From positions 147,845-211,844 of the forward strand of contig JAQUTK010000001.1 of assembly GCA_028709785.1 (NCBI GenBank): DNA of 64,000 bases. Reading direction: 5' to 3'. Source of the DNA: Bacteroidales bacterium. Its GTDB lineage: Bacteria; Bacteroidota; Bacteroidia; Bacteroidales; JAQUTK01. Below are positions 1 to 64,000 of this stretch, in pieces. The notes under the pieces are model-generated. The model was not told where the DNA came from and searched no databases. It worked only from the letters and a program-made list of their open reading frames with translations. The position numbers and the translations under genes are program-made. Position 1 is the first letter of the stretch. The number at the start of each line of letters is the position of its first letter.

Positions 1-145
1 ATACACCGGTTACATTTGGTGGTGGAATAACTACCGTGTATGGTTCACGTTCATCAGGAACAGAGTGAAAAAAACCGTTCGTTTGCCAATATTGGTACCA
101 TTTTTCCTCTACCTCAGTCGGGTCATATTTACTTGCTATACTCAT
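1..145 (-). CDS. valS: valine--tRNA ligase, N-terminal fragment (gene continues past the window start)
   Basis: Reverse-strand translation from ATG (complement of 143-145) reads [48 protein letters not shown], a typical ValRS N-terminus ending in PPPNVTG. It is absent from the ORF track because it is open at the window edge. Confidence 0.8.
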
Positions 146-396
146 AGATAATATCGTTATTTTGTAGTCTGTACGATTAAAACCACAAAAGTAATATTTT
201 TTTTTGCTGATATTAGAAACAAATCCAAGAATATACTTTTCAAGTGGACAACAGAATGATAACCTCAGTCTATTGCTGTTTGTTAAATTGAGTCCGGGAG
301 CGATTGGTTTAGCCTATTTTATAACTTTCGTTCTTTTTTTCTAGTATCATTCTTATTTATTTGTAATTTTGCCTGTTCATTTTATATATAGACTCA

Positions 397-819
397 GTGG
401 GAAGAATATTGGCGATTGATTATGGTCGTAAACGAACCGGTTTAGCTGTTACAGATTTATTGAAGATTATTGCAACCGGATTGACAACCGTTCCGACACA
501 TACTCTGCTGCCTTTTCTCAAAAGCTATACAGAGAAGGAGCCTGTTGACCTTTTTTTAGTTGGTCATCCGGTTACGCTTCTTAATCAACCCTCAGATAAT
601 CTACCTTTTGTGGAACAGTTTGTGAAAACGCTCAAGAAGCAATTTCCGGGCATTCCTGTGGAAATGGTTGATGAACGGTTTACATCAAGTATTGCACAAC
701 AGGCAATGATTGATGGAGGGGTCAAAAAGAAAGATCGTCAGAATAAAGCGCTGGTGGATGAAATCAGTGCTGTGATTATCCTTCAGAGCTATATGGAAAG
801 TCGCCGGTTTATAAAATGA
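397..819 (+). CDS. ruvX: Holliday junction resolvase-like protein RuvX/YqgF
   Basis: 140 aa. The N-terminus ILAIDYGRKRTGLAVTD and the C-terminal DE.SA..ILQ motif are typical of the YqgF family. It abuts def. Confidence 0.85.
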   Translation: MGRILAIDYGRKRTGLAVTDLLKIIATGLTTVPTHTLLPFLKSYTEKEPVDLFLVGHPVTLLNQPSDNLPFVEQFVKTLKKQFPGIPVEMVDERFTSSIAQQAMIDGGVKKKDRQNKALVDEISAVIILQSYMESRRFIK

Positions 820-852
820 GTGAGTATTGAATTAGAACTTAAATGTAAAGAA

Positions 853-1410
853 ATGATTTTACCGATTTATTTGTATGGGCAGCCTGTGCTACGAAAAGTG
901 GCGCAAGATATTGCACCTGATTATCCGGATTTGAAGAATTTGATAGAAACGATGTTTGAAACGATGTATAAATCGGAAGGTATTGGCCTGGCAGCTCCGC
1001 AAGTGGGTCTTTCCATCCGGCTTCTTGTGATTGATCTTACTCCCATGGCTGACGAAAATCCGGAATTCAAGAACTTCAAAAAAGTGATGATTAACGCCCA
1101 TCTTGTCGATAGTGATGGCGAAGATATACTGTTGGATGAGGCATGCCTGAGCTTGCCGGGAATTCATGAAAAAGTGGCCCGAAAGAGTAAAATCCGAATG
1201 AAATATCTTGATGAAAACGGCGTGGAACATGATGAAGTTTACCAAGGTTATTTAGCCCGTGTCATTATGCATGAATATGATCATTTGGATGGAAAATTAT
1301 TTATTGACCATGTGTCACCAATCAGAAAACAACTTATTAAGGGTAAATTGAATCTGATTGTAAAAGGGAAAGCTCGTTGTGATTATAAGAATAAACCACT
1401 TGGAAGATAA
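853..1410 (+). CDS. def: peptide deformylase
   Basis: All three PDF motifs are present: [26 protein letters not shown]. The ORF track starts at GTG 820, but ATG 853 ([13 protein letters not shown]) matches the usual Def N-terminus. Confidence 0.9.
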
Positions 1411-1415
1411 CTTTG
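1408..1415 (+). promoter_or_regulatory. Bacteroides-type -7 promoter box TAACTTTG upstream of CotH paralog 1
   Basis: Exact match to TAnnTTTG, 64 nt upstream of ATG 1479. It overlaps the def stop codon. Confidence 0.4.
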
Positions 1416-1478
1416 TCGCGAATAGAAAGAAAAATACACACGTTACTTTATAGAATCTTAAATTATTAAACTTTTAGC

Positions 1479-3995
1479 ATGAAACATTTATTACTTCTCC
1501 TTGCGGCAGTGTGCTTGTTTTGCTCTGCAGCCGAGGCAGCTCCTGTTTATTCAAAAACAACCAAGTATAGGATTGCATCTCTGAATGCTCCGGAATCAAG
1601 TGGATTGGTTGTCAGATCAACTCCTGATGGATTGAAACTGTTTTATGAACAAGATGTGACTGCCTTTGGCGATAGTGCGATGTGGCGCCTCAATAAATCA
1701 ACGGTATCTGAAAAATATTCTTTCTTTAATCCTAAAACAAAGAAATTTTTAAAGCTTATTCCTTCTGAAAGTGGAGCTACTCTGACTGTGGAATCTTCTG
1801 CTAATGCAGCGACTGATTCTACTATTTTCTTCACAATGAGTATGATTAGCAGAGGTGGAAATGCTTATTATGGAATTAAATCGACAGTAGAAGGATTTAC
1901 ATCGCAAGGATTGTCTGTCGGCGCTTCTGGAAGTCCTGTTACTCTTAGTGAGTATAGCGGACTGAAAAGCGAGTTGTTTGGTCTCTTTCAGAGCGATTCC
2001 ACACAAGTATCAGATACAGACAAGGGAGGCGATTTTTTTAAGTATCTGGATATTTGTACTATCAATGGACGCACTCCGGTCTATGACCAGTCTAAAGCGG
2101 CCTATTATTATACAATGCCTGAACGGCAGATGGGAACAGATGTTTCTAAGGTTCTCGAATATAAATTTAAAAGTGGGACTCCGTCAAATATAACTTTTAC
2201 CATTGATGGTAATCCTGTAGCAAGCGGTGAAGAGTATTCTTTTGGTAATGTTACACCTACCAAAGTGTACAAGGTTATCATCGCACAAGGAGAAAATGAG
2301 CTTGCTTACGCTTCGCTCTATTTTACAAGTATGCCGATCGTTCAGATCTTTTATACCGGTTCTGCGATAAATGGATATAGTTATACTTTAGGAAAATTAC
2401 TGGTCAATGATCCGGTTTCCAATGTGCAGCCTGATACTGTATATGCGAATTATAAGTATCGTGGAGCAACGGCTCAAAACCAACCCAAGAAGTCGTATGC
2501 AATTAAGCTTGTCGAACCGACAAAAATTGGAGAGTATTCGTATTACGAAAGCGTAGATAAAAGTTTTTTGGGGTTGAGAGAGGATAATAACTGGATATTG
2601 GATGCAATGGCTATTGATCCGGCACGCATGAGAAACAGAGTTGCAACTGATCTTTGGAATGATTTCTCAGCAAAACCGTATTATTTCTCAAAAGAACCGA
2701 AAGCTGTCAATGGTACTCGTGGAAAATTTGTAGAGCTATTTGTCAACAATGTATACAGAGGCATTTACTGTATGACAGAGAAGGTGGATAGGAAACAACT
2801 GAAACTGAAAAAGTTTGATGAAGGTGCTACCTTTATTACTCCTGACACAATTAAGGGTGCGTTGTATAAAGCGAAGAATTGGTCTTTCTCTGTTCTTTTT
2901 GGAAATACCCCTGATCAGCCGAGTGCTCTTCCTTCGCTATCCAGACTGTCTTCTTTCGATAACAGTTCTGAGTCATGGGATGGCTGGGAAGTCAAGTATC
3001 CGGATGCGGCAGATGGCGCAGCACAAGGTTGGGATACTGTAACTTATACTTATAATTTGAATGGTAAAGATACGACATTTACTTATTACAGAGCTAAAAA
3101 CTTTACAGACTGGCAGCCTTTACGTGATGCCGTTGCTTTTGCCATTTCTTCAGATTCTTTGTTTGCGGCGCAGGCTGCTGATCGTTTTGACCTGCCCGTT
3201 CTCAGAGATTATTATTTATTTATTGAACTGTTGCTTGCTACGGATAATCATGGTAAAAATATGTTCTTCTCTGTTTATGATCAGACAAAATCAACCAAAA
3301 TGACCGTCACTCCGTGGGACTTGGACGGAACATTCGGACGTCGATGGAATGGAAATACCACTTGGAGCCTTGGCGGCGGAGGCATTTTTGGCGGTGGTGG
3401 TGCTACATACGGAGCTAACCCGGATCAGGATTTCATCAGCTTTCTAAAGACGAATGAACATGCCGAACACTATCTTTTCCAACGTTTGAAAAGAAGCAAT
3501 GTCGGAGGTTTTTATGATCAGCTTAAATCAAGGTATGCTGAATTACGTCAGGACTACTTCAAACCGGAAAATCTTATCAACCGTTTCGTGCAATACAGAG
3601 ATAATTTTGTGGCGAGTGGTGCAGCAGATAGAGAAGTGAAGACGTGGTCTTCCATGACTTCTGGTATGAATTTTACAACAGAAATATCCTATCTCACATC
3701 CTGGATCAATGCGCGTATTGCTTATCTGGATGCACAATATGGATATAGTAATACGGATGAAGGAATCATGCTGACAGCACTGAAACTGAATGTTTCTCCA
3801 AATCCGGTTAGTGACCTTTTAATAATAAGTAATTTAGTACGCGGAGAAGTTGTCTCTATATACGACCAACAAGGACGTGTGTTGCACCAACAACGCGCTG
3901 ATATGGATGCCATGGCAATTGATTTTGCTGATTATGCTTCAGGCTTGTATATCGTCAAAGCCGGCAATCGATCAGAAAAGGTTATTAAGCGATAA
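1479..3995 (+). CDS. secreted CotH-kinase-like protein with T9SS C-terminal sorting domain (paralog 1, no Ig/MBG modules)
   Basis: Signal peptide MKHLLLLLAAVCLFCSAAEA. CotH-family motifs LREDNNWILDAMAIDPARMRNRVATDLWN, TEKVDRKQLKLKK, LLATDNHGKNMFF, PWDLDGTFGRRW. The last ~70 aa (SPNPVSDLL...GLYIVKAG...KVIKR) look like a T9SS Por_Secre_tail CTD. Confidence 0.8.
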   Translation: MKHLLLLLAAVCLFCSAAEAAPVYSKTTKYRIASLNAPESSGLVVRSTPDGLKLFYEQDVTAFGDSAMWRLNKSTVSEKYSFFNPKTKKFLKLIPSESGATLTVESSANAATDSTIFFTMSMISRGGNAYYGIKSTVEGFTSQGLSVGASGSPVTLSEYSGLKSELFGLFQSDSTQVSDTDKGGDFFKYLDICTINGRTPVYDQSKAAYYYTMPERQMGTDVSKVLEYKFKSGTPSNITFTIDGNPVASGEEYSFGNVTPTKVYKVIIAQGENELAYASLYFTSMPIVQIFYTGSAINGYSYTLGKLLVNDPVSNVQPDTVYANYKYRGATAQNQPKKSYAIKLVEPTKIGEYSYYESVDKSFLGLREDNNWILDAMAIDPARMRNRVATDLWNDFSAKPYYFSKEPKAVNGTRGKFVELFVNNVYRGIYCMTEKVDRKQLKLKKFDEGATFITPDTIKGALYKAKNWSFSVLFGNTPDQPSALPSLSRLSSFDNSSESWDGWEVKYPDAADGAAQGWDTVTYTYNLNGKDTTFTYYRAKNFTDWQPLRDAVAFAISSDSLFAAQAADRFDLPVLRDYYLFIELLLATDNHGKNMFFSVYDQTKSTKMTVTPWDLDGTFGRRWNGNTTWSLGGGGIFGGGGATYGANPDQDFISFLKTNEHAEHYLFQRLKRSNVGGFYDQLKSRYAELRQDYFKPENLINRFVQYRDNFVASGAADREVKTWSSMTSGMNFTTEISYLTSWINARIAYLDAQYGYSNTDEGIMLTALKLNVSPNPVSDLLIISNLVRGEVVSIYDQQGRVLHQQRADMDAMAIDFADYASGLYIVKAGNRSEKVIKR

Positions 3996-4018
3996 AACAA
4001 CTTTAATTATTTGATTTA

Positions 4019-4057
4019 CAATGCCTCCGGACTACTTCGGAGGCATTGCTGTTTTCT
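4019..4057 (+). terminator. rho-independent terminator after CotH paralog 1
   Basis: An 11-bp perfect stem (4019-4029 CAATGCCTCCG / 4038-4048 CGGAGGCATTG) with an 8-nt loop, followed by CTGTTTTCTT. Confidence 0.7.
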
Positions 4058-4105
4058 TGCTTTCAGAAAAAGAGACTTTTATGTGTTTTTTATTTGCAGA
4101 TTGTA

Positions 4106-4113
4106 TATCTTTG
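4106..4113 (+). promoter_or_regulatory. -7 promoter box TATCTTTG upstream of CotH paralog 2
   Basis: TAnnTTTG match 31 nt upstream of ATG 4144. The context TATCTTTGCCGCGCATTAA is repeated upstream of paralog 3. Confidence 0.5.
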
Positions 4114-4143
4114 CCGCGCATTAAACTGATACCCATAGTATTT

Positions 4144-7100
4144 ATGAAAAATCTTATCGTTTCCCTTTTCATATCTTTATTCTCCTTTTCGGCTGTAGCC
4201 AGTCCTGTATTTAATCCGACAAAGAAATATCGTATCGCTTGTTTGCAAGATGGAGCTCAGGGCGGCATTGTTTTAGGAAGCAAGCATGAAAGCAATTATC
4301 CATTGTTTTATTATTCAGCTGCGAATTCTGCGACGACAGATGCATATTGGTATATTATAGAAAACGAAGGAACATATTCGTTTAAAAACGCGTCAACAGG
4401 GCAGTATATTTCATACGATATAGATTATACCACAAACAGAAATTTGGGATTAGTATCAGCGTTGAATGCTGATATGACACTCTTTTCTCTGACTTTACAT
4501 TCGAATGGCGGGATTGATTATTATTCATTTAAGTCAGAAAATGATCCGACGAAATTTTTCAACAAGAGAGGCTCTGGACTGGTCGGCTTGTATAGCCCAA
4601 GTAGTGGAACCAGCAGTAATGAACTATTTGCTTTTTATGATGAAGATAATAATGTTGTTAAGGACGATCGAATAGTTGTTATTCCGCAGAAACCTGATCC
4701 TGTTGTTGCCGGACCTTTGGCAACTTACTTTACCGAGTTTACGTTGAGTGGCAAACCTTTGGTCTATAACAGTACGGACGGTTCTTATTTCTTCTCTGTC
4801 CCTTTAAATCTTATGGATGCGGATATTGAGCGCACAATACACTTCATTGCAAAGAATCTGAACGGGAATTATTCAGTGACTATCGACGGTGCGCCTCTTT
4901 TTGATGAGGATGATTATGTGTTTTCAAAAGTGACTGCCGGGAAAAAATACAGTATGGAAGTGAAGGAAGGCACGACGCTAAAGGCGACACTTGATCTGAC
5001 TTTTACAGGACTTCCTATTGTTCAGATTTACTATGATGCTGTAAATTCCAGCGAATATCTGGCCGGATATATTAAAGTACATGAACCGGATAAGAAAACT
5101 GTACCGGAATTTCTTCATTCTGAATACAAATACAGAGGTGCGACTGCTTTGGGACAGCCTAAAAAATCTTTTAATATCAAACTGAAAGATGGTTCGGATC
5201 AAAAACTCTTTCGGAGTTTCTTCGGTCTTCGTGAAGATAACAATTGGGTCTTAGATGCCATGGCTATAGATCCTGGACGAATGCGAAACCGTGTTTCAAC
5301 GGATTTGTGGAATGATTTCTCAAGATTGCCGTATCATAGTGAAACAGAAAGCAACGTAATTAATGGTACAAGGGGACAATTTGTGGAATTGTTTATCAAT
5401 GATCAGTACAATGGATTGTATTGTATGACGGAGAAAGTGGATAGGAAACAGCTGCAACTCAAGAAATATGATGATTCAACCCAGACGGTTCGCGGAGTAT
5501 TGTATAAAGCGTCAGGTTGGAACTATTCCAATTTTATGGGTCATTATGCTGATAATCAGAGTTATCCGGGAACTAATCCGCCTGATTACAATAATAGCAG
5601 TGAGACTTGGGATGGGTATGAGGTAAAACATCCTGATTTTGACGAACAGCCGGTAGACTGGAAACCGTTGTATGATCTTGTTGCATTTAATGCTACAGCG
5701 GCAGTGGATAGTGCCAGGTTTGTCAATGGATACAAATCGTACTTCGATATGCCAGTCTGGCTTGATTACTATCTGTTTATTGATCTCTTGTTGGCGACAG
5801 ATAACCATGGAAAGAATACCTTTATATATACATATGACAAGAATAGATCCAATGTAATGAGCATCGCTCCCTGGGATTTAGATGGTACCTTTGGTCGAAG
5901 ATGGGATGGATCTAACAATATAACGACTCCAAATCAGGATTTCGTATCCTTTCTTATTCAATACGAGCATGGTGAGTATGCCGTATTCAGGAATCTGAAG
6001 AAGTTTAATCCGGACAATTACAATCTGAATCTTCGCTATAGATATGCAGAGTTGCGTAAGACGTACTTTACGAAAGAGAGTCTGATGGCACGTTTCTTAA
6101 AATACAAAGAGATGTTTGACAAAAGTGGTGCCGGAGCACGTGAAACAGCAAAATGGAGTGGCTCTAATGTCAGGATTGACCTGAATGCTGAGATGACCTA
6201 TCTTTCCAGCTGGCTTGATTCGAGGCTTAATTATCTGGATGTAACGGAATTTGATATTGCTCATTTGCCGATGCAACATCCTGTGATTACGCTTTCAACT
6301 CCTAAGACGCTAACGTATGGTAATCCGGCAATAGCCAATCTGTTGGTTACAACCAATCCGAATGCACCGCTCAAGATTTCCTTCTCAAAAAGTGGAGTTG
6401 TTGAAGTGAATGGTAATACGTTAAAGATGCTGAACGCGGGATCTACTTATATGTATGTTTCTCAGGCAGCTTCTATCGGTTATTCAGCTGTCGATACTTC
6501 CTTCTATCTGCAGATTGATAAGAGAAGTCTTGTTGCAAAGGCTGATGATAAGGTGAAAGAAATTGGAGATGAAAATCCGGCGCTTTCAATGACATATGCA
6601 GGACTGGCTTCAGGTGATACCCCCGAACTAGTATTTACCAGCATGCCGACAGTTTCCTGCGCTGCAGTCGTAGATTCTCCAATCGGTACGTATCCTATTC
6701 TAATTGAAGGCGGAGTTGCTAATAGTAATTACGTGTTGAATATGCAAAACGGAACATTGACCATTAATGCCCGTAAGGTGAAAAAGACTCCCGTAATTAC
6801 GTTAGAGTTGCCTGATACGATAACCTATGGTGATGCTCCAATTGAACTTAATCCAATCTCGTCAAATACCTATTCGACTGTCACTTTATACACTTCAAAG
6901 CCGGGTGTTGTCGAAATCAAGGATTCTAAAATGAACATCCTGAATGTTGGATCCCTATATTTGATTGCTTCACAGCCTGGTAATGATATTTATGCGTCAA
7001 CAAATGCGGTTATCAAGTTCCTTATTTCAGTTCAGAAGAAGACGCTCTATGCTGTAGCTGAGGATCAGATAAAAGAACAGGGACAAGAAAATCCGTCGTT

Positions 7101-7533
7101 TACTATTCGATACGAAGGTTTGGTTCTTCCAGACCAGATAAGCAATGTGGTTACCAGTGCTCCCGTTGTTTCCTGTGATGCAAATGCAACTTCTGAAGTG
7201 GGAGAATACCCTATTCTGCTCAGTGGAGGCTCTGTTTCTGCCAACTATCAGCTAGAAAGAAAAGCAGGAGTCTTGACGATTCTTCCCAATACAGGTACCC
7301 CTGTTGAAGCCGAAACTATTCAGGTTGGAATTGCTCCTAACCCGGTACAGGATATACTGAATCTCTCTCAATTGACAACGGGGGTTCTTGTACAGCTTTT
7401 TGATTCTTTCGGCAGAGTGATTTATGTTGAAAAAGCAACGGAACCGACAATTCAAATTCGTATGGAGAGTCAATCTCCGGGTATTTATTACCTGAAAATA
7501 GGAGAGGATACTCATACGATTATAAAGAAATAG
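4144..7533 (+). CDS. secreted CotH-kinase-like protein with two Ig-like+MBG-like modules and a T9SS CTD (paralog 2)
   Basis: The preferred start is ATG 4144 (MKNLIVSLFISLFSFSAVA signal peptide), because the 4021 extension overlaps the upstream terminator and promoter. CotH motifs LREDNNWVLDAMAIDPGRMRNRVSTDLWN, LLATDNHGKNTFIY, PWDLDGTFGRRW. Two ~165-170-aa repeats (6277-6786, 6787-7281) each end in an MBG-like YG..NP...Y.GL...D......P.VSC.A...S..G.YPI...GG....NY......G.LTI. CTD APNPVQD...GIYYLKIG...IIKK. Confidence 0.8.
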   Translation: MKNLIVSLFISLFSFSAVASPVFNPTKKYRIACLQDGAQGGIVLGSKHESNYPLFYYSAANSATTDAYWYIIENEGTYSFKNASTGQYISYDIDYTTNRNLGLVSALNADMTLFSLTLHSNGGIDYYSFKSENDPTKFFNKRGSGLVGLYSPSSGTSSNELFAFYDEDNNVVKDDRIVVIPQKPDPVVAGPLATYFTEFTLSGKPLVYNSTDGSYFFSVPLNLMDADIERTIHFIAKNLNGNYSVTIDGAPLFDEDDYVFSKVTAGKKYSMEVKEGTTLKATLDLTFTGLPIVQIYYDAVNSSEYLAGYIKVHEPDKKTVPEFLHSEYKYRGATALGQPKKSFNIKLKDGSDQKLFRSFFGLREDNNWVLDAMAIDPGRMRNRVSTDLWNDFSRLPYHSETESNVINGTRGQFVELFINDQYNGLYCMTEKVDRKQLQLKKYDDSTQTVRGVLYKASGWNYSNFMGHYADNQSYPGTNPPDYNNSSETWDGYEVKHPDFDEQPVDWKPLYDLVAFNATAAVDSARFVNGYKSYFDMPVWLDYYLFIDLLLATDNHGKNTFIYTYDKNRSNVMSIAPWDLDGTFGRRWDGSNNITTPNQDFVSFLIQYEHGEYAVFRNLKKFNPDNYNLNLRYRYAELRKTYFTKESLMARFLKYKEMFDKSGAGARETAKWSGSNVRIDLNAEMTYLSSWLDSRLNYLDVTEFDIAHLPMQHPVITLSTPKTLTYGNPAIANLLVTTNPNAPLKISFSKSGVVEVNGNTLKMLNAGSTYMYVSQAASIGYSAVDTSFYLQIDKRSLVAKADDKVKEIGDENPALSMTYAGLASGDTPELVFTSMPTVSCAAVVDSPIGTYPILIEGGVANSNYVLNMQNGTLTINARKVKKTPVITLELPDTITYGDAPIELNPISSNTYSTVTLYTSKPGVVEIKDSKMNILNVGSLYLIASQPGNDIYASTNAVIKFLISVQKKTLYAVAEDQIKEQGQENPSFTIRYEGLVLPDQISNVVTSAPVVSCDANATSEVGEYPILLSGGSVSANYQLERKAGVLTILPNTGTPVEAETIQVGIAPNPVQDILNLSQLTTGVLVQLFDSFGRVIYVEKATEPTIQIRMESQSPGIYYLKIGEDTHTIIKK

Positions 7534-7553
7534 CAGAATATTAGCTATAATAA

Positions 7554-7590
7554 TAAAGGCTGTCAACTGAAGAGGCAGCCTTTGTTGTTA
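7554..7590 (+). terminator. rho-independent terminator after CotH paralog 2
   Basis: Stem AAAGGCTG (7554-7561) / CAGCCTTT (7575-7582), followed by a T-rich tail GTTGTTATTG. Confidence 0.6.
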
Positions 7591-7677
7591 TTGTATTAAT
7601 GAAAGGTTACAAAATGTGTAGTTATCATCTGAATGTCTAAAAATAGTCTAAAGTGGGTTTTATCACAAAATATTCCT

Positions 7678-7685
7678 TATCTTTG
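7678..7685 (+). promoter_or_regulatory. -7 promoter box TATCTTTG upstream of CotH paralog 3
   Basis: TAnnTTTG match within TATCTTTGCCGCATTAA, 29 nt upstream of GTG 7714. Confidence 0.5.
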
Positions 7686-7713
7686 CCGCATTAATGATTT
7701 ATTTACAACTGAC

Positions 7714-10623
7714 GTGAAACATTTTATTACTACCCTGTTAATAGTCTTATTCCCACTATTTTCCACAGCAAGCCCTGTATTTAAAACTAACACTAGTTAC
7801 CGTATTGCTTGTATCCAAGACGGCAATAAAGGCGGCATAGTTACCGGAGATTTGCATAGCAGTACTTATCCAATAGTTTATGATCCCGCTGCAGCTTCTA
7901 CTGTTGCTGATGCCTTTTGGATAATTACTGAGATTGGCACAGGATCTGGGAAATATACCATCCAGAATGCGTCAACAAAGCAATACATTTCGTATGACAC
8001 TAATTACGATCCGAAAAGAAATTTGACATTAGTAGATGCATTGAATGGTGATACGACCTTATTTAAACTTACTTTACATACAGTGAATGGTGTCGATTAT
8101 TATTCAATTTCGTCTGTTGCAGTTCCTGGCTTAGTTTTTAACCGAAGAGGGAGTGATAAGGAAAATATGGTGGGCTTTTATACTCATGACGGTTCAAGTA
8201 CCAATGAGCAATTTGCTTTTTATGATGCAAGCGGTGCGGTTGTGAAAGATGACGCTGTGACGGTCATTGTGGATGAAGGTACTGCTTTGGCTGTTTCCGG
8301 CCCGTTGGCTGCCTATCTTGGTGAGTTCTCGCTGAGCGGTAAGCCACTTGTTTATAATAAAAGATCTGGGTTCAGTACTTATTTTTTCTCAGTTCCTCTG
8401 ACTTTGATGGATAATGACGTAGAGCGTACTGTTCACTTTACGGTTAAGAATACCGCTTATACTGTAACTATCAACGGCACAAAAGTGACCGATGAGAGTG
8501 ATTATACATTTGCCGATGTCACAGCAGGAAAAAACTTCACAATTAAAATAATGAATGGAACCCGCGAGTTGCTTTCCACTACATTGACATTTACCGGGTT
8601 GCCGATCGTGCAAATGACGTATGCCTCCGTCAATGGGAATGTGTATTCTCCCGGTTTTATTACCGTTCATGAGCCGGCAAAGAATCTGACTCCGGAGAAA
8701 TTGAATTCGGAATATAAATGGCGTGGTGCCACAGCAATGGGTCAAGCAAAAAAATCGTTCAATATAAAGTTAAAAGACGCTCTTGGTGAAAAGATGCACA
8801 AGAGTTTTTTTGGTTTGCGTGAAGATAACAATTGGGTGTTGGATGCCATGGCAATTGATTATGCACGTATGAGAAACCGCGTATCAACCGATTTGTGGAA
8901 TGATTTTTCTACTCCACCCTATCAAACGTCTTTCGAGAATGGAGTGATCAATGGAACTCGTGGGCAGTTTGTGGAAGTATTTATCAATGAAGAATATTCG
9001 GGCTTGTATTGCATGACAGAGAAAGTTGACAGAAAGCAACTTAAACTGAAAAAATACGATGAAGTAACGAAACAGGTTAACGGCGTACTCTACAAATCTA
9101 CAGATTGGTCTTTTGAAGTTTTTATGGGAGGATCTAATAATGATCAACCTCAAAAAACATCTGTTCCTGATCCGATGGACTATCAGGGTGAATCCTGGAA
9201 TGGTTTTGAGGCTAAATATCCCGATTTGGGTGATGGTGAAGTCGTGGACTGGAGACCATTGTATTCAGCGGTCAATTTTACGGCCTTTTCATCCAATGAT
9301 TATTTTGCTTCAAATGTCAATCAAGCATTTGATATGCCCGTTATGACAGATTATTATCTGTTTATAGAGCTGCTTTTGGCAACAGACAATCAAGGGAAAA
9401 ACATGTACTTTTATGCGTATGACAAAAATACATCCGGTAAGATTAGTGTTGCTCCATGGGATTGTGACGGCACCTTTGGCCGAAGATGGAATGGCTCAAA
9501 AGACTGGGGATCTGGAAACTGTCTTCCGGAACAAGACTTTACAGCTTTTGTTATCGCCAATGAACATGGACAGAGCAATCTCTTTATGCGATTGATGCAG
9601 GGCAATGTCAATGGTTTCAATAACTCCTTACGGATGCGCTATGCTCAACTACGTAGTACCTTCTTCTCTCCGGAGAAGCTGATCGCTCGTTTTACTGCTT
9701 ACAACGCTATGTTTGAAAAGAGTGGCGCGGGAGCTCGCGAAGTATCCCGCTGGAACGGTTATAGTGTGAGCAATCTGAATTTTCAGTCTGAAATAAACTT
9801 CCTAACGGATTGGATCACAAGGAGAATAGCCTATCTGGATAATCAGTATGATTATGGAAGTCTGGGAAAGAAAGCTCCTCAGATAACATTGTCTATACCT
9901 GACACTATTACATATGGTGATGGTGCAGTTGATTTCACTCTGACATCCACGAACAAAGAAACTCCAATCAAATATTCATTCTCTGTTCCTGATATCTTTT
10001 CAGTAAATGAAACTTCTACCAAATTAATTCCGTTGAGAGCCGGCTCGTTATTATTGAATGTCAGTCAAGCATATAGCGATACCTATGCGAAGTTGGATAC
10101 CTCTATTTTTATGAAGGTTTATAAGAAGAACCTCTATGTAATTGCTGATAATAAGCAAAAAGAGTCAGGTACTGCAAATCCGGACTTTTCATATCATTAC
10201 GAAGGGTTACTTCCTACTGATAATCTGGCTCAGGTGTTCTCGATTTATCCGACAGTTTCCTGTGAGGCAACTGCAGAATCACCTGACGGAGAATATCCGA
10301 TTGTTGCATCCAAAGGTTTTGTGCTTGCAAGAGTGAACTATAATATTGTTCCTGTCAATGGTGTTCTGACGATTGGATCCATACAGTCCGGTGCTAAAGA
10401 TGAGACCATTTCTGTGGGCATCTATCCAAATCCTGTTTCTGATGTTTTAAGGATCAGCAATCTTGCACAGGGTACTTCTGTCATTATAGTTGACTCATAT
10501 GGAAGGATTATTTATTCCGGAAAAGCGGATGAAGAGGAAATGCAGATTGATCTCAGAGGTCGTGATGCCGGTTTATACTATCTCAAAGCCGGGGATAAGA
10601 GCTATAAGATTATCAAGAAATAA
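7714..10623 (+). CDS. secreted CotH-kinase-like protein with one Ig-like+MBG-like module and a T9SS CTD (paralog 3)
   Basis: The preferred start is GTG 7714 (VKHFITTLLIVLFPLFSTA aligns with the signal peptides of paralogs 1 and 2). The ATG 7633 extension lies upstream of the promoter box. CotH motifs LREDNNWVLDAMAIDYARMRNRVSTDLWN, LLATDNQGKNMYFY, PWDCDGTFGRRW. One Ig+MBG module at 9874-10374. CTD YPNPVSD...GLYYLKAG...KIIKK. Confidence 0.75.
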   Translation: MKHFITTLLIVLFPLFSTASPVFKTNTSYRIACIQDGNKGGIVTGDLHSSTYPIVYDPAAASTVADAFWIITEIGTGSGKYTIQNASTKQYISYDTNYDPKRNLTLVDALNGDTTLFKLTLHTVNGVDYYSISSVAVPGLVFNRRGSDKENMVGFYTHDGSSTNEQFAFYDASGAVVKDDAVTVIVDEGTALAVSGPLAAYLGEFSLSGKPLVYNKRSGFSTYFFSVPLTLMDNDVERTVHFTVKNTAYTVTINGTKVTDESDYTFADVTAGKNFTIKIMNGTRELLSTTLTFTGLPIVQMTYASVNGNVYSPGFITVHEPAKNLTPEKLNSEYKWRGATAMGQAKKSFNIKLKDALGEKMHKSFFGLREDNNWVLDAMAIDYARMRNRVSTDLWNDFSTPPYQTSFENGVINGTRGQFVEVFINEEYSGLYCMTEKVDRKQLKLKKYDEVTKQVNGVLYKSTDWSFEVFMGGSNNDQPQKTSVPDPMDYQGESWNGFEAKYPDLGDGEVVDWRPLYSAVNFTAFSSNDYFASNVNQAFDMPVMTDYYLFIELLLATDNQGKNMYFYAYDKNTSGKISVAPWDCDGTFGRRWNGSKDWGSGNCLPEQDFTAFVIANEHGQSNLFMRLMQGNVNGFNNSLRMRYAQLRSTFFSPEKLIARFTAYNAMFEKSGAGAREVSRWNGYSVSNLNFQSEINFLTDWITRRIAYLDNQYDYGSLGKKAPQITLSIPDTITYGDGAVDFTLTSTNKETPIKYSFSVPDIFSVNETSTKLIPLRAGSLLLNVSQAYSDTYAKLDTSIFMKVYKKNLYVIADNKQKESGTANPDFSYHYEGLLPTDNLAQVFSIYPTVSCEATAESPDGEYPIVASKGFVLARVNYNIVPVNGVLTIGSIQSGAKDETISVGIYPNPVSDVLRISNLAQGTSVIIVDSYGRIIYSGKADEEEMQIDLRGRDAGLYYLKAGDKSYKIIKK

Positions 10624-10642
10624 TACACTTGTATTTGTAATA

Positions 10643-10680
10643 AAAAAAGGAAGTCTTTGGTAAGGCTTCCTTTTTTGTTT
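10643..10680 (+). terminator. rho-independent (bidirectional-type) terminator after CotH paralog 3
   Basis: AAAAAAGGAAG (10643-10653) pairs with CTTCCTTTTTT (10666-10676), with further inner pairs. It has an A-run on the left and a T-run on the right. Confidence 0.7.
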
Positions 10681-10788
10681 GATAGAAAGTATCCTAAAGA
10701 TTGATAGAGCGATATTTTTGTCTGAAGAATACTTTGATATCTGTAATTCCATTATCTTTGAGGAATTATTAATTTAAAAGAGAGAACT

Positions 10789-11346
10789 ATGGCTTTATTT
10801 ATTGTATTAGGAGTAATAGTAATAATCGTACTTTGGGTTATTTCTATGTACAACTCGTTGGTCAGACTCAGAAACAACCGCGAGAATGCGTTTGCTGACA
10901 TTGACGTGCAGTTGAAACAACGTCATGATTTGATTCCTCAGTTGGTCGAGACGGTCAGAGGCTATGCTTCGCATGAAAAAGAGACACTTGACCGGGTTGT
11001 AAGTGCGCGTAATGGCGCGATAGGAGCTCGTACCATCGATGATAAAATTGTAGCTGAAAACATGCTGACAACAGCTTTAGCCGGACTAAAAGTGACCGTC
11101 GAGGCTTATCCGGATCTGAAGGCTAATCAAAACTTTATGCAATTGCAGGAAGAGATTTCAGATATTGAGAACAAACTTTCTGCTGTACGTCGCTTCTTCA
11201 ACTCTGCCACAAAAGAATTTAACAATGCCGTGCAGGTATTTCCGTCCAATCTGATTGCAGGGATGTTCGGATTCCACAAGGAAATGATGTTTGACTTAGG
11301 CGAACAACGCGCTAGTCTGGAAGAAGCTCCAACCATTAAGTTCTAA
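10789..11346 (+). CDS. lemA: LemA family membrane protein
   Basis: 185 aa with an N-terminal TM helix, then YNSLVRLRN..ENAFADIDVQLKQRHDLIPQLVETV and EAYPDLKANQNF, characteristic of LemA. Confidence 0.8.
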   Translation: MALFIVLGVIVIIVLWVISMYNSLVRLRNNRENAFADIDVQLKQRHDLIPQLVETVRGYASHEKETLDRVVSARNGAIGARTIDDKIVAENMLTTALAGLKVTVEAYPDLKANQNFMQLQEEISDIENKLSAVRRFFNSATKEFNNAVQVFPSNLIAGMFGFHKEMMFDLGEQRASLEEAPTIKF

Positions 11347-11358
11347 AAACGATTATCT

Positions 11359-12327
11359 ATGCAATATGTTGGAATAGAAACACAACAGAGAACGAATAAC
11401 TTTCGCTCTGTTGTGCTGCTTGTTCTTTTTCCCTGCCTGGTCATTCTTCTGACTTATCTGTTTTGCTTTCTGTTGACCATGCTGACGGTTCGACGTTATC
11501 CGGGTAACCCTCTTCCGATGGAAACAGCCAATGTCATGTTTGTGAATTATGCGCCGGTTGTCCTTTTGGGCGTATTAGTCTGGTTTTTTGTCGCCTATTT
11601 TGCCAACACATGGATTATAAACAACTCGACAGGAGCTGTCCCGTTAGAGCGCAAAGACAATAAAAGAGTCTACAATCTGGTCGAAAACCTTTGTATGAGC
11701 CGGGGAATGAAAATGCCCAAGGTGAATATTATCTATGATGACTCCCTAAATGCTTATGCAAGTGGCATCAATGAAAGTAGTTATACCGTGACCCTTTCCA
11801 AGGGAATTATAGAAAAGTTGGATGACAGTGAACTGGAGACTGTGATTGCACACGAACTGACTCATATCCGTAACAGGGATGTGCGGGTCTTGATTGTGTC
11901 GATTGTTTTTGTCGGATTGTTTTCCATGTTGGCGCAAATAGCGATTCGTTCCCTTTATTACTCATCATTGGGACGGAGTAACCGTAATGGCAAAGGTAGT
12001 GCCTTGCCGATACTCTTGATTGTGATAGCAGTGGCGGCGATAGGATTCTTTTTTGCCTCTTTAATGCGCTTTGCAATCTCGCGTAATAGGGAATTTATGG
12101 CGGATGCGGGTGCGGCCGAGATGACCAAAAACCCTCATGCTCTGGCTAGTGCGTTACGCAAGATTTCCAACGATCCCGAGATAGAAGCAGTGACCCGTAA
12201 CGATGTTGCTCAATTATTTATCGAGCATCCCCATACGAAAAGTGAAAGCTATTTCAGTGGATTGAGTGGCTTGTTTGCAACACACCCACCTATCAAGAAA
12301 AGAATAGAGATATTGGAGCAGTTTTGA
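11359..12327 (+). CDS. M48 family zinc metalloprotease (HtpX-like), membrane-bound
   Basis: HELTHIRNRD (HExxH) lies between TM segments, and the protein has a C-terminal ATHPPIKKRI motif typical of M48/HtpX. It forms an operon-like pair with lemA (12-nt gap). Confidence 0.8.
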   Translation: MQYVGIETQQRTNNFRSVVLLVLFPCLVILLTYLFCFLLTMLTVRRYPGNPLPMETANVMFVNYAPVVLLGVLVWFFVAYFANTWIINNSTGAVPLERKDNKRVYNLVENLCMSRGMKMPKVNIIYDDSLNAYASGINESSYTVTLSKGIIEKLDDSELETVIAHELTHIRNRDVRVLIVSIVFVGLFSMLAQIAIRSLYYSSLGRSNRNGKGSALPILLIVIAVAAIGFFFASLMRFAISRNREFMADAGAAEMTKNPHALASALRKISNDPEIEAVTRNDVAQLFIEHPHTKSESYFSGLSGLFATHPPIKKRIEILEQF

Positions 12328-12365
12328 TAACAATTGCTTCTCAACATTTTTAATAACATGCATGT

Positions 12366-13289
12366 ATGGATTTTCAACTAATCGATGCACATTCCCATTT
12401 GTGGCTAAAACAAGACGCCGAAGTCGATGGAATGGCGATCAAAACCCTTGAAAACGGCCGGTCTCAGTTTATGGGTGAGATACGACAAATGTTGCCTCCC
12501 TTTATGATTGACGGACGAAACACAGCAGAAATCTTTCTTTCAAACATGGATTATGCACTGGTATCTGCGGCTGTGATTACCCAAGAATATATTGACGGCA
12601 TCCAGAACGACTACTTGATGCAAGTGATGACGCACTATCCGGAACGCTTTTTTGTCTGTGGCATGTGCGAGTTTCGTCGTCCCGGATTCTTTGAGCAGGG
12701 TAAGGAGCTGATCGCTTTGGGCTTTAAGGCACTAAAGATTCCGGCTCAACGATTACTGTTGAAAGAAGGAAGAGTCTTCTTGAACTCTGATGAGATGATG
12801 AAGCTTTTTCACTTTATGGAAGAGAAGCACATTATACTCTCCGTTGATCTGGCGGATGGCGACATTCAAACAGGCGAATTGGAAGAGGTGATTCGGGAGT
12901 GTCCGAAACTCAAGATTGCAATTGGTCATTTTGGAATGGTGACGCGTCCGAAATGGGAGGAACAAATCAAACTCGCTCGTTATCCCAATGTTCGTATTGA
13001 GTCAGGAGGAATAACATGGCTTTTCAACGAAGAGTTTTATCCTTTTAAAGGAGCAGTGAAAGCTATCTGTCGGGCTGCCGAATTGGTAGGAATGGATAAA
13101 TTGATGTGGGGTTCTGATTATCCTCGTACCATTACGGCGATCACGTATAAGATGTCTTATGACTTTGTACTCAAGTCGAAAGAATTAACAGAGACCGATA
13201 AGGCACAGTTTCTCGGGAAGAATGCCATTGAATTTTACGGTTTTAAGAATTTACCGGTATTGCCGTCTATCAAGAATATGTCCGAATAG
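12366..13289 (+). CDS. amidohydrolase-2 type metal-dependent hydrolase (TIM barrel)
   Basis: 307 aa. N-terminal IDAHSHLW metal-binding motif, later GHFG and WGSDYP motifs typical of the amidohydrolase-2 family. The substrate is unknown. Confidence 0.6.
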   Translation: MDFQLIDAHSHLWLKQDAEVDGMAIKTLENGRSQFMGEIRQMLPPFMIDGRNTAEIFLSNMDYALVSAAVITQEYIDGIQNDYLMQVMTHYPERFFVCGMCEFRRPGFFEQGKELIALGFKALKIPAQRLLLKEGRVFLNSDEMMKLFHFMEEKHIILSVDLADGDIQTGELEEVIRECPKLKIAIGHFGMVTRPKWEEQIKLARYPNVRIESGGITWLFNEEFYPFKGAVKAICRAAELVGMDKLMWGSDYPRTITAITYKMSYDFVLKSKELTETDKAQFLGKNAIEFYGFKNLPVLPSIKNMSE

Positions 13290-13395
13290 CATTGATTGTG
13301 TCATTAGTGCCGTCAATTTGTCAGATAAAAAGATTGGTATATGATTTGTGAGTTATGTGGGCAAACGAATTTAATAACATATAACAAATCATAGT

Positions 13396-15444
13396 ATGCA
13401 AAACGGTAGTATTGGGGTAACAACAGAGAATATTTTCCCCATCATCAAGAAATTCTTGTATAGTGATCACGAGATCTTCCTTCGTGAGATTATTTCGAAC
13501 GCAGTGGACGCCACACAAAAGATTAAAACACTAGCTTCGGTTGGTGAGTTTAAAGGTGATCTGGGTGATTTGACCATTCAGGTAAAAGTAGACAAAGACA
13601 AAGGTACAATCACTGTATCCGACCGTGGTGTTGGTATGACTGACGATGAGATGAGCCGCTATTTGAATCAGATTGCTTTTTCTGGTGCTGAAGAGTTTGT
13701 TGAGAAGTACAAAAATGAGGCCAATAATATCATCGGCCATTTCGGTTTGGGCTTTTACTCTTCATTTATGGTGTCCAATAAAGTGGAAGTCATAAGCAAA
13801 TCTTTCAAAGAAGACTCAAAAGGAGTGAAATGGACTTGTGATGGCTCTCCTGAGTTTACCATGGAGGATGATTCAAAAAGTGAGAGAGGTACTGAAATCA
13901 TCATGCATATAGATGATGATAATAAAGAATTTCTTGAAGAGGCCAAGATCTCCGGATTGTTGAAGAAGTATTGCAGTTTCTTACCCATCCCTATTGCTTT
14001 TGGCAAAAAGAAAGAGTGGAAAGATGGCAAAGATGTAGAAACAGCAGATGACAATGTTATCAATAATGTTAGTCCGGCATGGACACGTAAACCTGCTGAC
14101 CTGAAAGAGGAAGACTACAAAGGTTTCTATCAGGAATTATATCCTTACACAGACGAACCCTTGTTTCATATCCATCTGAATGTGGATTATCCGTTTACGT
14201 TGACTGGTATTCTTTATTTTCCGAAGATTAAGAGCAACGTCGATTTACATAAAAACAAGATCCAACTCTACTGTAACCAAGTCTTCGTTTCTGACTCGGT
14301 AGAAGGTATTGTACCTGAATTCATGACGTTGCTTCATGGTGTCATTGATTCGCCGGATATTCCTCTGAATGTATCCCGTTCCTACCTGCAAAGTGATGCC
14401 AATGTGAAAAAGATTTCTTCTCACATTACAAAAAAAGTGGCAGACCGTTTACAAGAGTTATTTAAGGAAGACCGTGCTCAGTTTGAGGCTAAGTGGGATG
14501 ACCTGAAGATCTTTGTTGAATACGGCGAACTAACTGATGAAAAGTTCTTTGAAAGAGCCGAGAAATTTACCCTGCTGAAGAACTCGGAAAACAGTTATTT
14601 TACATTGGAAGAGTACAAGAAACTTGTGGAGGGAAACCAAACAGACAAAGACAAACAATTAATTTATCTCTACACAACCAATCTTGATCAACAATACAGC
14701 TATATTGATGCGGCAAAAGAAAAAGGTTATGACGTATTGGTCATGGACGGACAACTGGATGTTCATTTTATAGGCAAGATAGAAGAAAAAGAGAAAGTGC
14801 GTTTTGTCCGTGTGGATAGCGATGTTGTGGATAATTTGATTCGTAAAGAAGATGCTGCGAAAGTAGAGTGGAGTGCAGAACAGAAGACTGCTTTAAAGAC
14901 CGTCTTTCAGTCTCAAACTCCTAAACAGGAGAAAGTTGAATTTATGGTTCAGTTTGAAGCATTGGGGGCAAATGCCAATCCGGTCATGCTAACACAAAAC
15001 GAGTATATGCGTCGTATGAAGGAGATGTCTGCCACTCAAACAGGTTTCAATTTTTATGGTGAAATGCCTGATTCATATAATTTGGTTGTTAATACAAATC
15101 ATCCTTTGACTCAAAGAGTTCTTGAAGATCAGGAGACCGCTTGTAATGAAAAATTAGCTCCTGTACAGACAGAGCTCAAAATGGCAGAGGCGAAACGTGA
15201 TGAACTTCAAAATAGCCAGAAAGGGAAAAAAGACGAAGAGATTTCTTTAGATGAAAAAGAGGCTCTTGATGCTGCAAAGAAACAAGTCGAAGAGTTGCAG
15301 GCAGACCGTGACGCAATACTAACTTCCTATGCAAAAGAGAATAAGTTGGTAAGTCAGTTGATTGACCTGGCTCTTTTGTCCAATAATATGTTGAAGGGTG
15401 AGGCGCTGAGCAACTTTGTAAAGCGGAGTTTTCAGATGATTTGA
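13396..15444 (+). CDS. htpG: molecular chaperone HtpG (Hsp90)
   Basis: 682 aa. The GHKL ATPase N-terminus (KKFLYSDHEIFLREIISNAVDA, DRGVGMT, IGHFGLGFYSSFMV) and overall length match bacterial Hsp90. Confidence 0.9.
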   Translation: MQNGSIGVTTENIFPIIKKFLYSDHEIFLREIISNAVDATQKIKTLASVGEFKGDLGDLTIQVKVDKDKGTITVSDRGVGMTDDEMSRYLNQIAFSGAEEFVEKYKNEANNIIGHFGLGFYSSFMVSNKVEVISKSFKEDSKGVKWTCDGSPEFTMEDDSKSERGTEIIMHIDDDNKEFLEEAKISGLLKKYCSFLPIPIAFGKKKEWKDGKDVETADDNVINNVSPAWTRKPADLKEEDYKGFYQELYPYTDEPLFHIHLNVDYPFTLTGILYFPKIKSNVDLHKNKIQLYCNQVFVSDSVEGIVPEFMTLLHGVIDSPDIPLNVSRSYLQSDANVKKISSHITKKVADRLQELFKEDRAQFEAKWDDLKIFVEYGELTDEKFFERAEKFTLLKNSENSYFTLEEYKKLVEGNQTDKDKQLIYLYTTNLDQQYSYIDAAKEKGYDVLVMDGQLDVHFIGKIEEKEKVRFVRVDSDVVDNLIRKEDAAKVEWSAEQKTALKTVFQSQTPKQEKVEFMVQFEALGANANPVMLTQNEYMRRMKEMSATQTGFNFYGEMPDSYNLVVNTNHPLTQRVLEDQETACNEKLAPVQTELKMAEAKRDELQNSQKGKKDEEISLDEKEALDAAKKQVEELQADRDAILTSYAKENKLVSQLIDLALLSNNMLKGEALSNFVKRSFQMI

Positions 15445-15469
15445 TTCATTATTATAACAAAAGATAGAG

Positions 15470-15503
15470 AGAGGAGAGTCCTGATGGATATCTCCTCTTT
15501 TTG
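15470..15503 (+). terminator. rho-independent terminator after htpG
   Basis: An 8-bp stem AGAGGAGA (15470-15477) / TCTCCTCT (15491-15498) followed by TTTTTG. Confidence 0.65.
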
Positions 15504-15613
15504 CGTTAGTTCGGATATTATGAGTGATCAGTCGGTTTTTTTAGTTCAAGAAAAACTCTTTTGTGAATTTGTTTGTACATTTGACATTCCGAAATATGAT
15601 ATATGGTTATACA

Positions 15614-17908
15614 ATGAGAATACGGGTACTAATAGTCTTGCTATGTTTGTGTTTATTCATCCCTCTGAGTGCCCAGAAGGTTGGTCTTGTATTGAGTGGG
15701 GGTGGCGCAAAAGGTATAGCTCATATTGGTATGATCAAAGCCTTGGAAGATAATGATATTCCGATTGATTATATCACCGGTACCTCGATGGGAGCCATTG
15801 TTGGAGGTTTGTATGCCGCTGGTTACTCACCGGATGAGATGATGACACTGATCAAGTCCGAAGATTTTCAAAACTGGATGTCAGGGAAGGTGGAGGATCG
15901 TTTTCAGTACTATTTCAGGAAGGAGAATCCTACTCCGGAGATGTTTAATCTTAGTATTTGGCTGAAAGATTCTTTATCTTCCAACAAAAACTTTTTGCTT
16001 CCGGCCAATCTCATCAATCCACGTCAAATGAACATCGTTTTTACGCAACTGTTCGGGCCGGCAAGTGCTTCCTGTGATTATGACTTTGATTATCTGATGG
16101 TACCCTTCCGGTGTGTCGCTTCCGATGTATATGAACGTCAGCCAATCATCTGTAAGAAAGGGGATTTGGGCGATGCGATCCGCGCGTCGATGACTTTCCC
16201 TTTTGTTTTTAAACCCATTAAACTTAATGGTGTTCTTGCTTATGATGGTGGAATTTTCGATAATTTTCCTGTTAGTACGATGATGAAAGATTTTAATCCT
16301 GACTATATTATTGGTAGTAAGGTTGCTTCAGGACGTTTAGCTGCCGATGAACGGGATATTATCGGGCAAATGGAAAACATGGTGATGGACAAAACAGACT
16401 ATTCTGTCCCCAAAGATAAAGGGCTTTTGCTCTCCTTTGAACTTCGCGATGTCAATTTGCTCGATTTTGGCAAAGCGGACTCCATATACAAGTTAGGCTA
16501 TGATAAAGCGATGGGACTATTGGATTCCATCCAACGGAATGTCTCCAGGAGAGTCCCTCTGGCGGATCTGAAAGAGAGACGCAAGCACTTTAAGAGTCAG
16601 CAACCGGAGTTGACCTTTAACAGAATTATTATTAAAGGAGTAACTCCCTTGCAAAAAGAATATATAAAGAATGAACTACCAGCAGAGGGACGTGCATTTA
16701 CATACGAAGAGTTTAAACAATCGTATTTCAGACTGCTTTCAAATCCCAAGATCTCCGAAATTATTCCGCATGCCGTTTATAATTATTACGACAGATCCTA
16801 TGATCTATACTTGGATTTTAAGGTCGAAGATAAGCTTCAATTGTCTTTTGGAGGGCTTATCTCATCTCAGAATTTTAATGAGATATACCTAGGGGCCACC
16901 TATCAGAGTCTGGCTCCACTCTCTCATACCTATGCAATGGATTTGCAACTTGGAAAGACCTATAATAGTGTTTCGCTTCGTAGTCGCACAGATATTCCAT
17001 CTTTAGGTATACCTATGTCGCTTCATGTAATATCAGCATTCAGTGGACGTCGGTATTACGAAGGAGAGAAAATATTTGATTTCCGTGATAATACAGCCTT
17101 TATCTCGCAGAAAGATTACTATTTGAAACTGAAGCTAGGTTTTCCTTTCCGTACAAAAGGGAAAGTTGAATTAGGATTGGGCTATGGTGCGCAGATTGAT
17201 GATTATTATCAGTCCACATTAAGTTCATCAGCAAAGAGATCTCTTGATAAAAGTCACTATAATCTGGCTGTAGGATCTGTCTTTTTTGATAGTAATACAT
17301 TGAACAATAGTCAGTATCCCACAAAAGGGCGACGTACCAATCTGTTGACTCAAATTGTTTGGGGAACAGAATACTATTTCAAGAATGGCTCAGGAGTCAG
17401 TGCTGACCGGGCAAACCTAGCCTATCTTCAGTTTACTGCAAATTATGAATATTACAAACGTGTCGGTTCTCATTTTGTGTTAGGTAATTCAGTAGATCTT
17501 GCATTTTCTTCATCCAGGTTTCTTAATAATTATACTTCAACGATTATTGCTTCTCCCTCTTTTACCCCTACACCTCATAGTAAGATGATCTTTAATGAAG
17601 CCTTTCGTGCTAATCAATTTGCAGCTGCCGGTATCAAACCGATCTGGCGTTTTAATGACAATTTCCATCTCAGAAGTGAGTTTTATGCCTTTTTGCCTTA
17701 CAAGGAGATAAAAAGTGACGCCAATTCTCATGCTTATTATGGGAAAGATTTCCGTACAATAAAGTGGATGGGAGAGTTAAGTGCTGTCGCTCAGTTTTCA
17801 AAGGTATGTCTTAGTGCCTATCTAAATTATTATAGATCGCCTGTAAGTAGCTGGAATGTAGGATTTAATATTGGATACCTCCTTTTTACACCTAAACTTG
17901 TAGAATAA
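15614..17908 (+). CDS. patatin-like phospholipase fused to a POTRA-like region and C-terminal outer-membrane beta-barrel (PlpD/type Vd-like architecture)
   Basis: The preferred start is ATG 15614 (MRIRVLIVLLCLCLFIPLSA signal peptide). Patatin motifs GLVLSGGGAKG, GTSMGA (nucleophile elbow) and DGG. The C-terminal ~400 aa are rich in alternating beta-strand patterns and end ...WNVGFNIGYLLF(TPKLVE). Confidence 0.75.
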   Translation: MRIRVLIVLLCLCLFIPLSAQKVGLVLSGGGAKGIAHIGMIKALEDNDIPIDYITGTSMGAIVGGLYAAGYSPDEMMTLIKSEDFQNWMSGKVEDRFQYYFRKENPTPEMFNLSIWLKDSLSSNKNFLLPANLINPRQMNIVFTQLFGPASASCDYDFDYLMVPFRCVASDVYERQPIICKKGDLGDAIRASMTFPFVFKPIKLNGVLAYDGGIFDNFPVSTMMKDFNPDYIIGSKVASGRLAADERDIIGQMENMVMDKTDYSVPKDKGLLLSFELRDVNLLDFGKADSIYKLGYDKAMGLLDSIQRNVSRRVPLADLKERRKHFKSQQPELTFNRIIIKGVTPLQKEYIKNELPAEGRAFTYEEFKQSYFRLLSNPKISEIIPHAVYNYYDRSYDLYLDFKVEDKLQLSFGGLISSQNFNEIYLGATYQSLAPLSHTYAMDLQLGKTYNSVSLRSRTDIPSLGIPMSLHVISAFSGRRYYEGEKIFDFRDNTAFISQKDYYLKLKLGFPFRTKGKVELGLGYGAQIDDYYQSTLSSSAKRSLDKSHYNLAVGSVFFDSNTLNNSQYPTKGRRTNLLTQIVWGTEYYFKNGSGVSADRANLAYLQFTANYEYYKRVGSHFVLGNSVDLAFSSSRFLNNYTSTIIASPSFTPTPHSKMIFNEAFRANQFAAAGIKPIWRFNDNFHLRSEFYAFLPYKEIKSDANSHAYYGKDFRTIKWMGELSAVAQFSKVCLSAYLNYYRSPVSSWNVGFNIGYLLFTPKLVE

Positions 17909-17956
17909 ATTGGATAAAAAACGGTACTGGAACTTGCAGGATTAAAAAAAACGGCT

Positions 17957-17964
17957 TACCTTTG
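17957..17964 (+). promoter_or_regulatory. -7 promoter box TACCTTTG upstream of tRNA-Arg
   Basis: TAnnTTTG match 19 nt upstream of the mature tRNA 5' end. Confidence 0.5.
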
Positions 17965-17982
17965 CATCGCATTTAAGGAAAT

Positions 17983-18056
17983 GGCTGCGTAGCTCAACTG
18001 AATAGAGTAGCTGACTACGGATCAGCCGGTTGTGGGTTTGAATCCCTCCGCAGTCA
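17983..18056 (+). tRNA. tRNA-Arg (anticodon ACG)
   Basis: Hand-folded cloverleaf. Acceptor GGCTGCG/CGCAGTC (one G-U). D stem GCTC/GAGT. Anticodon stem GCTGA/TCAGC with loop CTACGGA (ACG). T stem GTGGG/CCCTC (one U-U). T loop TTTGAAT. Discriminator A; CCA is not encoded. 74 nt. Confidence 0.8.
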
Positions 18057-18060
18057 CAAA

Positions 18061-18090
18061 AGAGCAGAACGGAAGTTCTGCTCTTTTCCT
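18061..18090 (+). terminator. rho-independent terminator 1 after tRNA-Arg
   Basis: 10-bp perfect stem AGAGCAGAAC / GTTCTGCTCT, loop GGAA, then TTTTCCTTTTTT. Confidence 0.8.
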
Positions 18091-18095
18091 TTTTT

Positions 18096-18127
18096 AGGTA
18101 TTTTCCATGAAAATACCTCCCTTTTTT
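18096..18127 (+). terminator. rho-independent terminator 2 (tandem)
   Basis: 9-bp stem AGGTATTTT / AAAATACCT, loop CCATG, then CCCTTTTTTG. Confidence 0.65.
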
Positions 18128-18267
18128 GTTAAAAGAGCCCTGTTATATCGATAGATTCAAATAGTTGTTTAACTTTGAAACACAAATGTAACCTCCGTGT
18201 CTGTTTTCTGTAATATAAATGACGTTCCTTTGTAAAAAAATAAAGAGAAACTAATTCGCACGTCAAG

Positions 18268-20505
18268 ATGGAAACATTCTATTTAATCATTGTTGTGATC
18301 CTTTTTATGCTTGCTATCTTCGATCTGATCGTCGGTGTAAGTAATGATGCTGTTAATTTCCTGAATTCCGCAATAGGAGCAAAGGCAGCTTCTTTTAAAA
18401 CAATAATGGTTATTGCGGCATTAGGTATTTTTGTTGGTGCGACTTTCTCAAACGGGATGATGGACATAGCACGGCATGGGATATATCAACCGGAATATTT
18501 TTATTTTGAAGAGATTATGTGCATCTTGTTGGCTGTGATGCTGACGGACGTTGTGTTGCTTGATTTCTTTAATTCTTTGGGTCTTCCAACATCGACCACA
18601 GTCTCCATGGTTTTTGAATTGCTAGGTGGCACTTTTGCGCTAGCATTACTTAAAACCACAAACGATCCCTCTCTGGATATGAGTCAGCTGATTAATACGG
18701 ATAAAGCATTGTCTGTCATTATGGCTATTTTCGTCTCCGTTGCCATTGCTTTCTTTTTCGGGTTAGTGGTGCAATATATTTCCCGTATGATCTTTTCTTT
18801 TAGTTATCAGAAGAAACTGAAGTATTTTATCGGTGTATTTGGTGGATTTTCAGCAACCGCTATTATTTATTACATGTTTTTGAAAGGACTCAAAGATGCC
18901 ACCTTTATCACTTCAGAGGCTAAGTTGTGGGTCAATGGTCATATCAGTATTCTTGTTCCTTTGTTTTTTATTGCATCAACACTTTTAATGCAGATGTTGC
19001 ATTGGATGAAAGTGAATGTCTTCCGCATTATCGTGTTTCTTGGCACGTTTGCTCTGGCTTTAGCGTTTGCAGGCAATGATTTGGTTAACTTTATCGGTGT
19101 TCCTTTGGCCGGATATTCTTCTTATCTAGACTTTATCAATACTCCGGGCGCAACTCCTGATACGCTGCTGATGACTTCCTTAACAGGTTCGGCAAATACT
19201 CCCTGGTATTTTTTGGTTGGTGCGGGAGTAATCATGGTGGTAACTTTGGTTCGTTCAAAAAAGGCTCAAGCGGTTGTGAAAACTTCTGTCGATCTTTCCC
19301 GCCAGGATGAAGGAGAAGAATCGTTCGGTAGTACACCCATGGCTCGTTCGTTGGTACGTGTAGGTCTCTTGTTTTCAGGCAATGTCAATAAGATCGTTCC
19401 TGAGTCAGCCAAACAATGGATTGAAACGCGTTTCCGAAAAGAAGATGCTATTCTTGCCAATGGAGCTGCTTTTGACCTGGTGCGTGCGTCGGTCAATCTG
19501 GTTCTCGCAGGTTCTTTGATAGCACTTGGTACATCTTTAAAGTTACCCCTTTCCACCACCTATGTTACCTTTATGGTTGCTATGGGAACCTCGTTAGCTG
19601 ACCGTGCATGGTCACGCGATTCAGCTGTTTACCGTATTACCGGCGTGTTAAGTGTTATAGGTGGATGGTTTATCACTGCGGGAGCGGCGTTTACCATCTG
19701 TATGATTTTCACTGCAATTATACATTATGGTGGTGCAGTTGCTATTTTTGTTATGATTTTTATTGCGGTTTTCTTATTGGTACGCAGTCAGATAATTTAT
19801 AAAAAGAAAAATCAGAAAGAGAAAAATAGTATGCTACAGCATAAAGAGCTTTTCTCTAATACCACCAAAGATCCATTGACCGTTTTTCGTGAGTATACAT
19901 ACCAGCAGATTGACAAACTGATGGGGGTCTCTATAGAGACTTTTGACCTTACCATATCCTCCTTCATTAAAGATAATCTGAGAGGTCTTCGTCAGGCCTC
20001 CGGCAAGATAAAGTTTGCCAAGCAACACATGAAACAGGTAAGACGTGTGGGAACAGTTGCGGTAAGTAATATGGAGAATAGCGTGACTTTTGAGAAAGGT
20101 CTGTTCTATCAGCAAGGAAGTAGTTTTGCAACAGAGGTACTATATAGTATATCCCGTATTTGCGAACCTTGCTACGAACATGTTGATAATAACTTTACAC
20201 CTCTTCGTGATCAGCAAAAGGATGAATTGAAGGGAGTTTCCGATCAAATTCTTGCGTTGATGAAACAAGGACGTGAAATTATGTTCGCAAAAAACTATGA
20301 CCATTTTGATGACTATCAGATGGCTGCCGAATCCTTAAATAAGCAGTTGGGAGCTTTGCGACGTGAAGAGCTAACCCGTATCAGACAGCAGAAAGACAGT
20401 ATAAAAATGAGTATGGTCTATCTGACTACTATTCAGGAACTACAAAGTATGGTTAGTAATCTAACCAATTTGTTGAAAGTTTGTAAGAGGTTTCAGGACT
20501 TATAA
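18268..20505 (+). CDS. inorganic phosphate transporter (PiT/PHO4 family) with a long C-terminal cytoplasmic helical domain
   Basis: 745 aa. It has the N-terminal PiT signature GVSNDAVNFLNSAIGA and a second half-repeat AGNDLVNFIGVPLAG, with multiple TM segments up to about aa 510. A ~230-aa soluble helical tail follows. Confidence 0.75.
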   Translation: METFYLIIVVILFMLAIFDLIVGVSNDAVNFLNSAIGAKAASFKTIMVIAALGIFVGATFSNGMMDIARHGIYQPEYFYFEEIMCILLAVMLTDVVLLDFFNSLGLPTSTTVSMVFELLGGTFALALLKTTNDPSLDMSQLINTDKALSVIMAIFVSVAIAFFFGLVVQYISRMIFSFSYQKKLKYFIGVFGGFSATAIIYYMFLKGLKDATFITSEAKLWVNGHISILVPLFFIASTLLMQMLHWMKVNVFRIIVFLGTFALALAFAGNDLVNFIGVPLAGYSSYLDFINTPGATPDTLLMTSLTGSANTPWYFLVGAGVIMVVTLVRSKKAQAVVKTSVDLSRQDEGEESFGSTPMARSLVRVGLLFSGNVNKIVPESAKQWIETRFRKEDAILANGAAFDLVRASVNLVLAGSLIALGTSLKLPLSTTYVTFMVAMGTSLADRAWSRDSAVYRITGVLSVIGGWFITAGAAFTICMIFTAIIHYGGAVAIFVMIFIAVFLLVRSQIIYKKKNQKEKNSMLQHKELFSNTTKDPLTVFREYTYQQIDKLMGVSIETFDLTISSFIKDNLRGLRQASGKIKFAKQHMKQVRRVGTVAVSNMENSVTFEKGLFYQQGSSFATEVLYSISRICEPCYEHVDNNFTPLRDQQKDELKGVSDQILALMKQGREIMFAKNYDHFDDYQMAAESLNKQLGALRREELTRIRQQKDSIKMSMVYLTTIQELQSMVSNLTNLLKVCKRFQDL

Positions 20506-20583
20506 GAGTAATTCTTTGAGATAAAACGGGTTTATAATGCTTTGAGATTGATGTCTAATGCTCTCACAAAAGAAATAACAACT

Positions 20584-21273
20584 ATGGAAAAGAACCGGAT
20601 TTTAGTCGTTGATGATGAAGAAGATCTCTGTGAGATACTGAAATTCAATCTCGATAATGAGGGGTATGAGGTTGACACTGCCAACTCAGCAGAAGAGGCT
20701 CTGAAACTGAATCTCTCGCAGTACCAATTATTGTTACTGGATATCATGATGGGAGATATTTCCGGATTTAAGATGGCTAGTCTTTTGAAGAAAAATAAAG
20801 AAACCTCCTCCATCCCCATCATTTTTATTTCAGCCAAAGATACCGAAAATGATGTTCTTACCGGATTCAATGTAGGAGCTGATGACTATATTTCCAAACC
20901 ATTTTCAATTCGTGAGGTGTTATTGCGGGTAAAGGCCGTTTTGAGGCGAACCGTAACAGAGAGCGTCGAACAACCCAGCAACATCTCATACAAGGATCTC
21001 ACCATCGATGTATCCAGTAAGAAAGTGAAGATTGGGAATTCAGAGGTACAGTTAACCCGCAAAGAATTTGAGATTCTGGTACTTTTGTTGCAGAATATCG
21101 GACATGTCTTTTCCCGCGATGAGATCCTTTCCCGTATCTGGAAAGAAGATGTCTATGTCCTTGATCGCACTGTCGATGTCAATATGACGCGCCTTCGTAA
21201 AAAGATCGGCGATTACGGCAAGTGTATTATTACCCGTCTGGGCTATGGCTATTGTTTTGAACCTGAACTTTAA
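20584..21273 (+). CDS. OmpR/PhoB-family response regulator
   Basis: The preferred start is ATG 20584 (MEKNRILVVDDEEDL). Receiver domain (DD...D...K) plus a winged-helix output (LTRKEFEILVLL..., VDVNMTRLRKKI, GYGYCF). Confidence 0.85.
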   Translation: MEKNRILVVDDEEDLCEILKFNLDNEGYEVDTANSAEEALKLNLSQYQLLLLDIMMGDISGFKMASLLKKNKETSSIPIIFISAKDTENDVLTGFNVGADDYISKPFSIREVLLRVKAVLRRTVTESVEQPSNISYKDLTIDVSSKKVKIGNSEVQLTRKEFEILVLLLQNIGHVFSRDEILSRIWKEDVYVLDRTVDVNMTRLRKKIGDYGKCIITRLGYGYCFEPEL

Positions 21274-21284
21274 TCCTCTAAAAT

Positions 21285-22748
21285 ATGAGTAGCAGGATCT
21301 CATTTGCACAAAGATTATTTATAAGCATCTTTTCCTTGTTTGTAATCTTTGCTTCCTGTGTCCTGATTTATCAGTATTTTCGTGAAAAAGAGTATAAGAT
21401 CGGGGTATTGAACACCAAACTCCAGGACTACAATGAGCAGATTTACGAAGTGCTTGGTGACTCAATTGTTGATCTTGAATCGACTCTTACTACCTATATT
21501 GCCGAGCATCACTTGCCCGATTTGCGATTTACCCTATTAACCGTGGATGGAAATGTCATTTATGATAATCTGGTCAAACGATATGATTCCATTCCCAATC
21601 ATATCTCCCGACCGGAAATCAGACAAGCCCTTCGTGAGCGTACCGGTTATGATGTGCGTCGCTTGTCGGAAACAGTAGGTATTCCCTTCTTTTACTCGGC
21701 TTCCTACTATCCCGGCAAATATATTTTGAGAAGTGCACTTCCCTATTCCACCTCGTTGAGGAATATGCTTGAACCCGACAAACATTTTCTGATTGTGATC
21801 TGTATCTTTATTGTTTGTATCGGTATTGTTTTCTGGAAGCAAACCGACCGCATTGGAAAGTCTGTTGTCAGACTCCGCGAATTTGCCCGCAAGGCAGATC
21901 GTAATGAACCCATTGATGAGGATGTCTATTATTCATTTCCTAAAAACGAACTCGGCGATATCTCAAAGCATATCATCCAACTTTACAAACATCTGGTGGA
22001 GACGAAAGAGGAACTAGTCAACGAACAAGAAATTCTGATTGCCCAGAAGGAAGATCAGGCCCGGATCAAACGTCAGTTGACACAAAACATCGCCCACGAA
22101 CTCAAAACTCCCGTGACCAGTATTCAAGGCTATCTGGAGACCATCATCTCGAATGCAGATCTTTCAGAGGAGAAACGTACCATGTTCATTGAACGGAGTT
22201 ATGCACAAAGTAACCGGTTGACTCGATTATTAAAAGACATCTCTATACTTTCAAGTCTGGATGACGCATCCGAGTTGTTTGATATGGATCAGGTGGATGT
22301 CAATTCAATCATCCAAACAGTCATTGACGAGGTCTCCCTGCAACTGGAAGAGAAAAAGATCAGTTTGAAGTTGCACCTGCTTGAGTCAACCGTTATCAAG
22401 GGCAATTCATCGCTCATCTATTCTATTTTCCGCAATCTCATTGATAACGCGATGGCTTATGCCGGCAGAGGCATTACGATTACGATACGCTGTTTTCATG
22501 AAGACAACAGATACTACTATTTCAGCTTTACCGATACCGGAGTAGGTGTTGCTCCCGAACATCTTGAGCGCCTTTTTGAACGGTTCTATCGGGTAGATAA
22601 AGGACGCTCGCGCAAGTTGGGCGGAACAGGCCTGGGTTTGGCGATCGTCAAAAATGGTGTCGTATTACATGGAGGAACCATCTCCGCAAAGAATGTCGCC
22701 AGTGGAGGCTTGGAATTTATTTTTACGTTGGCGAAGGAAAAACCTTGA
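21285..22748 (+). CDS. sensor histidine kinase
   Basis: Two TM segments. HisKA H-box NIAHELKTPVTSIQGY. HATPase N, G1 and G2 boxes (NLIDNAMAY, DTGVGV, GGTGLGLAIV). There is an 11-nt gap after the response regulator. Confidence 0.85.
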   Translation: MSSRISFAQRLFISIFSLFVIFASCVLIYQYFREKEYKIGVLNTKLQDYNEQIYEVLGDSIVDLESTLTTYIAEHHLPDLRFTLLTVDGNVIYDNLVKRYDSIPNHISRPEIRQALRERTGYDVRRLSETVGIPFFYSASYYPGKYILRSALPYSTSLRNMLEPDKHFLIVICIFIVCIGIVFWKQTDRIGKSVVRLREFARKADRNEPIDEDVYYSFPKNELGDISKHIIQLYKHLVETKEELVNEQEILIAQKEDQARIKRQLTQNIAHELKTPVTSIQGYLETIISNADLSEEKRTMFIERSYAQSNRLTRLLKDISILSSLDDASELFDMDQVDVNSIIQTVIDEVSLQLEEKKISLKLHLLESTVIKGNSSLIYSIFRNLIDNAMAYAGRGITITIRCFHEDNRYYYFSFTDTGVGVAPEHLERLFERFYRVDKGRSRKLGGTGLGLAIVKNGVVLHGGTISAKNVASGGLEFIFTLAKEKP

Positions 22749-22783
22749 AACAGGAAACTTCTGATCCCCTCTCTTAGAAGAGA

Positions 22784-23953
22784 TTATTTTCTTAGCGTGA
22801 TCACGGTAATTTCCGGCCGGGCGCCGATCCGCATGGGGAAACCGATGATACCCAGTCCGACATTTACATACAGCGATTGGTTTCCTTCGCTGTACATACC
22901 CTGCCACTCCGGATACATAAAGACAGCAGGCGAATAGCCCGCCACAGATATTTGCCAGGCATGCGTATGTCCGGAAAGCGACAGTTCAATATCCGTCTGC
23001 GGAAGCACCTCTTCCCGCCAGTGTTTCGGATTGTGTGTCAGAAGAATTTTAAAAGGAAACTCTTCAATCCCTTTGATTGCCTCTTTCAGATTACCCCGGC
23101 GAGGGAAACGGAGCTCACCCCAGTTCTCCACACCAATCAATGCGATACTATCACCCCCGTGGTAAATGATTTTGTTTGCGTTGTTCAGCATGTTCCATCC
23201 AAAAGAAGCCTCCTTCTTTTGCAAGGTATCAATATTGGCCTGTTCCTCTTCTTTCGATTTCCAATGCACATACGACCCATAGTCGTGATTTCCCATGATC
23301 GAATAGACTCCGTCTTTTGCTTTTAATTGTTTGTAGATCGCCTCAAAACCCTTCAGTTCTTCAGCTTTCCCATTGATAAGGTCTCCGGTGAAAACGATCA
23401 TGTCGGCATCTTGTTTGTTTACCAGTTCGATTGCTTTCTGAAGTTTATCTTCATAGCCAACCCATCCGCCGGTATGCAAGTCTGATAGCTGGACAATCCG
23501 ATAGCCGTCAAAGTTTGCGGGAAGATCCGGAGAATGGAAATCAACCTCTTGTACTTTAAAATTAGTGCGACCGAGAGTCGCTCCATGCAAGATCATAGCG
23601 GCCAGCAAGATGGACAATGAAAGTCCCATAATCGTAAAAGGCAAGCGCGGAATCTTGAATACACGTCTGAAAGGCCATCCAAACAGCACGATGAAGGTAA
23701 AAAGGAACTTTGGAAGCACAAACAAGAAAAAAGCAACCATGAACCACCCAAAATAGATCATCTGTTTAGGCGACATTTCTGCTCCTTTGAAAAACGGGAA
23801 GAGACACAGTCCCGCAATCAGCAGAAAGGTCGGGATGAAATAGAGCATCTTAACGCCCTTCTTTGCCGCTACTTTATGGATGTATGCCCTGTAGATATAC
23901 ATATCCGGAATGATGATAAGTATAGTCAGCAGGATAGATATTTCAAGAAACAT
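22784..23953 (-). CDS. membrane-anchored metallophosphoesterase (calcineurin-like)
   Basis: N-terminal TM helices followed by SDLH, GDLING, GNHDY, LTHNP, GHTH phosphoesterase motifs. Confidence 0.75.
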   Translation of the reverse strand: MFLEISILLTILIIIPDMYIYRAYIHKVAAKKGVKMLYFIPTFLLIAGLCLFPFFKGAEMSPKQMIYFGWFMVAFFLFVLPKFLFTFIVLFGWPFRRVFKIPRLPFTIMGLSLSILLAAMILHGATLGRTNFKVQEVDFHSPDLPANFDGYRIVQLSDLHTGGWVGYEDKLQKAIELVNKQDADMIVFTGDLINGKAEELKGFEAIYKQLKAKDGVYSIMGNHDYGSYVHWKSKEEEQANIDTLQKKEASFGWNMLNNANKIIYHGGDSIALIGVENWGELRFPRRGNLKEAIKGIEEFPFKILLTHNPKHWREEVLPQTDIELSLSGHTHAWQISVAGYSPAVFMYPEWQGMYSEGNQSLYVNVGLGIIGFPMRIGARPEITVITLRK

Positions 23954-24060
23954 AAAAAGCTTGTTTATAATGTATTAATCGATCGTTACAAAGATAGAAA
24001 ACTCTTTCCGATAACGTCCTATTCAAATTGTTATCATTACTGAATTTGTTGGAGGAGATG

Positions 24061-24093
24061 AAAAAGCCGCACAATCAAAAACTGTGCGGCTTT
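24061..24093 (-). terminator. rho-independent terminator downstream of ssrA
   Basis: 10-bp stem (24064-24073 / 24083-24092). On the minus strand it is followed by TTTTT (complement of 24061-24065). Confidence 0.7.
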
Positions 24094-24101
24094 CATAGAA
24101 G

Positions 24102-24495
24102 TGGAGCTGAGGGGACTTGAACCCCTGTCCAAACGAGGAACTAATTCGCTTTCTACATGCTTATCTTCGCTTAAATTGTCGGGAAAACGCAAGACCGAAG
24201 CCACCATTGTAATCCGTATCCTTTTTATTTCGCTGCGAGACCAAGGCCTTCTCACAACTATCTCCGATATTTCTGCACCACCGGTTCGGACCGCTTCGGA
24301 ACCACAGCATCCGGGTGATGTCCCGTCCCCACACCCGTGCGGGGATTAAGCTTTATCTACTATACTTCGATTAAGCAGCAAGAGCGTAATTTGTTTCGCC
24401 AGTTAATTGTTTGAAGTCTGAGATTATAGTGCAAGCCAACGACGCACTGCATGCTTACAAACCACTTCTGCCCGCTGTCAAAACCAGTCAACCCC
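24102..24495 (-). ncRNA. ssrA: tmRNA (SsrA), tag peptide GETNYALAA
   Basis: The minus-strand 5' end GGGGTTGACTGGTTTTGACAGCGGG pairs with the 3' end ...GGACAGGGGTTCAAGTCCCCTCAGCTCCA, giving an Ala-type acceptor with G3-U70 and a T-arm GGGGTTCAAGTCCCC. The tag ORF GGCGAAACAAATTACGCTCTTGCTGCTTAA lies at 24371-24400. CCA is not encoded. Confidence 0.9.
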
Positions 24496-24519
24496 TAAGC
24501 TTAGTGATATTAAGTGCTG

Positions 24520-24527
24520 CAAAGATA
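24520..24527 (-). promoter_or_regulatory. -7 promoter box TATCTTTG upstream of ssrA
   Basis: The minus strand reads TATCTTTG, 25 nt upstream of the mature tmRNA 5' end. Confidence 0.45.
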
Positions 24528-24560
24528 CGCATAATTTCTGTAATCCGTTGGATTCAAGAC

Positions 24561-24589
24561 AAAAAAAGAGTCGGACGTTGCCGTCCGAC
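24561..24589 (-). terminator. rho-independent terminator after the GH76-like gene
   Basis: 8-bp stem GTCGGACG (24570-24577) / CGTCCGAC (24582-24589). On the minus strand it is followed by CTCTTTTTTT. Confidence 0.7.
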
Positions 24590-24615
24590 CACACCTTTCC
24601 TAAAGTCTGTTTCTC

Positions 24616-25902
24616 TTATTTCTTTTCAGCGGGGAATAGCAACATCAGTGCAGGGATACCTGAAGCAGAGTAACTTTCTATCTTCGCACCTTCATTCCAT
24701 TTCTTAGCATAATCGCCCCCCGTCAGATTACGGCTCTCATCCCGATTCATCCAGCCGTACCTGATCGTGCGTTGGATAAATGGAATATACTGTGTCTGTC
24801 CACAGTCGTACACCAGCATCGCCATATATTGGGCAAAGATAGTGGTATAGATACCCTGTTCGATACCCTTTTTGAAAGGTAACAGGCCCAGTGGTGCAGA
24901 AAGCACATTCACTGTATGGTCAGCTGCTAAAATGGCATTCTTCAAATAGTCTTGCTCACCTGTCGCTTTATAAAGCAAGACAGAAGCCCCGATAAAAGTC
25001 GCTTGGTTATATACAAGGCACTGTTCCCATGCCGGTCTGCCCGTGCCATGGCGACCATCAGCAATAACTCCTGTTTTGGAGTCGAACAGATTGTTTATTC
25101 CCCATTGGTACACCTCTTTCGCCTTTTCCAGATATTGTTCTTTAGTCTGATATTCCGGACGGAGCGAACCCGTAATTTCTTTTCTCCCTTTGGGCACATT
25201 GTTATACAGCGTCATAGCAGCCACTACTACCGGAAAGTTGATACAGGCACTTTGGTAATGTCCGGTGTTGTCACCCGGATTCTTCTGATCCCAATCCCAG
25301 TACATTCCACCTGTCTGAGGATCATAAGAGCCATGATCACCAATACCTCCCAACTCTTTGGGAGAGCCGTACCATACACGGGCAAAACTTCTTTCAGATG
25401 CTTCCAGATAACTCTTGTCGCCAAAAGTTTCATAAGCCCGTGCCAAAGTGATGGTCCACCACATGATATCGTCATAGATAAACCAACCTCTCGGAATATT
25501 CTGGTCGTCGAAGTTAAAATCTACATAGTGTGCCTTGTTTCCTGCAATCAGATCTTTTGAAAGCTTCTCATATTTTTTCCGAAACTTTTTGTTCCCCTCT
25601 TTTTGAGCACGTCTATACGCATTCATTGCCATATCCACATACATCGGTTGGCACCAGATGGCAGCTGCTCCTTTTTCACGTTCAACGGCAGCTTTGTCTG
25701 TCGTAAATTCTTTATAGATGTTTTTTTGCGGATCAAGTAAATACGTGTTGAATGCTTCGTAAGCTACCCAAGAATCCTCATTCCTGTAAACAGGAACTTG
25801 CGATTCTTCGGGCATATTTACCTTACAGTTGTCGTTGTGTTGTGCTGATACACTCAGAGAAGTGGCTAGCCATATTGTAGACAGAAAAAGTTTGTTCATC
25901 AT
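24616..25902 (-). CDS. secreted glycoside hydrolase, GH76-like (alpha-1,6-mannanase family)
   Basis: Signal peptide MMNKLFLSTIWLATSLSVSA. WFIYDDIMWWTITLARAYE (the DD catalytic pair context seen in GH76), GGMYWDW, and YNQATFIGASVLLYKATGEQDYL typical of the (alpha/alpha)6 GH76 fold. Family assignment is from memory only. Confidence 0.55.
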   Translation of the reverse strand: MMNKLFLSTIWLATSLSVSAQHNDNCKVNMPEESQVPVYRNEDSWVAYEAFNTYLLDPQKNIYKEFTTDKAAVEREKGAAAIWCQPMYVDMAMNAYRRAQKEGNKKFRKKYEKLSKDLIAGNKAHYVDFNFDDQNIPRGWFIYDDIMWWTITLARAYETFGDKSYLEASERSFARVWYGSPKELGGIGDHGSYDPQTGGMYWDWDQKNPGDNTGHYQSACINFPVVVAAMTLYNNVPKGRKEITGSLRPEYQTKEQYLEKAKEVYQWGINNLFDSKTGVIADGRHGTGRPAWEQCLVYNQATFIGASVLLYKATGEQDYLKNAILAADHTVNVLSAPLGLLPFKKGIEQGIYTTIFAQYMAMLVYDCGQTQYIPFIQRTIRYGWMNRDESRNLTGGDYAKKWNEGAKIESYSASGIPALMLLFPAEKK

Positions 25903-25921
25903 TTCTCACTCTTCTTGCTTG

Positions 25922-27460
25922 TTACTTCGCAAAGCTTATCGCACGCGTCTCCCGAATCACAGTAATCTTCACCTGACCCGGATACGTCATCTCATCCTGG
26001 ATCTTTTTTGCGATCTCAGAAGAAAGTTTTTCAGTCTCCTGATCATCAATCTTATCCGCACCCACAATCACACGGAGTTCGCGACCCGCCTGGATAGCAT
26101 ACGTCTTTAATACTCCCGGATAGGAGAGAGCCAACTGCTCCAGATCATTCAGACGTTTGATATAGGCCTCTACTATTTCGCGGCGTGCACCCGGACGAGC
26201 ACCCGATATCGCATCACACACCTGTACCAGCGGAGCAATCAGCGAAGACATCTCCACCTCATCGTGGTGAGCACCAATGGCGTTGCATATTTCCGGTTTC
26301 TCTTTATATTTCTCGGCCAGTTTCATACCCAACAGTGCATGTGGCAATTCCGGTTCATCATCCGGCACTTTACCTATATCGTGCAGTAATCCCGCTCTCC
26401 GCGCTTTCTTCGGATTCAGACCCAGTTCGGCAGCCATGATACCACACAAGTTAGCCGTTTCACGCGAGTGTTGCAGCAAGTTCTGACCATACGACGAACG
26501 ATATTTCATTTTACCGATCAGACGCACCAGTTCCGGATGCAGTCCATGCACACCCATATCAATAGTCGTCCGTTTACCGGTTTCGGCAATTTCATCTTCA
26601 ATCTGTTTGCGCACTTTCGTCACCACCTCCTCGATACGTGCCGGGTGGATTCGACCGTCAGTCACCAACTGATGCAACGCCAGACGGGCAATTTCGCGGC
26701 GCACCGGGTCAAAGGCAGAGAGCACAATAGCTTCAGGCGTATCATCCACGATGATCTCCACACCCGTAGCAGCTTCCAATGCACGAATGTTACGTCCCTC
26801 ACGGCCAATGATTCTTCCTTTGATTTCATCCGAATCAATATGAAATACCGTCACTGAGTTTTCAATTGCAGTTTCTGTAGCCACCCGTTGTATGGATTGC
26901 ACCACGATTCGTTTGGCTTCCTTGTTTGCATTCAGTTTCGCTTCTTCCATGATCTCGGTGATCAATGAAGAGGCAGCTGATTTCGCTTCATCCTTCAAGG
27001 ACTCTACGAGACGGTCTTTGGCTTCTTCCGCTGAAATACCGGAAATTGCTTCCAGTCGTTCAATCTCTTGTTGGTGAATTTTCTCAAGATCGTGTTTCTT
27101 CTTCTCAACAAGATCAATTTGGTTTTCCAGATTCTCTTTTGTAGCTTCAACTTCCTGTTTGCGGCGAGCTATTTCCTCTTGCTTCTGGTTCAACTGAATT
27201 TCACGCTGTTTCAGCTTGTTTTCTATCTGTTGAATTTTCGCGTTACGGGCATTGATTTGTTTTTCAAGCTCCGCTTTCATGTTAATAAACTTCTCCTTAA
27301 TCTCGAGGAGTTTATTCTTTTTTATCACTTCGGCTTCAGCTTCAGCCTCCCGTATAATTGCTGCAAACTTTGTTTTAGTTTGTTTTTGTATCAGATACCA
27401 GCTTCCACTCCCGCCAAGGATCAGAGCTACAATACTGATAACAATGATTTCTATAATCAT
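25922..27460 (-). CDS. rny: ribonuclease Y
   Basis: 512 aa with an N-terminal TM helix, a long coiled coil, a KH domain ([15 protein letters not shown]) and an HD domain ([17 protein letters not shown]...LLHDIGK). Confidence 0.9.
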
Positions 27461-27563
27461 ATTCTACAACATTAAAAAATTAATATACTAAAAAGCACCA
27501 CCTTAAGAACGGCTCTCCCATTCTCAAAGTAGTGCGGCATTTCTTTTCAATAAACAATAACGG

Positions 27564-27863
27564 TCAGATTCCGAGGTATTTCTTCAGTTCCAGATTAAGT
27601 TCTTTTATCTTATCTGCCATGGGCTCCATATCCTTCTCGCTATCCATCTTACAGAAGTTTACAGCCAGATCAAGCGCAATCATGGACAAATATTTGTCCC
27701 GTTCATCTTTGTCGACCTTGTATCTGTTTCCGTACAGATTCAGCTTATCTTCAATCATTTTGGCTGCTTTGCGTACTACCTCTTCCTCATCACGTCTGAT
27801 ATTGAGGCGATACGTACGATCCGCAATCAAAACCGTTATTGCTAACATCTCTTCATTATCCAT
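27564..27863 (-). CDS. zapA: cell division protein ZapA
   Basis: 99 aa. ITVLIADRTYRLNIRRDEEEVVRKAAKMIEDKL matches the ZapA fold pattern. It has conserved placement upstream of rny. Confidence 0.75.
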   Translation of the reverse strand: MDNEEMLAITVLIADRTYRLNIRRDEEEVVRKAAKMIEDKLNLYGNRYKVDKDERDKYLSMIALDLAVNFCKMDSEKDMEPMADKIKELNLELKKYLGI

Positions 27864-27866
27864 ATC

Positions 27867-28160
27867 CTATTCGTTTAATAAAGCGATGCATTTATCAATT
27901 TCCCGCACTAATTTGTTTACCCTTAGTTTGGCCGTGGTCACATCACTTTTTGTCGCCGTGATATATCCAGCCAACTTCAGGCGGTCATATTTGGCTGTTA
28001 AGACACGAAGGGCGTCGTTTGTGTCCGACACATTTGCTTTTTCCTTCTCAAGAGCCTGTGACAAGCTTTCATTTTCCGCTTTCAGTTTATCACATAAAAG
28101 CATCAGTTGTTTAAGCCTGGCATCGAAATCACTTAGTAACTTCTTATACTCTTCGGTCAT
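27867..28160 (-). CDS. small coiled-coil protein (ZapB-like partner of zapA), function unproven
   Basis: The preferred start is ATG 28160 (MTEEYKKLLSDFDARLKQL...). Heptad-rich sequence whose stop lies 3 nt before the zapA start. Confidence 0.5.
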   Translation of the reverse strand: MTEEYKKLLSDFDARLKQLMLLCDKLKAENESLSQALEKEKANVSDTNDALRVLTAKYDRLKLAGYITATKSDVTTAKLRVNKLVREIDKCIALLNE

Positions 28161-28363
28161 ATCAATCAAAATTTCTACACAAAAATAGAGAAAACCTTTA
28201 GACAATGAAATATATTCGGTTTTTTTTTATTGTTTTTATCTGTTTTTCCCTCAAAACAGACCTTTGTCTCGTTGCCTGACCCGCTATAATCTCAAATAAC
28301 TCTAAATAATCAACTATGCTTTTAAAATAACCGGGCTGAAAAGCTCTCTCAAAAAAATTAGTA

Positions 28364-28371
28364 TAACTTTG
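28364..28371 (+). promoter_or_regulatory. -7 promoter box TAACTTTG upstream of the deaminase gene
   Basis: TAnnTTTG match 28 nt upstream of ATG 28399. Confidence 0.45.
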
Positions 28372-28398
28372 TGGCAAATTCAGTAAACAGAAAGAAGA

Positions 28399-29670
28399 AT
28401 GGGCAGCTTACTTATCAAGAACGTTTTTCACAATGGAGAAACCACCGACGTATTTATCAAAAACAAAATTTTTTACCGTATAGAGCCGGGTTTGGATGTT
28501 TCCCTTGCCGATAAAGTGATTGATGGAACAGACAAAGCGATCATTCCTCCGTTTTACAACGGGCATACCCATTCTCCGATGACGTTGTTGCGTGGATATG
28601 CAGATGACATCCCTCTTTTTGAATGGCTGAACAACTATATCTGGCCCATGGAAAAGGTGATGAACGCGGAAGACATCTATAACGGTTCGCGCCTGGCATT
28701 GTACGAAATGATTCGTTCCGGCACGATCTTCTTTAATGATATGTATTGGCAACCCGACGAAACGATCCGCGCCGTAGAAGAGATGGGCTTGAAGGCAGCT
28801 ATCGGCGTCACCTTCATGGATGGCCTCGGAAAGAAGAAGATCAATGAAAACTTCCACTATCTGGATGCCCATTTATCTCCCGAAACTCTGCCTGAAGGGA
28901 TCACCTTGACTGTAGCCCCTCATGCGATCTATACGGTAGGCGAAGATTTGCTCCGTCGTTGTGCCGCCTATGCAGCCGAACACAATCTGGTCTTTCATAT
29001 TCATTTATCAGAAACCAAACAGGAAGTGGACGATTGTGTGAAAGCACATGGCATGACTCCTGTGCGATGGCTCAAGCATATAGGAGCGTTAGAGTCTCAA
29101 GTAGTTGCCGCCCACGTCATTCATGTGGATGAAGAAGAACTTGAAATTCTGGCAGAAAGAGATGTGACTCTGGTGCACAATCCAGTATCAAACATGAAAC
29201 TCTGTTCGGGCGTCTTCCATTTTCAAAAAGCGCAGGAGGCTGGCTGCCGGTATATCCTGGGTACCGATGGCTGTTCGTCCAATAATAACCTCGACATGCG
29301 TGAGGAGATGAAAGTGGCCGCTTTGGTGGCGAAGTCCAGATACAAAGATGTAGAATTACTACCCGCAACCACCGTCTTTAAGATGGCAACAAAGTGGGGA
29401 GCCGAGTGTTTCGGTCTCAATTCCGGAAAGATCGCGGTCGGTAAAGCAGCCGATGCCTTGCTGCTAGACTTGAATAATGAGCGGATGATTCCTTGCTACA
29501 ACCTTATTTCCAATTGCGTCTATTCGGCCGACAACAGTGTGATCGACACGGTCATTTGCAATGGCCGTCTCCTGATGGAAAATCACAAAGTGCCCGGCGG
29601 AGCGGAAATAGTAGCCTTAGCAAAAGAATCCTCCATCAAGATGCTTGAACGACTGAAACAATTGCAATAA
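28399..29670 (+). CDS. amidohydrolase of the MTA/SAH deaminase (chlorohydrolase) family
   Basis: 423 aa with NGHTHSPMTLLRG, HLSET, GTDG..SNN and related motifs of the ATZ/TRZ-MtaD subgroup. Confidence 0.7.
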   Translation: MGSLLIKNVFHNGETTDVFIKNKIFYRIEPGLDVSLADKVIDGTDKAIIPPFYNGHTHSPMTLLRGYADDIPLFEWLNNYIWPMEKVMNAEDIYNGSRLALYEMIRSGTIFFNDMYWQPDETIRAVEEMGLKAAIGVTFMDGLGKKKINENFHYLDAHLSPETLPEGITLTVAPHAIYTVGEDLLRRCAAYAAEHNLVFHIHLSETKQEVDDCVKAHGMTPVRWLKHIGALESQVVAAHVIHVDEEELEILAERDVTLVHNPVSNMKLCSGVFHFQKAQEAGCRYILGTDGCSSNNNLDMREEMKVAALVAKSRYKDVELLPATTVFKMATKWGAECFGLNSGKIAVGKAADALLLDLNNERMIPCYNLISNCVYSADNSVIDTVICNGRLLMENHKVPGGAEIVALAKESSIKMLERLKQLQ

Positions 29671-29730
29671 CCCGATTGGGATTACTCTTTCTTTTTGGCA
29701 GCTGCCCCTTGCCGTCGGATATCCCCGTTC

Positions 29731-29753
29731 GTCATTGCGGGCTTGACCCGCAA
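29731..29753 (+). repeat. 23-nt hairpin repeat GTCATTGCGGGCTTGACCCGCAA, copy 1 (Bacteroidales REP-like element)
   Basis: Identical 23-mer to 45194-45216 in the same orientation. It has an internal inverted repeat TTGCGGG/CCCGCAA and produces the spurious ORF peptide VIAGLTR. Confidence 0.8.
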
Positions 29754-29789
29754 ACAATCCCCTCTTCCCATCAGAAGTAAGCAACTTGT

Positions 29790-29812
29790 ACCGGTTACAA
29801 TTTGTAACCGGT
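29790..29812. terminator. 23-bp perfect palindrome, probable bidirectional terminator between convergent deaminase and brxL
   Basis: ACCGGTTACAA T TTGTAACCGGT, followed on the + strand by TGATTCCCTTTTTTG. Confidence 0.55.
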
Positions 29813-29849
29813 TGATTCCCTTTTTTGTAACACTGCCCCCTTTTAGTAC

Positions 29850-31886
29850 TTATTCCAACCCCATGGATTTAAAAGCCGCATCAATCGGATCTGAATAAAT
29901 GACAAGACTGAACTTTGATATCAGATCAGTGGGCACTTTGCCCAGTTGTGAGATATCCACTGCCGGAATTAGTATTTTTTTTGCGCCACTATCAACAGCA
30001 ACCTGAAGATACTCACACAAATTGTCCGACCCAATGATAGCTCCACCGATACTCATTGAACCAAGAACGGCTAATTGAGGAAGTAACGGTCTTTCCGTAA
30101 TAGACGACACGATGGACAAGAATATAGAAAGTTCCAACCCTTTTAAGTTTCCAATACCATTCAGATCCGTCGCTTTTATGTGAAACTCAAAATCACTGAA
30201 TTTAGCACTTTGTGTCACTCGATTTAAATTAGAACGAACATAGTTGACCGCTTCCTTTACTTCTTCTTTAATCGCTGTACCTGCACCAAAGCCTGTATCA
30301 CTAAGTTTGCCATTGCCCGGCATCCTTTGAATGTCCATTCGAAACAATCCTTTTTGTCCATTGTCTGAGTTTTGCCCTATCGCATAAACGACCCCTGCAG
30401 GCAAGTCTCCTTCAGGAATTAATGCTTTGCCACCACTTTCGGGAACCCCTACAAAATGTTCCTCGTTGTCTTCCAAATCAATATAGCTGAAATGCACATC
30501 GTAAAACTCCATGCCACCTATTTTCTTCAACTGTTCTTTCACTCTTCTTCTTCCGACCAGCGCATATTCCAGGCAACGCCGGATATCTTCTTTGGTGTAG
30601 ATCCCATCCGGAAATAATAGCTTCACCAATCCGCTGACAGTTCGTTTTACAGCAATGGTGTCCCTTTGGTTGAGATCTTTCCCCAGACGAAAGTACTGAC
30701 CGATCGCATCAGAGAAGTTATACTTGCGAAGCACTCTTAAACACTCTGCATAATAATCAGAAATGAAGCCATACGAATCAGTAAAAAACTCAGGGCGCAT
30801 TTTAGGAATCTCCCACCCGGGCAGGTAATGATGAAAACGGTCAAAGAAAGCAGCATCAATCATCTCTTTTGGAAATGGAGACAAGAGATGACTCGTCTTG
30901 ACCAGATTCTCAATAGAACCATTGATATTACCCACAAAGACCATGGAAGCATCCGCGTTGATACTCTCTTTCCCACGGCTGAAAGAACCGTTTGCCATAA
31001 AACCTTTCATAATATGAATGCCATCCTTGTCTTTCATATTGATACCGGCTACTTCGTCAAACGCAACCACATCCCAGAGACCCACCAAACCAACCGTACG
31101 CCTACCCATATTATAAAACAGATTAGCCACAGTCGTTTGACCTCCCGAAATAAGAATCGAATTGGGCGATATCTCATCATACACATACGATTTACCGGTG
31201 CCCCGTGGACCCAACTCACACATGTTATAATTCTTCTCCACAAAAGGGATCATGCGTGCCATGAGATGCCATTTCGTTTTCTCATCCAGGTTGACAGGTT
31301 TCATGCCAACACTCCGTAGAGAAACATCAATCCATTCATCCAATGTAAAATCTTTGCGATGGATCAGATAATCGTCAAAATTAGTCTCAGGCATCTGAAT
31401 AGGTTTCAGTTCGACGATCTTAAAAGGAGTTTCCTTTGAACATTCATCATACAAATACTCCATTGTAACAATACACCAGATACCGCCTGCTAGCAGTTTC
31501 TCATATTTTTTGATATATGAATCAGCGATAACAACGTTTCTCAGATTCACATTGGATAGAAGCCCTTCGTACCGATCCAACTTCTCGTTGAGTGTCACCG
31601 ATATTTTATCAATGATCTTGTAATGCCCCTTTTCCTTTATCTTTGATTTTACTTTCTCCGATTCATCAGGCCTCACATAGTTCTCAGCAAGTATCTGTTT
31701 TACTTTCTGAACGCCTTCATTGATAGCCGTCTCGTCATCGGTCGCGCAATACATGCCTAAAAGATATTCCAATACATACACAGGCACATTGGCACCTTCT
31801 TTAATGTGCTTCGTTAGATCCTTTCTGACCACTTTGCCGGCAAAGGAATGATTGAGTTTACTATCGAGATTGTCCATATACATCAA
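29850..31886 (-). CDS. brxL: BREX type 1 Lon-like protease BrxL
   Basis: 678 aa. N-terminus DSKLNHSFAGKVVRKDLTKHIKEGANVPVYVLEYLLGMYCA is characteristic of BrxL. P-loop GPRGTGKS. C-terminal Lon-protease-like region. It is the terminal gene of the brx operon. Confidence 0.85.
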   Translation of the reverse strand: MMYMDNLDSKLNHSFAGKVVRKDLTKHIKEGANVPVYVLEYLLGMYCATDDETAINEGVQKVKQILAENYVRPDESEKVKSKIKEKGHYKIIDKISVTLNEKLDRYEGLLSNVNLRNVVIADSYIKKYEKLLAGGIWCIVTMEYLYDECSKETPFKIVELKPIQMPETNFDDYLIHRKDFTLDEWIDVSLRSVGMKPVNLDEKTKWHLMARMIPFVEKNYNMCELGPRGTGKSYVYDEISPNSILISGGQTTVANLFYNMGRRTVGLVGLWDVVAFDEVAGINMKDKDGIHIMKGFMANGSFSRGKESINADASMVFVGNINGSIENLVKTSHLLSPFPKEMIDAAFFDRFHHYLPGWEIPKMRPEFFTDSYGFISDYYAECLRVLRKYNFSDAIGQYFRLGKDLNQRDTIAVKRTVSGLVKLLFPDGIYTKEDIRRCLEYALVGRRRVKEQLKKIGGMEFYDVHFSYIDLEDNEEHFVGVPESGGKALIPEGDLPAGVVYAIGQNSDNGQKGLFRMDIQRMPGNGKLSDTGFGAGTAIKEEVKEAVNYVRSNLNRVTQSAKFSDFEFHIKATDLNGIGNLKGLELSIFLSIVSSITERPLLPQLAVLGSMSIGGAIIGSDNLCEYLQVAVDSGAKKILIPAVDISQLGKVPTDLISKFSLVIYSDPIDAAFKSMGLE

Positions 31887-31934
31887 ATAAGAATTAGTAC
31901 ATACAATTAAAATCAGAGAGAAGTAACCGTGTTG

Positions 31935-34445
31935 TCAAGAATCAAACTCACTACTAAAAGCGATCATCATGCGGAAGGTATAGCTTTTATAGGTTTTGTA
32001 TTGGTTTGTGCCTTCGATTTGTTCCTCCATTTTCAGATAAACATCCTGTCCGTTATGCTTTGACGCTTCCCCTTTTAAAAGAAAAGTCTGCCGTTTTTCC
32101 CTTGCTAAAGCATCGTTCTCTGAACTATTGAAGCTCAGTGTGACTACGTCCGAGATTAACTGATCAGCTTCGGTATAAAAAGCAGCTCTTAGTTGACGTG
32201 GAAGAACTTTGTCAGCGATGGGCTGTTTCTGATAAAAGCTCACCGCAAAACTATTAGAGGTTATGTTTGACGAACCACTGATAATATCAATGTCAACCTG
32301 TTCGATATTGCTTTTTCGAGCTTTGTTTACCTCCAATACCGGAACGACAATTTCCTGTAAGCTCGCTCCCCCATGCACAAAGCGGCTTCCAGCCCCCGAT
32401 ATTCTTATTCTGTTGATCGATTTAGGAATGAGCACCTCTGTGTCGTCATTCAAACCAACATCCGCACCCTTCCATTTCTTCACGGAGTCATTACCTTGCA
32501 GATTCTTACCAATCACAAAACGGCGGTTGCATTTATACACCTCACCCACAGGAGTGAAATCCGTAAAGTCGGTTTCATCCAAGCGATTTTGTTGATAGAT
32601 ATATCCATGGTCAGAGGTAATAATGATATTGTTACCGTTCATATTCGTGATATGTTTCAGGAGTCGAAGAAAATTATTCAATTCATCTTCAGTAGATTCA
32701 AACACCTTATTCTCAGAAGTCTTATCATCCCCGGTTTTGTCAATGACATTGCTGTAGATGTAGATCACATTATAGGGTTTGATAAAGTCACGCCCCTCCG
32801 TACTAGCTTTCATTTTGAGAAACTCTTCCGCTGTTATTGCTATACTTCCGGCATACTTCTTTTGCAAGATCTTCGTGCGGTTTGGCGTGCCTTGCGTGCT
32901 TACTCCATCCGCAAAGACAGTCTCCGTCTTGTCGTTGTAAGTCAATGCGCTTTGTGGAAGTAAAGAAGCCATTCCTAATTGCGTGTAGGAGGGTAGGCAG
33001 CCCAGCACAGGATGAAGGATTGCCGTATATTTATCTTCCTGCAAAATCAATTCACGTAATTCGGCCGCTGATTCGAAGCGGAAAGCATCCGATATGATAA
33101 CGAAGATACGTTTCTCACTTTTCACATAGGGTTCAATCCAATAGCTATAGAATTCGCTTTGGCTTCTCACATTGTCTATTTTCCAGGAGTTCATCTTATC
33201 GACAGCCTTTTGCCAGTTGTCGCCCAGTTTGAGCAAGAATGAGTTGCCATAGGCTTTTTCAATTTGAAGAGTCAGATCTTTGAGGATGTCGCCATGTTCG
33301 CCATGCAGACTTTTAACAATGTATTTTCGATACAAGCGGTCGATTGTATTCCACTGCTTTTCGTAATTCTCAAAGCCCGATTCCGGCGACTTGACCGTTA
33401 CGTCCACTTTGCGTATTTCATCCAACAAAAGTGAGGCATTACTCAATGCGCCATAGATATTCTCATAGCTATTGTAAAAGAACTTCACTTTCCGTTTATC
33501 GATCCATTCCTGAATGATACGATTGGCGAGCGTATTCTTTGTAATACTATCCCGAAGGCTGACAATGATTTTCTTATCAATGATAGAAAAAGCATCCGAT
33601 TCAATCAAGTTCTCCACATCTGTTTTCTGAACAGCACTTTCGATGTTTAGCTCCGACTCCAATACCCCGCTCCATTCTTTAAAAAGAGGACCGGCCTTGG
33701 AGTTTTCCTTCCACCGACTGATGAAGAGATACGCATCTTTATTTAAAAGCGGATTGCCACCGGGGATCGTCCGTTTAAAACTATCGTGTATGAGGTTAAC
33801 CAGAAGATCTTTAATGGTTGGTTTATCCGATTTATAGTTGTATTTCTTCTCAATGGTTTTCCAGAGGAAATCAGACAATTTGAACTTCTCTATCGCTTTG
33901 TATTTATCTTGTTTGCCCTTTAGTTTCTCCTCAAACAAAGCGTATAAGACCTTTTCCCATTCCGGTTCACAAGCACATATAGTGCAAAGCATTTTCAAAC
34001 GAATGATGCTTTCCCTGTCTGTTTTCTCCAATAATTCTTTCAGGGCTGAAACACGGTATTGATTTGCAAAGAACTCTTCATGCTTCTGGATCAACTCTTT
34101 ATACTCTTGCGGTAAGCCCAATTCCTGAAGATATAAAGACGAAGATTCTGTATGAAACTCGTAATTAGACACCAACAAATCCAACAGCCAGTTTTCATTA
34201 TCAGCAGGTTTTGCCGCAGGTTGATAAAGTAGAAACCGTTGTTTAGGCTGTTCGACTACTATTCTGTGTTTGAGCGTAAATTCATTGTTTTCTATTTTAA
34301 GCTTTTCAATACCGGAGATCTGAATATCCTCAAATAACCCCGTCATTTCGGCTTTATCATCGTACCAAAACACTAAGCGGTGCTGTTGGAAAATCTTTTC
34401 CAACGCAGACTGTACTTTCTCATTTATGGCAAATAGATTGGACAT
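31935..34445 (-). CDS. pglZ: BREX alkaline-phosphatase-superfamily protein PglZ
   Basis: 836 aa. N-terminal RLVFWYDDKAEM and the PglZ-domain metal site IIITSDHGY. Its position between pglX and brxL fits. Confidence 0.85.
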   Translation of the reverse strand: MSNLFAINEKVQSALEKIFQQHRLVFWYDDKAEMTGLFEDIQISGIEKLKIENNEFTLKHRIVVEQPKQRFLLYQPAAKPADNENWLLDLLVSNYEFHTESSSLYLQELGLPQEYKELIQKHEEFFANQYRVSALKELLEKTDRESIIRLKMLCTICACEPEWEKVLYALFEEKLKGKQDKYKAIEKFKLSDFLWKTIEKKYNYKSDKPTIKDLLVNLIHDSFKRTIPGGNPLLNKDAYLFISRWKENSKAGPLFKEWSGVLESELNIESAVQKTDVENLIESDAFSIIDKKIIVSLRDSITKNTLANRIIQEWIDKRKVKFFYNSYENIYGALSNASLLLDEIRKVDVTVKSPESGFENYEKQWNTIDRLYRKYIVKSLHGEHGDILKDLTLQIEKAYGNSFLLKLGDNWQKAVDKMNSWKIDNVRSQSEFYSYWIEPYVKSEKRIFVIISDAFRFESAAELRELILQEDKYTAILHPVLGCLPSYTQLGMASLLPQSALTYNDKTETVFADGVSTQGTPNRTKILQKKYAGSIAITAEEFLKMKASTEGRDFIKPYNVIYIYSNVIDKTGDDKTSENKVFESTEDELNNFLRLLKHITNMNGNNIIITSDHGYIYQQNRLDETDFTDFTPVGEVYKCNRRFVIGKNLQGNDSVKKWKGADVGLNDDTEVLIPKSINRIRISGAGSRFVHGGASLQEIVVPVLEVNKARKSNIEQVDIDIISGSSNITSNSFAVSFYQKQPIADKVLPRQLRAAFYTEADQLISDVVTLSFNSSENDALAREKRQTFLLKGEASKHNGQDVYLKMEEQIEGTNQYKTYKSYTFRMMIAFSSEFDS

Positions 34446-34520
34446 GGTAAGTTGTTTATTTTAGTATCTTGCAAAGAGATTCATTTATAATGACTTGCAT
34501 TGTAATTGTGCGTTAATTAT

Positions 34521-34556
34521 GTAACAAATATAGCAACAATTTGTTACAGTTTTTTT
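34521..34556 (+). terminator. hairpin plus T-run oriented antisense to the BREX operon, in the pglX-pglZ spacer
   Basis: GTAACAAAT (34521-34529) / ATTTGTTAC (34539-34547), followed on the + strand by AGTTTTTTT. On the coding (minus) strand the hairpin has no T-tail. Confidence 0.35.
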
Positions 34557-34557
34557 A

Positions 34558-37500
34558 TCATTCATCTTCCTCTTTTTCCAATCCTTTGATGGGTACCAAT
34601 ACCTCTTTCAGCTTTTGATAGTTTACTTTTACGCCATCATCCAGATCGATGCTGATCTTTTGGGTGGCAAGGGTGAAGAGGGTACGTTCATAGACTTTAC
34701 AGTCGTCAATCATCTTTCGCAGGTTGTCTATTTCTTTACTTGCAGCCACTTTCTCGCGTGGCGAGAGGTCTTCACGAACACTCAGCATGATTTGTGTTTG
34801 TCTGGCACTTTCAATTTTGCTGATGTAAGGCTGTAAGTAATCATTGAGCAACTTACTGCACGTATCGGGTTGATAGCGGTGCATATAGATCAATGCTTTG
34901 AAATGACCCTTCGGACTGCTAAACATCCAATAGATCGGACGTTTTTTGTATCGCTTGATGTGGTCGTTGTAAAAATCCTTTACAAAGTACCGGCGAATGT
35001 CTTTTGCCGCGATGTTATCTTCGATGAAACCAATGTTTTCGTTGAGCTGATCGGCACTAAAAGCCACTTTCATGAATTCACGGAAGCGACCGACGATATC
35101 ATCGGTAAACCATTCGCCATCGAGTACCGGAATAATATTATCCTCATCCGGCTGATAGGTTGGAGCTTGAACCTCCTTTAGATAATCTTGCACCGTATCG
35201 CCTTGATTGGCTAAGATAAGCCCGGGTTTATCGAGACTGTAGCGACCAAACATACAACCCACGGCATAGCTGATAAGTTGCAACATGACCGGTGCGGCTT
35301 GTATTTCCAACTGACCGTCCACAATCTTGCCTTCTTCTTGCAAAATAGTGATTTCTTCCAACGGCACATCGGGAGTCAATTCGTCCTGCAAACCATAGAT
35401 TTCGATAAACTGACGATTGAGTTCTTCTTCATTGTGGTGCAGTTGGTAAAACTTATCTGACCATTCTTTTTTATAGCTTTCAAAGGCTTTTTTTATGGAT
35501 TCGGCTTGTTGTTTGATTAGTTCGTTTTGTTGGAAGTCCCAAGAGGTTTCGCGAGAATCCCAATCTTGTTTTGATATTAATATATTTTGGTCAACATTTG
35601 GAGCCATTCCCATTTCTTCAATATCAGAGAACAGAGGCAATTTTCTAATATCCTCTGGCATTATATTAATTGTTGGATTCATCAGACTTAAAAATCCATC
35701 AACAACTTTTGTATTTAGATAACCTAATAGATTCTTTAAATCTTGTGTAGCGTGTTTCTTATAAATGTCATTTGTTGAACTTTCATAAATAAATCCCTTC
35801 TGGGAATATCGAAATGCAGATTTGCTACTTGATATTCTCGACATTTCGATACCTTCGCAAAAAGAGAACTCTACCCCCCCTAAACGTGCTTTAATACGTC
35901 CTTTTTCATCTAATGAAGTTTTAATTTGTTCGCCATTATTTTCCCAAAAAACAACGAACTCATTATTGCCATACCATCTTCTAAATAACCCTCCTTTATT
36001 GCAAGGCTTCCAATTATTATTAATAAAAGGAACTTCATGCCACAGTCTTAAGTATCTCACATTATCCCCTGTTGATATTCCATTGCGTACAATGTAAAAA
36101 TCAGAAATTTTAGTAGATTCAAATGATTCAAAACTTTTTTTGCTCAACCAATACCCAATTGGACTACCCGGAATCTTCTCGAAATCATTTTGATTAGCCG
36201 TATAAAACCAACCGCAATCAGGGTTTTGAATGGCTTCTAAGGTTTTATCATCTTTCAGTTGGGCATTGCCAAAGTCGGTTAAACGAATATAAACCCCTTT
36301 GTTTATGGGTTTGTAGTTGCCCAATACAAAAGCGGCATTCTGGACCACTTCGCCACCAATCTCTGGGAAAGCACGTGGCCCTAAATGCAACATACTTTCT
36401 ATTTGTGTATGCTCAATAAGGAAAGAACGAAGCCCTTCATAACTGCTCAAAAACATCCAACTATGTTGGTTAATCATCGCTGTTTTGCCTTGGATAGGAT
36501 TATATGCAAGGCATCGTTCCATGAAACAAGCCATTAAGTCACTTTTGCTTTTCCTGAAATTCTTTTCAACAAAGCACTTCAACTCTGCATTCATTCCACT
36601 ACTACCCATATACGGCGGATTAGTGACCACACAATGATACTTTGAACATAGGAATTCTGCTTGTCGTTTCAATATATTTTGCTGCTCCTGCCACATACTG
36701 CCTGTTTGTACCTGTATGGCATTTACTTCTTCTTGATTGATCTGAATCAAAGACCCTAAGTTGTTGGCTTGCGTCAATAGATATAGACTTAAGTCTTTGT
36801 AATCCTCTATTTTCTTACTCTTTACAACAATTGGCAAGGTTATCGATTGTTCCAGGATCTCCTCGCTTACATTTACCAATGCAATGACATGTGGCTGTAT
36901 GGGTTTACGCAGAAAACGGCTGTAATAATTGCGTGCTTTCATAGTTAAGGCAAAAGCCGCCAACTGTGCCGCACGTGGGTCAATGTCAATGCCAAAAAGA
37001 TTGTGCTGAAAAATGAGTGACGGAATTTCGTTGGTGTTGTATCCTTCTTCTTCGTAGATTTTCGCAAACAAGTCGAAAGCATATACCAACACGTGTCCGC
37101 TGCCCTGACAAGGATCCAGAAACGTTATATCGGTAATACCTTTTATCCCTTCGGGCAGAGGTGACGGAACATTGCCTTCCGGAGTTTCAATATAATAAGG
37201 CATGTGGTCACGTAATTTACTATTGGGCTTGAATGTGAGCCACAGTTTCCCCAAGGTGTTTTCCACCATATACCGCACTATCCAACGTGGTGTAAATAGC
37301 TGTGTGGCAGCCGGTATGTTTTCGGCAGAAATCTTTACATTCTTGCCCAATGCTTTAAAGACCTGATCTTTTTTGTCCGAGATATAAAACTGATATAACC
37401 ACCCGAGTATTTCTTCCTGTTGGCAATCCTCGTCCGTCATCCCGTTGCGAATATCGGCTACAATACTGTAATCGCTCAGGAGGTCATCGGGCAGGAGCAG

Positions 37501-37989
37501 TTCGGTGTAATCGCTGATATGCTCAAACATATAGGGCATAGCGCTGTACCACTGGTTGCACGCAGCCACGATCAGCATTTTGTACGCTTCAGTATGTGCG
37601 TCGGCTGACGCGGTGCGTCCGTCCAAGAGATCGTTGAGGCGTTGGCGGTCGAGGTGCAACTCGGCTTCGATATGTCCAGCCAAAGCGTTTTGCAATATTT
37701 CAGGGTTAGACATGCCGGGCAAAGGAGTGACCACTTTGGGTAGCGTGTAGCCATTGGCATCCATGAAACGCAATGCCATCAGACGGTTGAACCAGGTGTA
37801 AGCCACTGTTTCAATCACCTGTTCGCGCCCCATTTGTTTAATCGTTGCGTTGAGCTGTGCTATTTCCGCCTGTTTACCACGTAGCTCTGCTGTATCGTTG
37901 GTAAGTACGAAATCAAGTTTGCGGGAGACCTGGTCAATCAGTTTGATGCGGGCTTGTGCAGCAAAGACTTTGAGGATGTTGGTATTCAT
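34558..37989 (-). CDS. pglX: BREX type 1 N6-adenine DNA methyltransferase PglX
   Basis: 1143 aa. Catalytic VVTNPPYMG (NPPY = aa 457-460, nt 36610-36621). SAM-binding LDPCQGSGH. Size and position between brxC and pglZ fit. Confidence 0.9.
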   Translation of the reverse strand: MNTNILKVFAAQARIKLIDQVSRKLDFVLTNDTAELRGKQAEIAQLNATIKQMGREQVIETVAYTWFNRLMALRFMDANGYTLPKVVTPLPGMSNPEILQNALAGHIEAELHLDRQRLNDLLDGRTASADAHTEAYKMLIVAACNQWYSAMPYMFEHISDYTELLLPDDLLSDYSIVADIRNGMTDEDCQQEEILGWLYQFYISDKKDQVFKALGKNVKISAENIPAATQLFTPRWIVRYMVENTLGKLWLTFKPNSKLRDHMPYYIETPEGNVPSPLPEGIKGITDITFLDPCQGSGHVLVYAFDLFAKIYEEEGYNTNEIPSLIFQHNLFGIDIDPRAAQLAAFALTMKARNYYSRFLRKPIQPHVIALVNVSEEILEQSITLPIVVKSKKIEDYKDLSLYLLTQANNLGSLIQINQEEVNAIQVQTGSMWQEQQNILKRQAEFLCSKYHCVVTNPPYMGSSGMNAELKCFVEKNFRKSKSDLMACFMERCLAYNPIQGKTAMINQHSWMFLSSYEGLRSFLIEHTQIESMLHLGPRAFPEIGGEVVQNAAFVLGNYKPINKGVYIRLTDFGNAQLKDDKTLEAIQNPDCGWFYTANQNDFEKIPGSPIGYWLSKKSFESFESTKISDFYIVRNGISTGDNVRYLRLWHEVPFINNNWKPCNKGGLFRRWYGNNEFVVFWENNGEQIKTSLDEKGRIKARLGGVEFSFCEGIEMSRISSSKSAFRYSQKGFIYESSTNDIYKKHATQDLKNLLGYLNTKVVDGFLSLMNPTINIMPEDIRKLPLFSDIEEMGMAPNVDQNILISKQDWDSRETSWDFQQNELIKQQAESIKKAFESYKKEWSDKFYQLHHNEEELNRQFIEIYGLQDELTPDVPLEEITILQEEGKIVDGQLEIQAAPVMLQLISYAVGCMFGRYSLDKPGLILANQGDTVQDYLKEVQAPTYQPDEDNIIPVLDGEWFTDDIVGRFREFMKVAFSADQLNENIGFIEDNIAAKDIRRYFVKDFYNDHIKRYKKRPIYWMFSSPKGHFKALIYMHRYQPDTCSKLLNDYLQPYISKIESARQTQIMLSVREDLSPREKVAASKEIDNLRKMIDDCKVYERTLFTLATQKISIDLDDGVKVNYQKLKEVLVPIKGLEKEEDE

Positions 37990-38002
37990 TTATTGGTTTC
38001 AA

Positions 38003-38641
38003 TTATGGCCGTTGGATTAAATTCTTCTTAAGATACCAAACTACAATGCCGTTATACGGTTTATAATCCCCATGAATATCAATATTATCCCATTCATTTA
38101 TTATCTTTTGAATACTACTTTTTTTCCAAGGATTAGTTTTGTTCAGAATTGAAGTTATAGCAGCTATAACTTCCTTTCGATTTCTCTTTAGTAGTTTGTT
38201 ATTCAGATTAAGAATAGAATTAATTTCATGATTCCAAGTAGGATTAGTTGATTTAATCTTACCGTCTGAAGTATCGTATTCTATTGTTTGTACAAAATGG
38301 TCTTCGAATATTGGAATTGTTATATCCTTATCGCCCTTCAATTTGTCGCAATGAAAGTTGTTGTTAATGGCTCCAGGACAACAAATAACCATATTCTTAT
38401 AGTCGAGTTGTAATTCTTCATGATTCTCTTGACTTAGGACATGGTCAATTCTGGTTGTCTCATTACTATTTTTGTCTTTAATAGGTATTCTACGCATACA
38501 ATAAGCGCAAATATTTCCTTGATCTTTTAATAGTGCATCAGCTAATTCAGGAATTCGTTGATATTTGACACCAGGAGTTAGTCTATATTCTGTCCATTCA
38601 CGCGGCTCATTGCCTTTATTTATCTTCCTCATTGTCGTCAA
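38003..38641 (-). CDS. HNH-type nuclease, PtuB-like (Septu-like module, nuclease component)
   Basis: 212 aa. Cys/His pattern CAYC...RIDHVLSQ...ICCPG...FHCDKLKG typical of the small HNH proteins that partner ABC-type ATPases. Its start overlaps the upstream ATPase gene by 26 nt. Very low GC (17/60 in sample 38161-38220). Confidence 0.6.
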   Translation of the reverse strand: MTTMRKINKGNEPREWTEYRLTPGVKYQRIPELADALLKDQGNICAYCMRRIPIKDKNSNETTRIDHVLSQENHEELQLDYKNMVICCPGAINNNFHCDKLKGDKDITIPIFEDHFVQTIEYDTSDGKIKSTNPTWNHEINSILNLNNKLLKRNRKEVIAAITSILNKTNPWKKSSIQKIINEWDNIDIHGDYKPYNGIVVWYLKKNLIQRP

Positions 38642-39899
38642 TTATCTGAAAGTTCAACATGGTTTCTGCTCTGATCAGCTCCGGCAGACTGTCACCAAAC
38701 CTTTGTTGCATATCTATCAAGATCGATCTTGCTTCATTTCCTTGATTATTATCAATCAGAGAAAATAAGTTTTTTAATTCATCATCTACCTCTTTCGACC
38801 GGGGAGTCGTATCAAGCGCAACATCAATAATTGTTGAAGCATCCATTCCGTAGAGCTCAACCGGAATTGCACTGTAACCGTTTTCGTTGGAATAGTCAAG
38901 TTTGTAAATAATGTTGTCGTCGTCGGATTTGATGCTTGTCATTACCATAGGCGCATGAGAAGTAACAATAAAGCGAAGTTCAGGAAATGCGAAACGCAGC
39001 CCCTGTATAACTACCGATTGTAAAGTTGGGTGTAAATGTAAATCAACTTCATCAATCAAAACAGTACCGGTTGTTTTGAGACAAGCCTCTTCGCCATAAA
39101 TGCCTTGATTCAGTAGTGCACAACGGAAAGCCAAGTCGGTCACCATATTTACCAATCTTTTATAGCCATCAGATAAGTTATTGGAGCTTACTTCTCTGCC
39201 ATCCGTAAAGTGATAATATACTTTACTTTGATTATGACGTATTTCCATATCGTTAATAATGCCACAACCATCATTGCCCAATGCTCGCTGAATGGCTTGT
39301 TGCACGCAAGATAATTCAATTTTTCCCTTACCTCCTTCTTTGAGTACCAACAGTCTTTTTGTCCAATACGGAAAGAAACCATTGCCTTGCAAACACTCAT
39401 AATACCCAAAAGAAGGTTTGTGATAATACTCTGTAAAAGGAGTCATAGATAATTTGCGGACACTGTGTATATCTTCGGTTGAAAAGCTGGCAAAAAGAGG
39501 TAGTGGCTTTACTTGAACATCGCCTTTGAAAAGGGATTCTTGCAATTCTCTTGCATAATCTGAAATTGGGTAAAGTGGCGTTCTTTGTGTACTACCTTTT
39601 TCTGTGTTTAATACCAACTGAGCGGATTTGCCTAATAAATCGAAGTTGACAGTAATTGGAGAATCATTTAAAAAGCCCGTACTCGACATTTTTTCGGTAA
39701 AGTCGTATTTGGATAATCCTACAAACCGTGTATTATCATCACTAAATCCTGTAAAGAAAGAATTGAGTGCATAGCTTATGGCTTTAATAATGGTTGTTTT
39801 TCCGCTTGAATTGTCACCAATCAGCAGATTTGTTTTGGACTTAAATGATATTTTCAGATACTCATAGCATTTGAAGTTAATCAATTCAATGTTAGTCAT
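38616..39899 (-). CDS. ABC/SMC-like AAA ATPase, PtuA-like (Septu-like module, ATPase component)
   Basis: 427 aa. Walker A LLIGDNSSGKTT near the N-terminus, signature-like LSDGYKR, Walker B VLIDEVDLHLHP, H-loop VTSH. Confidence 0.65.
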   Translation of the reverse strand: MTNIELINFKCYEYLKISFKSKTNLLIGDNSSGKTTIIKAISYALNSFFTGFSDDNTRFVGLSKYDFTEKMSSTGFLNDSPITVNFDLLGKSAQLVLNTEKGSTQRTPLYPISDYARELQESLFKGDVQVKPLPLFASFSTEDIHSVRKLSMTPFTEYYHKPSFGYYECLQGNGFFPYWTKRLLVLKEGGKGKIELSCVQQAIQRALGNDGCGIINDMEIRHNQSKVYYHFTDGREVSSNNLSDGYKRLVNMVTDLAFRCALLNQGIYGEEACLKTTGTVLIDEVDLHLHPTLQSVVIQGLRFAFPELRFIVTSHAPMVMTSIKSDDDNIIYKLDYSNENGYSAIPVELYGMDASTIIDVALDTTPRSKEVDDELKNLFSLIDNNQGNEARSILIDMQQRFGDSLPELIRAETMLNFQIIDDNEEDK

Positions 39900-39949
39900 A
39901 TTCTTTCTTGTTTTATGTGGATTAACGATCTATTGAATGAAACTAATTT

Positions 39950-42900
39950 TTACAAAGATATTCTTTTATTCTCGTCTATGATACGGAAATACTGTTCTCT
40001 TAGTGCGGCAAGATACTCTTCCACATCCTGTTTCGTTTCCAAAGAAGGCTTTTTGAAGTTGATCTTCACACTGTCTTTACGCACAAAGGTTATTTTGGGC
40101 ATTGGAGGCTGCACATTTGTCAAAGTCCCCGTCATGTCATTAGCAGGTCGGGGTGAGGGCAGAGGTGGATTAGCCAATGAGATCATCTTTTCCAATTGCC
40201 GTTGATAGACCTCATTGTTGGTATTGTTGGCTTTCGAACGGATATTCCCGATAAAACGTTCCAACTCTATTTCTTTGGTCGCTTTTTCGAAAGGAGCAAG
40301 GATGTCAGCTTGTTGCTTTTCGCTTAACTTTGCAAAATCGGCAAACAGCTTCAGCTTGTTGATGGTCTCTGTAATAGACTCTTTCGCGCTGACTCTCTCC
40401 ACTCGTTGTCTTTCGGTCACTTCCAGCTGAATAGTATCCAACGCTGTTTTTGCCTCCTGCATCAACACACCTTTGTAAGGAGCCTTGCTGGCAGCCACAG
40501 CTCTTAATGCCGTCAAACTGTCGCTGCCGATGTAATCGAAGTTCGCATTGTTGCTTTCGAGATACGAGAGAACCTTTTCGAAAATGGTACGCTGCGCACC
40601 GTTCATAAACTTCTTGGTGGCATCGAGTATCTCTTCTTTGTCGTCCAATAAAGGATCCTGATACTGATTTAAAGCCGTAAAGAAATAGAGAGGTTCCTTT
40701 TCAGCCAATGATTTCAAGCGATTAATCGGTTCGCCCAGCGACTCTAAAAATGTAAATCTACTGCGAAGATGATACATCTCGCTCAGGTCAGTGATTTCTT
40801 TCTCCAGCCGTTGTTTGAAAAGCCGTGCTATCTCTTTGGGTTCATTGCCCAGATTTGGTTCGTTGAAATACTCCTGATAGAAGTTTTTCAGCTTTTGGAT
40901 AGAGGTAACCGGAATCTCTTCTTCCAATTCAATGATGGTCGTGCTGTACTGATTGTTGCGCTGTAGAGCCTCCAATACATTACGATCGGAAAGCGTGTTT
41001 GAATCCTGTTTGAGACTGATTTTATTTCGTTTATACAGTTTGGCGATGACACACAATACAGCCGTCTGATACCAACCGTAAGGGCGGGCGTTGAAAGTAT
41101 CCAGCAGCACTTTAATCGTTGTCCGCTCATGATTAGCCTTATTGCGTTTAATGCGATTCAGTATCTCTATCTCTACTTCTTGCAGATCATCTTTAAACAA
41201 GACATCATCCTGACTTTGCATCAGTTTGACCAAAAGAGCTTCGCTATAATCTGTCGTGAGCATCTTCAGGTTGGTGTAAATGGTCTTGATAAGCTGCTGT
41301 AAACCCAGTGTGATTTTAGTCTTGGGATCTTTGCTCCCCATGTCGGTAAGCTCTGAACCATTGATAAACATCGCCGCATCGGTTAAGCTCTCTTTTAATT
41401 GCGCCAAAATAGCAACCTTTCTTACTGCGTTTTGCGTCGCTTTATCCTGAATGATTTGTCGTTTGGCACTATCTATGGAAGGAGAATTGGTCAGTTGGAT
41501 GTATTTCTCCGTTTTCTTGATTAGTTTCAATTCATCGAAGAGTCTGCTGTCTTCCGGTAAAAAAACAATCAAATCGTTGGGGCGACCCACCGAAAACATG
41601 TGGATATTGGAAGATGTAATTGAGTTTGCATTGAAAGGAGTGATGAAATTGAGATAGAAATCTTTTTCACGCCCCAACAAATTATCATCTAATTTCTTCC
41701 CAAACTCATACGCTTGGTTGTTTGTGTCTAACTTTACTTTTCCATCTCTGATAATCTCATCAAAGAGGATGGTCACTAGTAATTCACTCGGAGCATTGGG
41801 CGCAATCTCCGTGCTTTTTATTTCATTCTCGACATCCTTCTCCTGATTTGTGAGGTATTCATACCTGTCAGTGGCAGTACGTTGTATGTAGGTCTGACTC
41901 TCCAGGAGGTTTAAAGCTTCCTTCACTTTCTTATGAAATGCCGCCAGATCAATATCGAAGTGGGGCAAGAGCAAGATGGCGAGATTGCCTGCTGAAGCAT
42001 GAAATCCTTTTACATATTTGACCAGAAACAGCGCTTTGAGTGCTTCCTTAGCGAGATCGGAATCAATGCTTCGTTCAGACTGAAGAATGTCACTTTGGAT
42101 GTTGCTTTGAAGCACGTCTTTGATACCCTCATACATGTGAGCAAAAGAGACAATTTCAGTAACGTCTTTTTCGGAGTACACCTTAGCGACTTGCTGAAAC
42201 ACACCAAGCATCGAACGTTCGCCGACGGACTGTTGGCTTCCGATAAATGCGTTATGGTCTGAGAGCGACTTGATCGCCGCCTGAAACAAATCGAACTGAT
42301 ACGGTAGAAATGGATATGTATTTACAAAATGGTCGGCATCCCGATAGACTTGATATTGACGCGATTCATCATTGAATTTCAAGATCGTCTTGATCGTATT
42401 CTGTTCTTTGTTGTAACTATTAGCAAGAAACTTCGCGGACTCTTCGTTCTTTAGCAACAACCGTTTCTGAATGACCTCATCGGCATTGGCACTGGTCAGC
42501 GGTATTTTGACAGCAAACCGCCCCTGAATGCGTGAAAAGTCGTGCGCTTGTTTGGCTCCTAACTCTCCGATAGTTGCCCCTAAGTCGTTTTGAGAAGTCA
42601 CAATAAGGAAGGACTGACCTTGTGTTTTAGTAGCCAGAGTCTCGGCGATGGTCTGCAAACTAAGCATCAACTTCACATTCTCAGCGATAAACTGACCGAC
42701 CTCATCCACGCAAAAGACAAGCCGGAAGCCCGGTTGTTGAGCTTGGATATAGTGTGTAACCAAGTCGCTAAAGCCTTCGATATCCAGTTTGTAATTATTG
42801 ATGACATTGTCTATGTAACGGTTTGCATCCTCGGTGCTGATTGATTTGATCTCTGCATAGATCTCGGCTAACTCATGTTGGTTCAAAAAGATGGACTCAC

Positions 42901-43498
42901 GGCCTTTTTCCCAACTCTTATGGAAGCGCCTTTGAAACTCAGCTTTGAAATAATCATATTGATGAATGCTTTCCAGATGCCTCTCTATCTCTGCAATCTC
43001 CGGATTGATCGGGTCGTAGCCCAGCATCTCATTAAAGACTTTCAGAAAGATGTTTAATACAGGGTCGATCGTTGATGACATTCCCGTAATGCCATCCGCT
43101 TTCGCTGCAATATTAAACAAGATTGATTTAGTGGGTATCTTGGCGACACGTCTGATATTTCCTTCCAATTCAAAATCCTCTTTCGCTTTTTGCGCGAAAA
43201 TGTCGGCACATCTCAGGCCGTTGATCTCTTTATTTTCAAGGACCAAAGAGAGCATTTTGAGTAAGTGCGACTTACCCGATCCGAAATATCCCGATATCCA
43301 GACGCTACTGTTGAAACTGCTTTTGGATAAATCCTCAAACAATCCCGGTAGCATTTTATCCCGATTAGAAATGCCGCACAATTCATTTGTCAGCACATAT
43401 TCTTCTAACTCTGACAATAAATGCCTGTCATCGTTGGCTTTGATAACCCCCTCAATGGGGCGGTTAATATCTTTCAGATAAAGTTCCTTTTGGTTCAT
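39950..43498 (-). CDS. brxC: BREX P-loop ATPase BrxC (PglY-like)
   Basis: 1182 aa. N-terminus LKDINRPIEGVIKANDD, Walker A GYFGSGKSHLLK, Walker B-like VFCVDEVGQF. Size and position after brxB fit. Confidence 0.85.
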   Translation of the reverse strand: MNQKELYLKDINRPIEGVIKANDDRHLLSELEEYVLTNELCGISNRDKMLPGLFEDLSKSSFNSSVWISGYFGSGKSHLLKMLSLVLENKEINGLRCADIFAQKAKEDFELEGNIRRVAKIPTKSILFNIAAKADGITGMSSTIDPVLNIFLKVFNEMLGYDPINPEIAEIERHLESIHQYDYFKAEFQRRFHKSWEKGRESIFLNQHELAEIYAEIKSISTEDANRYIDNVINNYKLDIEGFSDLVTHYIQAQQPGFRLVFCVDEVGQFIAENVKLMLSLQTIAETLATKTQGQSFLIVTSQNDLGATIGELGAKQAHDFSRIQGRFAVKIPLTSANADEVIQKRLLLKNEESAKFLANSYNKEQNTIKTILKFNDESRQYQVYRDADHFVNTYPFLPYQFDLFQAAIKSLSDHNAFIGSQQSVGERSMLGVFQQVAKVYSEKDVTEIVSFAHMYEGIKDVLQSNIQSDILQSERSIDSDLAKEALKALFLVKYVKGFHASAGNLAILLLPHFDIDLAAFHKKVKEALNLLESQTYIQRTATDRYEYLTNQEKDVENEIKSTEIAPNAPSELLVTILFDEIIRDGKVKLDTNNQAYEFGKKLDDNLLGREKDFYLNFITPFNANSITSSNIHMFSVGRPNDLIVFLPEDSRLFDELKLIKKTEKYIQLTNSPSIDSAKRQIIQDKATQNAVRKVAILAQLKESLTDAAMFINGSELTDMGSKDPKTKITLGLQQLIKTIYTNLKMLTTDYSEALLVKLMQSQDDVLFKDDLQEVEIEILNRIKRNKANHERTTIKVLLDTFNARPYGWYQTAVLCVIAKLYKRNKISLKQDSNTLSDRNVLEALQRNNQYSTTIIELEEEIPVTSIQKLKNFYQEYFNEPNLGNEPKEIARLFKQRLEKEITDLSEMYHLRSRFTFLESLGEPINRLKSLAEKEPLYFFTALNQYQDPLLDDKEEILDATKKFMNGAQRTIFEKVLSYLESNNANFDYIGSDSLTALRAVAASKAPYKGVLMQEAKTALDTIQLEVTERQRVERVSAKESITETINKLKLFADFAKLSEKQQADILAPFEKATKEIELERFIGNIRSKANNTNNEVYQRQLEKMISLANPPLPSPRPANDMTGTLTNVQPPMPKITFVRKDSVKINFKKPSLETKQDVEEYLAALREQYFRIIDENKRISL

Positions 43499-43499
43499 A

Positions 43500-44111
43500 T
43501 CAGATTTTATATTCGTTCAGGTTATGCGCTCTGTAATAGTTATTATCAATAATCCGGTCGAAAAGATTCAATGAAATGTTGTTGTAAGTACCTGGAAAGA
43601 ACATTACGAGGGGAATGTCGCCTACCAGCGTTTGAAGGTTGTTTAATATCGTATGCGAACGGACAAACGGAAATGCAGCACCGATACCTGTCAGCAAAAG
43701 GATCTTCGCGTTTGAGTCAGCCAATCGTCTATGGATTTCCGGAATGATAGCCGTGTCAATATGAAGCGGACCACTGAGGATTCTCAAAAGACGTTGCTTA
43801 TTCGTCCATGACTGCTCTTGTGCTACAATCTTGTCAAAGATCTCTTCCCGTTTGAGAATGTCCATACATAACAGATACAGGTTCACTTCCAGAATTTCTA
43901 TACCTTCGCTTTGCAGTCTTTTCAGTAAAGACTCCGTACCAGTTTCCACTTCCGATTGTTTATTTACCGGAAAGGAGTGAATAAAAAAAGGTAATTCACC
44001 GCCTAAGCCTTCTTTTTTAAGGAAACGAGGGCTTGAGAGAATCTTATACAGATTGTTGAACTGCTCGGGCGTGTTGTATTTCAGACTAGTTGACATCTTT
44101 TGATTTTTCAA
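43500..44111 (-). CDS. brxB: BREX protein BrxB (DUF1788 family)
   Basis: 203 aa. Its stop is 1 nt from the brxC start. Size and position match BrxB, and the FPGxY-type C-terminal motif (MFFPGTYN) is as I recall for DUF1788. Confidence 0.7.
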   Translation of the reverse strand: MKNQKMSTSLKYNTPEQFNNLYKILSSPRFLKKEGLGGELPFFIHSFPVNKQSEVETGTESLLKRLQSEGIEILEVNLYLLCMDILKREEIFDKIVAQEQSWTNKQRLLRILSGPLHIDTAIIPEIHRRLADSNAKILLLTGIGAAFPFVRSHTILNNLQTLVGDIPLVMFFPGTYNNISLNLFDRIIDNNYYRAHNLNEYKI

Positions 44112-44727
44112 GGATTGCTTTTACTTCTTGATTGGAACAAAGGAATGCTGCAAGGTAAGCAGGGTCATCTTCAAGGATTACTTGTGCTGCCCGGTTGCTT
44201 AAACTGGGCTTCACGAGAAAGCCGCATTTGGCAGATGAAAGAAGGTCAACCTGTTCTAAGATCTTAAAGACGACCTGTTTGACTTTTTTACCGGTAAGTT
44301 CGGTTATCTTTTCGATTTCGGGGTGTTGGAAGCTTTTAGAATCAACGAATCGTTTATAGTCACTGTCTAAGAGCATCCTATCAAAGATCAAATACTTGTT
44401 GAGCAATATCTCTACAATAAATTCATAGATAAAAGGATAAGTTTTGACGATGGAGAGTAAAATCATCCACTTTGTCTCCTCATAGCTGCCTTCAACCATT
44501 AATTGAAGTTGGTCGGGTGTGAGTAAAGCAATCCTTTTCCTGATCTCGGAAAATTCTCTTTTGAAAGTGACTTGTTTGACTTTGTTCAAGTGGTTGTTAT
44601 CAAACAAATCAGCCTGTACTGATTTCCAGTCTTTTAGATTGTAATAGGCTTCAGCTATCGTCCGTGTCTCAGTAATCAACGCGGATGCTCCGGTAAAGGA
44701 AAAGGAATATTTAGTTGTGTTTACCAC
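44086..44727 (-). CDS. brxA: BREX protein BrxA (DUF1819 family)
   Basis: 213 aa with a GTG start. First gene of the operon, overlapping brxB by 26 nt. The N-terminal YSFSFTGASALITETRTIAEAY resembles BrxA. Confidence 0.7.
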   Translation of the reverse strand: MVNTTKYSFSFTGASALITETRTIAEAYYNLKDWKSVQADLFDNNHLNKVKQVTFKREFSEIRKRIALLTPDQLQLMVEGSYEETKWMILLSIVKTYPFIYEFIVEILLNKYLIFDRMLLDSDYKRFVDSKSFQHPEIEKITELTGKKVKQVVFKILEQVDLLSSAKCGFLVKPSLSNRAAQVILEDDPAYLAAFLCSNQEVKAILEKSKDVN

Positions 44728-44801
44728 GTGTTATTTGATCGTTTAAAGAATGACAATAGATTCAAGTAATTAGTTTTTCATCTTTTATATGGAATGAATT
44801 G

Positions 44802-44809
44802 CAAAGTTA
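44802..44809 (-). promoter_or_regulatory. candidate BREX operon -7 promoter box (TAACTTTG on the minus strand)
   Basis: The + strand CAAAGTTA is TAACTTTG on the minus strand, 75 nt upstream of the brxA start. Confidence 0.4.
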
Positions 44810-45193
44810 GAAAAAAATGTGAATAAATGGAACTAGAGAACTTGCTTAAAAGGCTATTTTATTTTCATTGTATTTTACTTTTTCGTGAAACCCTGAGGCG
44901 ATTGATGTAAAAACTGTATCAAAAAGGGGCAATAGCAATTTTTTTTGTAAGCAATATATGAGCGAGCAAGTAAAATCATAACAGACCAAAGTGCCCTACA
45001 GTATACTGAGGGTCATGGCTTGGTGGAGTTAGTGCATTAAAATCAAGGTATCCCGCCATTCTGAAAGTAAAAAATAAAAAAAAAATTACCACGGAAAATC
45101 AATCTAAAATAGCTGATCCTTAACTATTTGACCTAATAAACCCCTGTTTTTTTACGATTACAGCCCCATTTCATTATAAGCGACCCTCATCCC

Positions 45194-45216
45194 GTCATTG
45201 CGGGCTTGACCCGCAA
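45194..45216 (+). repeat. 23-nt hairpin repeat GTCATTGCGGGCTTGACCCGCAA, copy 2
   Basis: Identical to 29731-29753 in the same orientation. The flanks are partly similar (CCCGT.. upstream, ..TCCCCTCTT / TCTCCTCTT downstream). Confidence 0.8.
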
Positions 45217-45363
45217 TCTCCTCTTATAAAAACCATGAGCTATAATCGTTTATCACTATGTCGTTTGTTGCCTAAGAACCAACCCGAAACAAAAGTTCAA
45301 AGATCAGGGAAGCAAATTAATCCAAACCAGAAGATAAAGTCAAGCAATAAGGACGCAAAAGTT

Positions 45364-45435
45364 ATATCAAGCCCTGATACAATCGTATCAAAGCCTGATA
45401 CAATTATTTCAGGCACTGATATGATTATTTCAGGC
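45364..45435 (+). promoter_or_regulatory. phased direct repeats upstream of the HU-like gene (candidate operator/iteron-like array)
   Basis: The CTGATA core recurs at 45374, 45395 and 45416, an exact 21-bp period. TATCAA(G/A)(C)CCTGATACAAT occurs twice (45364, 45386) and ATTATTTCAGGC occurs twice (45403, 45424). Confidence 0.5.
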
Positions 45436-45506
45436 TTTGAAATAGGAAATATGTCCGGAAATGAGTATCTTTACATCCTAACAAAGAAAACATTTATTCC
45501 TACAAG

Positions 45507-46139
45507 ATGGCAAAATATATCAAACAAGAAATGCCCGACTTTCAAGGCACAGGTGAAACCAAGTGCTTTTATCGGCTACAGACCAGTGGTACTCTTAGTC
45601 CCAAAGAGCTAATAACCCGTATTGCTCAACCCGGTTCGGGATTGAGTGAAGGTACAGTGGCACATGTGCTTCAATCACTGAAAGATGAAATGGCAAAAGC
45701 AATGGCAGACGGCTATAGTGTTTCGGTCGATGGTCTCGGTATATTCAAGGCATCAATAAGTGTCCGTGAAGACAAGGAGATGGATACCATCAACGGCGAT
45801 GAACCAAAACATAATGCCACCAGTTTGCAAGTGACCGGTATCAATTATAGAGCAAACAAAGCATTGATCAGTAAAACTGATTCACATTGCCGTTTGGTAC
45901 GTGGTGGAGTGCGCGAACTTTGCCGTTCGTCTTATACGAAAGAAGAGCGACTACAGTTGGCACTCGATTTTCTGAATGATCCTGCTCATCCGTTCATGCG
46001 ATTGGATGATTATGTGGCACTGACAGGATTGTCTAAACCGGCGGCTTCCAGAGAACTTATTGAGTTTAGAGCGAATACGGAGACTGGCATTACTACGATA
46101 GGTCGAGCTACAAGTAAAGTGTATACAAAAAGAGGGTAA
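45507..46139 (+). CDS. Bacteroidales HU-like DNA-binding protein with C-terminal extension (HU-HIG type)
   Basis: 210 aa. MAKYIKQEM...TKCFYRLQTSGTLSPKELITRIAQPGSGLSEGTVAHVLQSLKDEMAKAMADGYSVSVDGLGIFKASI matches the histone-like HU fold family common near mobile or accessory DNA in Bacteroides. A possible winged-helix tail follows. Confidence 0.65.
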   Translation: MAKYIKQEMPDFQGTGETKCFYRLQTSGTLSPKELITRIAQPGSGLSEGTVAHVLQSLKDEMAKAMADGYSVSVDGLGIFKASISVREDKEMDTINGDEPKHNATSLQVTGINYRANKALISKTDSHCRLVRGGVRELCRSSYTKEERLQLALDFLNDPAHPFMRLDDYVALTGLSKPAASRELIEFRANTETGITTIGRATSKVYTKRG

Positions 46140-46149
46140 AAGGTAAAGG

Positions 46150-46554
46150 GGCAATACTTGATAATTATTAATTAGAGTTATGCGGCAATAGCGGCAAACT
46201 TGATAAGTTCTTTGGCTTACATTGTAGTATCGGTTGAGAAATAGAGTTTTCTTAGAGAAAAAGGCATCAGCGACAATGTATTGAATAACAGGATGAATAT
46301 TCTCTTTGATTCCATCGAGTGCAAACAGATACCCGTCCTTCAAAGTCCCTGGCAAAGACCTGCCGTAAACGTTGCTCAATGGAGTCCGAATACCGGCCCA
46401 TTTGAAGAATATTTATTTTTCTTGGTATAACCCTATATAGTAACAGTGACTCTATGATGAATGATTTGAAACTTTTGTTTAATTTCGCTGTGAACTCATC
46501 TACGACATTGTTGCAGACACTTCTATGTTGGTTAAGTATACTTGATCTTCTCAT
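46150..46554 (-). pseudogene. possible frameshifted and truncated DDE-transposase (IS) remnant
   Basis: Two overlapping minus-strand frames lack a full-length ORF. One reads ...GRSLPGTLKDGYLFALDGIKENIHPVIQYIVADAFFSKK, where the VADAFFSKK-type motif resembles IS4/IS701-like transposases as I recall them. No inverted repeats were identified. Confidence 0.3.
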
Positions 46555-46713
46555 AGTAATTTATCGTCTCGATAACCATGAAGTTGATGAAATTCAGTTA
46601 ATTAACCAGTTTTTTATATTAAACTGTCTTCTCTGAATCATTGATTAATAATAACTTAACTGAATATTTACCGAACTGTAGGATAACAAAGCAAAAAGAT
46701 ACAAATAACCGGA

Positions 46714-47580
46714 ATGATGGAAAAACTAAAAATAAGCCAATATAAAACGACATTCGACTCCATTGCCCATTACATCGAGAACGAACATAAAGAACAGGTC
46801 GAAATTTGGTTTGCAAGAGAATTGCAGACAATCTTAGGCTATGCACGTTGGGAAAACTTTGTTGTAGCCATAAACCGTGCTGTCGAATCGTGCAAAACGC
46901 AGGGTGTCAATGTGGATGATCATTTTCGTGAGGTCACGAAAATGATCGAGATAGGGAAAGGTGGTAAGCGTGAAGTAGAAGATTACATGCTTACTCGTTT
47001 TGCTTGCTACTTGATAGCTCAAAATGGCGACCCTAAAAAAGAAGAAATTGCCTTTGCTCAGAGCTATTTTGCCATTCAAACCCGAAAAATTGAACTTATT
47101 GAAGAACGTATAAACCTGAAATCCCGAATGGAAACCCGCGATAAGTTGCGGGCTGCCGAAAAACAACTCTCACAAAATATTTACGAAAGAGGCGTTGACG
47201 ATAGAGGTTTTGGACGTATCCGTTCGAAAGGCGACACCGCTTTGTTTGGCGGATACACCACCGAGTATATGAAACACCGACTCGGCGTTAAATCTACCCG
47301 TCCGCTTGCCGACTTTTTGCCAACGCTTACCATAGCCGCAAAGAACTTGGCAACCGAAATGACCAACTACAATGTGAACGAAAAAGACTTGCAGGGCGAG
47401 TCGTCCATAACCACCGAGCATGTACAAAACAATATAACCGTGCGCGAAATGTTAGGCAAACGAGGTATAAAACCCGAAGAATTGCCACCTGCTGAAGATA
47501 TTAAAAAGATGGAACGCCGTGTAGCAACCGACGAAAAGAAATTAGAACAATCAACCAAGAAGCTCCCAAAAAATGAATAA
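46714..47580 (+). CDS. dinD: DNA damage-inducible protein D homolog
   Basis: 288 aa. It is colinear with E. coli DinD as I recall it (W.AREL...LGY..W.NF...I.RA..SC...G....DHF.E...M..IG.G.KR...D..L.R.ACYL.AQNGDP.K..IA.AQ.YFAIQTR). It is commonly embedded in Bacteroides type I R-M loci. Confidence 0.75.
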   Translation: MMEKLKISQYKTTFDSIAHYIENEHKEQVEIWFARELQTILGYARWENFVVAINRAVESCKTQGVNVDDHFREVTKMIEIGKGGKREVEDYMLTRFACYLIAQNGDPKKEEIAFAQSYFAIQTRKIELIEERINLKSRMETRDKLRAAEKQLSQNIYERGVDDRGFGRIRSKGDTALFGGYTTEYMKHRLGVKSTRPLADFLPTLTIAAKNLATEMTNYNVNEKDLQGESSITTEHVQNNITVREMLGKRGIKPEELPPAEDIKKMERRVATDEKKLEQSTKKLPKNE

Positions 47581-47701
47581 AATAGAAGAACTCATTAAAC
47601 AGCTTTGTCCAGACGGGGTGGAATGTAAGGAAATGGGAGAGGTAGCCCATTCTAATTTAAAATACTTTTATCGGACAGCAATACTTCTAATCCTAATTTG
47701 A
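47573..47701 (+). pseudogene. hsdS: type I restriction-modification specificity subunit (hsdS) N-terminal stub, 42 codons
   Basis: The ATG overlaps the dinD stop. MNKIEELIKQLCPDGVECKEMGEVA is the conserved HsdS N-terminus. Similarity ends at about 47650, and the frame stops at TGA 47699-47701, directly abutting the helicase ATG. Confidence 0.6.
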
Positions 47702-49792
47702 ATGAATATTGAAAATCTGAATCCCAGTCAACGGAAAGCTGTTGAATATAATGGAAAACATTTACTTGTGCTTGCAGGAGCAGGTACTGGAAAAACTCAT
47801 ACTATTATAAGTCGTGCAGCTTATCTGATTGCAAATGGAGTCCAAGGTAAAAGGATTCAAATACTATCATTTACACGAAAATCAGCAAGTGAAATTGTAG
47901 AGCGTGTAAACTCGATGTTTCGTGAAAGTAAAGATGCAAAGCAGTTGAATGGGTCTACTTTTCACGCATGGTGTATGAATATAATAAAAACTAATCCAAA
48001 GGTTTTTAAGGTAAGTGATTACACTGTCATTGACAGAGATGACCAATTAGGGGTATTTAAACTTATATGTGGCAGAAATCCAAAGGTTATTGATGAAACA
48101 AGATTAAACGCAAAGACACTATTGGATTTATACTCTTTTGCAAGAAATACTCGCAAGAATATTACAGAAACAGTTAGATTTAAATGCTTGAACAATTCAA
48201 AAGATGGTAAAGCAGATAAGGAAATCGAGAAAATAAAGCCTTATCTGGTTTCTGTCTTTTCAACCTATGAATCAAAAAAAAGAGAAAGGAAATACCTTGA
48301 TTATGATGATATTTTAAATGTGGTTGCAATTGGATTAAAAAACAATAAGGAAGCTAGGGATTATATTACATCTCAATATGACCATATATTAGTAGATGAA
48401 ATGCAGGACACCAACCCTCTGCAGTGGGAACTTCTAAGCTCCTTTCAGGAAAAGTGTTGCTTATTTTGTGTAGGTGACGATGCTCAATCGATATATGCAT
48501 TTAGAGGTGCTGATTTTACAAACGTTCATAAATTTAACGAAAGGGTTCCTGATTCAGAAATATATCGTTTGGAAGACAATTATCGTTCAACTCAAGAGAT
48601 ACTAGATTTATCAAATTGGCTTCTAAAACAATCCCCATTATGTTACAATAAGAAACTTAATGCAACAAGAGGATCAGGTGAATTGCCTGTTATAATGAAT
48701 TTTGAAAATGAATGGAGAGAAGCAGATTGGGTAGCTTGCGATATATTAGATAATTTCACAAAGGATGGATTAGAATATAATAATCATCTTGTTTTAGTTA
48801 GGTCTGTCTATGCTGGTAGGTCAATTGAACGTTCTTTATTAGAGAAAAAGATTCCTTATGTTGTATTTGGTGGTGTAGGACTTATGGCATCTGCCCACAT
48901 TAGGGATGTTGCATCTGCACTGAGAATTATAGCAAACATTTATGATGAGATTGCTTGGATGAGATATTTACAATTGTGGGAAAAAATTGGAGATGTAACA
49001 GCCTCAAATTTAATAACAGAGCTTTTAGAATTATCTGACATTGATGAATGTCTCGTATTATTGAAAAAGAAAAATTTAAAAGACCAAGGTTTAGTAGATA
49101 CGTTATCTGCAATAAAAGGACTTAATAATAAACCCTCAGATGCCATACGCATAGCATTAGCCATTATGGAATCTCGGTTAGCTATTAATTATAAAGGCGA
49201 ATGGGAAAAGAAGAGAAAACCAGATTTTCAAGTACTAATGCAGCTAGCAGAAAAGCATGGTTCGATTAGCGAGTTTATTGCCGAATATGTATTAGATCCA
49301 CAATTGAATGAGGCTAGTGCTTTCGGTTCAGACTCAAAAGAGGCAGTTACAATTTCTACTATTCATTCGGCAAAAGGGCTGGAAGCTAAGGTGTGTTATG
49401 TCATAAACGTTTCCGTTGGCGCATATCCAAGCACAAGGTCGATAGATGAAGGAGAAGATGCAGTCGAAGAAGAACGTCGTGTGCTTTATGTAGCACTAAC
49501 TAGAGCAAAAGATGAATTGTACGTGACTAGAATTATTACTAAAATTCAGGATTATAGTCAATCAAGAATTCAACAAATAAATTCAGAATGTGAAGGTGTT
49601 TATTCATCTCAAATTATAGAACAACAAGATGATACAGATTCAGAAAAAAAATCAACTGTATATTTCTTAGATGAATTACCATCTGAATTAGTCATTGATA
49701 AAATATCTGAACAAACTAGATTTGAGATTTCAACAAAAACATATACTGGAAAACCTATTGCAGAAAATGATTTTGGAATGGACTTAAGCTAA
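47702..49792 (+). CDS. UvrD/Rep/PcrA-family superfamily-1 helicase, low-GC cassette
   Basis: 696 aa with intact SF1 motifs: Q-region LNPSQRKAV, I AGAGTGKT, II VDEMQDTNPLQ, III VGDDAQSIYAFRGA, IV EDNYRSTQEIL, V TIHSAKGLE, VI YVALTRAKDELYV. A ~95-aa acidic C-terminal tail of unknown function follows. GC is 21/60 in sample 48001-48060. Confidence 0.8.
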   Translation: MNIENLNPSQRKAVEYNGKHLLVLAGAGTGKTHTIISRAAYLIANGVQGKRIQILSFTRKSASEIVERVNSMFRESKDAKQLNGSTFHAWCMNIIKTNPKVFKVSDYTVIDRDDQLGVFKLICGRNPKVIDETRLNAKTLLDLYSFARNTRKNITETVRFKCLNNSKDGKADKEIEKIKPYLVSVFSTYESKKRERKYLDYDDILNVVAIGLKNNKEARDYITSQYDHILVDEMQDTNPLQWELLSSFQEKCCLFCVGDDAQSIYAFRGADFTNVHKFNERVPDSEIYRLEDNYRSTQEILDLSNWLLKQSPLCYNKKLNATRGSGELPVIMNFENEWREADWVACDILDNFTKDGLEYNNHLVLVRSVYAGRSIERSLLEKKIPYVVFGGVGLMASAHIRDVASALRIIANIYDEIAWMRYLQLWEKIGDVTASNLITELLELSDIDECLVLLKKKNLKDQGLVDTLSAIKGLNNKPSDAIRIALAIMESRLAINYKGEWEKKRKPDFQVLMQLAEKHGSISEFIAEYVLDPQLNEASAFGSDSKEAVTISTIHSAKGLEAKVCYVINVSVGAYPSTRSIDEGEDAVEEERRVLYVALTRAKDELYVTRIITKIQDYSQSRIQQINSECEGVYSSQIIEQQDDTDSEKKSTVYFLDELPSELVIDKISEQTRFEISTKTYTGKPIAENDFGMDLS

Positions 49793-49904
49793 AGTGTAAA
49801 TTCTAATTGGTATGTCAAAAGAGGGTAACCTCTCTTTTCATCCCACATTACATCTGTTCCCGCTCATTTATCCCAAAATAACCCGTACATCTCCGCATTT
49901 TATT

Positions 49905-49912
49905 TATTTTTG
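49905..49912 (+). promoter_or_regulatory. -7 promoter box TATTTTTG upstream of tamB
   Basis: TAnnTTTG match 45 nt upstream of ATG 49957. Confidence 0.4.
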
Positions 49913-49956
49913 TAGGTACAACCAAAGGCTGAGTAGAGATGGCGTGGACTTTGACG

Positions 49957-52900
49957 ATGAAGAAGATATATAAAGGAGTGGGGATACTCATTCTGCTGCC
50001 GGTAACTTTGTTGCTGTTGGCAGGGATACTTCTTTATATACCTTTCGTGCAGCAAAAAGCGGTCACACTTCTTACTGATTATGTTACAACTACCACCGGG
50101 ATGAAACTCTCCGTCGAACAGGTGCGTCTCGCTTTTCCCATCCGACTGACTGCTAAAAATGCTTCCCTGATTGATCCTGCCACGCTGCCCGGTGATACCA
50201 TCGCGGCTTTTGATAAGTTTGCGGCAAATGTGGAACTGTTTCCACTGTTTAGAGGAAAAGTTCAGGTAGGTATTGTTAGTCTGCAAAAAGCTAGGGTGCA
50301 TACCGGTACGTTGATTGATGGGATTAAAGTGGATGGCGCGATGGATCTTCTGCAACTTTCCATAGACGAGGCTGATCTGAAGAGTCAGGTGGTAACGCTG
50401 GATCGTGTGCGTCTGAACCACTCGGCGATCAGCGTGATGGTACGGCAGGATACCGTTCAAAAGAAAGATACCACGCAGGTGCGTTGGAAAGTAAACCTAC
50501 GCAACTTGAAAGTGAACGATGTGGCTTTGAATCTTGCGATGCCCGATGATAGTATGCGTCTGCAACTTCTTGCCGGTGACTTCGAACTGAAAAACGGATG
50601 TGCCGATCTGTTTGATAAAAGCTATCAGGTGGAATCCATAAAAGGCAAGGTAGCGACATTTTCTTATGATCAGGACTCTGTGCCGCAAGCCGCTCAAGGG
50701 ATCGATCTTTCGCATCTTCGGTTGACAGAGATTCAATTGAAGGTGGACTCGATCCTTTATGATGCGGAAAAGATGCGCGCTAAGGTCTCCTCGTTTTCCT
50801 TTAAAGAGCAATGCGGCTTCGAACTCTCGTCGCTGAAAACCCGCTTTATGCTTAGCTCCAAACTGTTACAGGTCGATGAACTGTCGTTGCATACTCCTTA
50901 CTCCTCTCTTGCATTGGATGGCTCGGTACCTCTGGAACTGTTTGTTCGTAAACTCAACGATTCTGTCACTCTCAACTTGGACGTCACACTTCGCAGGGAA
51001 GATTTCTTTTGCCTGCTGGGAAGGAAAGATAGTATGCTCACACATAGTTTTCCGAAAGATCCGTGCGACATGCGGTTTTCATTGTCCGGAACAGGGGAGA
51101 AGATCACACTGGACGAAATGACGGTTTCGCTGCCCGGAGCTTTTCACCTGGTTGCATCTGCTACGATGACCCATCCTTCTGATTCGCTCCGCCGCAGGGC
51201 AGATCTGGACTGGGATATAAGGAGTGGTGATCTGTCGTTTGTGAAAGTGCTGTTGGATAATGGTAAAAAGAGCCGTTACCGTTTGCCCAACGACCTCCGT
51301 TTGGATGGAATGGCGTCTGTGAAAGGTGCTGCTTTTGAGACGGATCTTCGGTTTAGCGAAGGGAAGGGGGATGTGTTGCTGACGGCTTCCGGCAATTTTT
51401 CGCAGCAGAGTGGCAAAGCGAAACTGACCATGATTGATTTTCCTTTGCAGGATTTCTTCCCCTATGATTCGGTGGGCAGGGTGACTACTGATGTAAGCAT
51501 GGAGATGCTGGGCACCGATCCGTATAACAGGAAAACAACATGGATGCTGGAAGCTTATCTGAATGCTTTCCGCTTTGAAGGGAAAGATTATTCCGGAATT
51601 ACCGTGCGAGGCAACTATGCGGCAAATAAGGGTACGCTTCAGGTGGAAAGTTCGCTGAAGCCTTTGAATCTGACTGCGCAGCTGGCGGGTACGCTTACCC
51701 GTAAAAAGGCTACAGCTCAACTGGCTTTGCAGGTGCGCAACCTTGACCTGCACTATTTTGAATGGGCAACACCACAAACCACCGCTTCCTTTCATCTGAA
51801 TCTGAACGGAACTTCTGACTTGAAGAAAAGTCACGTGTTGGGCGTGGAACTGAGCAAGGGGCGCTTCGTGACCGACGGCAAGAGGGATACGTTGAAGACG
51901 ATCCGTCTGAATGGTGCCTCTAATGAGCAACTCACGGATCTCTCTGTGGAGGCCGGTGACCTGCACTTGAAAGCATCGGCTAATAAAGATCCGCAAGCGC
52001 TGATGCTCCTGTTCGCCAAACTGACCAACGAGGTGACTCGTCAGGTTAAACAGCGGACACTTCATCTCGAGATGCTGAAAAAAGTGCTTCCCGAAGCTCA
52101 TCTTACTTTTCAGGCGGGCAGCGATAATCCGCTGAATAATTTCCTGAAGAGAGAGAAGATCTCTTTCTCCTCACTGAATACCAAACTGGACCTTTCTCCT
52201 GAAAAAGGGCTTTCGGGAAGCGGTGCTTTGCTCGGTCTGCAAATAGATACCATCTCGGTGGATTCTGTGCGGTTGACTCTGAGTCAGGATTCTTTACTGA
52301 ATCTCTCCTTGGGTGCGAATAAGAGATATGGTGATCCCCGTTTCCGTTTTTCAGGCCGTGTGAATGCCGCGTTGGGCGATCGCTCGATGAGTCTGGGGAT
52401 GCTCTATATGAACGGACAAGGGGAGAAGGGGATGCAATGGCAGCTTCATGCGACCAAACTTGATTCTTTGCTGGATATTCGCCTGGACAATAATCCGATT
52501 ATAGCCTTTACCCGATATACGTTGAACAAGGATCAGATGATGCGTGTCAATCTGTTTGATAAGAAGATTCGTGCGAATGTGACGATGAACGGTGACAATG
52601 GTTCGGAAGCCTCTTTCCATTCATTGAATGATACCTTGCTGCACGACAAGCTACAGTTGTATGTCCACAGTCTGCCACTGTCGCCCATCACCGGACTTTC
52701 CCCGCTTCTGCCAAGTATGGGCGGACTGATTGATGCGGATGTCTTTTATGCTGTTTCGGACAGCAGCTTCTCTGTGAATGCTGAAGCGGGTGTCCGATCG
52801 TTTGTGTATGAGAAACATCGGGTTGGAAATATCAGGAGTACGGTGGCGTATCTGCCGGGTGCAAACCAGTCGCACAGTCTCACGGCTGCTTTGCAACTGG

Positions 52901-54516
52901 ATACGATCAGGGTGCTTCAGGCCCATGCTTTGTATCAGAAGCAGGGGAAGTCTGATAGTATCAAGGGTACGCTGACCATTCATAAATGTCCTTTGTGGCC
53001 CGCTAATCTGTTTATCCCGGACCGTGCAGCCCTGCTTTCCGGCGCTTTCAACGGACAGTTTACCGTGCAGGGCACAGTAGCCAAACCGCTGATAGAGGGT
53101 TCGATGAGGCTTGATACTGCAAAAGTGTTTATTCCTTCTGCTGATTCACGGTTTACTTTTGAGAACAAGGAGGTCTTTATCAAGGACAACAGACTGGTGT
53201 TTTATAAATACAATGTCTATGCTTCAGGTAAAAACCCATTGGTTGTGGATGGAGTGGTTGACCTGAATGAGATGACTGCTTCAATTGATTTGAAAGCAAC
53301 CAACTATCAGTTGATGAATTCCAAACAACGCAAGGAGTCGATGATTTACGGCAAGGCGTTTATAGATGTTGATACCAAAATAAGAGGTTCGCTTCAAGCC
53401 CTGAAGATGCGTGGAAATGTCCGTATGCTGGGCACCTCGGATATCACTTACCTGATGAAAGATTCGCGACTGACTGCCGACGACCGGTTGGATGGGTTGG
53501 TAAACTTTGTCTCTTTTTCGGATACGACTCGGAAGGTCGAACCGCCGAAAATGGTGACAATAGGTGGCATGGATATGTTGATCAATGTGCGGCTGGATCC
53601 GGCTGTACGGGTCAATGTGGATATGTCGGACCAGAATGAGAGTTACATCGAACTGATTGGCGGTGGTAATCTTACGTATCAATATACGCCGACAGGGGAT
53701 ATGTTTCTGAATGGACGTTATACACTTACCGGTGGATCGGTCAAGTATGCCTATTCGGTCATTCCCTCCAAAGTCTTTGCCATTCAGGATGGAAGTTATA
53801 TGGAGTGGAATGGTCCCATCGATGATCCTACGATGAATCTGAACGCGATCAATAAGGTGAATACTTCTGTGATTCCGGAAGGCCAGACCGCCCGTACGGT
53901 TCACTTTGATGTACTGATTGGTATTAAAAACAAATTGAACAACCTGGGTCTCACTTTTGACTTGTCTGCTCCGGAAGATATGACGATACAGAATGAGTTG
54001 TCAGCCATGACTGCCGAAGAACGGAGTCTGCAAGCACTGAATGTGCTGGTGTCAAACTCGTATCGGTCAGCCTCCTCTTCTTCATCAAGCAGTGTCAATA
54101 TGACGAGTGCCCTGAGTAACTTCCTGCAAAATGAGATTGTGGGACTGGTGGGCAGCGGATTGAAGAATACGGAGTTTAATATAGGGGTGGAAAACTATCA
54201 GTCGGAAGGTACTCAGACGCGTACAGACTATTCATTTAGTTTTGCGCAGAAGTTTTACAACAACCGGATACGCTTTGTGATTGGTGGAAAAGTAACGACG
54301 GGACAGCGTGCGCAAACGGCTCAAAACGAGGAGTCGTTCATTGACAATATATCTGTTGAATACAGGCTTGATCTTTCAGGAACGCGCTTTGTTCGCCTCT
54401 TCTATGACAAAACATACGAGAGTCTGCTGGAGGGAGAGGTTATACAGATGGGTACCGGTCTGGTGTTGCAAAAGCGGATGAGCAATCTGCTTGAGTTATT
54501 TAAGTTCAAGAAATAG
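49957..54516 (+). CDS. tamB: translocation and assembly module protein TamB (AsmA-like/DUF490)
   Basis: About 1519 aa from ATG 49957. It has an N-terminal anchor helix GILILLPVTLLLLAGILLYIPF, a long beta-rich repetitive body, and a conserved C-terminal DUF490-like end (...RLFYDKTYESLLEGEVIQMGTGLVLQKR). An Omp85 partner follows immediately. Confidence 0.8.
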   Translation: MKKIYKGVGILILLPVTLLLLAGILLYIPFVQQKAVTLLTDYVTTTTGMKLSVEQVRLAFPIRLTAKNASLIDPATLPGDTIAAFDKFAANVELFPLFRGKVQVGIVSLQKARVHTGTLIDGIKVDGAMDLLQLSIDEADLKSQVVTLDRVRLNHSAISVMVRQDTVQKKDTTQVRWKVNLRNLKVNDVALNLAMPDDSMRLQLLAGDFELKNGCADLFDKSYQVESIKGKVATFSYDQDSVPQAAQGIDLSHLRLTEIQLKVDSILYDAEKMRAKVSSFSFKEQCGFELSSLKTRFMLSSKLLQVDELSLHTPYSSLALDGSVPLELFVRKLNDSVTLNLDVTLRREDFFCLLGRKDSMLTHSFPKDPCDMRFSLSGTGEKITLDEMTVSLPGAFHLVASATMTHPSDSLRRRADLDWDIRSGDLSFVKVLLDNGKKSRYRLPNDLRLDGMASVKGAAFETDLRFSEGKGDVLLTASGNFSQQSGKAKLTMIDFPLQDFFPYDSVGRVTTDVSMEMLGTDPYNRKTTWMLEAYLNAFRFEGKDYSGITVRGNYAANKGTLQVESSLKPLNLTAQLAGTLTRKKATAQLALQVRNLDLHYFEWATPQTTASFHLNLNGTSDLKKSHVLGVELSKGRFVTDGKRDTLKTIRLNGASNEQLTDLSVEAGDLHLKASANKDPQALMLLFAKLTNEVTRQVKQRTLHLEMLKKVLPEAHLTFQAGSDNPLNNFLKREKISFSSLNTKLDLSPEKGLSGSGALLGLQIDTISVDSVRLTLSQDSLLNLSLGANKRYGDPRFRFSGRVNAALGDRSMSLGMLYMNGQGEKGMQWQLHATKLDSLLDIRLDNNPIIAFTRYTLNKDQMMRVNLFDKKIRANVTMNGDNGSEASFHSLNDTLLHDKLQLYVHSLPLSPITGLSPLLPSMGGLIDADVFYAVSDSSFSVNAEAGVRSFVYEKHRVGNIRSTVAYLPGANQSHSLTAALQLDTIRVLQAHALYQKQGKSDSIKGTLTIHKCPLWPANLFIPDRAALLSGAFNGQFTVQGTVAKPLIEGSMRLDTAKVFIPSADSRFTFENKEVFIKDNRLVFYKYNVYASGKNPLVVDGVVDLNEMTASIDLKATNYQLMNSKQRKESMIYGKAFIDVDTKIRGSLQALKMRGNVRMLGTSDITYLMKDSRLTADDRLDGLVNFVSFSDTTRKVEPPKMVTIGGMDMLINVRLDPAVRVNVDMSDQNESYIELIGGGNLTYQYTPTGDMFLNGRYTLTGGSVKYAYSVIPSKVFAIQDGSYMEWNGPIDDPTMNLNAINKVNTSVIPEGQTARTVHFDVLIGIKNKLNNLGLTFDLSAPEDMTIQNELSAMTAEERSLQALNVLVSNSYRSASSSSSSSVNMTSALSNFLQNEIVGLVGSGLKNTEFNIGVENYQSEGTQTRTDYSFSFAQKFYNNRIRFVIGGKVTTGQRAQTAQNEESFIDNISVEYRLDLSGTRFVRLFYDKTYESLLEGEVIQMGTGLVLQKRMSNLLELFKFKK

Positions 54517-54520
54517 GAAG

Positions 54521-56965
54521 ATGGGAAGAAGAATAGACAGGATAGCCCTTTACGGGACAAACCAGCGGTCGCTTCTCTGCCTCTGGGGGTGCTTGCTTGT
54601 CAGCACGCTGCTGCTGCTGTCGGGTTGCTCCGTAACCCGGCATCTGCCGGAAGGTGAGGTGCTCTATACCGGTATAAAGAAACAGATTGTGCTGAATAGT
54701 GATAAAAGCAGGGAAGCAGAAGCAGCCCTCGTTGAGATTGAAGCGGCTTTGGCTTGTGCACCCAATAACGCGCTGTTTGGGAGCTCAACGACGCGCATCC
54801 CGTTGCCTGTCGGACTCTGGATATACAACCGTTTTGAACGCTATACGCATGGTCCCGGACGATGGATCTTCAATCACATGGCTGCACGTCCGGTATTGAT
54901 CTCTACGGTCAATCCGGAATTGCGCGTCAAAGTGGTCAATAATATCCTCCGTGAAAATGGTTTCTTTAGTGGAACTGCCTCTTTTCAAGAACATCCGGAT
55001 AAGAAAAATCCCCGAAAGGCTTCGTTGAGTTATACGATCACGATGAACAAACCGTATCGCTATGATTCGATCGAATACCGAAGCATATCTCCTGCGGCGG
55101 ACTCGATCATAGCCCTCAAATACCGGCGTGATTCAGCACAAATGGAGAGAAGACGTACGCTCTTATTCAGGAGATCAGCCCGAACTGATACCACGCTCAC
55201 TTTGACAGAAGAGATTCCTCTGTTGAAAAAAGGAGATGTTTTTAATGCCGCCAAACTGGAGGCGGAGCGGCAACGGATCACCTCTCTGTTGAAAAACCAC
55301 GGATTCTACTATGCCAAGTCTGAAGATCTTATCTTTGAGGCAGACACGCTTCTGACGCCCGGAGCGGTCCATCTGCGTATGGTGCCAACCCCTTCGCTCT
55401 CTTACTCTCAATGTCATCCCTGGTATATTGGCGATATCTCATTTGTATTGTCTGACTATCAAACCAATTCGTCGTATGACACGATCAGGTATAAAGGGAT
55501 ATCTGTCGCGTATAATGATCCGTTGCAGGTGCGTCCGTCGGTATTGAATCGTCAGCTCCGTCTGCTGTCGGGAGAGGAATATACGCTTCGCAAAAACTCA
55601 CGCACTTTATCCGCATTGAGCAGATTGGGAATCTTTAGTTCGTCGGAAATCCAGTTTACACCCCGCACTGACTCGCTTGGATGCGATACGCTGGATATGC
55701 GTGTGCTTAGCACAATCGATCTGCCTCTGGATGGTAAGATAGAGTTGAACCTTACTTCCAAGAGTAATGATCAGATCGGACCGGGAGCTCTTTTCAGTTT
55801 GACAAAGCGAAACGTGTTTCGGGGAGGAGAGTTGTTTTCTTTTACTGTACGCGGCTCTTATGAGTGGCAGACCGGTAACTGGGCAGGACAGGGACGTTCG
55901 GCGATCCATTCGTATGAGATTGGAACTGCGATCTCTTTGACATTCCCTCAGATTTTGTTCCCGTATCAGTACAACAAAAAGCGGAATTACCAAGCCTCAA
56001 CGATTGTCAAGTTGTATGGCGACAGACTGAGCCGGGCGGGTTACTTTCAGCTCTTTTCGTTTGGAGGAAGCACGACGTACGACTTCAAGACGACGCGGTC
56101 GAGCAAACATACGCTGGTTCCTTTTGATCTTTCTTACAACTACCTCAGCTATGTATCCAATCAGTTTGATTCCATTCTGACCGCCAATCCGGCACTGGCT
56201 TTGAGTTTCAAGAATCAGTTTGTGCCCAAGATGGGATATACCTACACCTATGATAACTCATCTACCCGCAGAGTCGGAAACACGTTCTGGTGGCAGACTT
56301 CTGCTTCGACGGCGGGCGTGATTCTTTCTTCGCTTTATATGTTGAAAGGGGAACCTTTTACCAGCCGGAAAGAGTTGTTTAATATACCGTATGCCCAATT
56401 CTTAAAACTCACATCGGAGGTGCGCTATAACCTGCGGATAGACAAAAAACAGAGTCTGGCCATGCGGTTGGGTGCGGGGGTGATCTATGCTTATGGCAAA
56501 GATGGTGTGGCTCCTTTCGCCGAACAGTTTTATGTGGGTGGAGCAAACAGTATCCGTGCGTTTACCATCCGATCGATTGGACCGGGGGGAACGGTGCCTA
56601 ATACCGGCAACCGGTATTCCTATCTGGATCAGACCGGCGACATCAAACTGGAAGCCAATGTGGAATATCGTTTCGGACTGGTAGGTAATCTGAAAGGTGC
56701 TCTCTTTGTGGATGCAGGAAACAACTGGCTCTTAAAGCATGATGCGGATCGTCCGCTCGGTCAGTTCAAACTGAAGAGCCTGGCTGATCAGATTGCCCTG
56801 GGCACCGGATGTGGCTTGAGGTATGACCTTACTTTTCTGGTGCTGCGATTTGATTTGGGAGTTGCACTGCACTTGCCGTACGAGACGACAAAGTCCGGTT
56901 ATTACAATGTGCCCCGATTCAAAGACGGACTTGGACTTCATCTGGCGATTGGTTATCCGTTCTAA
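54521..56965 (+). CDS. tamA: BamA/TamA-family (Omp85) outer-membrane protein
   Basis: The preferred start is ATG 54521, with a lipoprotein-like signal LLLLSGC. POTRA-like repeats and a C-terminal barrel with FYVGGANSIRAF, ending ...LHLAIGYPF (terminal aromatic). Confidence 0.8.
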   Translation: MGRRIDRIALYGTNQRSLLCLWGCLLVSTLLLLSGCSVTRHLPEGEVLYTGIKKQIVLNSDKSREAEAALVEIEAALACAPNNALFGSSTTRIPLPVGLWIYNRFERYTHGPGRWIFNHMAARPVLISTVNPELRVKVVNNILRENGFFSGTASFQEHPDKKNPRKASLSYTITMNKPYRYDSIEYRSISPAADSIIALKYRRDSAQMERRRTLLFRRSARTDTTLTLTEEIPLLKKGDVFNAAKLEAERQRITSLLKNHGFYYAKSEDLIFEADTLLTPGAVHLRMVPTPSLSYSQCHPWYIGDISFVLSDYQTNSSYDTIRYKGISVAYNDPLQVRPSVLNRQLRLLSGEEYTLRKNSRTLSALSRLGIFSSSEIQFTPRTDSLGCDTLDMRVLSTIDLPLDGKIELNLTSKSNDQIGPGALFSLTKRNVFRGGELFSFTVRGSYEWQTGNWAGQGRSAIHSYEIGTAISLTFPQILFPYQYNKKRNYQASTIVKLYGDRLSRAGYFQLFSFGGSTTYDFKTTRSSKHTLVPFDLSYNYLSYVSNQFDSILTANPALALSFKNQFVPKMGYTYTYDNSSTRRVGNTFWWQTSASTAGVILSSLYMLKGEPFTSRKELFNIPYAQFLKLTSEVRYNLRIDKKQSLAMRLGAGVIYAYGKDGVAPFAEQFYVGGANSIRAFTIRSIGPGGTVPNTGNRYSYLDQTGDIKLEANVEYRFGLVGNLKGALFVDAGNNWLLKHDADRPLGQFKLKSLADQIALGTGCGLRYDLTFLVLRFDLGVALHLPYETTKSGYYNVPRFKDGLGLHLAIGYPF

Positions 56966-57025
56966 CAGTATCAGCAAATCATTGATAGTTGCTGAACCTG
57001 TTTTTTTCGGACAAAGTGAAGAGAG

Positions 57026-58141
57026 TTAATATTCTGTTTTAGTACGGGGATACGCTTTAACGTTGAGCAAAATATCCATCGTAAATCGCTTGACCCGTTT
57101 CTCGTTTTCTTCGTCAAATTGAGTTATTTGCAAAACCTGCCCCCCGCGTACGGTTTGGATCTCTGCTCCTGAGAAGATACCCGGTAACCAGGCATGAATG
57201 AAGGTTCCATCACAATAGCCATCTGCTTTCCACCCTTTCAGGCAGATCTCTTTCCGGTTTTTGAAAAAGTCCTTCACGATATATTGCAGCAGATAATTCC
57301 CTGTTTGGGTAAATAGCTTCCATTCCCCACTGTTTACATCGTTTTGATCAGCTTCCGGATAGTCTGGACGAGGAAATACGTTCCACTGATTTTGGTACAG
57401 TTTGCTCTTCCACCAAGCACCCGGAGGTCCGAAGTTTACGATCCGGAAGTGTTTAGCTACTAATTCCGAGGCCCATCTGTAATCACCATTATAGTTGCCT
57501 AAATCAGTGTAGTAGACAATGCATTTCTGCGCTATGCTATTGTCAATACACCAAGCAGATGCTAACGTAGCACATTGACCGCCCATATTGATAATGACCG
57601 GTAGACCAGGATTCTTTTTATAATAGTCATTGATCAGTTTGACGTATAAATGAGCTCCTTTCGATTCCTTTCCTTCTCCGGCCTTTTCATTAGGGGCTTC
57701 TGTTCCTATCGTTATAGGAGGGATGCGTTTCATGTCAATGCCACCTTTTCGAGCATTCTCCATTGCCTCATCGGCTGTTTTTATCCATTCATCACCCCAA
57801 TAGAATTTCCATTTTTCGGCATACAACGGTGTGAGTATCTGCGCGACCAGTCTCATTTTCTTCAGACTGGCCATTGCAAACATCCACTCATCATCGATGA
57901 CATCGTCGTAAACATCATTGTCGTATATCACAGGATTATTTACCTTTTTCCCCTCTTTTACTGTAATCCCATGAATGTATAACCCTTGCGGGAAACCGGG
58001 GCGATCGATCCCCCAATCTCCTATCTTGAGTTTGCGGTTCCAGTCTGTGGTCTGTGGATTCCACTGTGTTGATTCAATGGAATAGAGTTGGGATAAAGGC
58101 TGTAGCACGGTAATGATACAGCCAAATAATAATCTCTTCAT
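57026..58141 (-). CDS. secreted hypothetical protein (possible nucleoside-hydrolase-like fold; function unknown)
   Basis: 371-aa clean ORF with a signal-like N-terminus. The acidic cluster IYDNDVYDDVIDDEW is loosely reminiscent of the DxDxxxDD motif of nucleoside hydrolases. No firm family recognition. Confidence 0.4.
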   Translation of the reverse strand: MKRLLFGCIITVLQPLSQLYSIESTQWNPQTTDWNRKLKIGDWGIDRPGFPQGLYIHGITVKEGKKVNNPVIYDNDVYDDVIDDEWMFAMASLKKMRLVAQILTPLYAEKWKFYWGDEWIKTADEAMENARKGGIDMKRIPPITIGTEAPNEKAGEGKESKGAHLYVKLINDYYKKNPGLPVIINMGGQCATLASAWCIDNSIAQKCIVYYTDLGNYNGDYRWASELVAKHFRIVNFGPPGAWWKSKLYQNQWNVFPRPDYPEADQNDVNSGEWKLFTQTGNYLLQYIVKDFFKNRKEICLKGWKADGYCDGTFIHAWLPGIFSGAEIQTVRGGQVLQITQFDEENEKRVKRFTMDILLNVKAYPRTKTEY

Positions 58142-58166
58142 TCCTTCTGTGATGATTATAATGTGA

Positions 58167-59591
58167 TTACTTTCCGATTCGCTTCACTTCAAATCCGATT
58201 CCCCTCAGTTGTTTTGCATTCAGAATGTTTCTTCCGTCAAAGACAAAGGCCGGTTTGTACATATCCTGATAGATTTTATTCCAGTCATACGTGCAAAATT
58301 CATCCCACTCCGTAAGCACTGCGATCGCATGTGCATCTTTTAATGTTTCATACGGTTCTGTATGTACGGTTACCAGCGAATGTATCTCTTCTTTACTGAG
58401 TGGTTCGCCCATGCACTCACAGCCACCACTGTTGCGACGATGTGACTGAAGATATTCAAGATCCTCATAGACACGTTCGGCAGATACTTTCGGGTCGTAG
58501 ATATGGATCTGTGCGCGGTCTTGCATCAAATCATCCGCTACATAGATCGCGGCAGACTCGCGGGTATCGTTCGTATCTTTTTTGAATGCCCATCCCAGAA
58601 AGGCAATCTTCTTGCCTGAAACGGTATTGAACAAAGAGTCGATGATCTGCTGAGAGAAACGGCGTTTCTGATAATCATTCATCTTAATTACCTGTTCCCA
58701 GTAATCGGCCACTTCCGGTAGATTGAAATGACGGCACAGATAGACCAGGTTCAGGAGGTCTTTCTGGAAACAGCTTCCGCCATAACCGACGGACGCTTTC
58801 AGAAACTTATGGCCAATACGGCTGTCTGCCCCGATTGCACGGGCAATTTCATCCACATCGGCTCCGGTGCGTTCGCATAAAGCAGAGATCGAGTTGATGC
58901 TGGAGATACGTTGTGCCAGAAAAGCATTCGCTGTCAGTTTGGAGAGCTCGCTACTCCAAACATTCGTTTGCAAAATCCTTTCACGAGGCACCCAACGCGC
59001 ATAGACAGCTGTCAGCGTTTCAATCGCTTCCAATCCCTCGGGAGTCATATCGCCACCAATCAGCACCCTGTCCGGATTGAAAAGATCCTGGATAGCGGTA
59101 CCTTCGGCAAGGAACTCCGGATTGGAAAGCACCTGAAACTTCAATCCGTTCGAGTTGTTGCTCAGGATGGTCTTGATTGACTCAGCGGTGCGTACCGGCA
59201 AGGTTGATTTTTCCACGACAATCTTATTGCCTTCGGCATTGTTGGCAATCTGACGTGCGCAAAGTTCGACGAACTTCAGATCAGCTGCCATGTTTTTGCC
59301 AATACCATACGTCTTGGTCGGTGTGTTGACCGAGATAAAGATAATATCCGCGTTGCGGATACCTTTGTTTACATCGGTAGAGAAAAATAAGTTTCGGTTA
59401 CGTGCCTCTTTGACGACCTCCGCAAGCCCCGGCTCATACACCGGTAATTTGCTCAAATCTTCGTCATTCCATTCTGCAATCCGTTTGGGATTGATATCCA
59501 CAATGGTTACTTCGATATCCGGACATTTCGCTGCAATAACAGCCATTGTTGGTCCGCCAACATATCCGGCACCAATGCATGTAATTTTCAT
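58167..59591 (-). CDS. ugd: UDP-glucose 6-dehydrogenase (long, eukaryote-like type)
   Basis: 474 aa. Rossmann N-terminus [20 protein letters not shown], catalytic region GGSCFQKD, C-terminal UDP-binding domain. Confidence 0.9.
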
Positions 59592-59956
59592 AGTTGCTCT
59601 GTATTATTCATTTAAAATTGTATAGCAATAAATTCATTCTTAGTAAAATATAAAACGATCTTTGAATCTGCCGACCGGGGTTCTTTAGGAGAAGAGAGTT
59701 TGGTTATCTATCCCTTACCATGGACTTTTGTCAGGAAGATCATTCGGTTGTGCAAAGTAAAATATTTTTTTTATTTTTCATGCATCTTTTGGATAGAAAA
59801 TAGAGCTTTCCTCTATTCATAAGAGGATCTGAGATTCATAAGGCGGTTGCATTTTACCTTGCCGGATTGAAAAAAGAGAGTACACAATTACACTCTCTTG
59901 AATAAGGGCATGAGAATATTAATCGGACAAAATGGCGTATTTCAAGTTCTTTTTGT

Positions 59957-59964
59957 TACTTTTG
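59957..59964 (+). promoter_or_regulatory. -7 promoter box TACTTTTG upstream of rlmN
   Basis: TAnnTTTG match 46 nt upstream of ATG 60010. Confidence 0.45.
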
Positions 59965-60009
59965 CACACAAGCTTCGATTAGGAATGAAGAGATTAAAAC
60001 GAAAAAGAA

Positions 60010-61035
60010 ATGGGAAAAGATACTTTATTGGGTAAGACGCTGACAGAGATTCAGTTAATTGTAAAAGAACTGGATATGCCGGCCTTTTCCGCGAAGCAAA
60101 TAGCCGATTGGCTTTATAAGAAAAAGGTAACCTCTATTGACGAGATGAGTAATCTCTCTGTCAAACATCGTCTGCTGCTCAATGAAAAATATGTAGTAGG
60201 TGCTGTTAAACCATCGGATGCGCATTATTCAAAGGATGGAACGGTCAAATATCTTTTCAATGTCGGAGAAAAAGGAGCGATTGAGTCTGTGTATATTCCG
60301 GATGAGGATCGTCATACGCTTTGTGTCTCTTCGCAAGTAGGATGTAAGATGGGTTGTCTCTTTTGTATGACCGGCAAGCAAGGATTCAAGGGAAATCTTT
60401 CCGCCTGTGAGATCATCAATCAGATGCAATCAATCAACGAGGCATCTCTGTTGTCGAACGTTGTGTTTATGGGTATGGGTGAACCGATGGACAATATCGA
60501 TGAGGTGTTGAAGGCTATTGAGATCATGACTGCTTCGTATGGATATGCGTGGAGTCCGAAGCGAATTACCGTATCTACGATCGGACTGCTTCCGGGCCTG
60601 AAACGTCTGCTTGCCGAGAGTGATTGTCATGTGGCAATCAGTCTGCATAATGCCAAATCTGCCGAAAGGCTTGCCCTGATGCCGGTTGAAAAGGCCTATC
60701 CGCTTGTGCAGGTATTGGAGGAGATACGAAAATACGACTTTAGTCATCAACGTCGTGTCTCTTTTGAATATATTATGTTGAAAGGAGTAAATGATACTCC
60801 TCAACATGCAAAAGTCTTAAAACTGTTGCTCAAAGGGCTGTTGTGTCGGGTCAACCTGATCCGTTATCATGCGATACCCGGCGTCGAACTGGAATGTTCT
60901 GATGAGTTGACAATGATTAATTTTCGCGATGCGTTGACCGGTGGGGGTATTATCAGTACCATCCGTTCCTCTCGTGGTGAAGATATATTTGCTGCTTGTG
61001 GTATGCTTTCGACTGAAAAACTAAACCAAAAATAG
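60010..61035 (+). CDS. rlmN: 23S rRNA/tRNA (adenine-C2)-methyltransferase RlmN (radical SAM)
   Basis: 341 aa. Radical-SAM cluster CVSSQVGCKMGCLFCMTG, MGMGEP, and C-terminal catalytic Cys context AACGML. Confidence 0.9.
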   Translation: MGKDTLLGKTLTEIQLIVKELDMPAFSAKQIADWLYKKKVTSIDEMSNLSVKHRLLLNEKYVVGAVKPSDAHYSKDGTVKYLFNVGEKGAIESVYIPDEDRHTLCVSSQVGCKMGCLFCMTGKQGFKGNLSACEIINQMQSINEASLLSNVVFMGMGEPMDNIDEVLKAIEIMTASYGYAWSPKRITVSTIGLLPGLKRLLAESDCHVAISLHNAKSAERLALMPVEKAYPLVQVLEEIRKYDFSHQRRVSFEYIMLKGVNDTPQHAKVLKLLLKGLLCRVNLIRYHAIPGVELECSDELTMINFRDALTGGGIISTIRSSRGEDIFAACGMLSTEKLNQK

Positions 61036-61042
61036 AAGAACA

Positions 61043-62095
61043 ATGAAAAAGATCACTTGCTTATTGCTTTCTGTGCTTTCTATTGCAATGTTATTCTCTT
61101 GCAAGGATAGTGCAAATCCTTTGTTGCCACGTGCGACAGGAGTTCCTTTTGAGTTATTGGTTGTCATGGATAAAGCTCAGTGGAATGCTCCGGCCGGACG
61201 TACTCTGTTTGAAATATTAAATTCTGATGTGCCCGGTTTGCCGCAATCAGAGCCGCAGTTCAGACTCTCATATACGCCCCCTGATCGTTTTAAGAACATC
61301 TATAAATCGGTACGAAGTATTGTGATTGCCAATATAGATCCTCATCAGTTTACAAAGGCAAAAATGACTTATTCAAAGGATATGTGGGCAAACGGACAAG
61401 TCGTGTTGATAATCAATGCTCCAAATGCATCAAGCTTTGAACAATACGTACTTATGAATGAGAAGAACATAGTCAAATTGTTCGTCGATAATGAACTGGA
61501 ACTGTCGAAAAGACACATCGAAAAGAAATATAATAAGGATGTTTCAAAGCGTCTTAAAGATCATCTCGATATTCAGATGTGTATCCCAACGGCATTGAGA
61601 AAGTATAAAATATCGGAGGGATTCTTCTGGACTTCCAATGCAGCAGGGAAAAAAAGGCAGGATATTGTCGTTTACGCTTATCCATACACAGATAGAAATA
61701 CATTTACAGTGGACTATCTGATCCACAAAAGAGATTCAGTGATGAAAGCGAATATGCCGGGAGGTCCGGAGGGGTCTTTTATGGGTACCCAGCAGGCATG
61801 GATACCCGATTCCTCGGTGGTAACTGTGGACGGCAAGTATTGTATGGAGCTTCGTGGACTGTGGGAAGTGGTCGGTGATAATATGGGTGGCCCGTTTGTT
61901 AGTCATACTCAGATCGATGAATTGAATAACCGGGTGGTTACGGTGGAGGCTTTTGTCTATGAGCCGAATGGAAAGAAGAGAAATTTGATGCGGATATTGG
62001 AGTCTGCATTATATACGGTTAAAATGCCTGTCAAAGAAGAACCAGAAGCAATAGAGAATATGGCTGAGGTGATCGTACAGGATAGCGTGAAATAA
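61043..62095 (+). CDS. lipoprotein of unknown function (DUF4837-like, by recalled synteny between rlmN and pdxA)
   Basis: Lipobox LSIAMLFSC. 350-aa clean ORF with 7-nt and 8-nt gaps to its neighbours. Confidence 0.5.
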   Translation: MKKITCLLLSVLSIAMLFSCKDSANPLLPRATGVPFELLVVMDKAQWNAPAGRTLFEILNSDVPGLPQSEPQFRLSYTPPDRFKNIYKSVRSIVIANIDPHQFTKAKMTYSKDMWANGQVVLIINAPNASSFEQYVLMNEKNIVKLFVDNELELSKRHIEKKYNKDVSKRLKDHLDIQMCIPTALRKYKISEGFFWTSNAAGKKRQDIVVYAYPYTDRNTFTVDYLIHKRDSVMKANMPGGPEGSFMGTQQAWIPDSSVVTVDGKYCMELRGLWEVVGDNMGGPFVSHTQIDELNNRVVTVEAFVYEPNGKKRNLMRILESALYTVKMPVKEEPEAIENMAEVIVQDSVK

Positions 62096-62115
62096 AATAA
62101 CCTTTGATTCAAAAA

Positions 62116-63225
62116 ATGGAAGAAAGAAAAGCAAGAATTGCCATTACACATGGTGACTTTAACGGTATAGGGTATGAAGTGATCCTGAAAGCAATGGAAG
62201 AACCTCATCTTCAGAGTATCTGTACACCGATATTGTATGGATCTATGAAGATTGCTTCGTATTATAAAAAGTTATTGGAAATTGAAGGAGTCACTTTTAA
62301 TCTGATCAATAATCCGGCAGAGGCATTGCCCCGCCGATTGAATATTATCGATTGTGTGCCTGAAGATTTGAAAGTAGAATTCTCAAAATCCACACCCGAA
62401 GCTGGTAAGGCAGCTTTTAAAGCACTTGAACGGGTGATGGAAGATATACGTAACCGACAGATTGATGCGTTGGTGACAGCTCCAATAAACAAGAATAACA
62501 TTCAATCAAAAGACTTTGATTTTCCGGGACATACCGAATATCTGCAACAGTCGGCTGCTGCGAAAGGACAGAAAGCTTTGATGATTCTTTGCAGCGAAGG
62601 ACTTCGTGTGGCATTGGTAACCGGTCATGTGCCTGTATCACAGATTTCTTCCTCTCTGACAGTCGAAAAAATACTGGAGAAAATTCAGTTGTTTAATCAA
62701 AGTCTCCGGTATGACTATGCCATTATTCGTCCCCGAATTGCTGTCTTGGCTCTGAACCCTCATGCGAGCGACGGCGGACTTATCGGAGATGAAGAACGTT
62801 TGATGATTATCCCGGCTCTTCAGGCAGCCAAAGAGAAGGGGTTGTTGGTTTTTGGTCCTTATCCGGCAGATGGTTTCTTTGGCTCAGGTAATTACAAGAA
62901 ATTTGATGGTGTGCTGGCCATGTATCATGATCAGGGCTTGGCTCCTTTTAAAGCGCTATCCATGGAAAGTGGTGTGAATTTTACGGCGGGATTGCCATTT
63001 GTACGCACTTCTCCGGCGCATGGTACGGCATACGATATAGCCGGTCAGGGAATTGCTTCGGAAGACTCTTTCCGTCAGGCATTGTATATGGCTGTTGATG
63101 TTGTTGCAAACAGGGAACAATATTATCAAAATCACAAGAATCCGTTACGTAAACAGTATTATGACAGGGGGGGCGGTTCAGATGATCTGAACCTGACAGG
63201 TGAGGATGATAGAGATCGTATATAA
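62116..63225 (+). CDS. pdxA: 4-hydroxythreonine-4-phosphate dehydrogenase PdxA
   Basis: The preferred start is ATG 62116 (MEERKARIAITHGD...). Motifs NGIGYEV, FPGHTEYL, LNPHA, MYHDQGL, RTSPAHGTA. Confidence 0.9.
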   Translation: MEERKARIAITHGDFNGIGYEVILKAMEEPHLQSICTPILYGSMKIASYYKKLLEIEGVTFNLINNPAEALPRRLNIIDCVPEDLKVEFSKSTPEAGKAAFKALERVMEDIRNRQIDALVTAPINKNNIQSKDFDFPGHTEYLQQSAAAKGQKALMILCSEGLRVALVTGHVPVSQISSSLTVEKILEKIQLFNQSLRYDYAIIRPRIAVLALNPHASDGGLIGDEERLMIIPALQAAKEKGLLVFGPYPADGFFGSGNYKKFDGVLAMYHDQGLAPFKALSMESGVNFTAGLPFVRTSPAHGTAYDIAGQGIASEDSFRQALYMAVDVVANREQYYQNHKNPLRKQYYDRGGGSDDLNLTGEDDRDRI

Positions 63226-63249
63226 GGAAGTAAGAAAAAAGGAAGAATC

Positions 63250-64000
63250 ATGGCAAAACCGGATATTCAACAGATAAAACAACGCTTTGGTATTATAGGC
63301 ACTGCTCCCGGACTGAATAGAGCGATCGATATAGCCTTACAGGTTGCATCTACTGATCTTTCTGTCCTGATTACCGGAGAGAGCGGTGTGGGAAAGGAGT
63401 TTTTTCCTCAGATTATTCATCAGTTCAGTTACAGGAAACATGGCCCCTATATTGCTGTCAACTGTGGAGCCATTCCTGAAGGTACCATTGATTCCGAACT
63501 GTTTGGTCATGAGAAGGGATCTTTTACCGGTGCTTTAAATGACAGGAAAGGATACTTTGAAGTGGCTGATGGAGGAACCATTTTCCTGGATGAGGTTGGA
63601 GAGTTGCCATTGTCTACTCAGGCTCGCTTGCTTCGCGTACTCGAGACCGGAGAGTTTATCAAAGTGGGTTCCTCAAAGGTGCTAAAAACGAATGTACGGA
63701 TAGTGGCAGCGACCAATATGGTCATGAATGAGGCTGTTTCTACCGGACGGTTTCGTGAAGATTTGTATTATCGTTTGAATACGGTACCTATCCACGTTCC
63801 TGCCTTGCGCGAACGTGGAAGTGATGCGGCTCTGTTGTTCAGAAAGTTTGCGAGCGATTTTGCGGAAAAATACAGGATGCCTGCCATGCAATTGTCAGAC
63901 GATGCCAAATCCTTGTTAGTATCCTACCGCTGGCCGGGAAATATACGTCAACTCAAGAATATTACCGAACAGATCTCAATCATTGAAGAGGCCCGGGAGG
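63250..64000 (+). CDS. sigma-54-dependent transcriptional activator, N-terminal part (continues past the window end)
   Basis: My translation from ATG 63250 reads MAKPDIQQIKQRFGIIGTAPGLNRAID...VLITGESGVGKEFF...ELFGHEKGSFTGA...GTIFLDEVGEL, the AAA+ sigma-54 interaction domain with no receiver domain. It is open at the window edge, so it is absent from the ORF track. Confidence 0.85.
   Translation, partial: MAKPDIQQIKQRFGIIGTAPGLNRAIDIALQVASTDLSVLITGESGVGKEFFPQIIHQFSYRKHGPYIAVNCGAIPEGTIDSELFGHEKGSFTGALNDRKGYFEVADGGTIFLDEVGELPLSTQARLLRVLETGEFIKVGSSKVLKTNVRIVAATNMVMNEAVSTGRFREDLYYRLNTVPIHVPALRERGSDAALLFRKFASDFAEKYRMPAMQLSDDAKSLLVSYRWPGNIRQLKNITEQISIIEEARE

Follow-up and report, generated by a model that had tools for sequence, protein, structure and literature searches.

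The helicase gene and its locus

Where a BREX-1/Septu island ends on its tamB side, the 64-kb window (the whole stretch of DNA analysed) carries a 696-residue open reading frame at 47702..49792 on the forward strand (protein accession MDD4821070.1). It starts with ATG and encodes an SF1A helicase of the UvrD/PcrA/Rep-like type, from a clade that lacks a Tudor-like domain. The Walker A sequence of motif I (AGAGTGKT, residues 25-32; 47774..47797, forward strand) is invariant across this clade. The Q-motif (residues 6-14), motif Ia (55-62), motif II (LVDEMQDT, 230-237), motif III (VGDDAQSIYAFRGA, 257-270), motif IV (NYRST, 293-297), motif V (STIHSAKGLE, 552-561) and motif VI (VLYVALTRAK, 594-603) were all located, in agreement with Pfam matches to UvrD-helicase (9e-63) and UvrD_C (1e-46). 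Pfam finds helicase domains only, with no nuclease or methylase domain in the protein, and the predicted structure consists of a UvrD core and a short tail with no extra domain.

The gene has a GC content of 33.6% (GC3 22.0%), compared with 42.7% for the upstream dinD and 47.9% (GC3 53%) for the downstream tamB; flanking core genes stand at 48% and a GC3 of 53%. It is an intact and recent import, acquired horizontally from a low-GC donor. Two A8 runs lie in the reading frame, at 48274-48281 and 49644-49651. One consists of Lys-Lys codons, and the second (49644-49651) falls inside a variable insert near the C-terminus. Conservation of the runs was checked in relatives and none was found; phase variation through them was therefore rejected. 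These results bear out the initial annotation, made from the sequence alone, which had described a 696-residue SF1 helicase with all motifs intact, more AT-rich than dinD and tamB, with two A8 runs.

Two short distances frame the gene. Upstream, the DinD-like gene (46714..47580, forward strand) carries a Bro-N domain and corresponds to the PADLOC candidate PDC-S13 (3.7e-117), with a further match above cut-off to NF008573 (3e-109). Its stop codon overlaps the start ATG (ATGAATAA) of an hsdS N-terminal stub of 42 codons (47573..47701, forward strand), of which the first ~17-25 residues resemble HsdS and the remainder derives from the junction. Against annotated HsdS N-termini the stub gives weak E-values of 0.1-5, and the annotation is consistent in four of seven matches. 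The stub does not amount to a type I restriction-modification (R-M) system: it has no target-recognition domains, and neither hsdM nor hsdR lies within the 64-kb window. A search for hsdS stubs upstream of the relatives' helicases found none. The TGA of the stub abuts the helicase ATG at 47702 without a gap. Downstream, only 146 nt separate the helicase stop codon from tamB.

The cassette took the place of the remaining hsdS and did not split the gene. A type I R-M operon had decayed here, and the cassette replaced its distal part; the locus documents both the decay and the overwriting of such an operon at a BREX island's edge. Two further claims made at the outset, that the helicase starts right after the hsdS-stub stop and that it stands isolated at the island edge where it displaced R-M genes, agree with this arrangement. 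The window lacks integrase, relaxase, primase and phage genes and contains only one tRNA and one tmRNA, both far from the island. Because dinD and the helicase are on the same strand, with no gap and no terminator between them, dinD is the probable source of helicase transcription. Read-through from the dinD promoter is probable since the helicase's own upstream box is degenerate; relatives have a TTTG-type box where the window has CAATAC.

DNA homology to close relatives ends ~10-25 nt from the ends of the helicase reading frame. In alignments with these relatives, a short common 5' leader, ACTTCTAAxCCxAAxxTGA, covers 47676..47701 on the forward strand, and homology with the closest relative stops at a right edge in 49793..49801 on the same strand. 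Since homology ends at the edges of the reading frame, the gene moves as a single-gene cassette made up of the short leader and the ORF. A search of the cassette ends for target duplications, inverted repeats and attC-like sites turned up nothing more than short repeats in two copies. The best of these, 23 nt long (46410 and 49901), beats 300 shuffles but may simply be a promoter consensus.

A hairpin with a T-run had been noted after the gene, and it is present as a weak terminator-like element at 49820..49843 on the forward strand (stem-loop AGAGG-GTAA-CCTCT at 49820-49833, then CTTTTC). Its significance did not hold up: one terminator-like site was found in the 3.7 kb scanned, against 2.0 +/- 1.6 expected, which is not above chance. 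The segment 49810-49828 is a repeat of the 3' end of the HU reading frame at 46121-46139, and the hairpin may be a displaced HU gene terminator.

Family placement and the C-terminal tail

An AF2 model of the helicase (pLDDT 80) has the four-subdomain 1A/1B/2A/2B fold. The best Foldseek matches are D. radiodurans UvrD, E. coli UvrD, PcrA and Rep (4c30, 2is2, 3pjr and 1uaa; TM 0.74-0.80 over ~630 columns). Motifs, Pfam domains (UvrD-helicase and UvrD_C) and fold all place the protein in the SF1A UvrD/Rep/PcrA-like superfamily. None of the NCBIfam equivalog cut-offs is reached. The helicase scores 342 bits against a PcrA cut-off of 911 (TIGR01073), 331 and 256 bits against Rep cut-offs of 951 and 1168 (TIGR01074 and NF008172), and 280 and 287 bits against UvrD cut-offs of 1144 and 965 (TIGR01075 and NF008743). 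In a tree, the helicase clade is monophyletic; 15 generic UvrD-like genes and the UvrD and Rep of E. coli fall outside it. The clade shares only 26-28% identity with these two E. coli proteins (28% with Rep), which share 38% with one another. Its members make up a third type of UvrD/Rep/PcrA-like helicase, widely transferred and so far uncharacterised.

Members share with UvrD, PcrA and Rep all helicase motifs, the Pfam domains, the fold and an element at the end of domain 2A, and some have repair-type neighbours (polA, Vsr, UDG, topA). They differ in their patchy, cassette-like distribution and in the C-terminus. The Tudor-like C-terminal domain of the GxRVxHxxFGxG type, seen in E. coli UvrD and several generic homologs, is absent; an acidic variable linker and a G-Φ-D-Φ-[S/N/D] end stand in its place.

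The tail had been described as acidic and without a recognisable motif. It is acidic, with 19 acidic and 9 basic residues among 93, but it is not motif-free: a variable, disordered linker together with canonical and clade-wide motifs makes up most of it. The variable acidic insert (residues 617-653; 49550..49660, forward strand) is predicted to be the end of a helix followed by disorder. Its alignment has a gap fraction of 0.25-0.52 and a conservation of 0.12-0.39, and AF2 pLDDT falls below 50 at residues 622-650. Next comes YFLDELP (residues 654-660; 49661..49681, forward strand), which corresponds to the strand closing domain 2A in Rep-type helicases, PSRFLxELP ('...PSRFLLELP' in E. coli Rep). 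Y654 and F655 do not vary within the clade, and conservation of P660 reaches at least 90%.

The protein ends in FGMDLS (49772..49789, forward strand), which follows a clade signature, G-Φ-D-Φ-[S/N/D]-COOH. Among the top matches the endings are GMDFS (33), GMDLS (9) and GFDFN (8), plus similar ones. Two Acinetobacter core copies and that of A. marinus end in GIDLD or GIDFD, and the viral copies L097 and L100 in DFDFN and NFNFD. The motif is thus kept from the Acinetobacter core copies through to viral copies of the L097/L100 type, and it is absent from UvrD, Rep and the generic homologs compared. The terminus is predicted to be disordered and is therefore a candidate docking peptide. Even without an immune role for the helicase, the clade carries a docking motif that can be tested.

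Genomic neighbourhoods of the relatives

The closest relatives (75-89% amino acid identity) occupy a different genomic place each time. With the window locus counted, six of the eight informative contexts among them have known or candidate defence genes within ~5 kb: BREX, Septu and PDC-S13 (the window); Lamassu; PDC-S06; AbiP2 with PDC-S05; PDC-S02; and a truncated IIG-type methylase. Another four to five more distant members adjoin a type IIG R-M gene, GmrSD or HsdM. Across the whole clade, in a small sample that is not genome-wide, about one third of contexts are defence-adjacent. In a crude control, PADLOC families numbered 34 for the neighbours of generic UvrD genes and 151 for those of the clade. 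A summary-level PADLOC and Pfam scan of 129 neighbours concealed defence matches with a single member; these came to light only in the detailed scan.

All-against-all clustering of open reading frames from ~32 clade loci revealed no recurrent partner gene beyond close genome relatives. Together with the domain scans, this upholds the earlier statement that the helicase lacks a nuclease, methylase or partner gene. Small same-strand reading frames upstream of the helicase in the three closest relatives (189, 161 and 194 aa) were set aside as partners; they are mutually unrelated and have no Pfam or PADLOC match.

Some members have core or repair genes around them. The 75% identical relative L201 has polA 20 nt downstream of a helicase whose GC content matches its flanks. 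In L180, a 52% identical member, polA precedes the helicase by 36 nt, and UDG, Tag and UvrB are close by. No further locus compared has polA beside the helicase, 66 generic UvrD loci included. In the tree, a polA-linked copy nests among island-borne copies. Vsr is directly upstream of the helicase in L173, and the clade also holds an HD-linked copy. A topA-adjacent helicase locus is syntenic in three Acinetobacter species. These 'ATP-dependent helicase' genes downstream of topA (e.g. QBF37876.1) are 44-47% identical to the window copy over the full length and share its clade, the YFLxxLP element and a GIDLD terminus. They differ in being core genes with conserved synteny in several species, outside any island and not low in GC relative to the host. 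Because each A. baumannii chromosome has only two UvrD-like matches, the clade member appears to fill the Rep slot in Acinetobacter.

Other members are associated with mobile elements. In L176 an integrase, HTH_17, a 692-aa protein and DUF3127 precede the helicase; in L181-183 the helicase comes directly after an integrase and before AAA_24 and DUF3871 genes; AAA_25 and DUF6371 genes are found close to the L003 copy. Copies at 40-51% identity occur on twelve IMG/VR contigs, and one group of them adjoins an SbcC-like gene; the best PHROG match is phrog_1967 'DNA helicase' (2e-102). Related copies in prophage tail modules lie in an accessory block on the opposite strand. Those of the L097 type may have an N-terminal extension of up to ~150 aa, an uncertain figure since it derives from longest-ORF calls. 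Prophage copies sit in accessory or replication modules, a setting that differs from the window, which has no phage genes. Collections of cultured phages and plasmids yielded no clade member except Acinetobacter chromosomes filed as plasmids or phage.

Possible roles of the helicase

We favour, at a probability of roughly 0.45, a mobile repair- or replication-type helicase that circulates among defence islands, integrative elements and prophages and is not a self-sufficient immune system. By analogy with UvrD and PcrA, it would load on nicked or gapped DNA, move 3'->5' along single-stranded DNA, and unwind DNA or strip proteins off. The flexible acidic linker and the G-Φ-D-Φ-S peptide probably tether it to a conserved cellular partner. 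DNA polymerase I, or some other component of the replisome or of repair, is the leading candidate, a guess based on polA being the only neighbouring gene to recur across more than one lineage; this adjacency was observed only twice. In the host genome the helicase would be a putative extra, island-borne copy that may assist or buffer DNA transactions in variable regions. An immune role is plausible in a family that otherwise resembles ordinary DNA-repair helicases. Counting against the repair-type reading are the defence genes beside six of eight close and four to five distant copies, and the 151 versus 34 PADLOC families. This pattern is typical of defence genes, and the idea of a passive 'recombination sink' explains it incompletely.

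The initial annotation had proposed, as its main idea, a stand-alone defence helicase, which the evidence supports in part and which we consider rather unlikely. Such a protein would restrict invading DNA with no partner needed. It might unwind, or strip replication or recombination proteins from, the replication intermediates of phages and plasmids, or DNA ends might stimulate it to consume (d)NTPs. Its C-terminal peptide would bring it to replisomes. Residence in defence islands, cassette-like mobility with ORF-exact boundaries, foreign GC content and copies in the opposite-strand blocks of prophage tail modules speak for this reading. UvrD-like helicases have also been recruited to several defence systems, including Gabija, type II Gabija and DarHTG (PMC13069673). 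The picture of a mobile, partnerless island cassette stood, but the protein has no effector domain and no conserved partner, and its fold is nearest to housekeeping helicases. Core orthologs with conserved synteny had been named as evidence against a defence role, and this holds for part of the clade, at the Acinetobacter topA locus. The clade also includes the polA-linked L201 and L180, in core or repair settings, and Vsr- and HD-linked copies. The polA-linked copy nested among island copies and the one-third share of defence-adjacent contexts in the whole clade also argue against it. We found no literature report of a stand-alone UvrD-type defence or anti-defence gene.

A bolder form, which we hold to be unlikely, is a nuclease-free, single-gene immune or counter-immune module that moves, as a promoter-plus-ORF cassette, among defence islands and prophages, docks through G-Φ-D-Φ-S on a universal replication or repair protein, and blocks or rescues invader replication by helicase or translocase activity alone. 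If the island copies have an immune function, defence or counter-defence would be exerted by a plain UvrD-type motor without a nuclease. The single-gene helicase-nuclease defences Nhi-like, Hhe and Hna differ in having a fused nuclease. Candidate pipelines that discard 'replication/repair' orthologous groups would then have missed the helicase. The PADLOC candidate filter dropped proteins resembling non-defence eggNOG groups (10.1101/2024.01.29.577857), and we infer that such a filter would hide a helicase of this kind. The PADLOC 'phage defence candidates' found in BREX or type I R-M systems (Payne et al. 2024 preprint) occupy a similar niche, with PDC-S13 here and PDC-S02, -S05 and -S06 in relatives. 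The helicase differs from them in having no PADLOC model of its own and in lying where a decayed R-M operon ends, not embedded in an intact one.

It is quite improbable that the helicase is a helper or counter-defence gene of mobile elements or phages, with the window copy a leftover of such an element. In that role it would support element or phage replication, for instance of a rolling-circle or nick-primed kind for which the host's PcrA, Rep or UvrD would otherwise be required, or would help in evading host immunity. The integrase-linked loci, L003, the IMG/VR copies and the phrog_1967 match are consistent with this. They are offset by the window, which is free of integrase, relaxase, primase and phage genes and has its tRNA and tmRNA far from the island, by the cultured-phage and plasmid collections, which hold only mislabelled Acinetobacter chromosomes, and by the closest relatives, which flank defence genes and not element backbones.

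Descent from Gabija, as the helicase half left after loss of gajA, was rejected as exceedingly improbable. Gabija comprises GajA, an OLD-type ATPase with a TOPRIM nuclease, and GajB (PMC13069673). The helicase resembles GajB, and also its counterparts in type II Gabija and DarHTG, as a UvrD-family protein in a defence island, and GajB models head its PADLOC matches (the best at 8.8e-73 and 244 bits over the full length). That score appears to lie at the generic UvrD level, comparable to PcrA and Rep models, whereas clade members at 50% identity score ~700 bits. The neighbours here are dinD, the hsdS stub and tamB, with no gajA. No OLD-type ATPase-TOPRIM gene is adjacent in the window or in the Pfam-annotated neighbourhoods of relatives, nothing recurs in the ~32 loci, and PtuA, 8 kb away, is paired with its own HNH partner PtuB. 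Clade members remain full-length and have a C-terminal motif of their own, and the fold is UvrD/PcrA/Rep-like, with no GajB chain among the top 50 matches. No GajA, GajC or DarTG partner was seen beside the helicase or in any relative. The helicase also differs from DarH in having a 2B domain.

The helicase and its C-terminal tail

The gene at 47702..49792 (+) encodes a 696-aa protein in which every SF1 motif is found, as the initial annotation had it. The motifs are Q (residues 6-14), I (25-32), Ia (55-62), II (230-237), III (257-270), IV (293-297), V (552-561) and VI (594-603). A Pfam scan matched UvrD-helicase (9e-63) and UvrD_C (1e-46) with no further domain of substance, in agreement with the reported lack of a nuclease or methylase domain. 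The protein is 100% identical to MDD4821070.1, an 'ATP-dependent helicase' from a Bacteroidales MAG. The two A8 runs remarked on earlier do exist in the ORF; neither is kept in relatives.

Homologs of this helicase number in the thousands. The best 120 of these are 665-745 aa long at 47-90% identity, and almost all of them are full-length; the sources among the matches listed are Bacteroidota, Firmicutes, Moraxellaceae, Kuenenia, Synergistaceae and IMG/VR viral contigs. In a neighbour-joining tree built without support values, the relatives form one clade apart from E. coli UvrD, Rep and 15 generic UvrD-like genes. Clade members are 26-28% identical to E. coli UvrD and Rep, which are 38% identical to each other. 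The window helicase missed every NCBIfam equivalog cut-off by a wide margin. Its AF2 model (pLDDT 80) matches D. radiodurans and E. coli UvrD, PcrA and Rep across the whole core, with TM 0.74-0.80. The protein was judged to be neither UvrD, Rep nor PcrA, nor part of Gabija. In Gillisia marina (L029, 6479-8613) the clade helicase is broken into two ORFs of 609 and 110 aa; a sequencing error or a pseudogene with a frameshift is the probable cause.

The C-terminal tail had been described as acidic and without a recognisable motif. It is indeed acidic (93 residues, 19 acidic and 9 basic), but it carries both YFLDELP and a clade-wide terminal motif. The tail begins with a helix (residues 612-631), followed by an acidic disordered insert that is poorly conserved and missing from about half of the homologs. 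YFLDELP, in which Y654 and F655 are invariant, is the counterpart of the PSRFLxELP strand with which domain 2A of Rep-type helicases closes. A stretch of about 30 variable residues then leads to the terminal FGMDLS. The clade signature is a terminal G-Φ-D-Φ-[S/N/D]-COOH; endings among the top matches include GMDFS (33), GMDLS (9) and GFDFN (8). GIDLD or GIDFD closes both Acinetobacter core copies and the A. marinus copy; in the viral copies L097 and L100 the ending is DFDFN or NFNFD. This terminus is absent from the UvrD, Rep and generic homologs compared, several of which end in a Tudor-type domain where the clade has the motif. We infer that it is a candidate docking peptide, short and held on a flexible tether. 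That it is conserved across phyla and in prophage copies speaks for a cellular partner that is likewise conserved.

The defence island and the cassette junctions

The island extends over ~29.85-49.87 kb of the window. Its minus strand carries a type 1 BREX system (brxA, brxB, brxC, pglX, pglZ and brxL), with a Septu pair (PtuA, 1.7e-164; PtuB, 3.3e-66; 38003-39899, -) between brxC and pglX. The pair has a GC content of 32-37%, below the BREX genes (39-43%), and is an instance of the 'embedded defence system' pattern (Payne et al. 2024). On the plus strand an HU-HIG gene, a DinD-like gene, an hsdS stub and the helicase are followed by tamB/tamL and other core genes. The DinD-like gene (46714-47580, +) scores above the NF008573 cut-off, has a Bro-N domain and matches the PADLOC candidate PDC-S13 (3.7e-117). 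It is translationally coupled to the 42-codon stub (47573..47701), which starts within the dinD stop (ATGAATAA) and whose TGA abuts the helicase ATG. Over its first ~17-25 residues the stub matches the N-terminal ends of genes annotated as 'restriction endonuclease subunit S', with weak E-values and a consistent subunit S annotation in four of seven matches. Together, dinD and the stub are all that is left of a type I R-M operon within the window. No hsdM, hsdR, integrase or phage gene was found within these 64 kb; the only RNA genes, tRNA-Arg and tmRNA, are both distant from the island, outside which the window consists of core genes.

The low GC content first noticed for the helicase was borne out. 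It is 33.6% (GC3 22%), compared with 42.7% for dinD, 39-43% for BREX genes and ~48% (GC3 53%) for flanking core genes. The gap between the helicase stop and tamB is only 146 nt, so the cassette has replaced the distal part of the type I R-M operon; hsdS was not split by insertion. The hairpin reported 3' of the helicase is present, at 49820-49833 plus a T-run, and one such site is not above chance. With blastn, relatives 75-86% identical at the DNA level aligned only over 47695-49801, 47683-49788 and 47701-49788. Common to them are a ~25 nt leader and ~10 nt past the stop; all DNA beyond differs. The leader in relatives is preceded by a AATTTGAC box, which we read as a partial match to the Bacteroidetes -7 element; the window equivalent reads CAATAC. 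The helicase is probably expressed by read-through from dinD. There is no doubt that it is a competent UvrD-type motor, gained by horizontal transfer and moving as a single-gene cassette.

Genomic contexts of relatives and their interpretation

About 35 independent loci were compared, a small sample drawn from the matches listed and biased toward the contigs that searches returned, with ORFs called by a simple longest-ORF rule. The closest relatives (75-89% identity) give eight informative contexts including the window, and six are defence-adjacent. Beside the window, with BREX, Septu, PDC-S13 and the hsdS stub, L011 has Lamassu LmuA/LmuC/LmuB 4 kb upstream, and L007 has a PDC-S06 ATPase, two small ORFs and a group II intron RT. 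At L188 a caspase-like gene and PDC-S05 precede the helicase and AbiP2 lies 57 nt downstream; at L189 PDC-S02 lies 98 nt upstream. In L195 a 397-aa ORF (6942-8135) joins a truncated N6-adenine methyltransferase (DPACGSGAF motif, IIG/PglX-like) in frame with the last 44 helicase codons, and the DNA downstream is 88% identical to its L007 counterpart. This fusion is a deletion scar; the helicase was formerly next to an R-M gene there too. L001 has LytTR two-component genes and the hut operon. L201, with polA 20 nt downstream, sits amid core genes; its helicase has a GC content like that of the flanks and nests among island copies in the tree.

PDC candidates were defined by embedding in BREX, DISARM, Hma or type I R-M systems, and the selection dropped proteins resembling non-defence eggNOG groups (10.1101/2024.01.29.577857). 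We infer that this filter would have excluded a UvrD-like helicase. The PDC neighbours are themselves candidates only, putative defence genes. In a crude control at 1e-10, the 129 genes examined around generic UvrD loci hit 34 PADLOC families, mostly due to one kinase, versus 151 for 129 clade neighbours.

Among more distant members (40-60% identity), the defence-adjacent ones have type IIG R-M genes (L006, L016), a methylase and GmrSD within an integrative element (L176), or GmrSD/SLFN and HsdM along with a divergent WYL regulator (L177). L003, L018 and L181-183 lie in element or prophage backbones. Others are of repair/core type, with Vsr (L173) or an HD protein (L184) as neighbour, or, at L180, polA 36 nt upstream and UDG, Tag and UvrB nearby. 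In two separate lineages polA directly adjoins the helicase and shares its strand, in opposite gene order (L201, 2700-7644; L180, 5149-10067), and at none of the other loci examined. The lack of a partner gene was confirmed, since among the loci compared no family but polA (twice) recurs across lineages. In Acinetobacter (L172, A. baumannii CP035931.1; L019; L021) the clade member is a syntenic core gene between topA and a gene for a small RRM-type RNA-binding protein. Just one further UvrD-like match per chromosome was found, so the clade member may fill the Rep role in this genus. Some of these chromosomes are filed publicly as plasmids or 'Acinetobacter phage MD-2021a'. In related prophages (IMG/VR L097-L100 and L103, ~9000-13300) a plus-strand accessory block lies between minus-strand tape-measure/tail genes. 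It holds small ORFs, the helicase and a GNAT acetyltransferase or other small genes; the helicase is constant and its neighbours vary. These copies have a possible N-terminal extension of up to ~150 aa, of uncertain extent under the longest-ORF rule. In another prophage contig group the helicase adjoins an SbcC-like gene.

Gabija, type II Gabija and DarHTG each include a UvrD-like helicase (PMC13069673); no description of a stand-alone UvrD-type defence or anti-defence gene was found in the literature. Our leading reading, at a probability of roughly 0.45, is a mobile repair-type helicase carried as island cargo and possibly assisting DNA transactions there. The clade overall behaves as a repair/replication helicase, because of its core synteny in Acinetobacter, its polA, Vsr and UDG neighbours and its housekeeping-type fold. 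The same evidence weighs against a nuclease-free stand-alone defence gene, the idea that the initial annotation had put forward. That idea gains from the lineage of the window copy, whose members sit mostly in defence islands, as immune genes would be expected to. The core synteny that would speak against defence is seen in Acinetobacter. We consider a stand-alone defence role rather unlikely, and a helper or counter-defence gene of an element or phage more doubtful still. An orphan GajB is highly improbable, as no GajB chain is among the top 50 fold matches of the model.

Repeats and other features of the window

The dinD-stub-helicase block is flanked by two short direct repeats in collinear order. 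In one (46121-46139/49810-49828) the final 19 nt of the HU ORF recur as the left arm of the post-helicase hairpin. The other (46410-46432/49901-49923), an AT-rich motif of 23 nt, lies immediately before tamB and scores 31, where 300 shuffles reached at most 30. Insertion of the block downstream of the HU gene is one possible origin; alternatively, both repeats may be promoter/terminator consensus. Within the dinD coding sequence, a perfect 14+14 nt palindrome with a 2-nt spacer (46918-46947; GATCATTTTCGTGA GG TCACGAAAATGATC) would not be expected by chance in 5.4 kb. The unannotated 125-aa ORF (45235-45612) that immediately precedes the HU-HIG gene contains, at 45365-45440, two tandem copies of a 21-nt repeat (TATCAAGCCCTGATACAATCG) overlapping a 25-nt inverted repeat with 84% complementarity and a 3-nt loop. 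Three tandem paralogous genes at 1479-10623 (+) encode CotH-kinase-domain proteins of 838, 1170 and 996 aa with T9SS C-terminal sorting domains.
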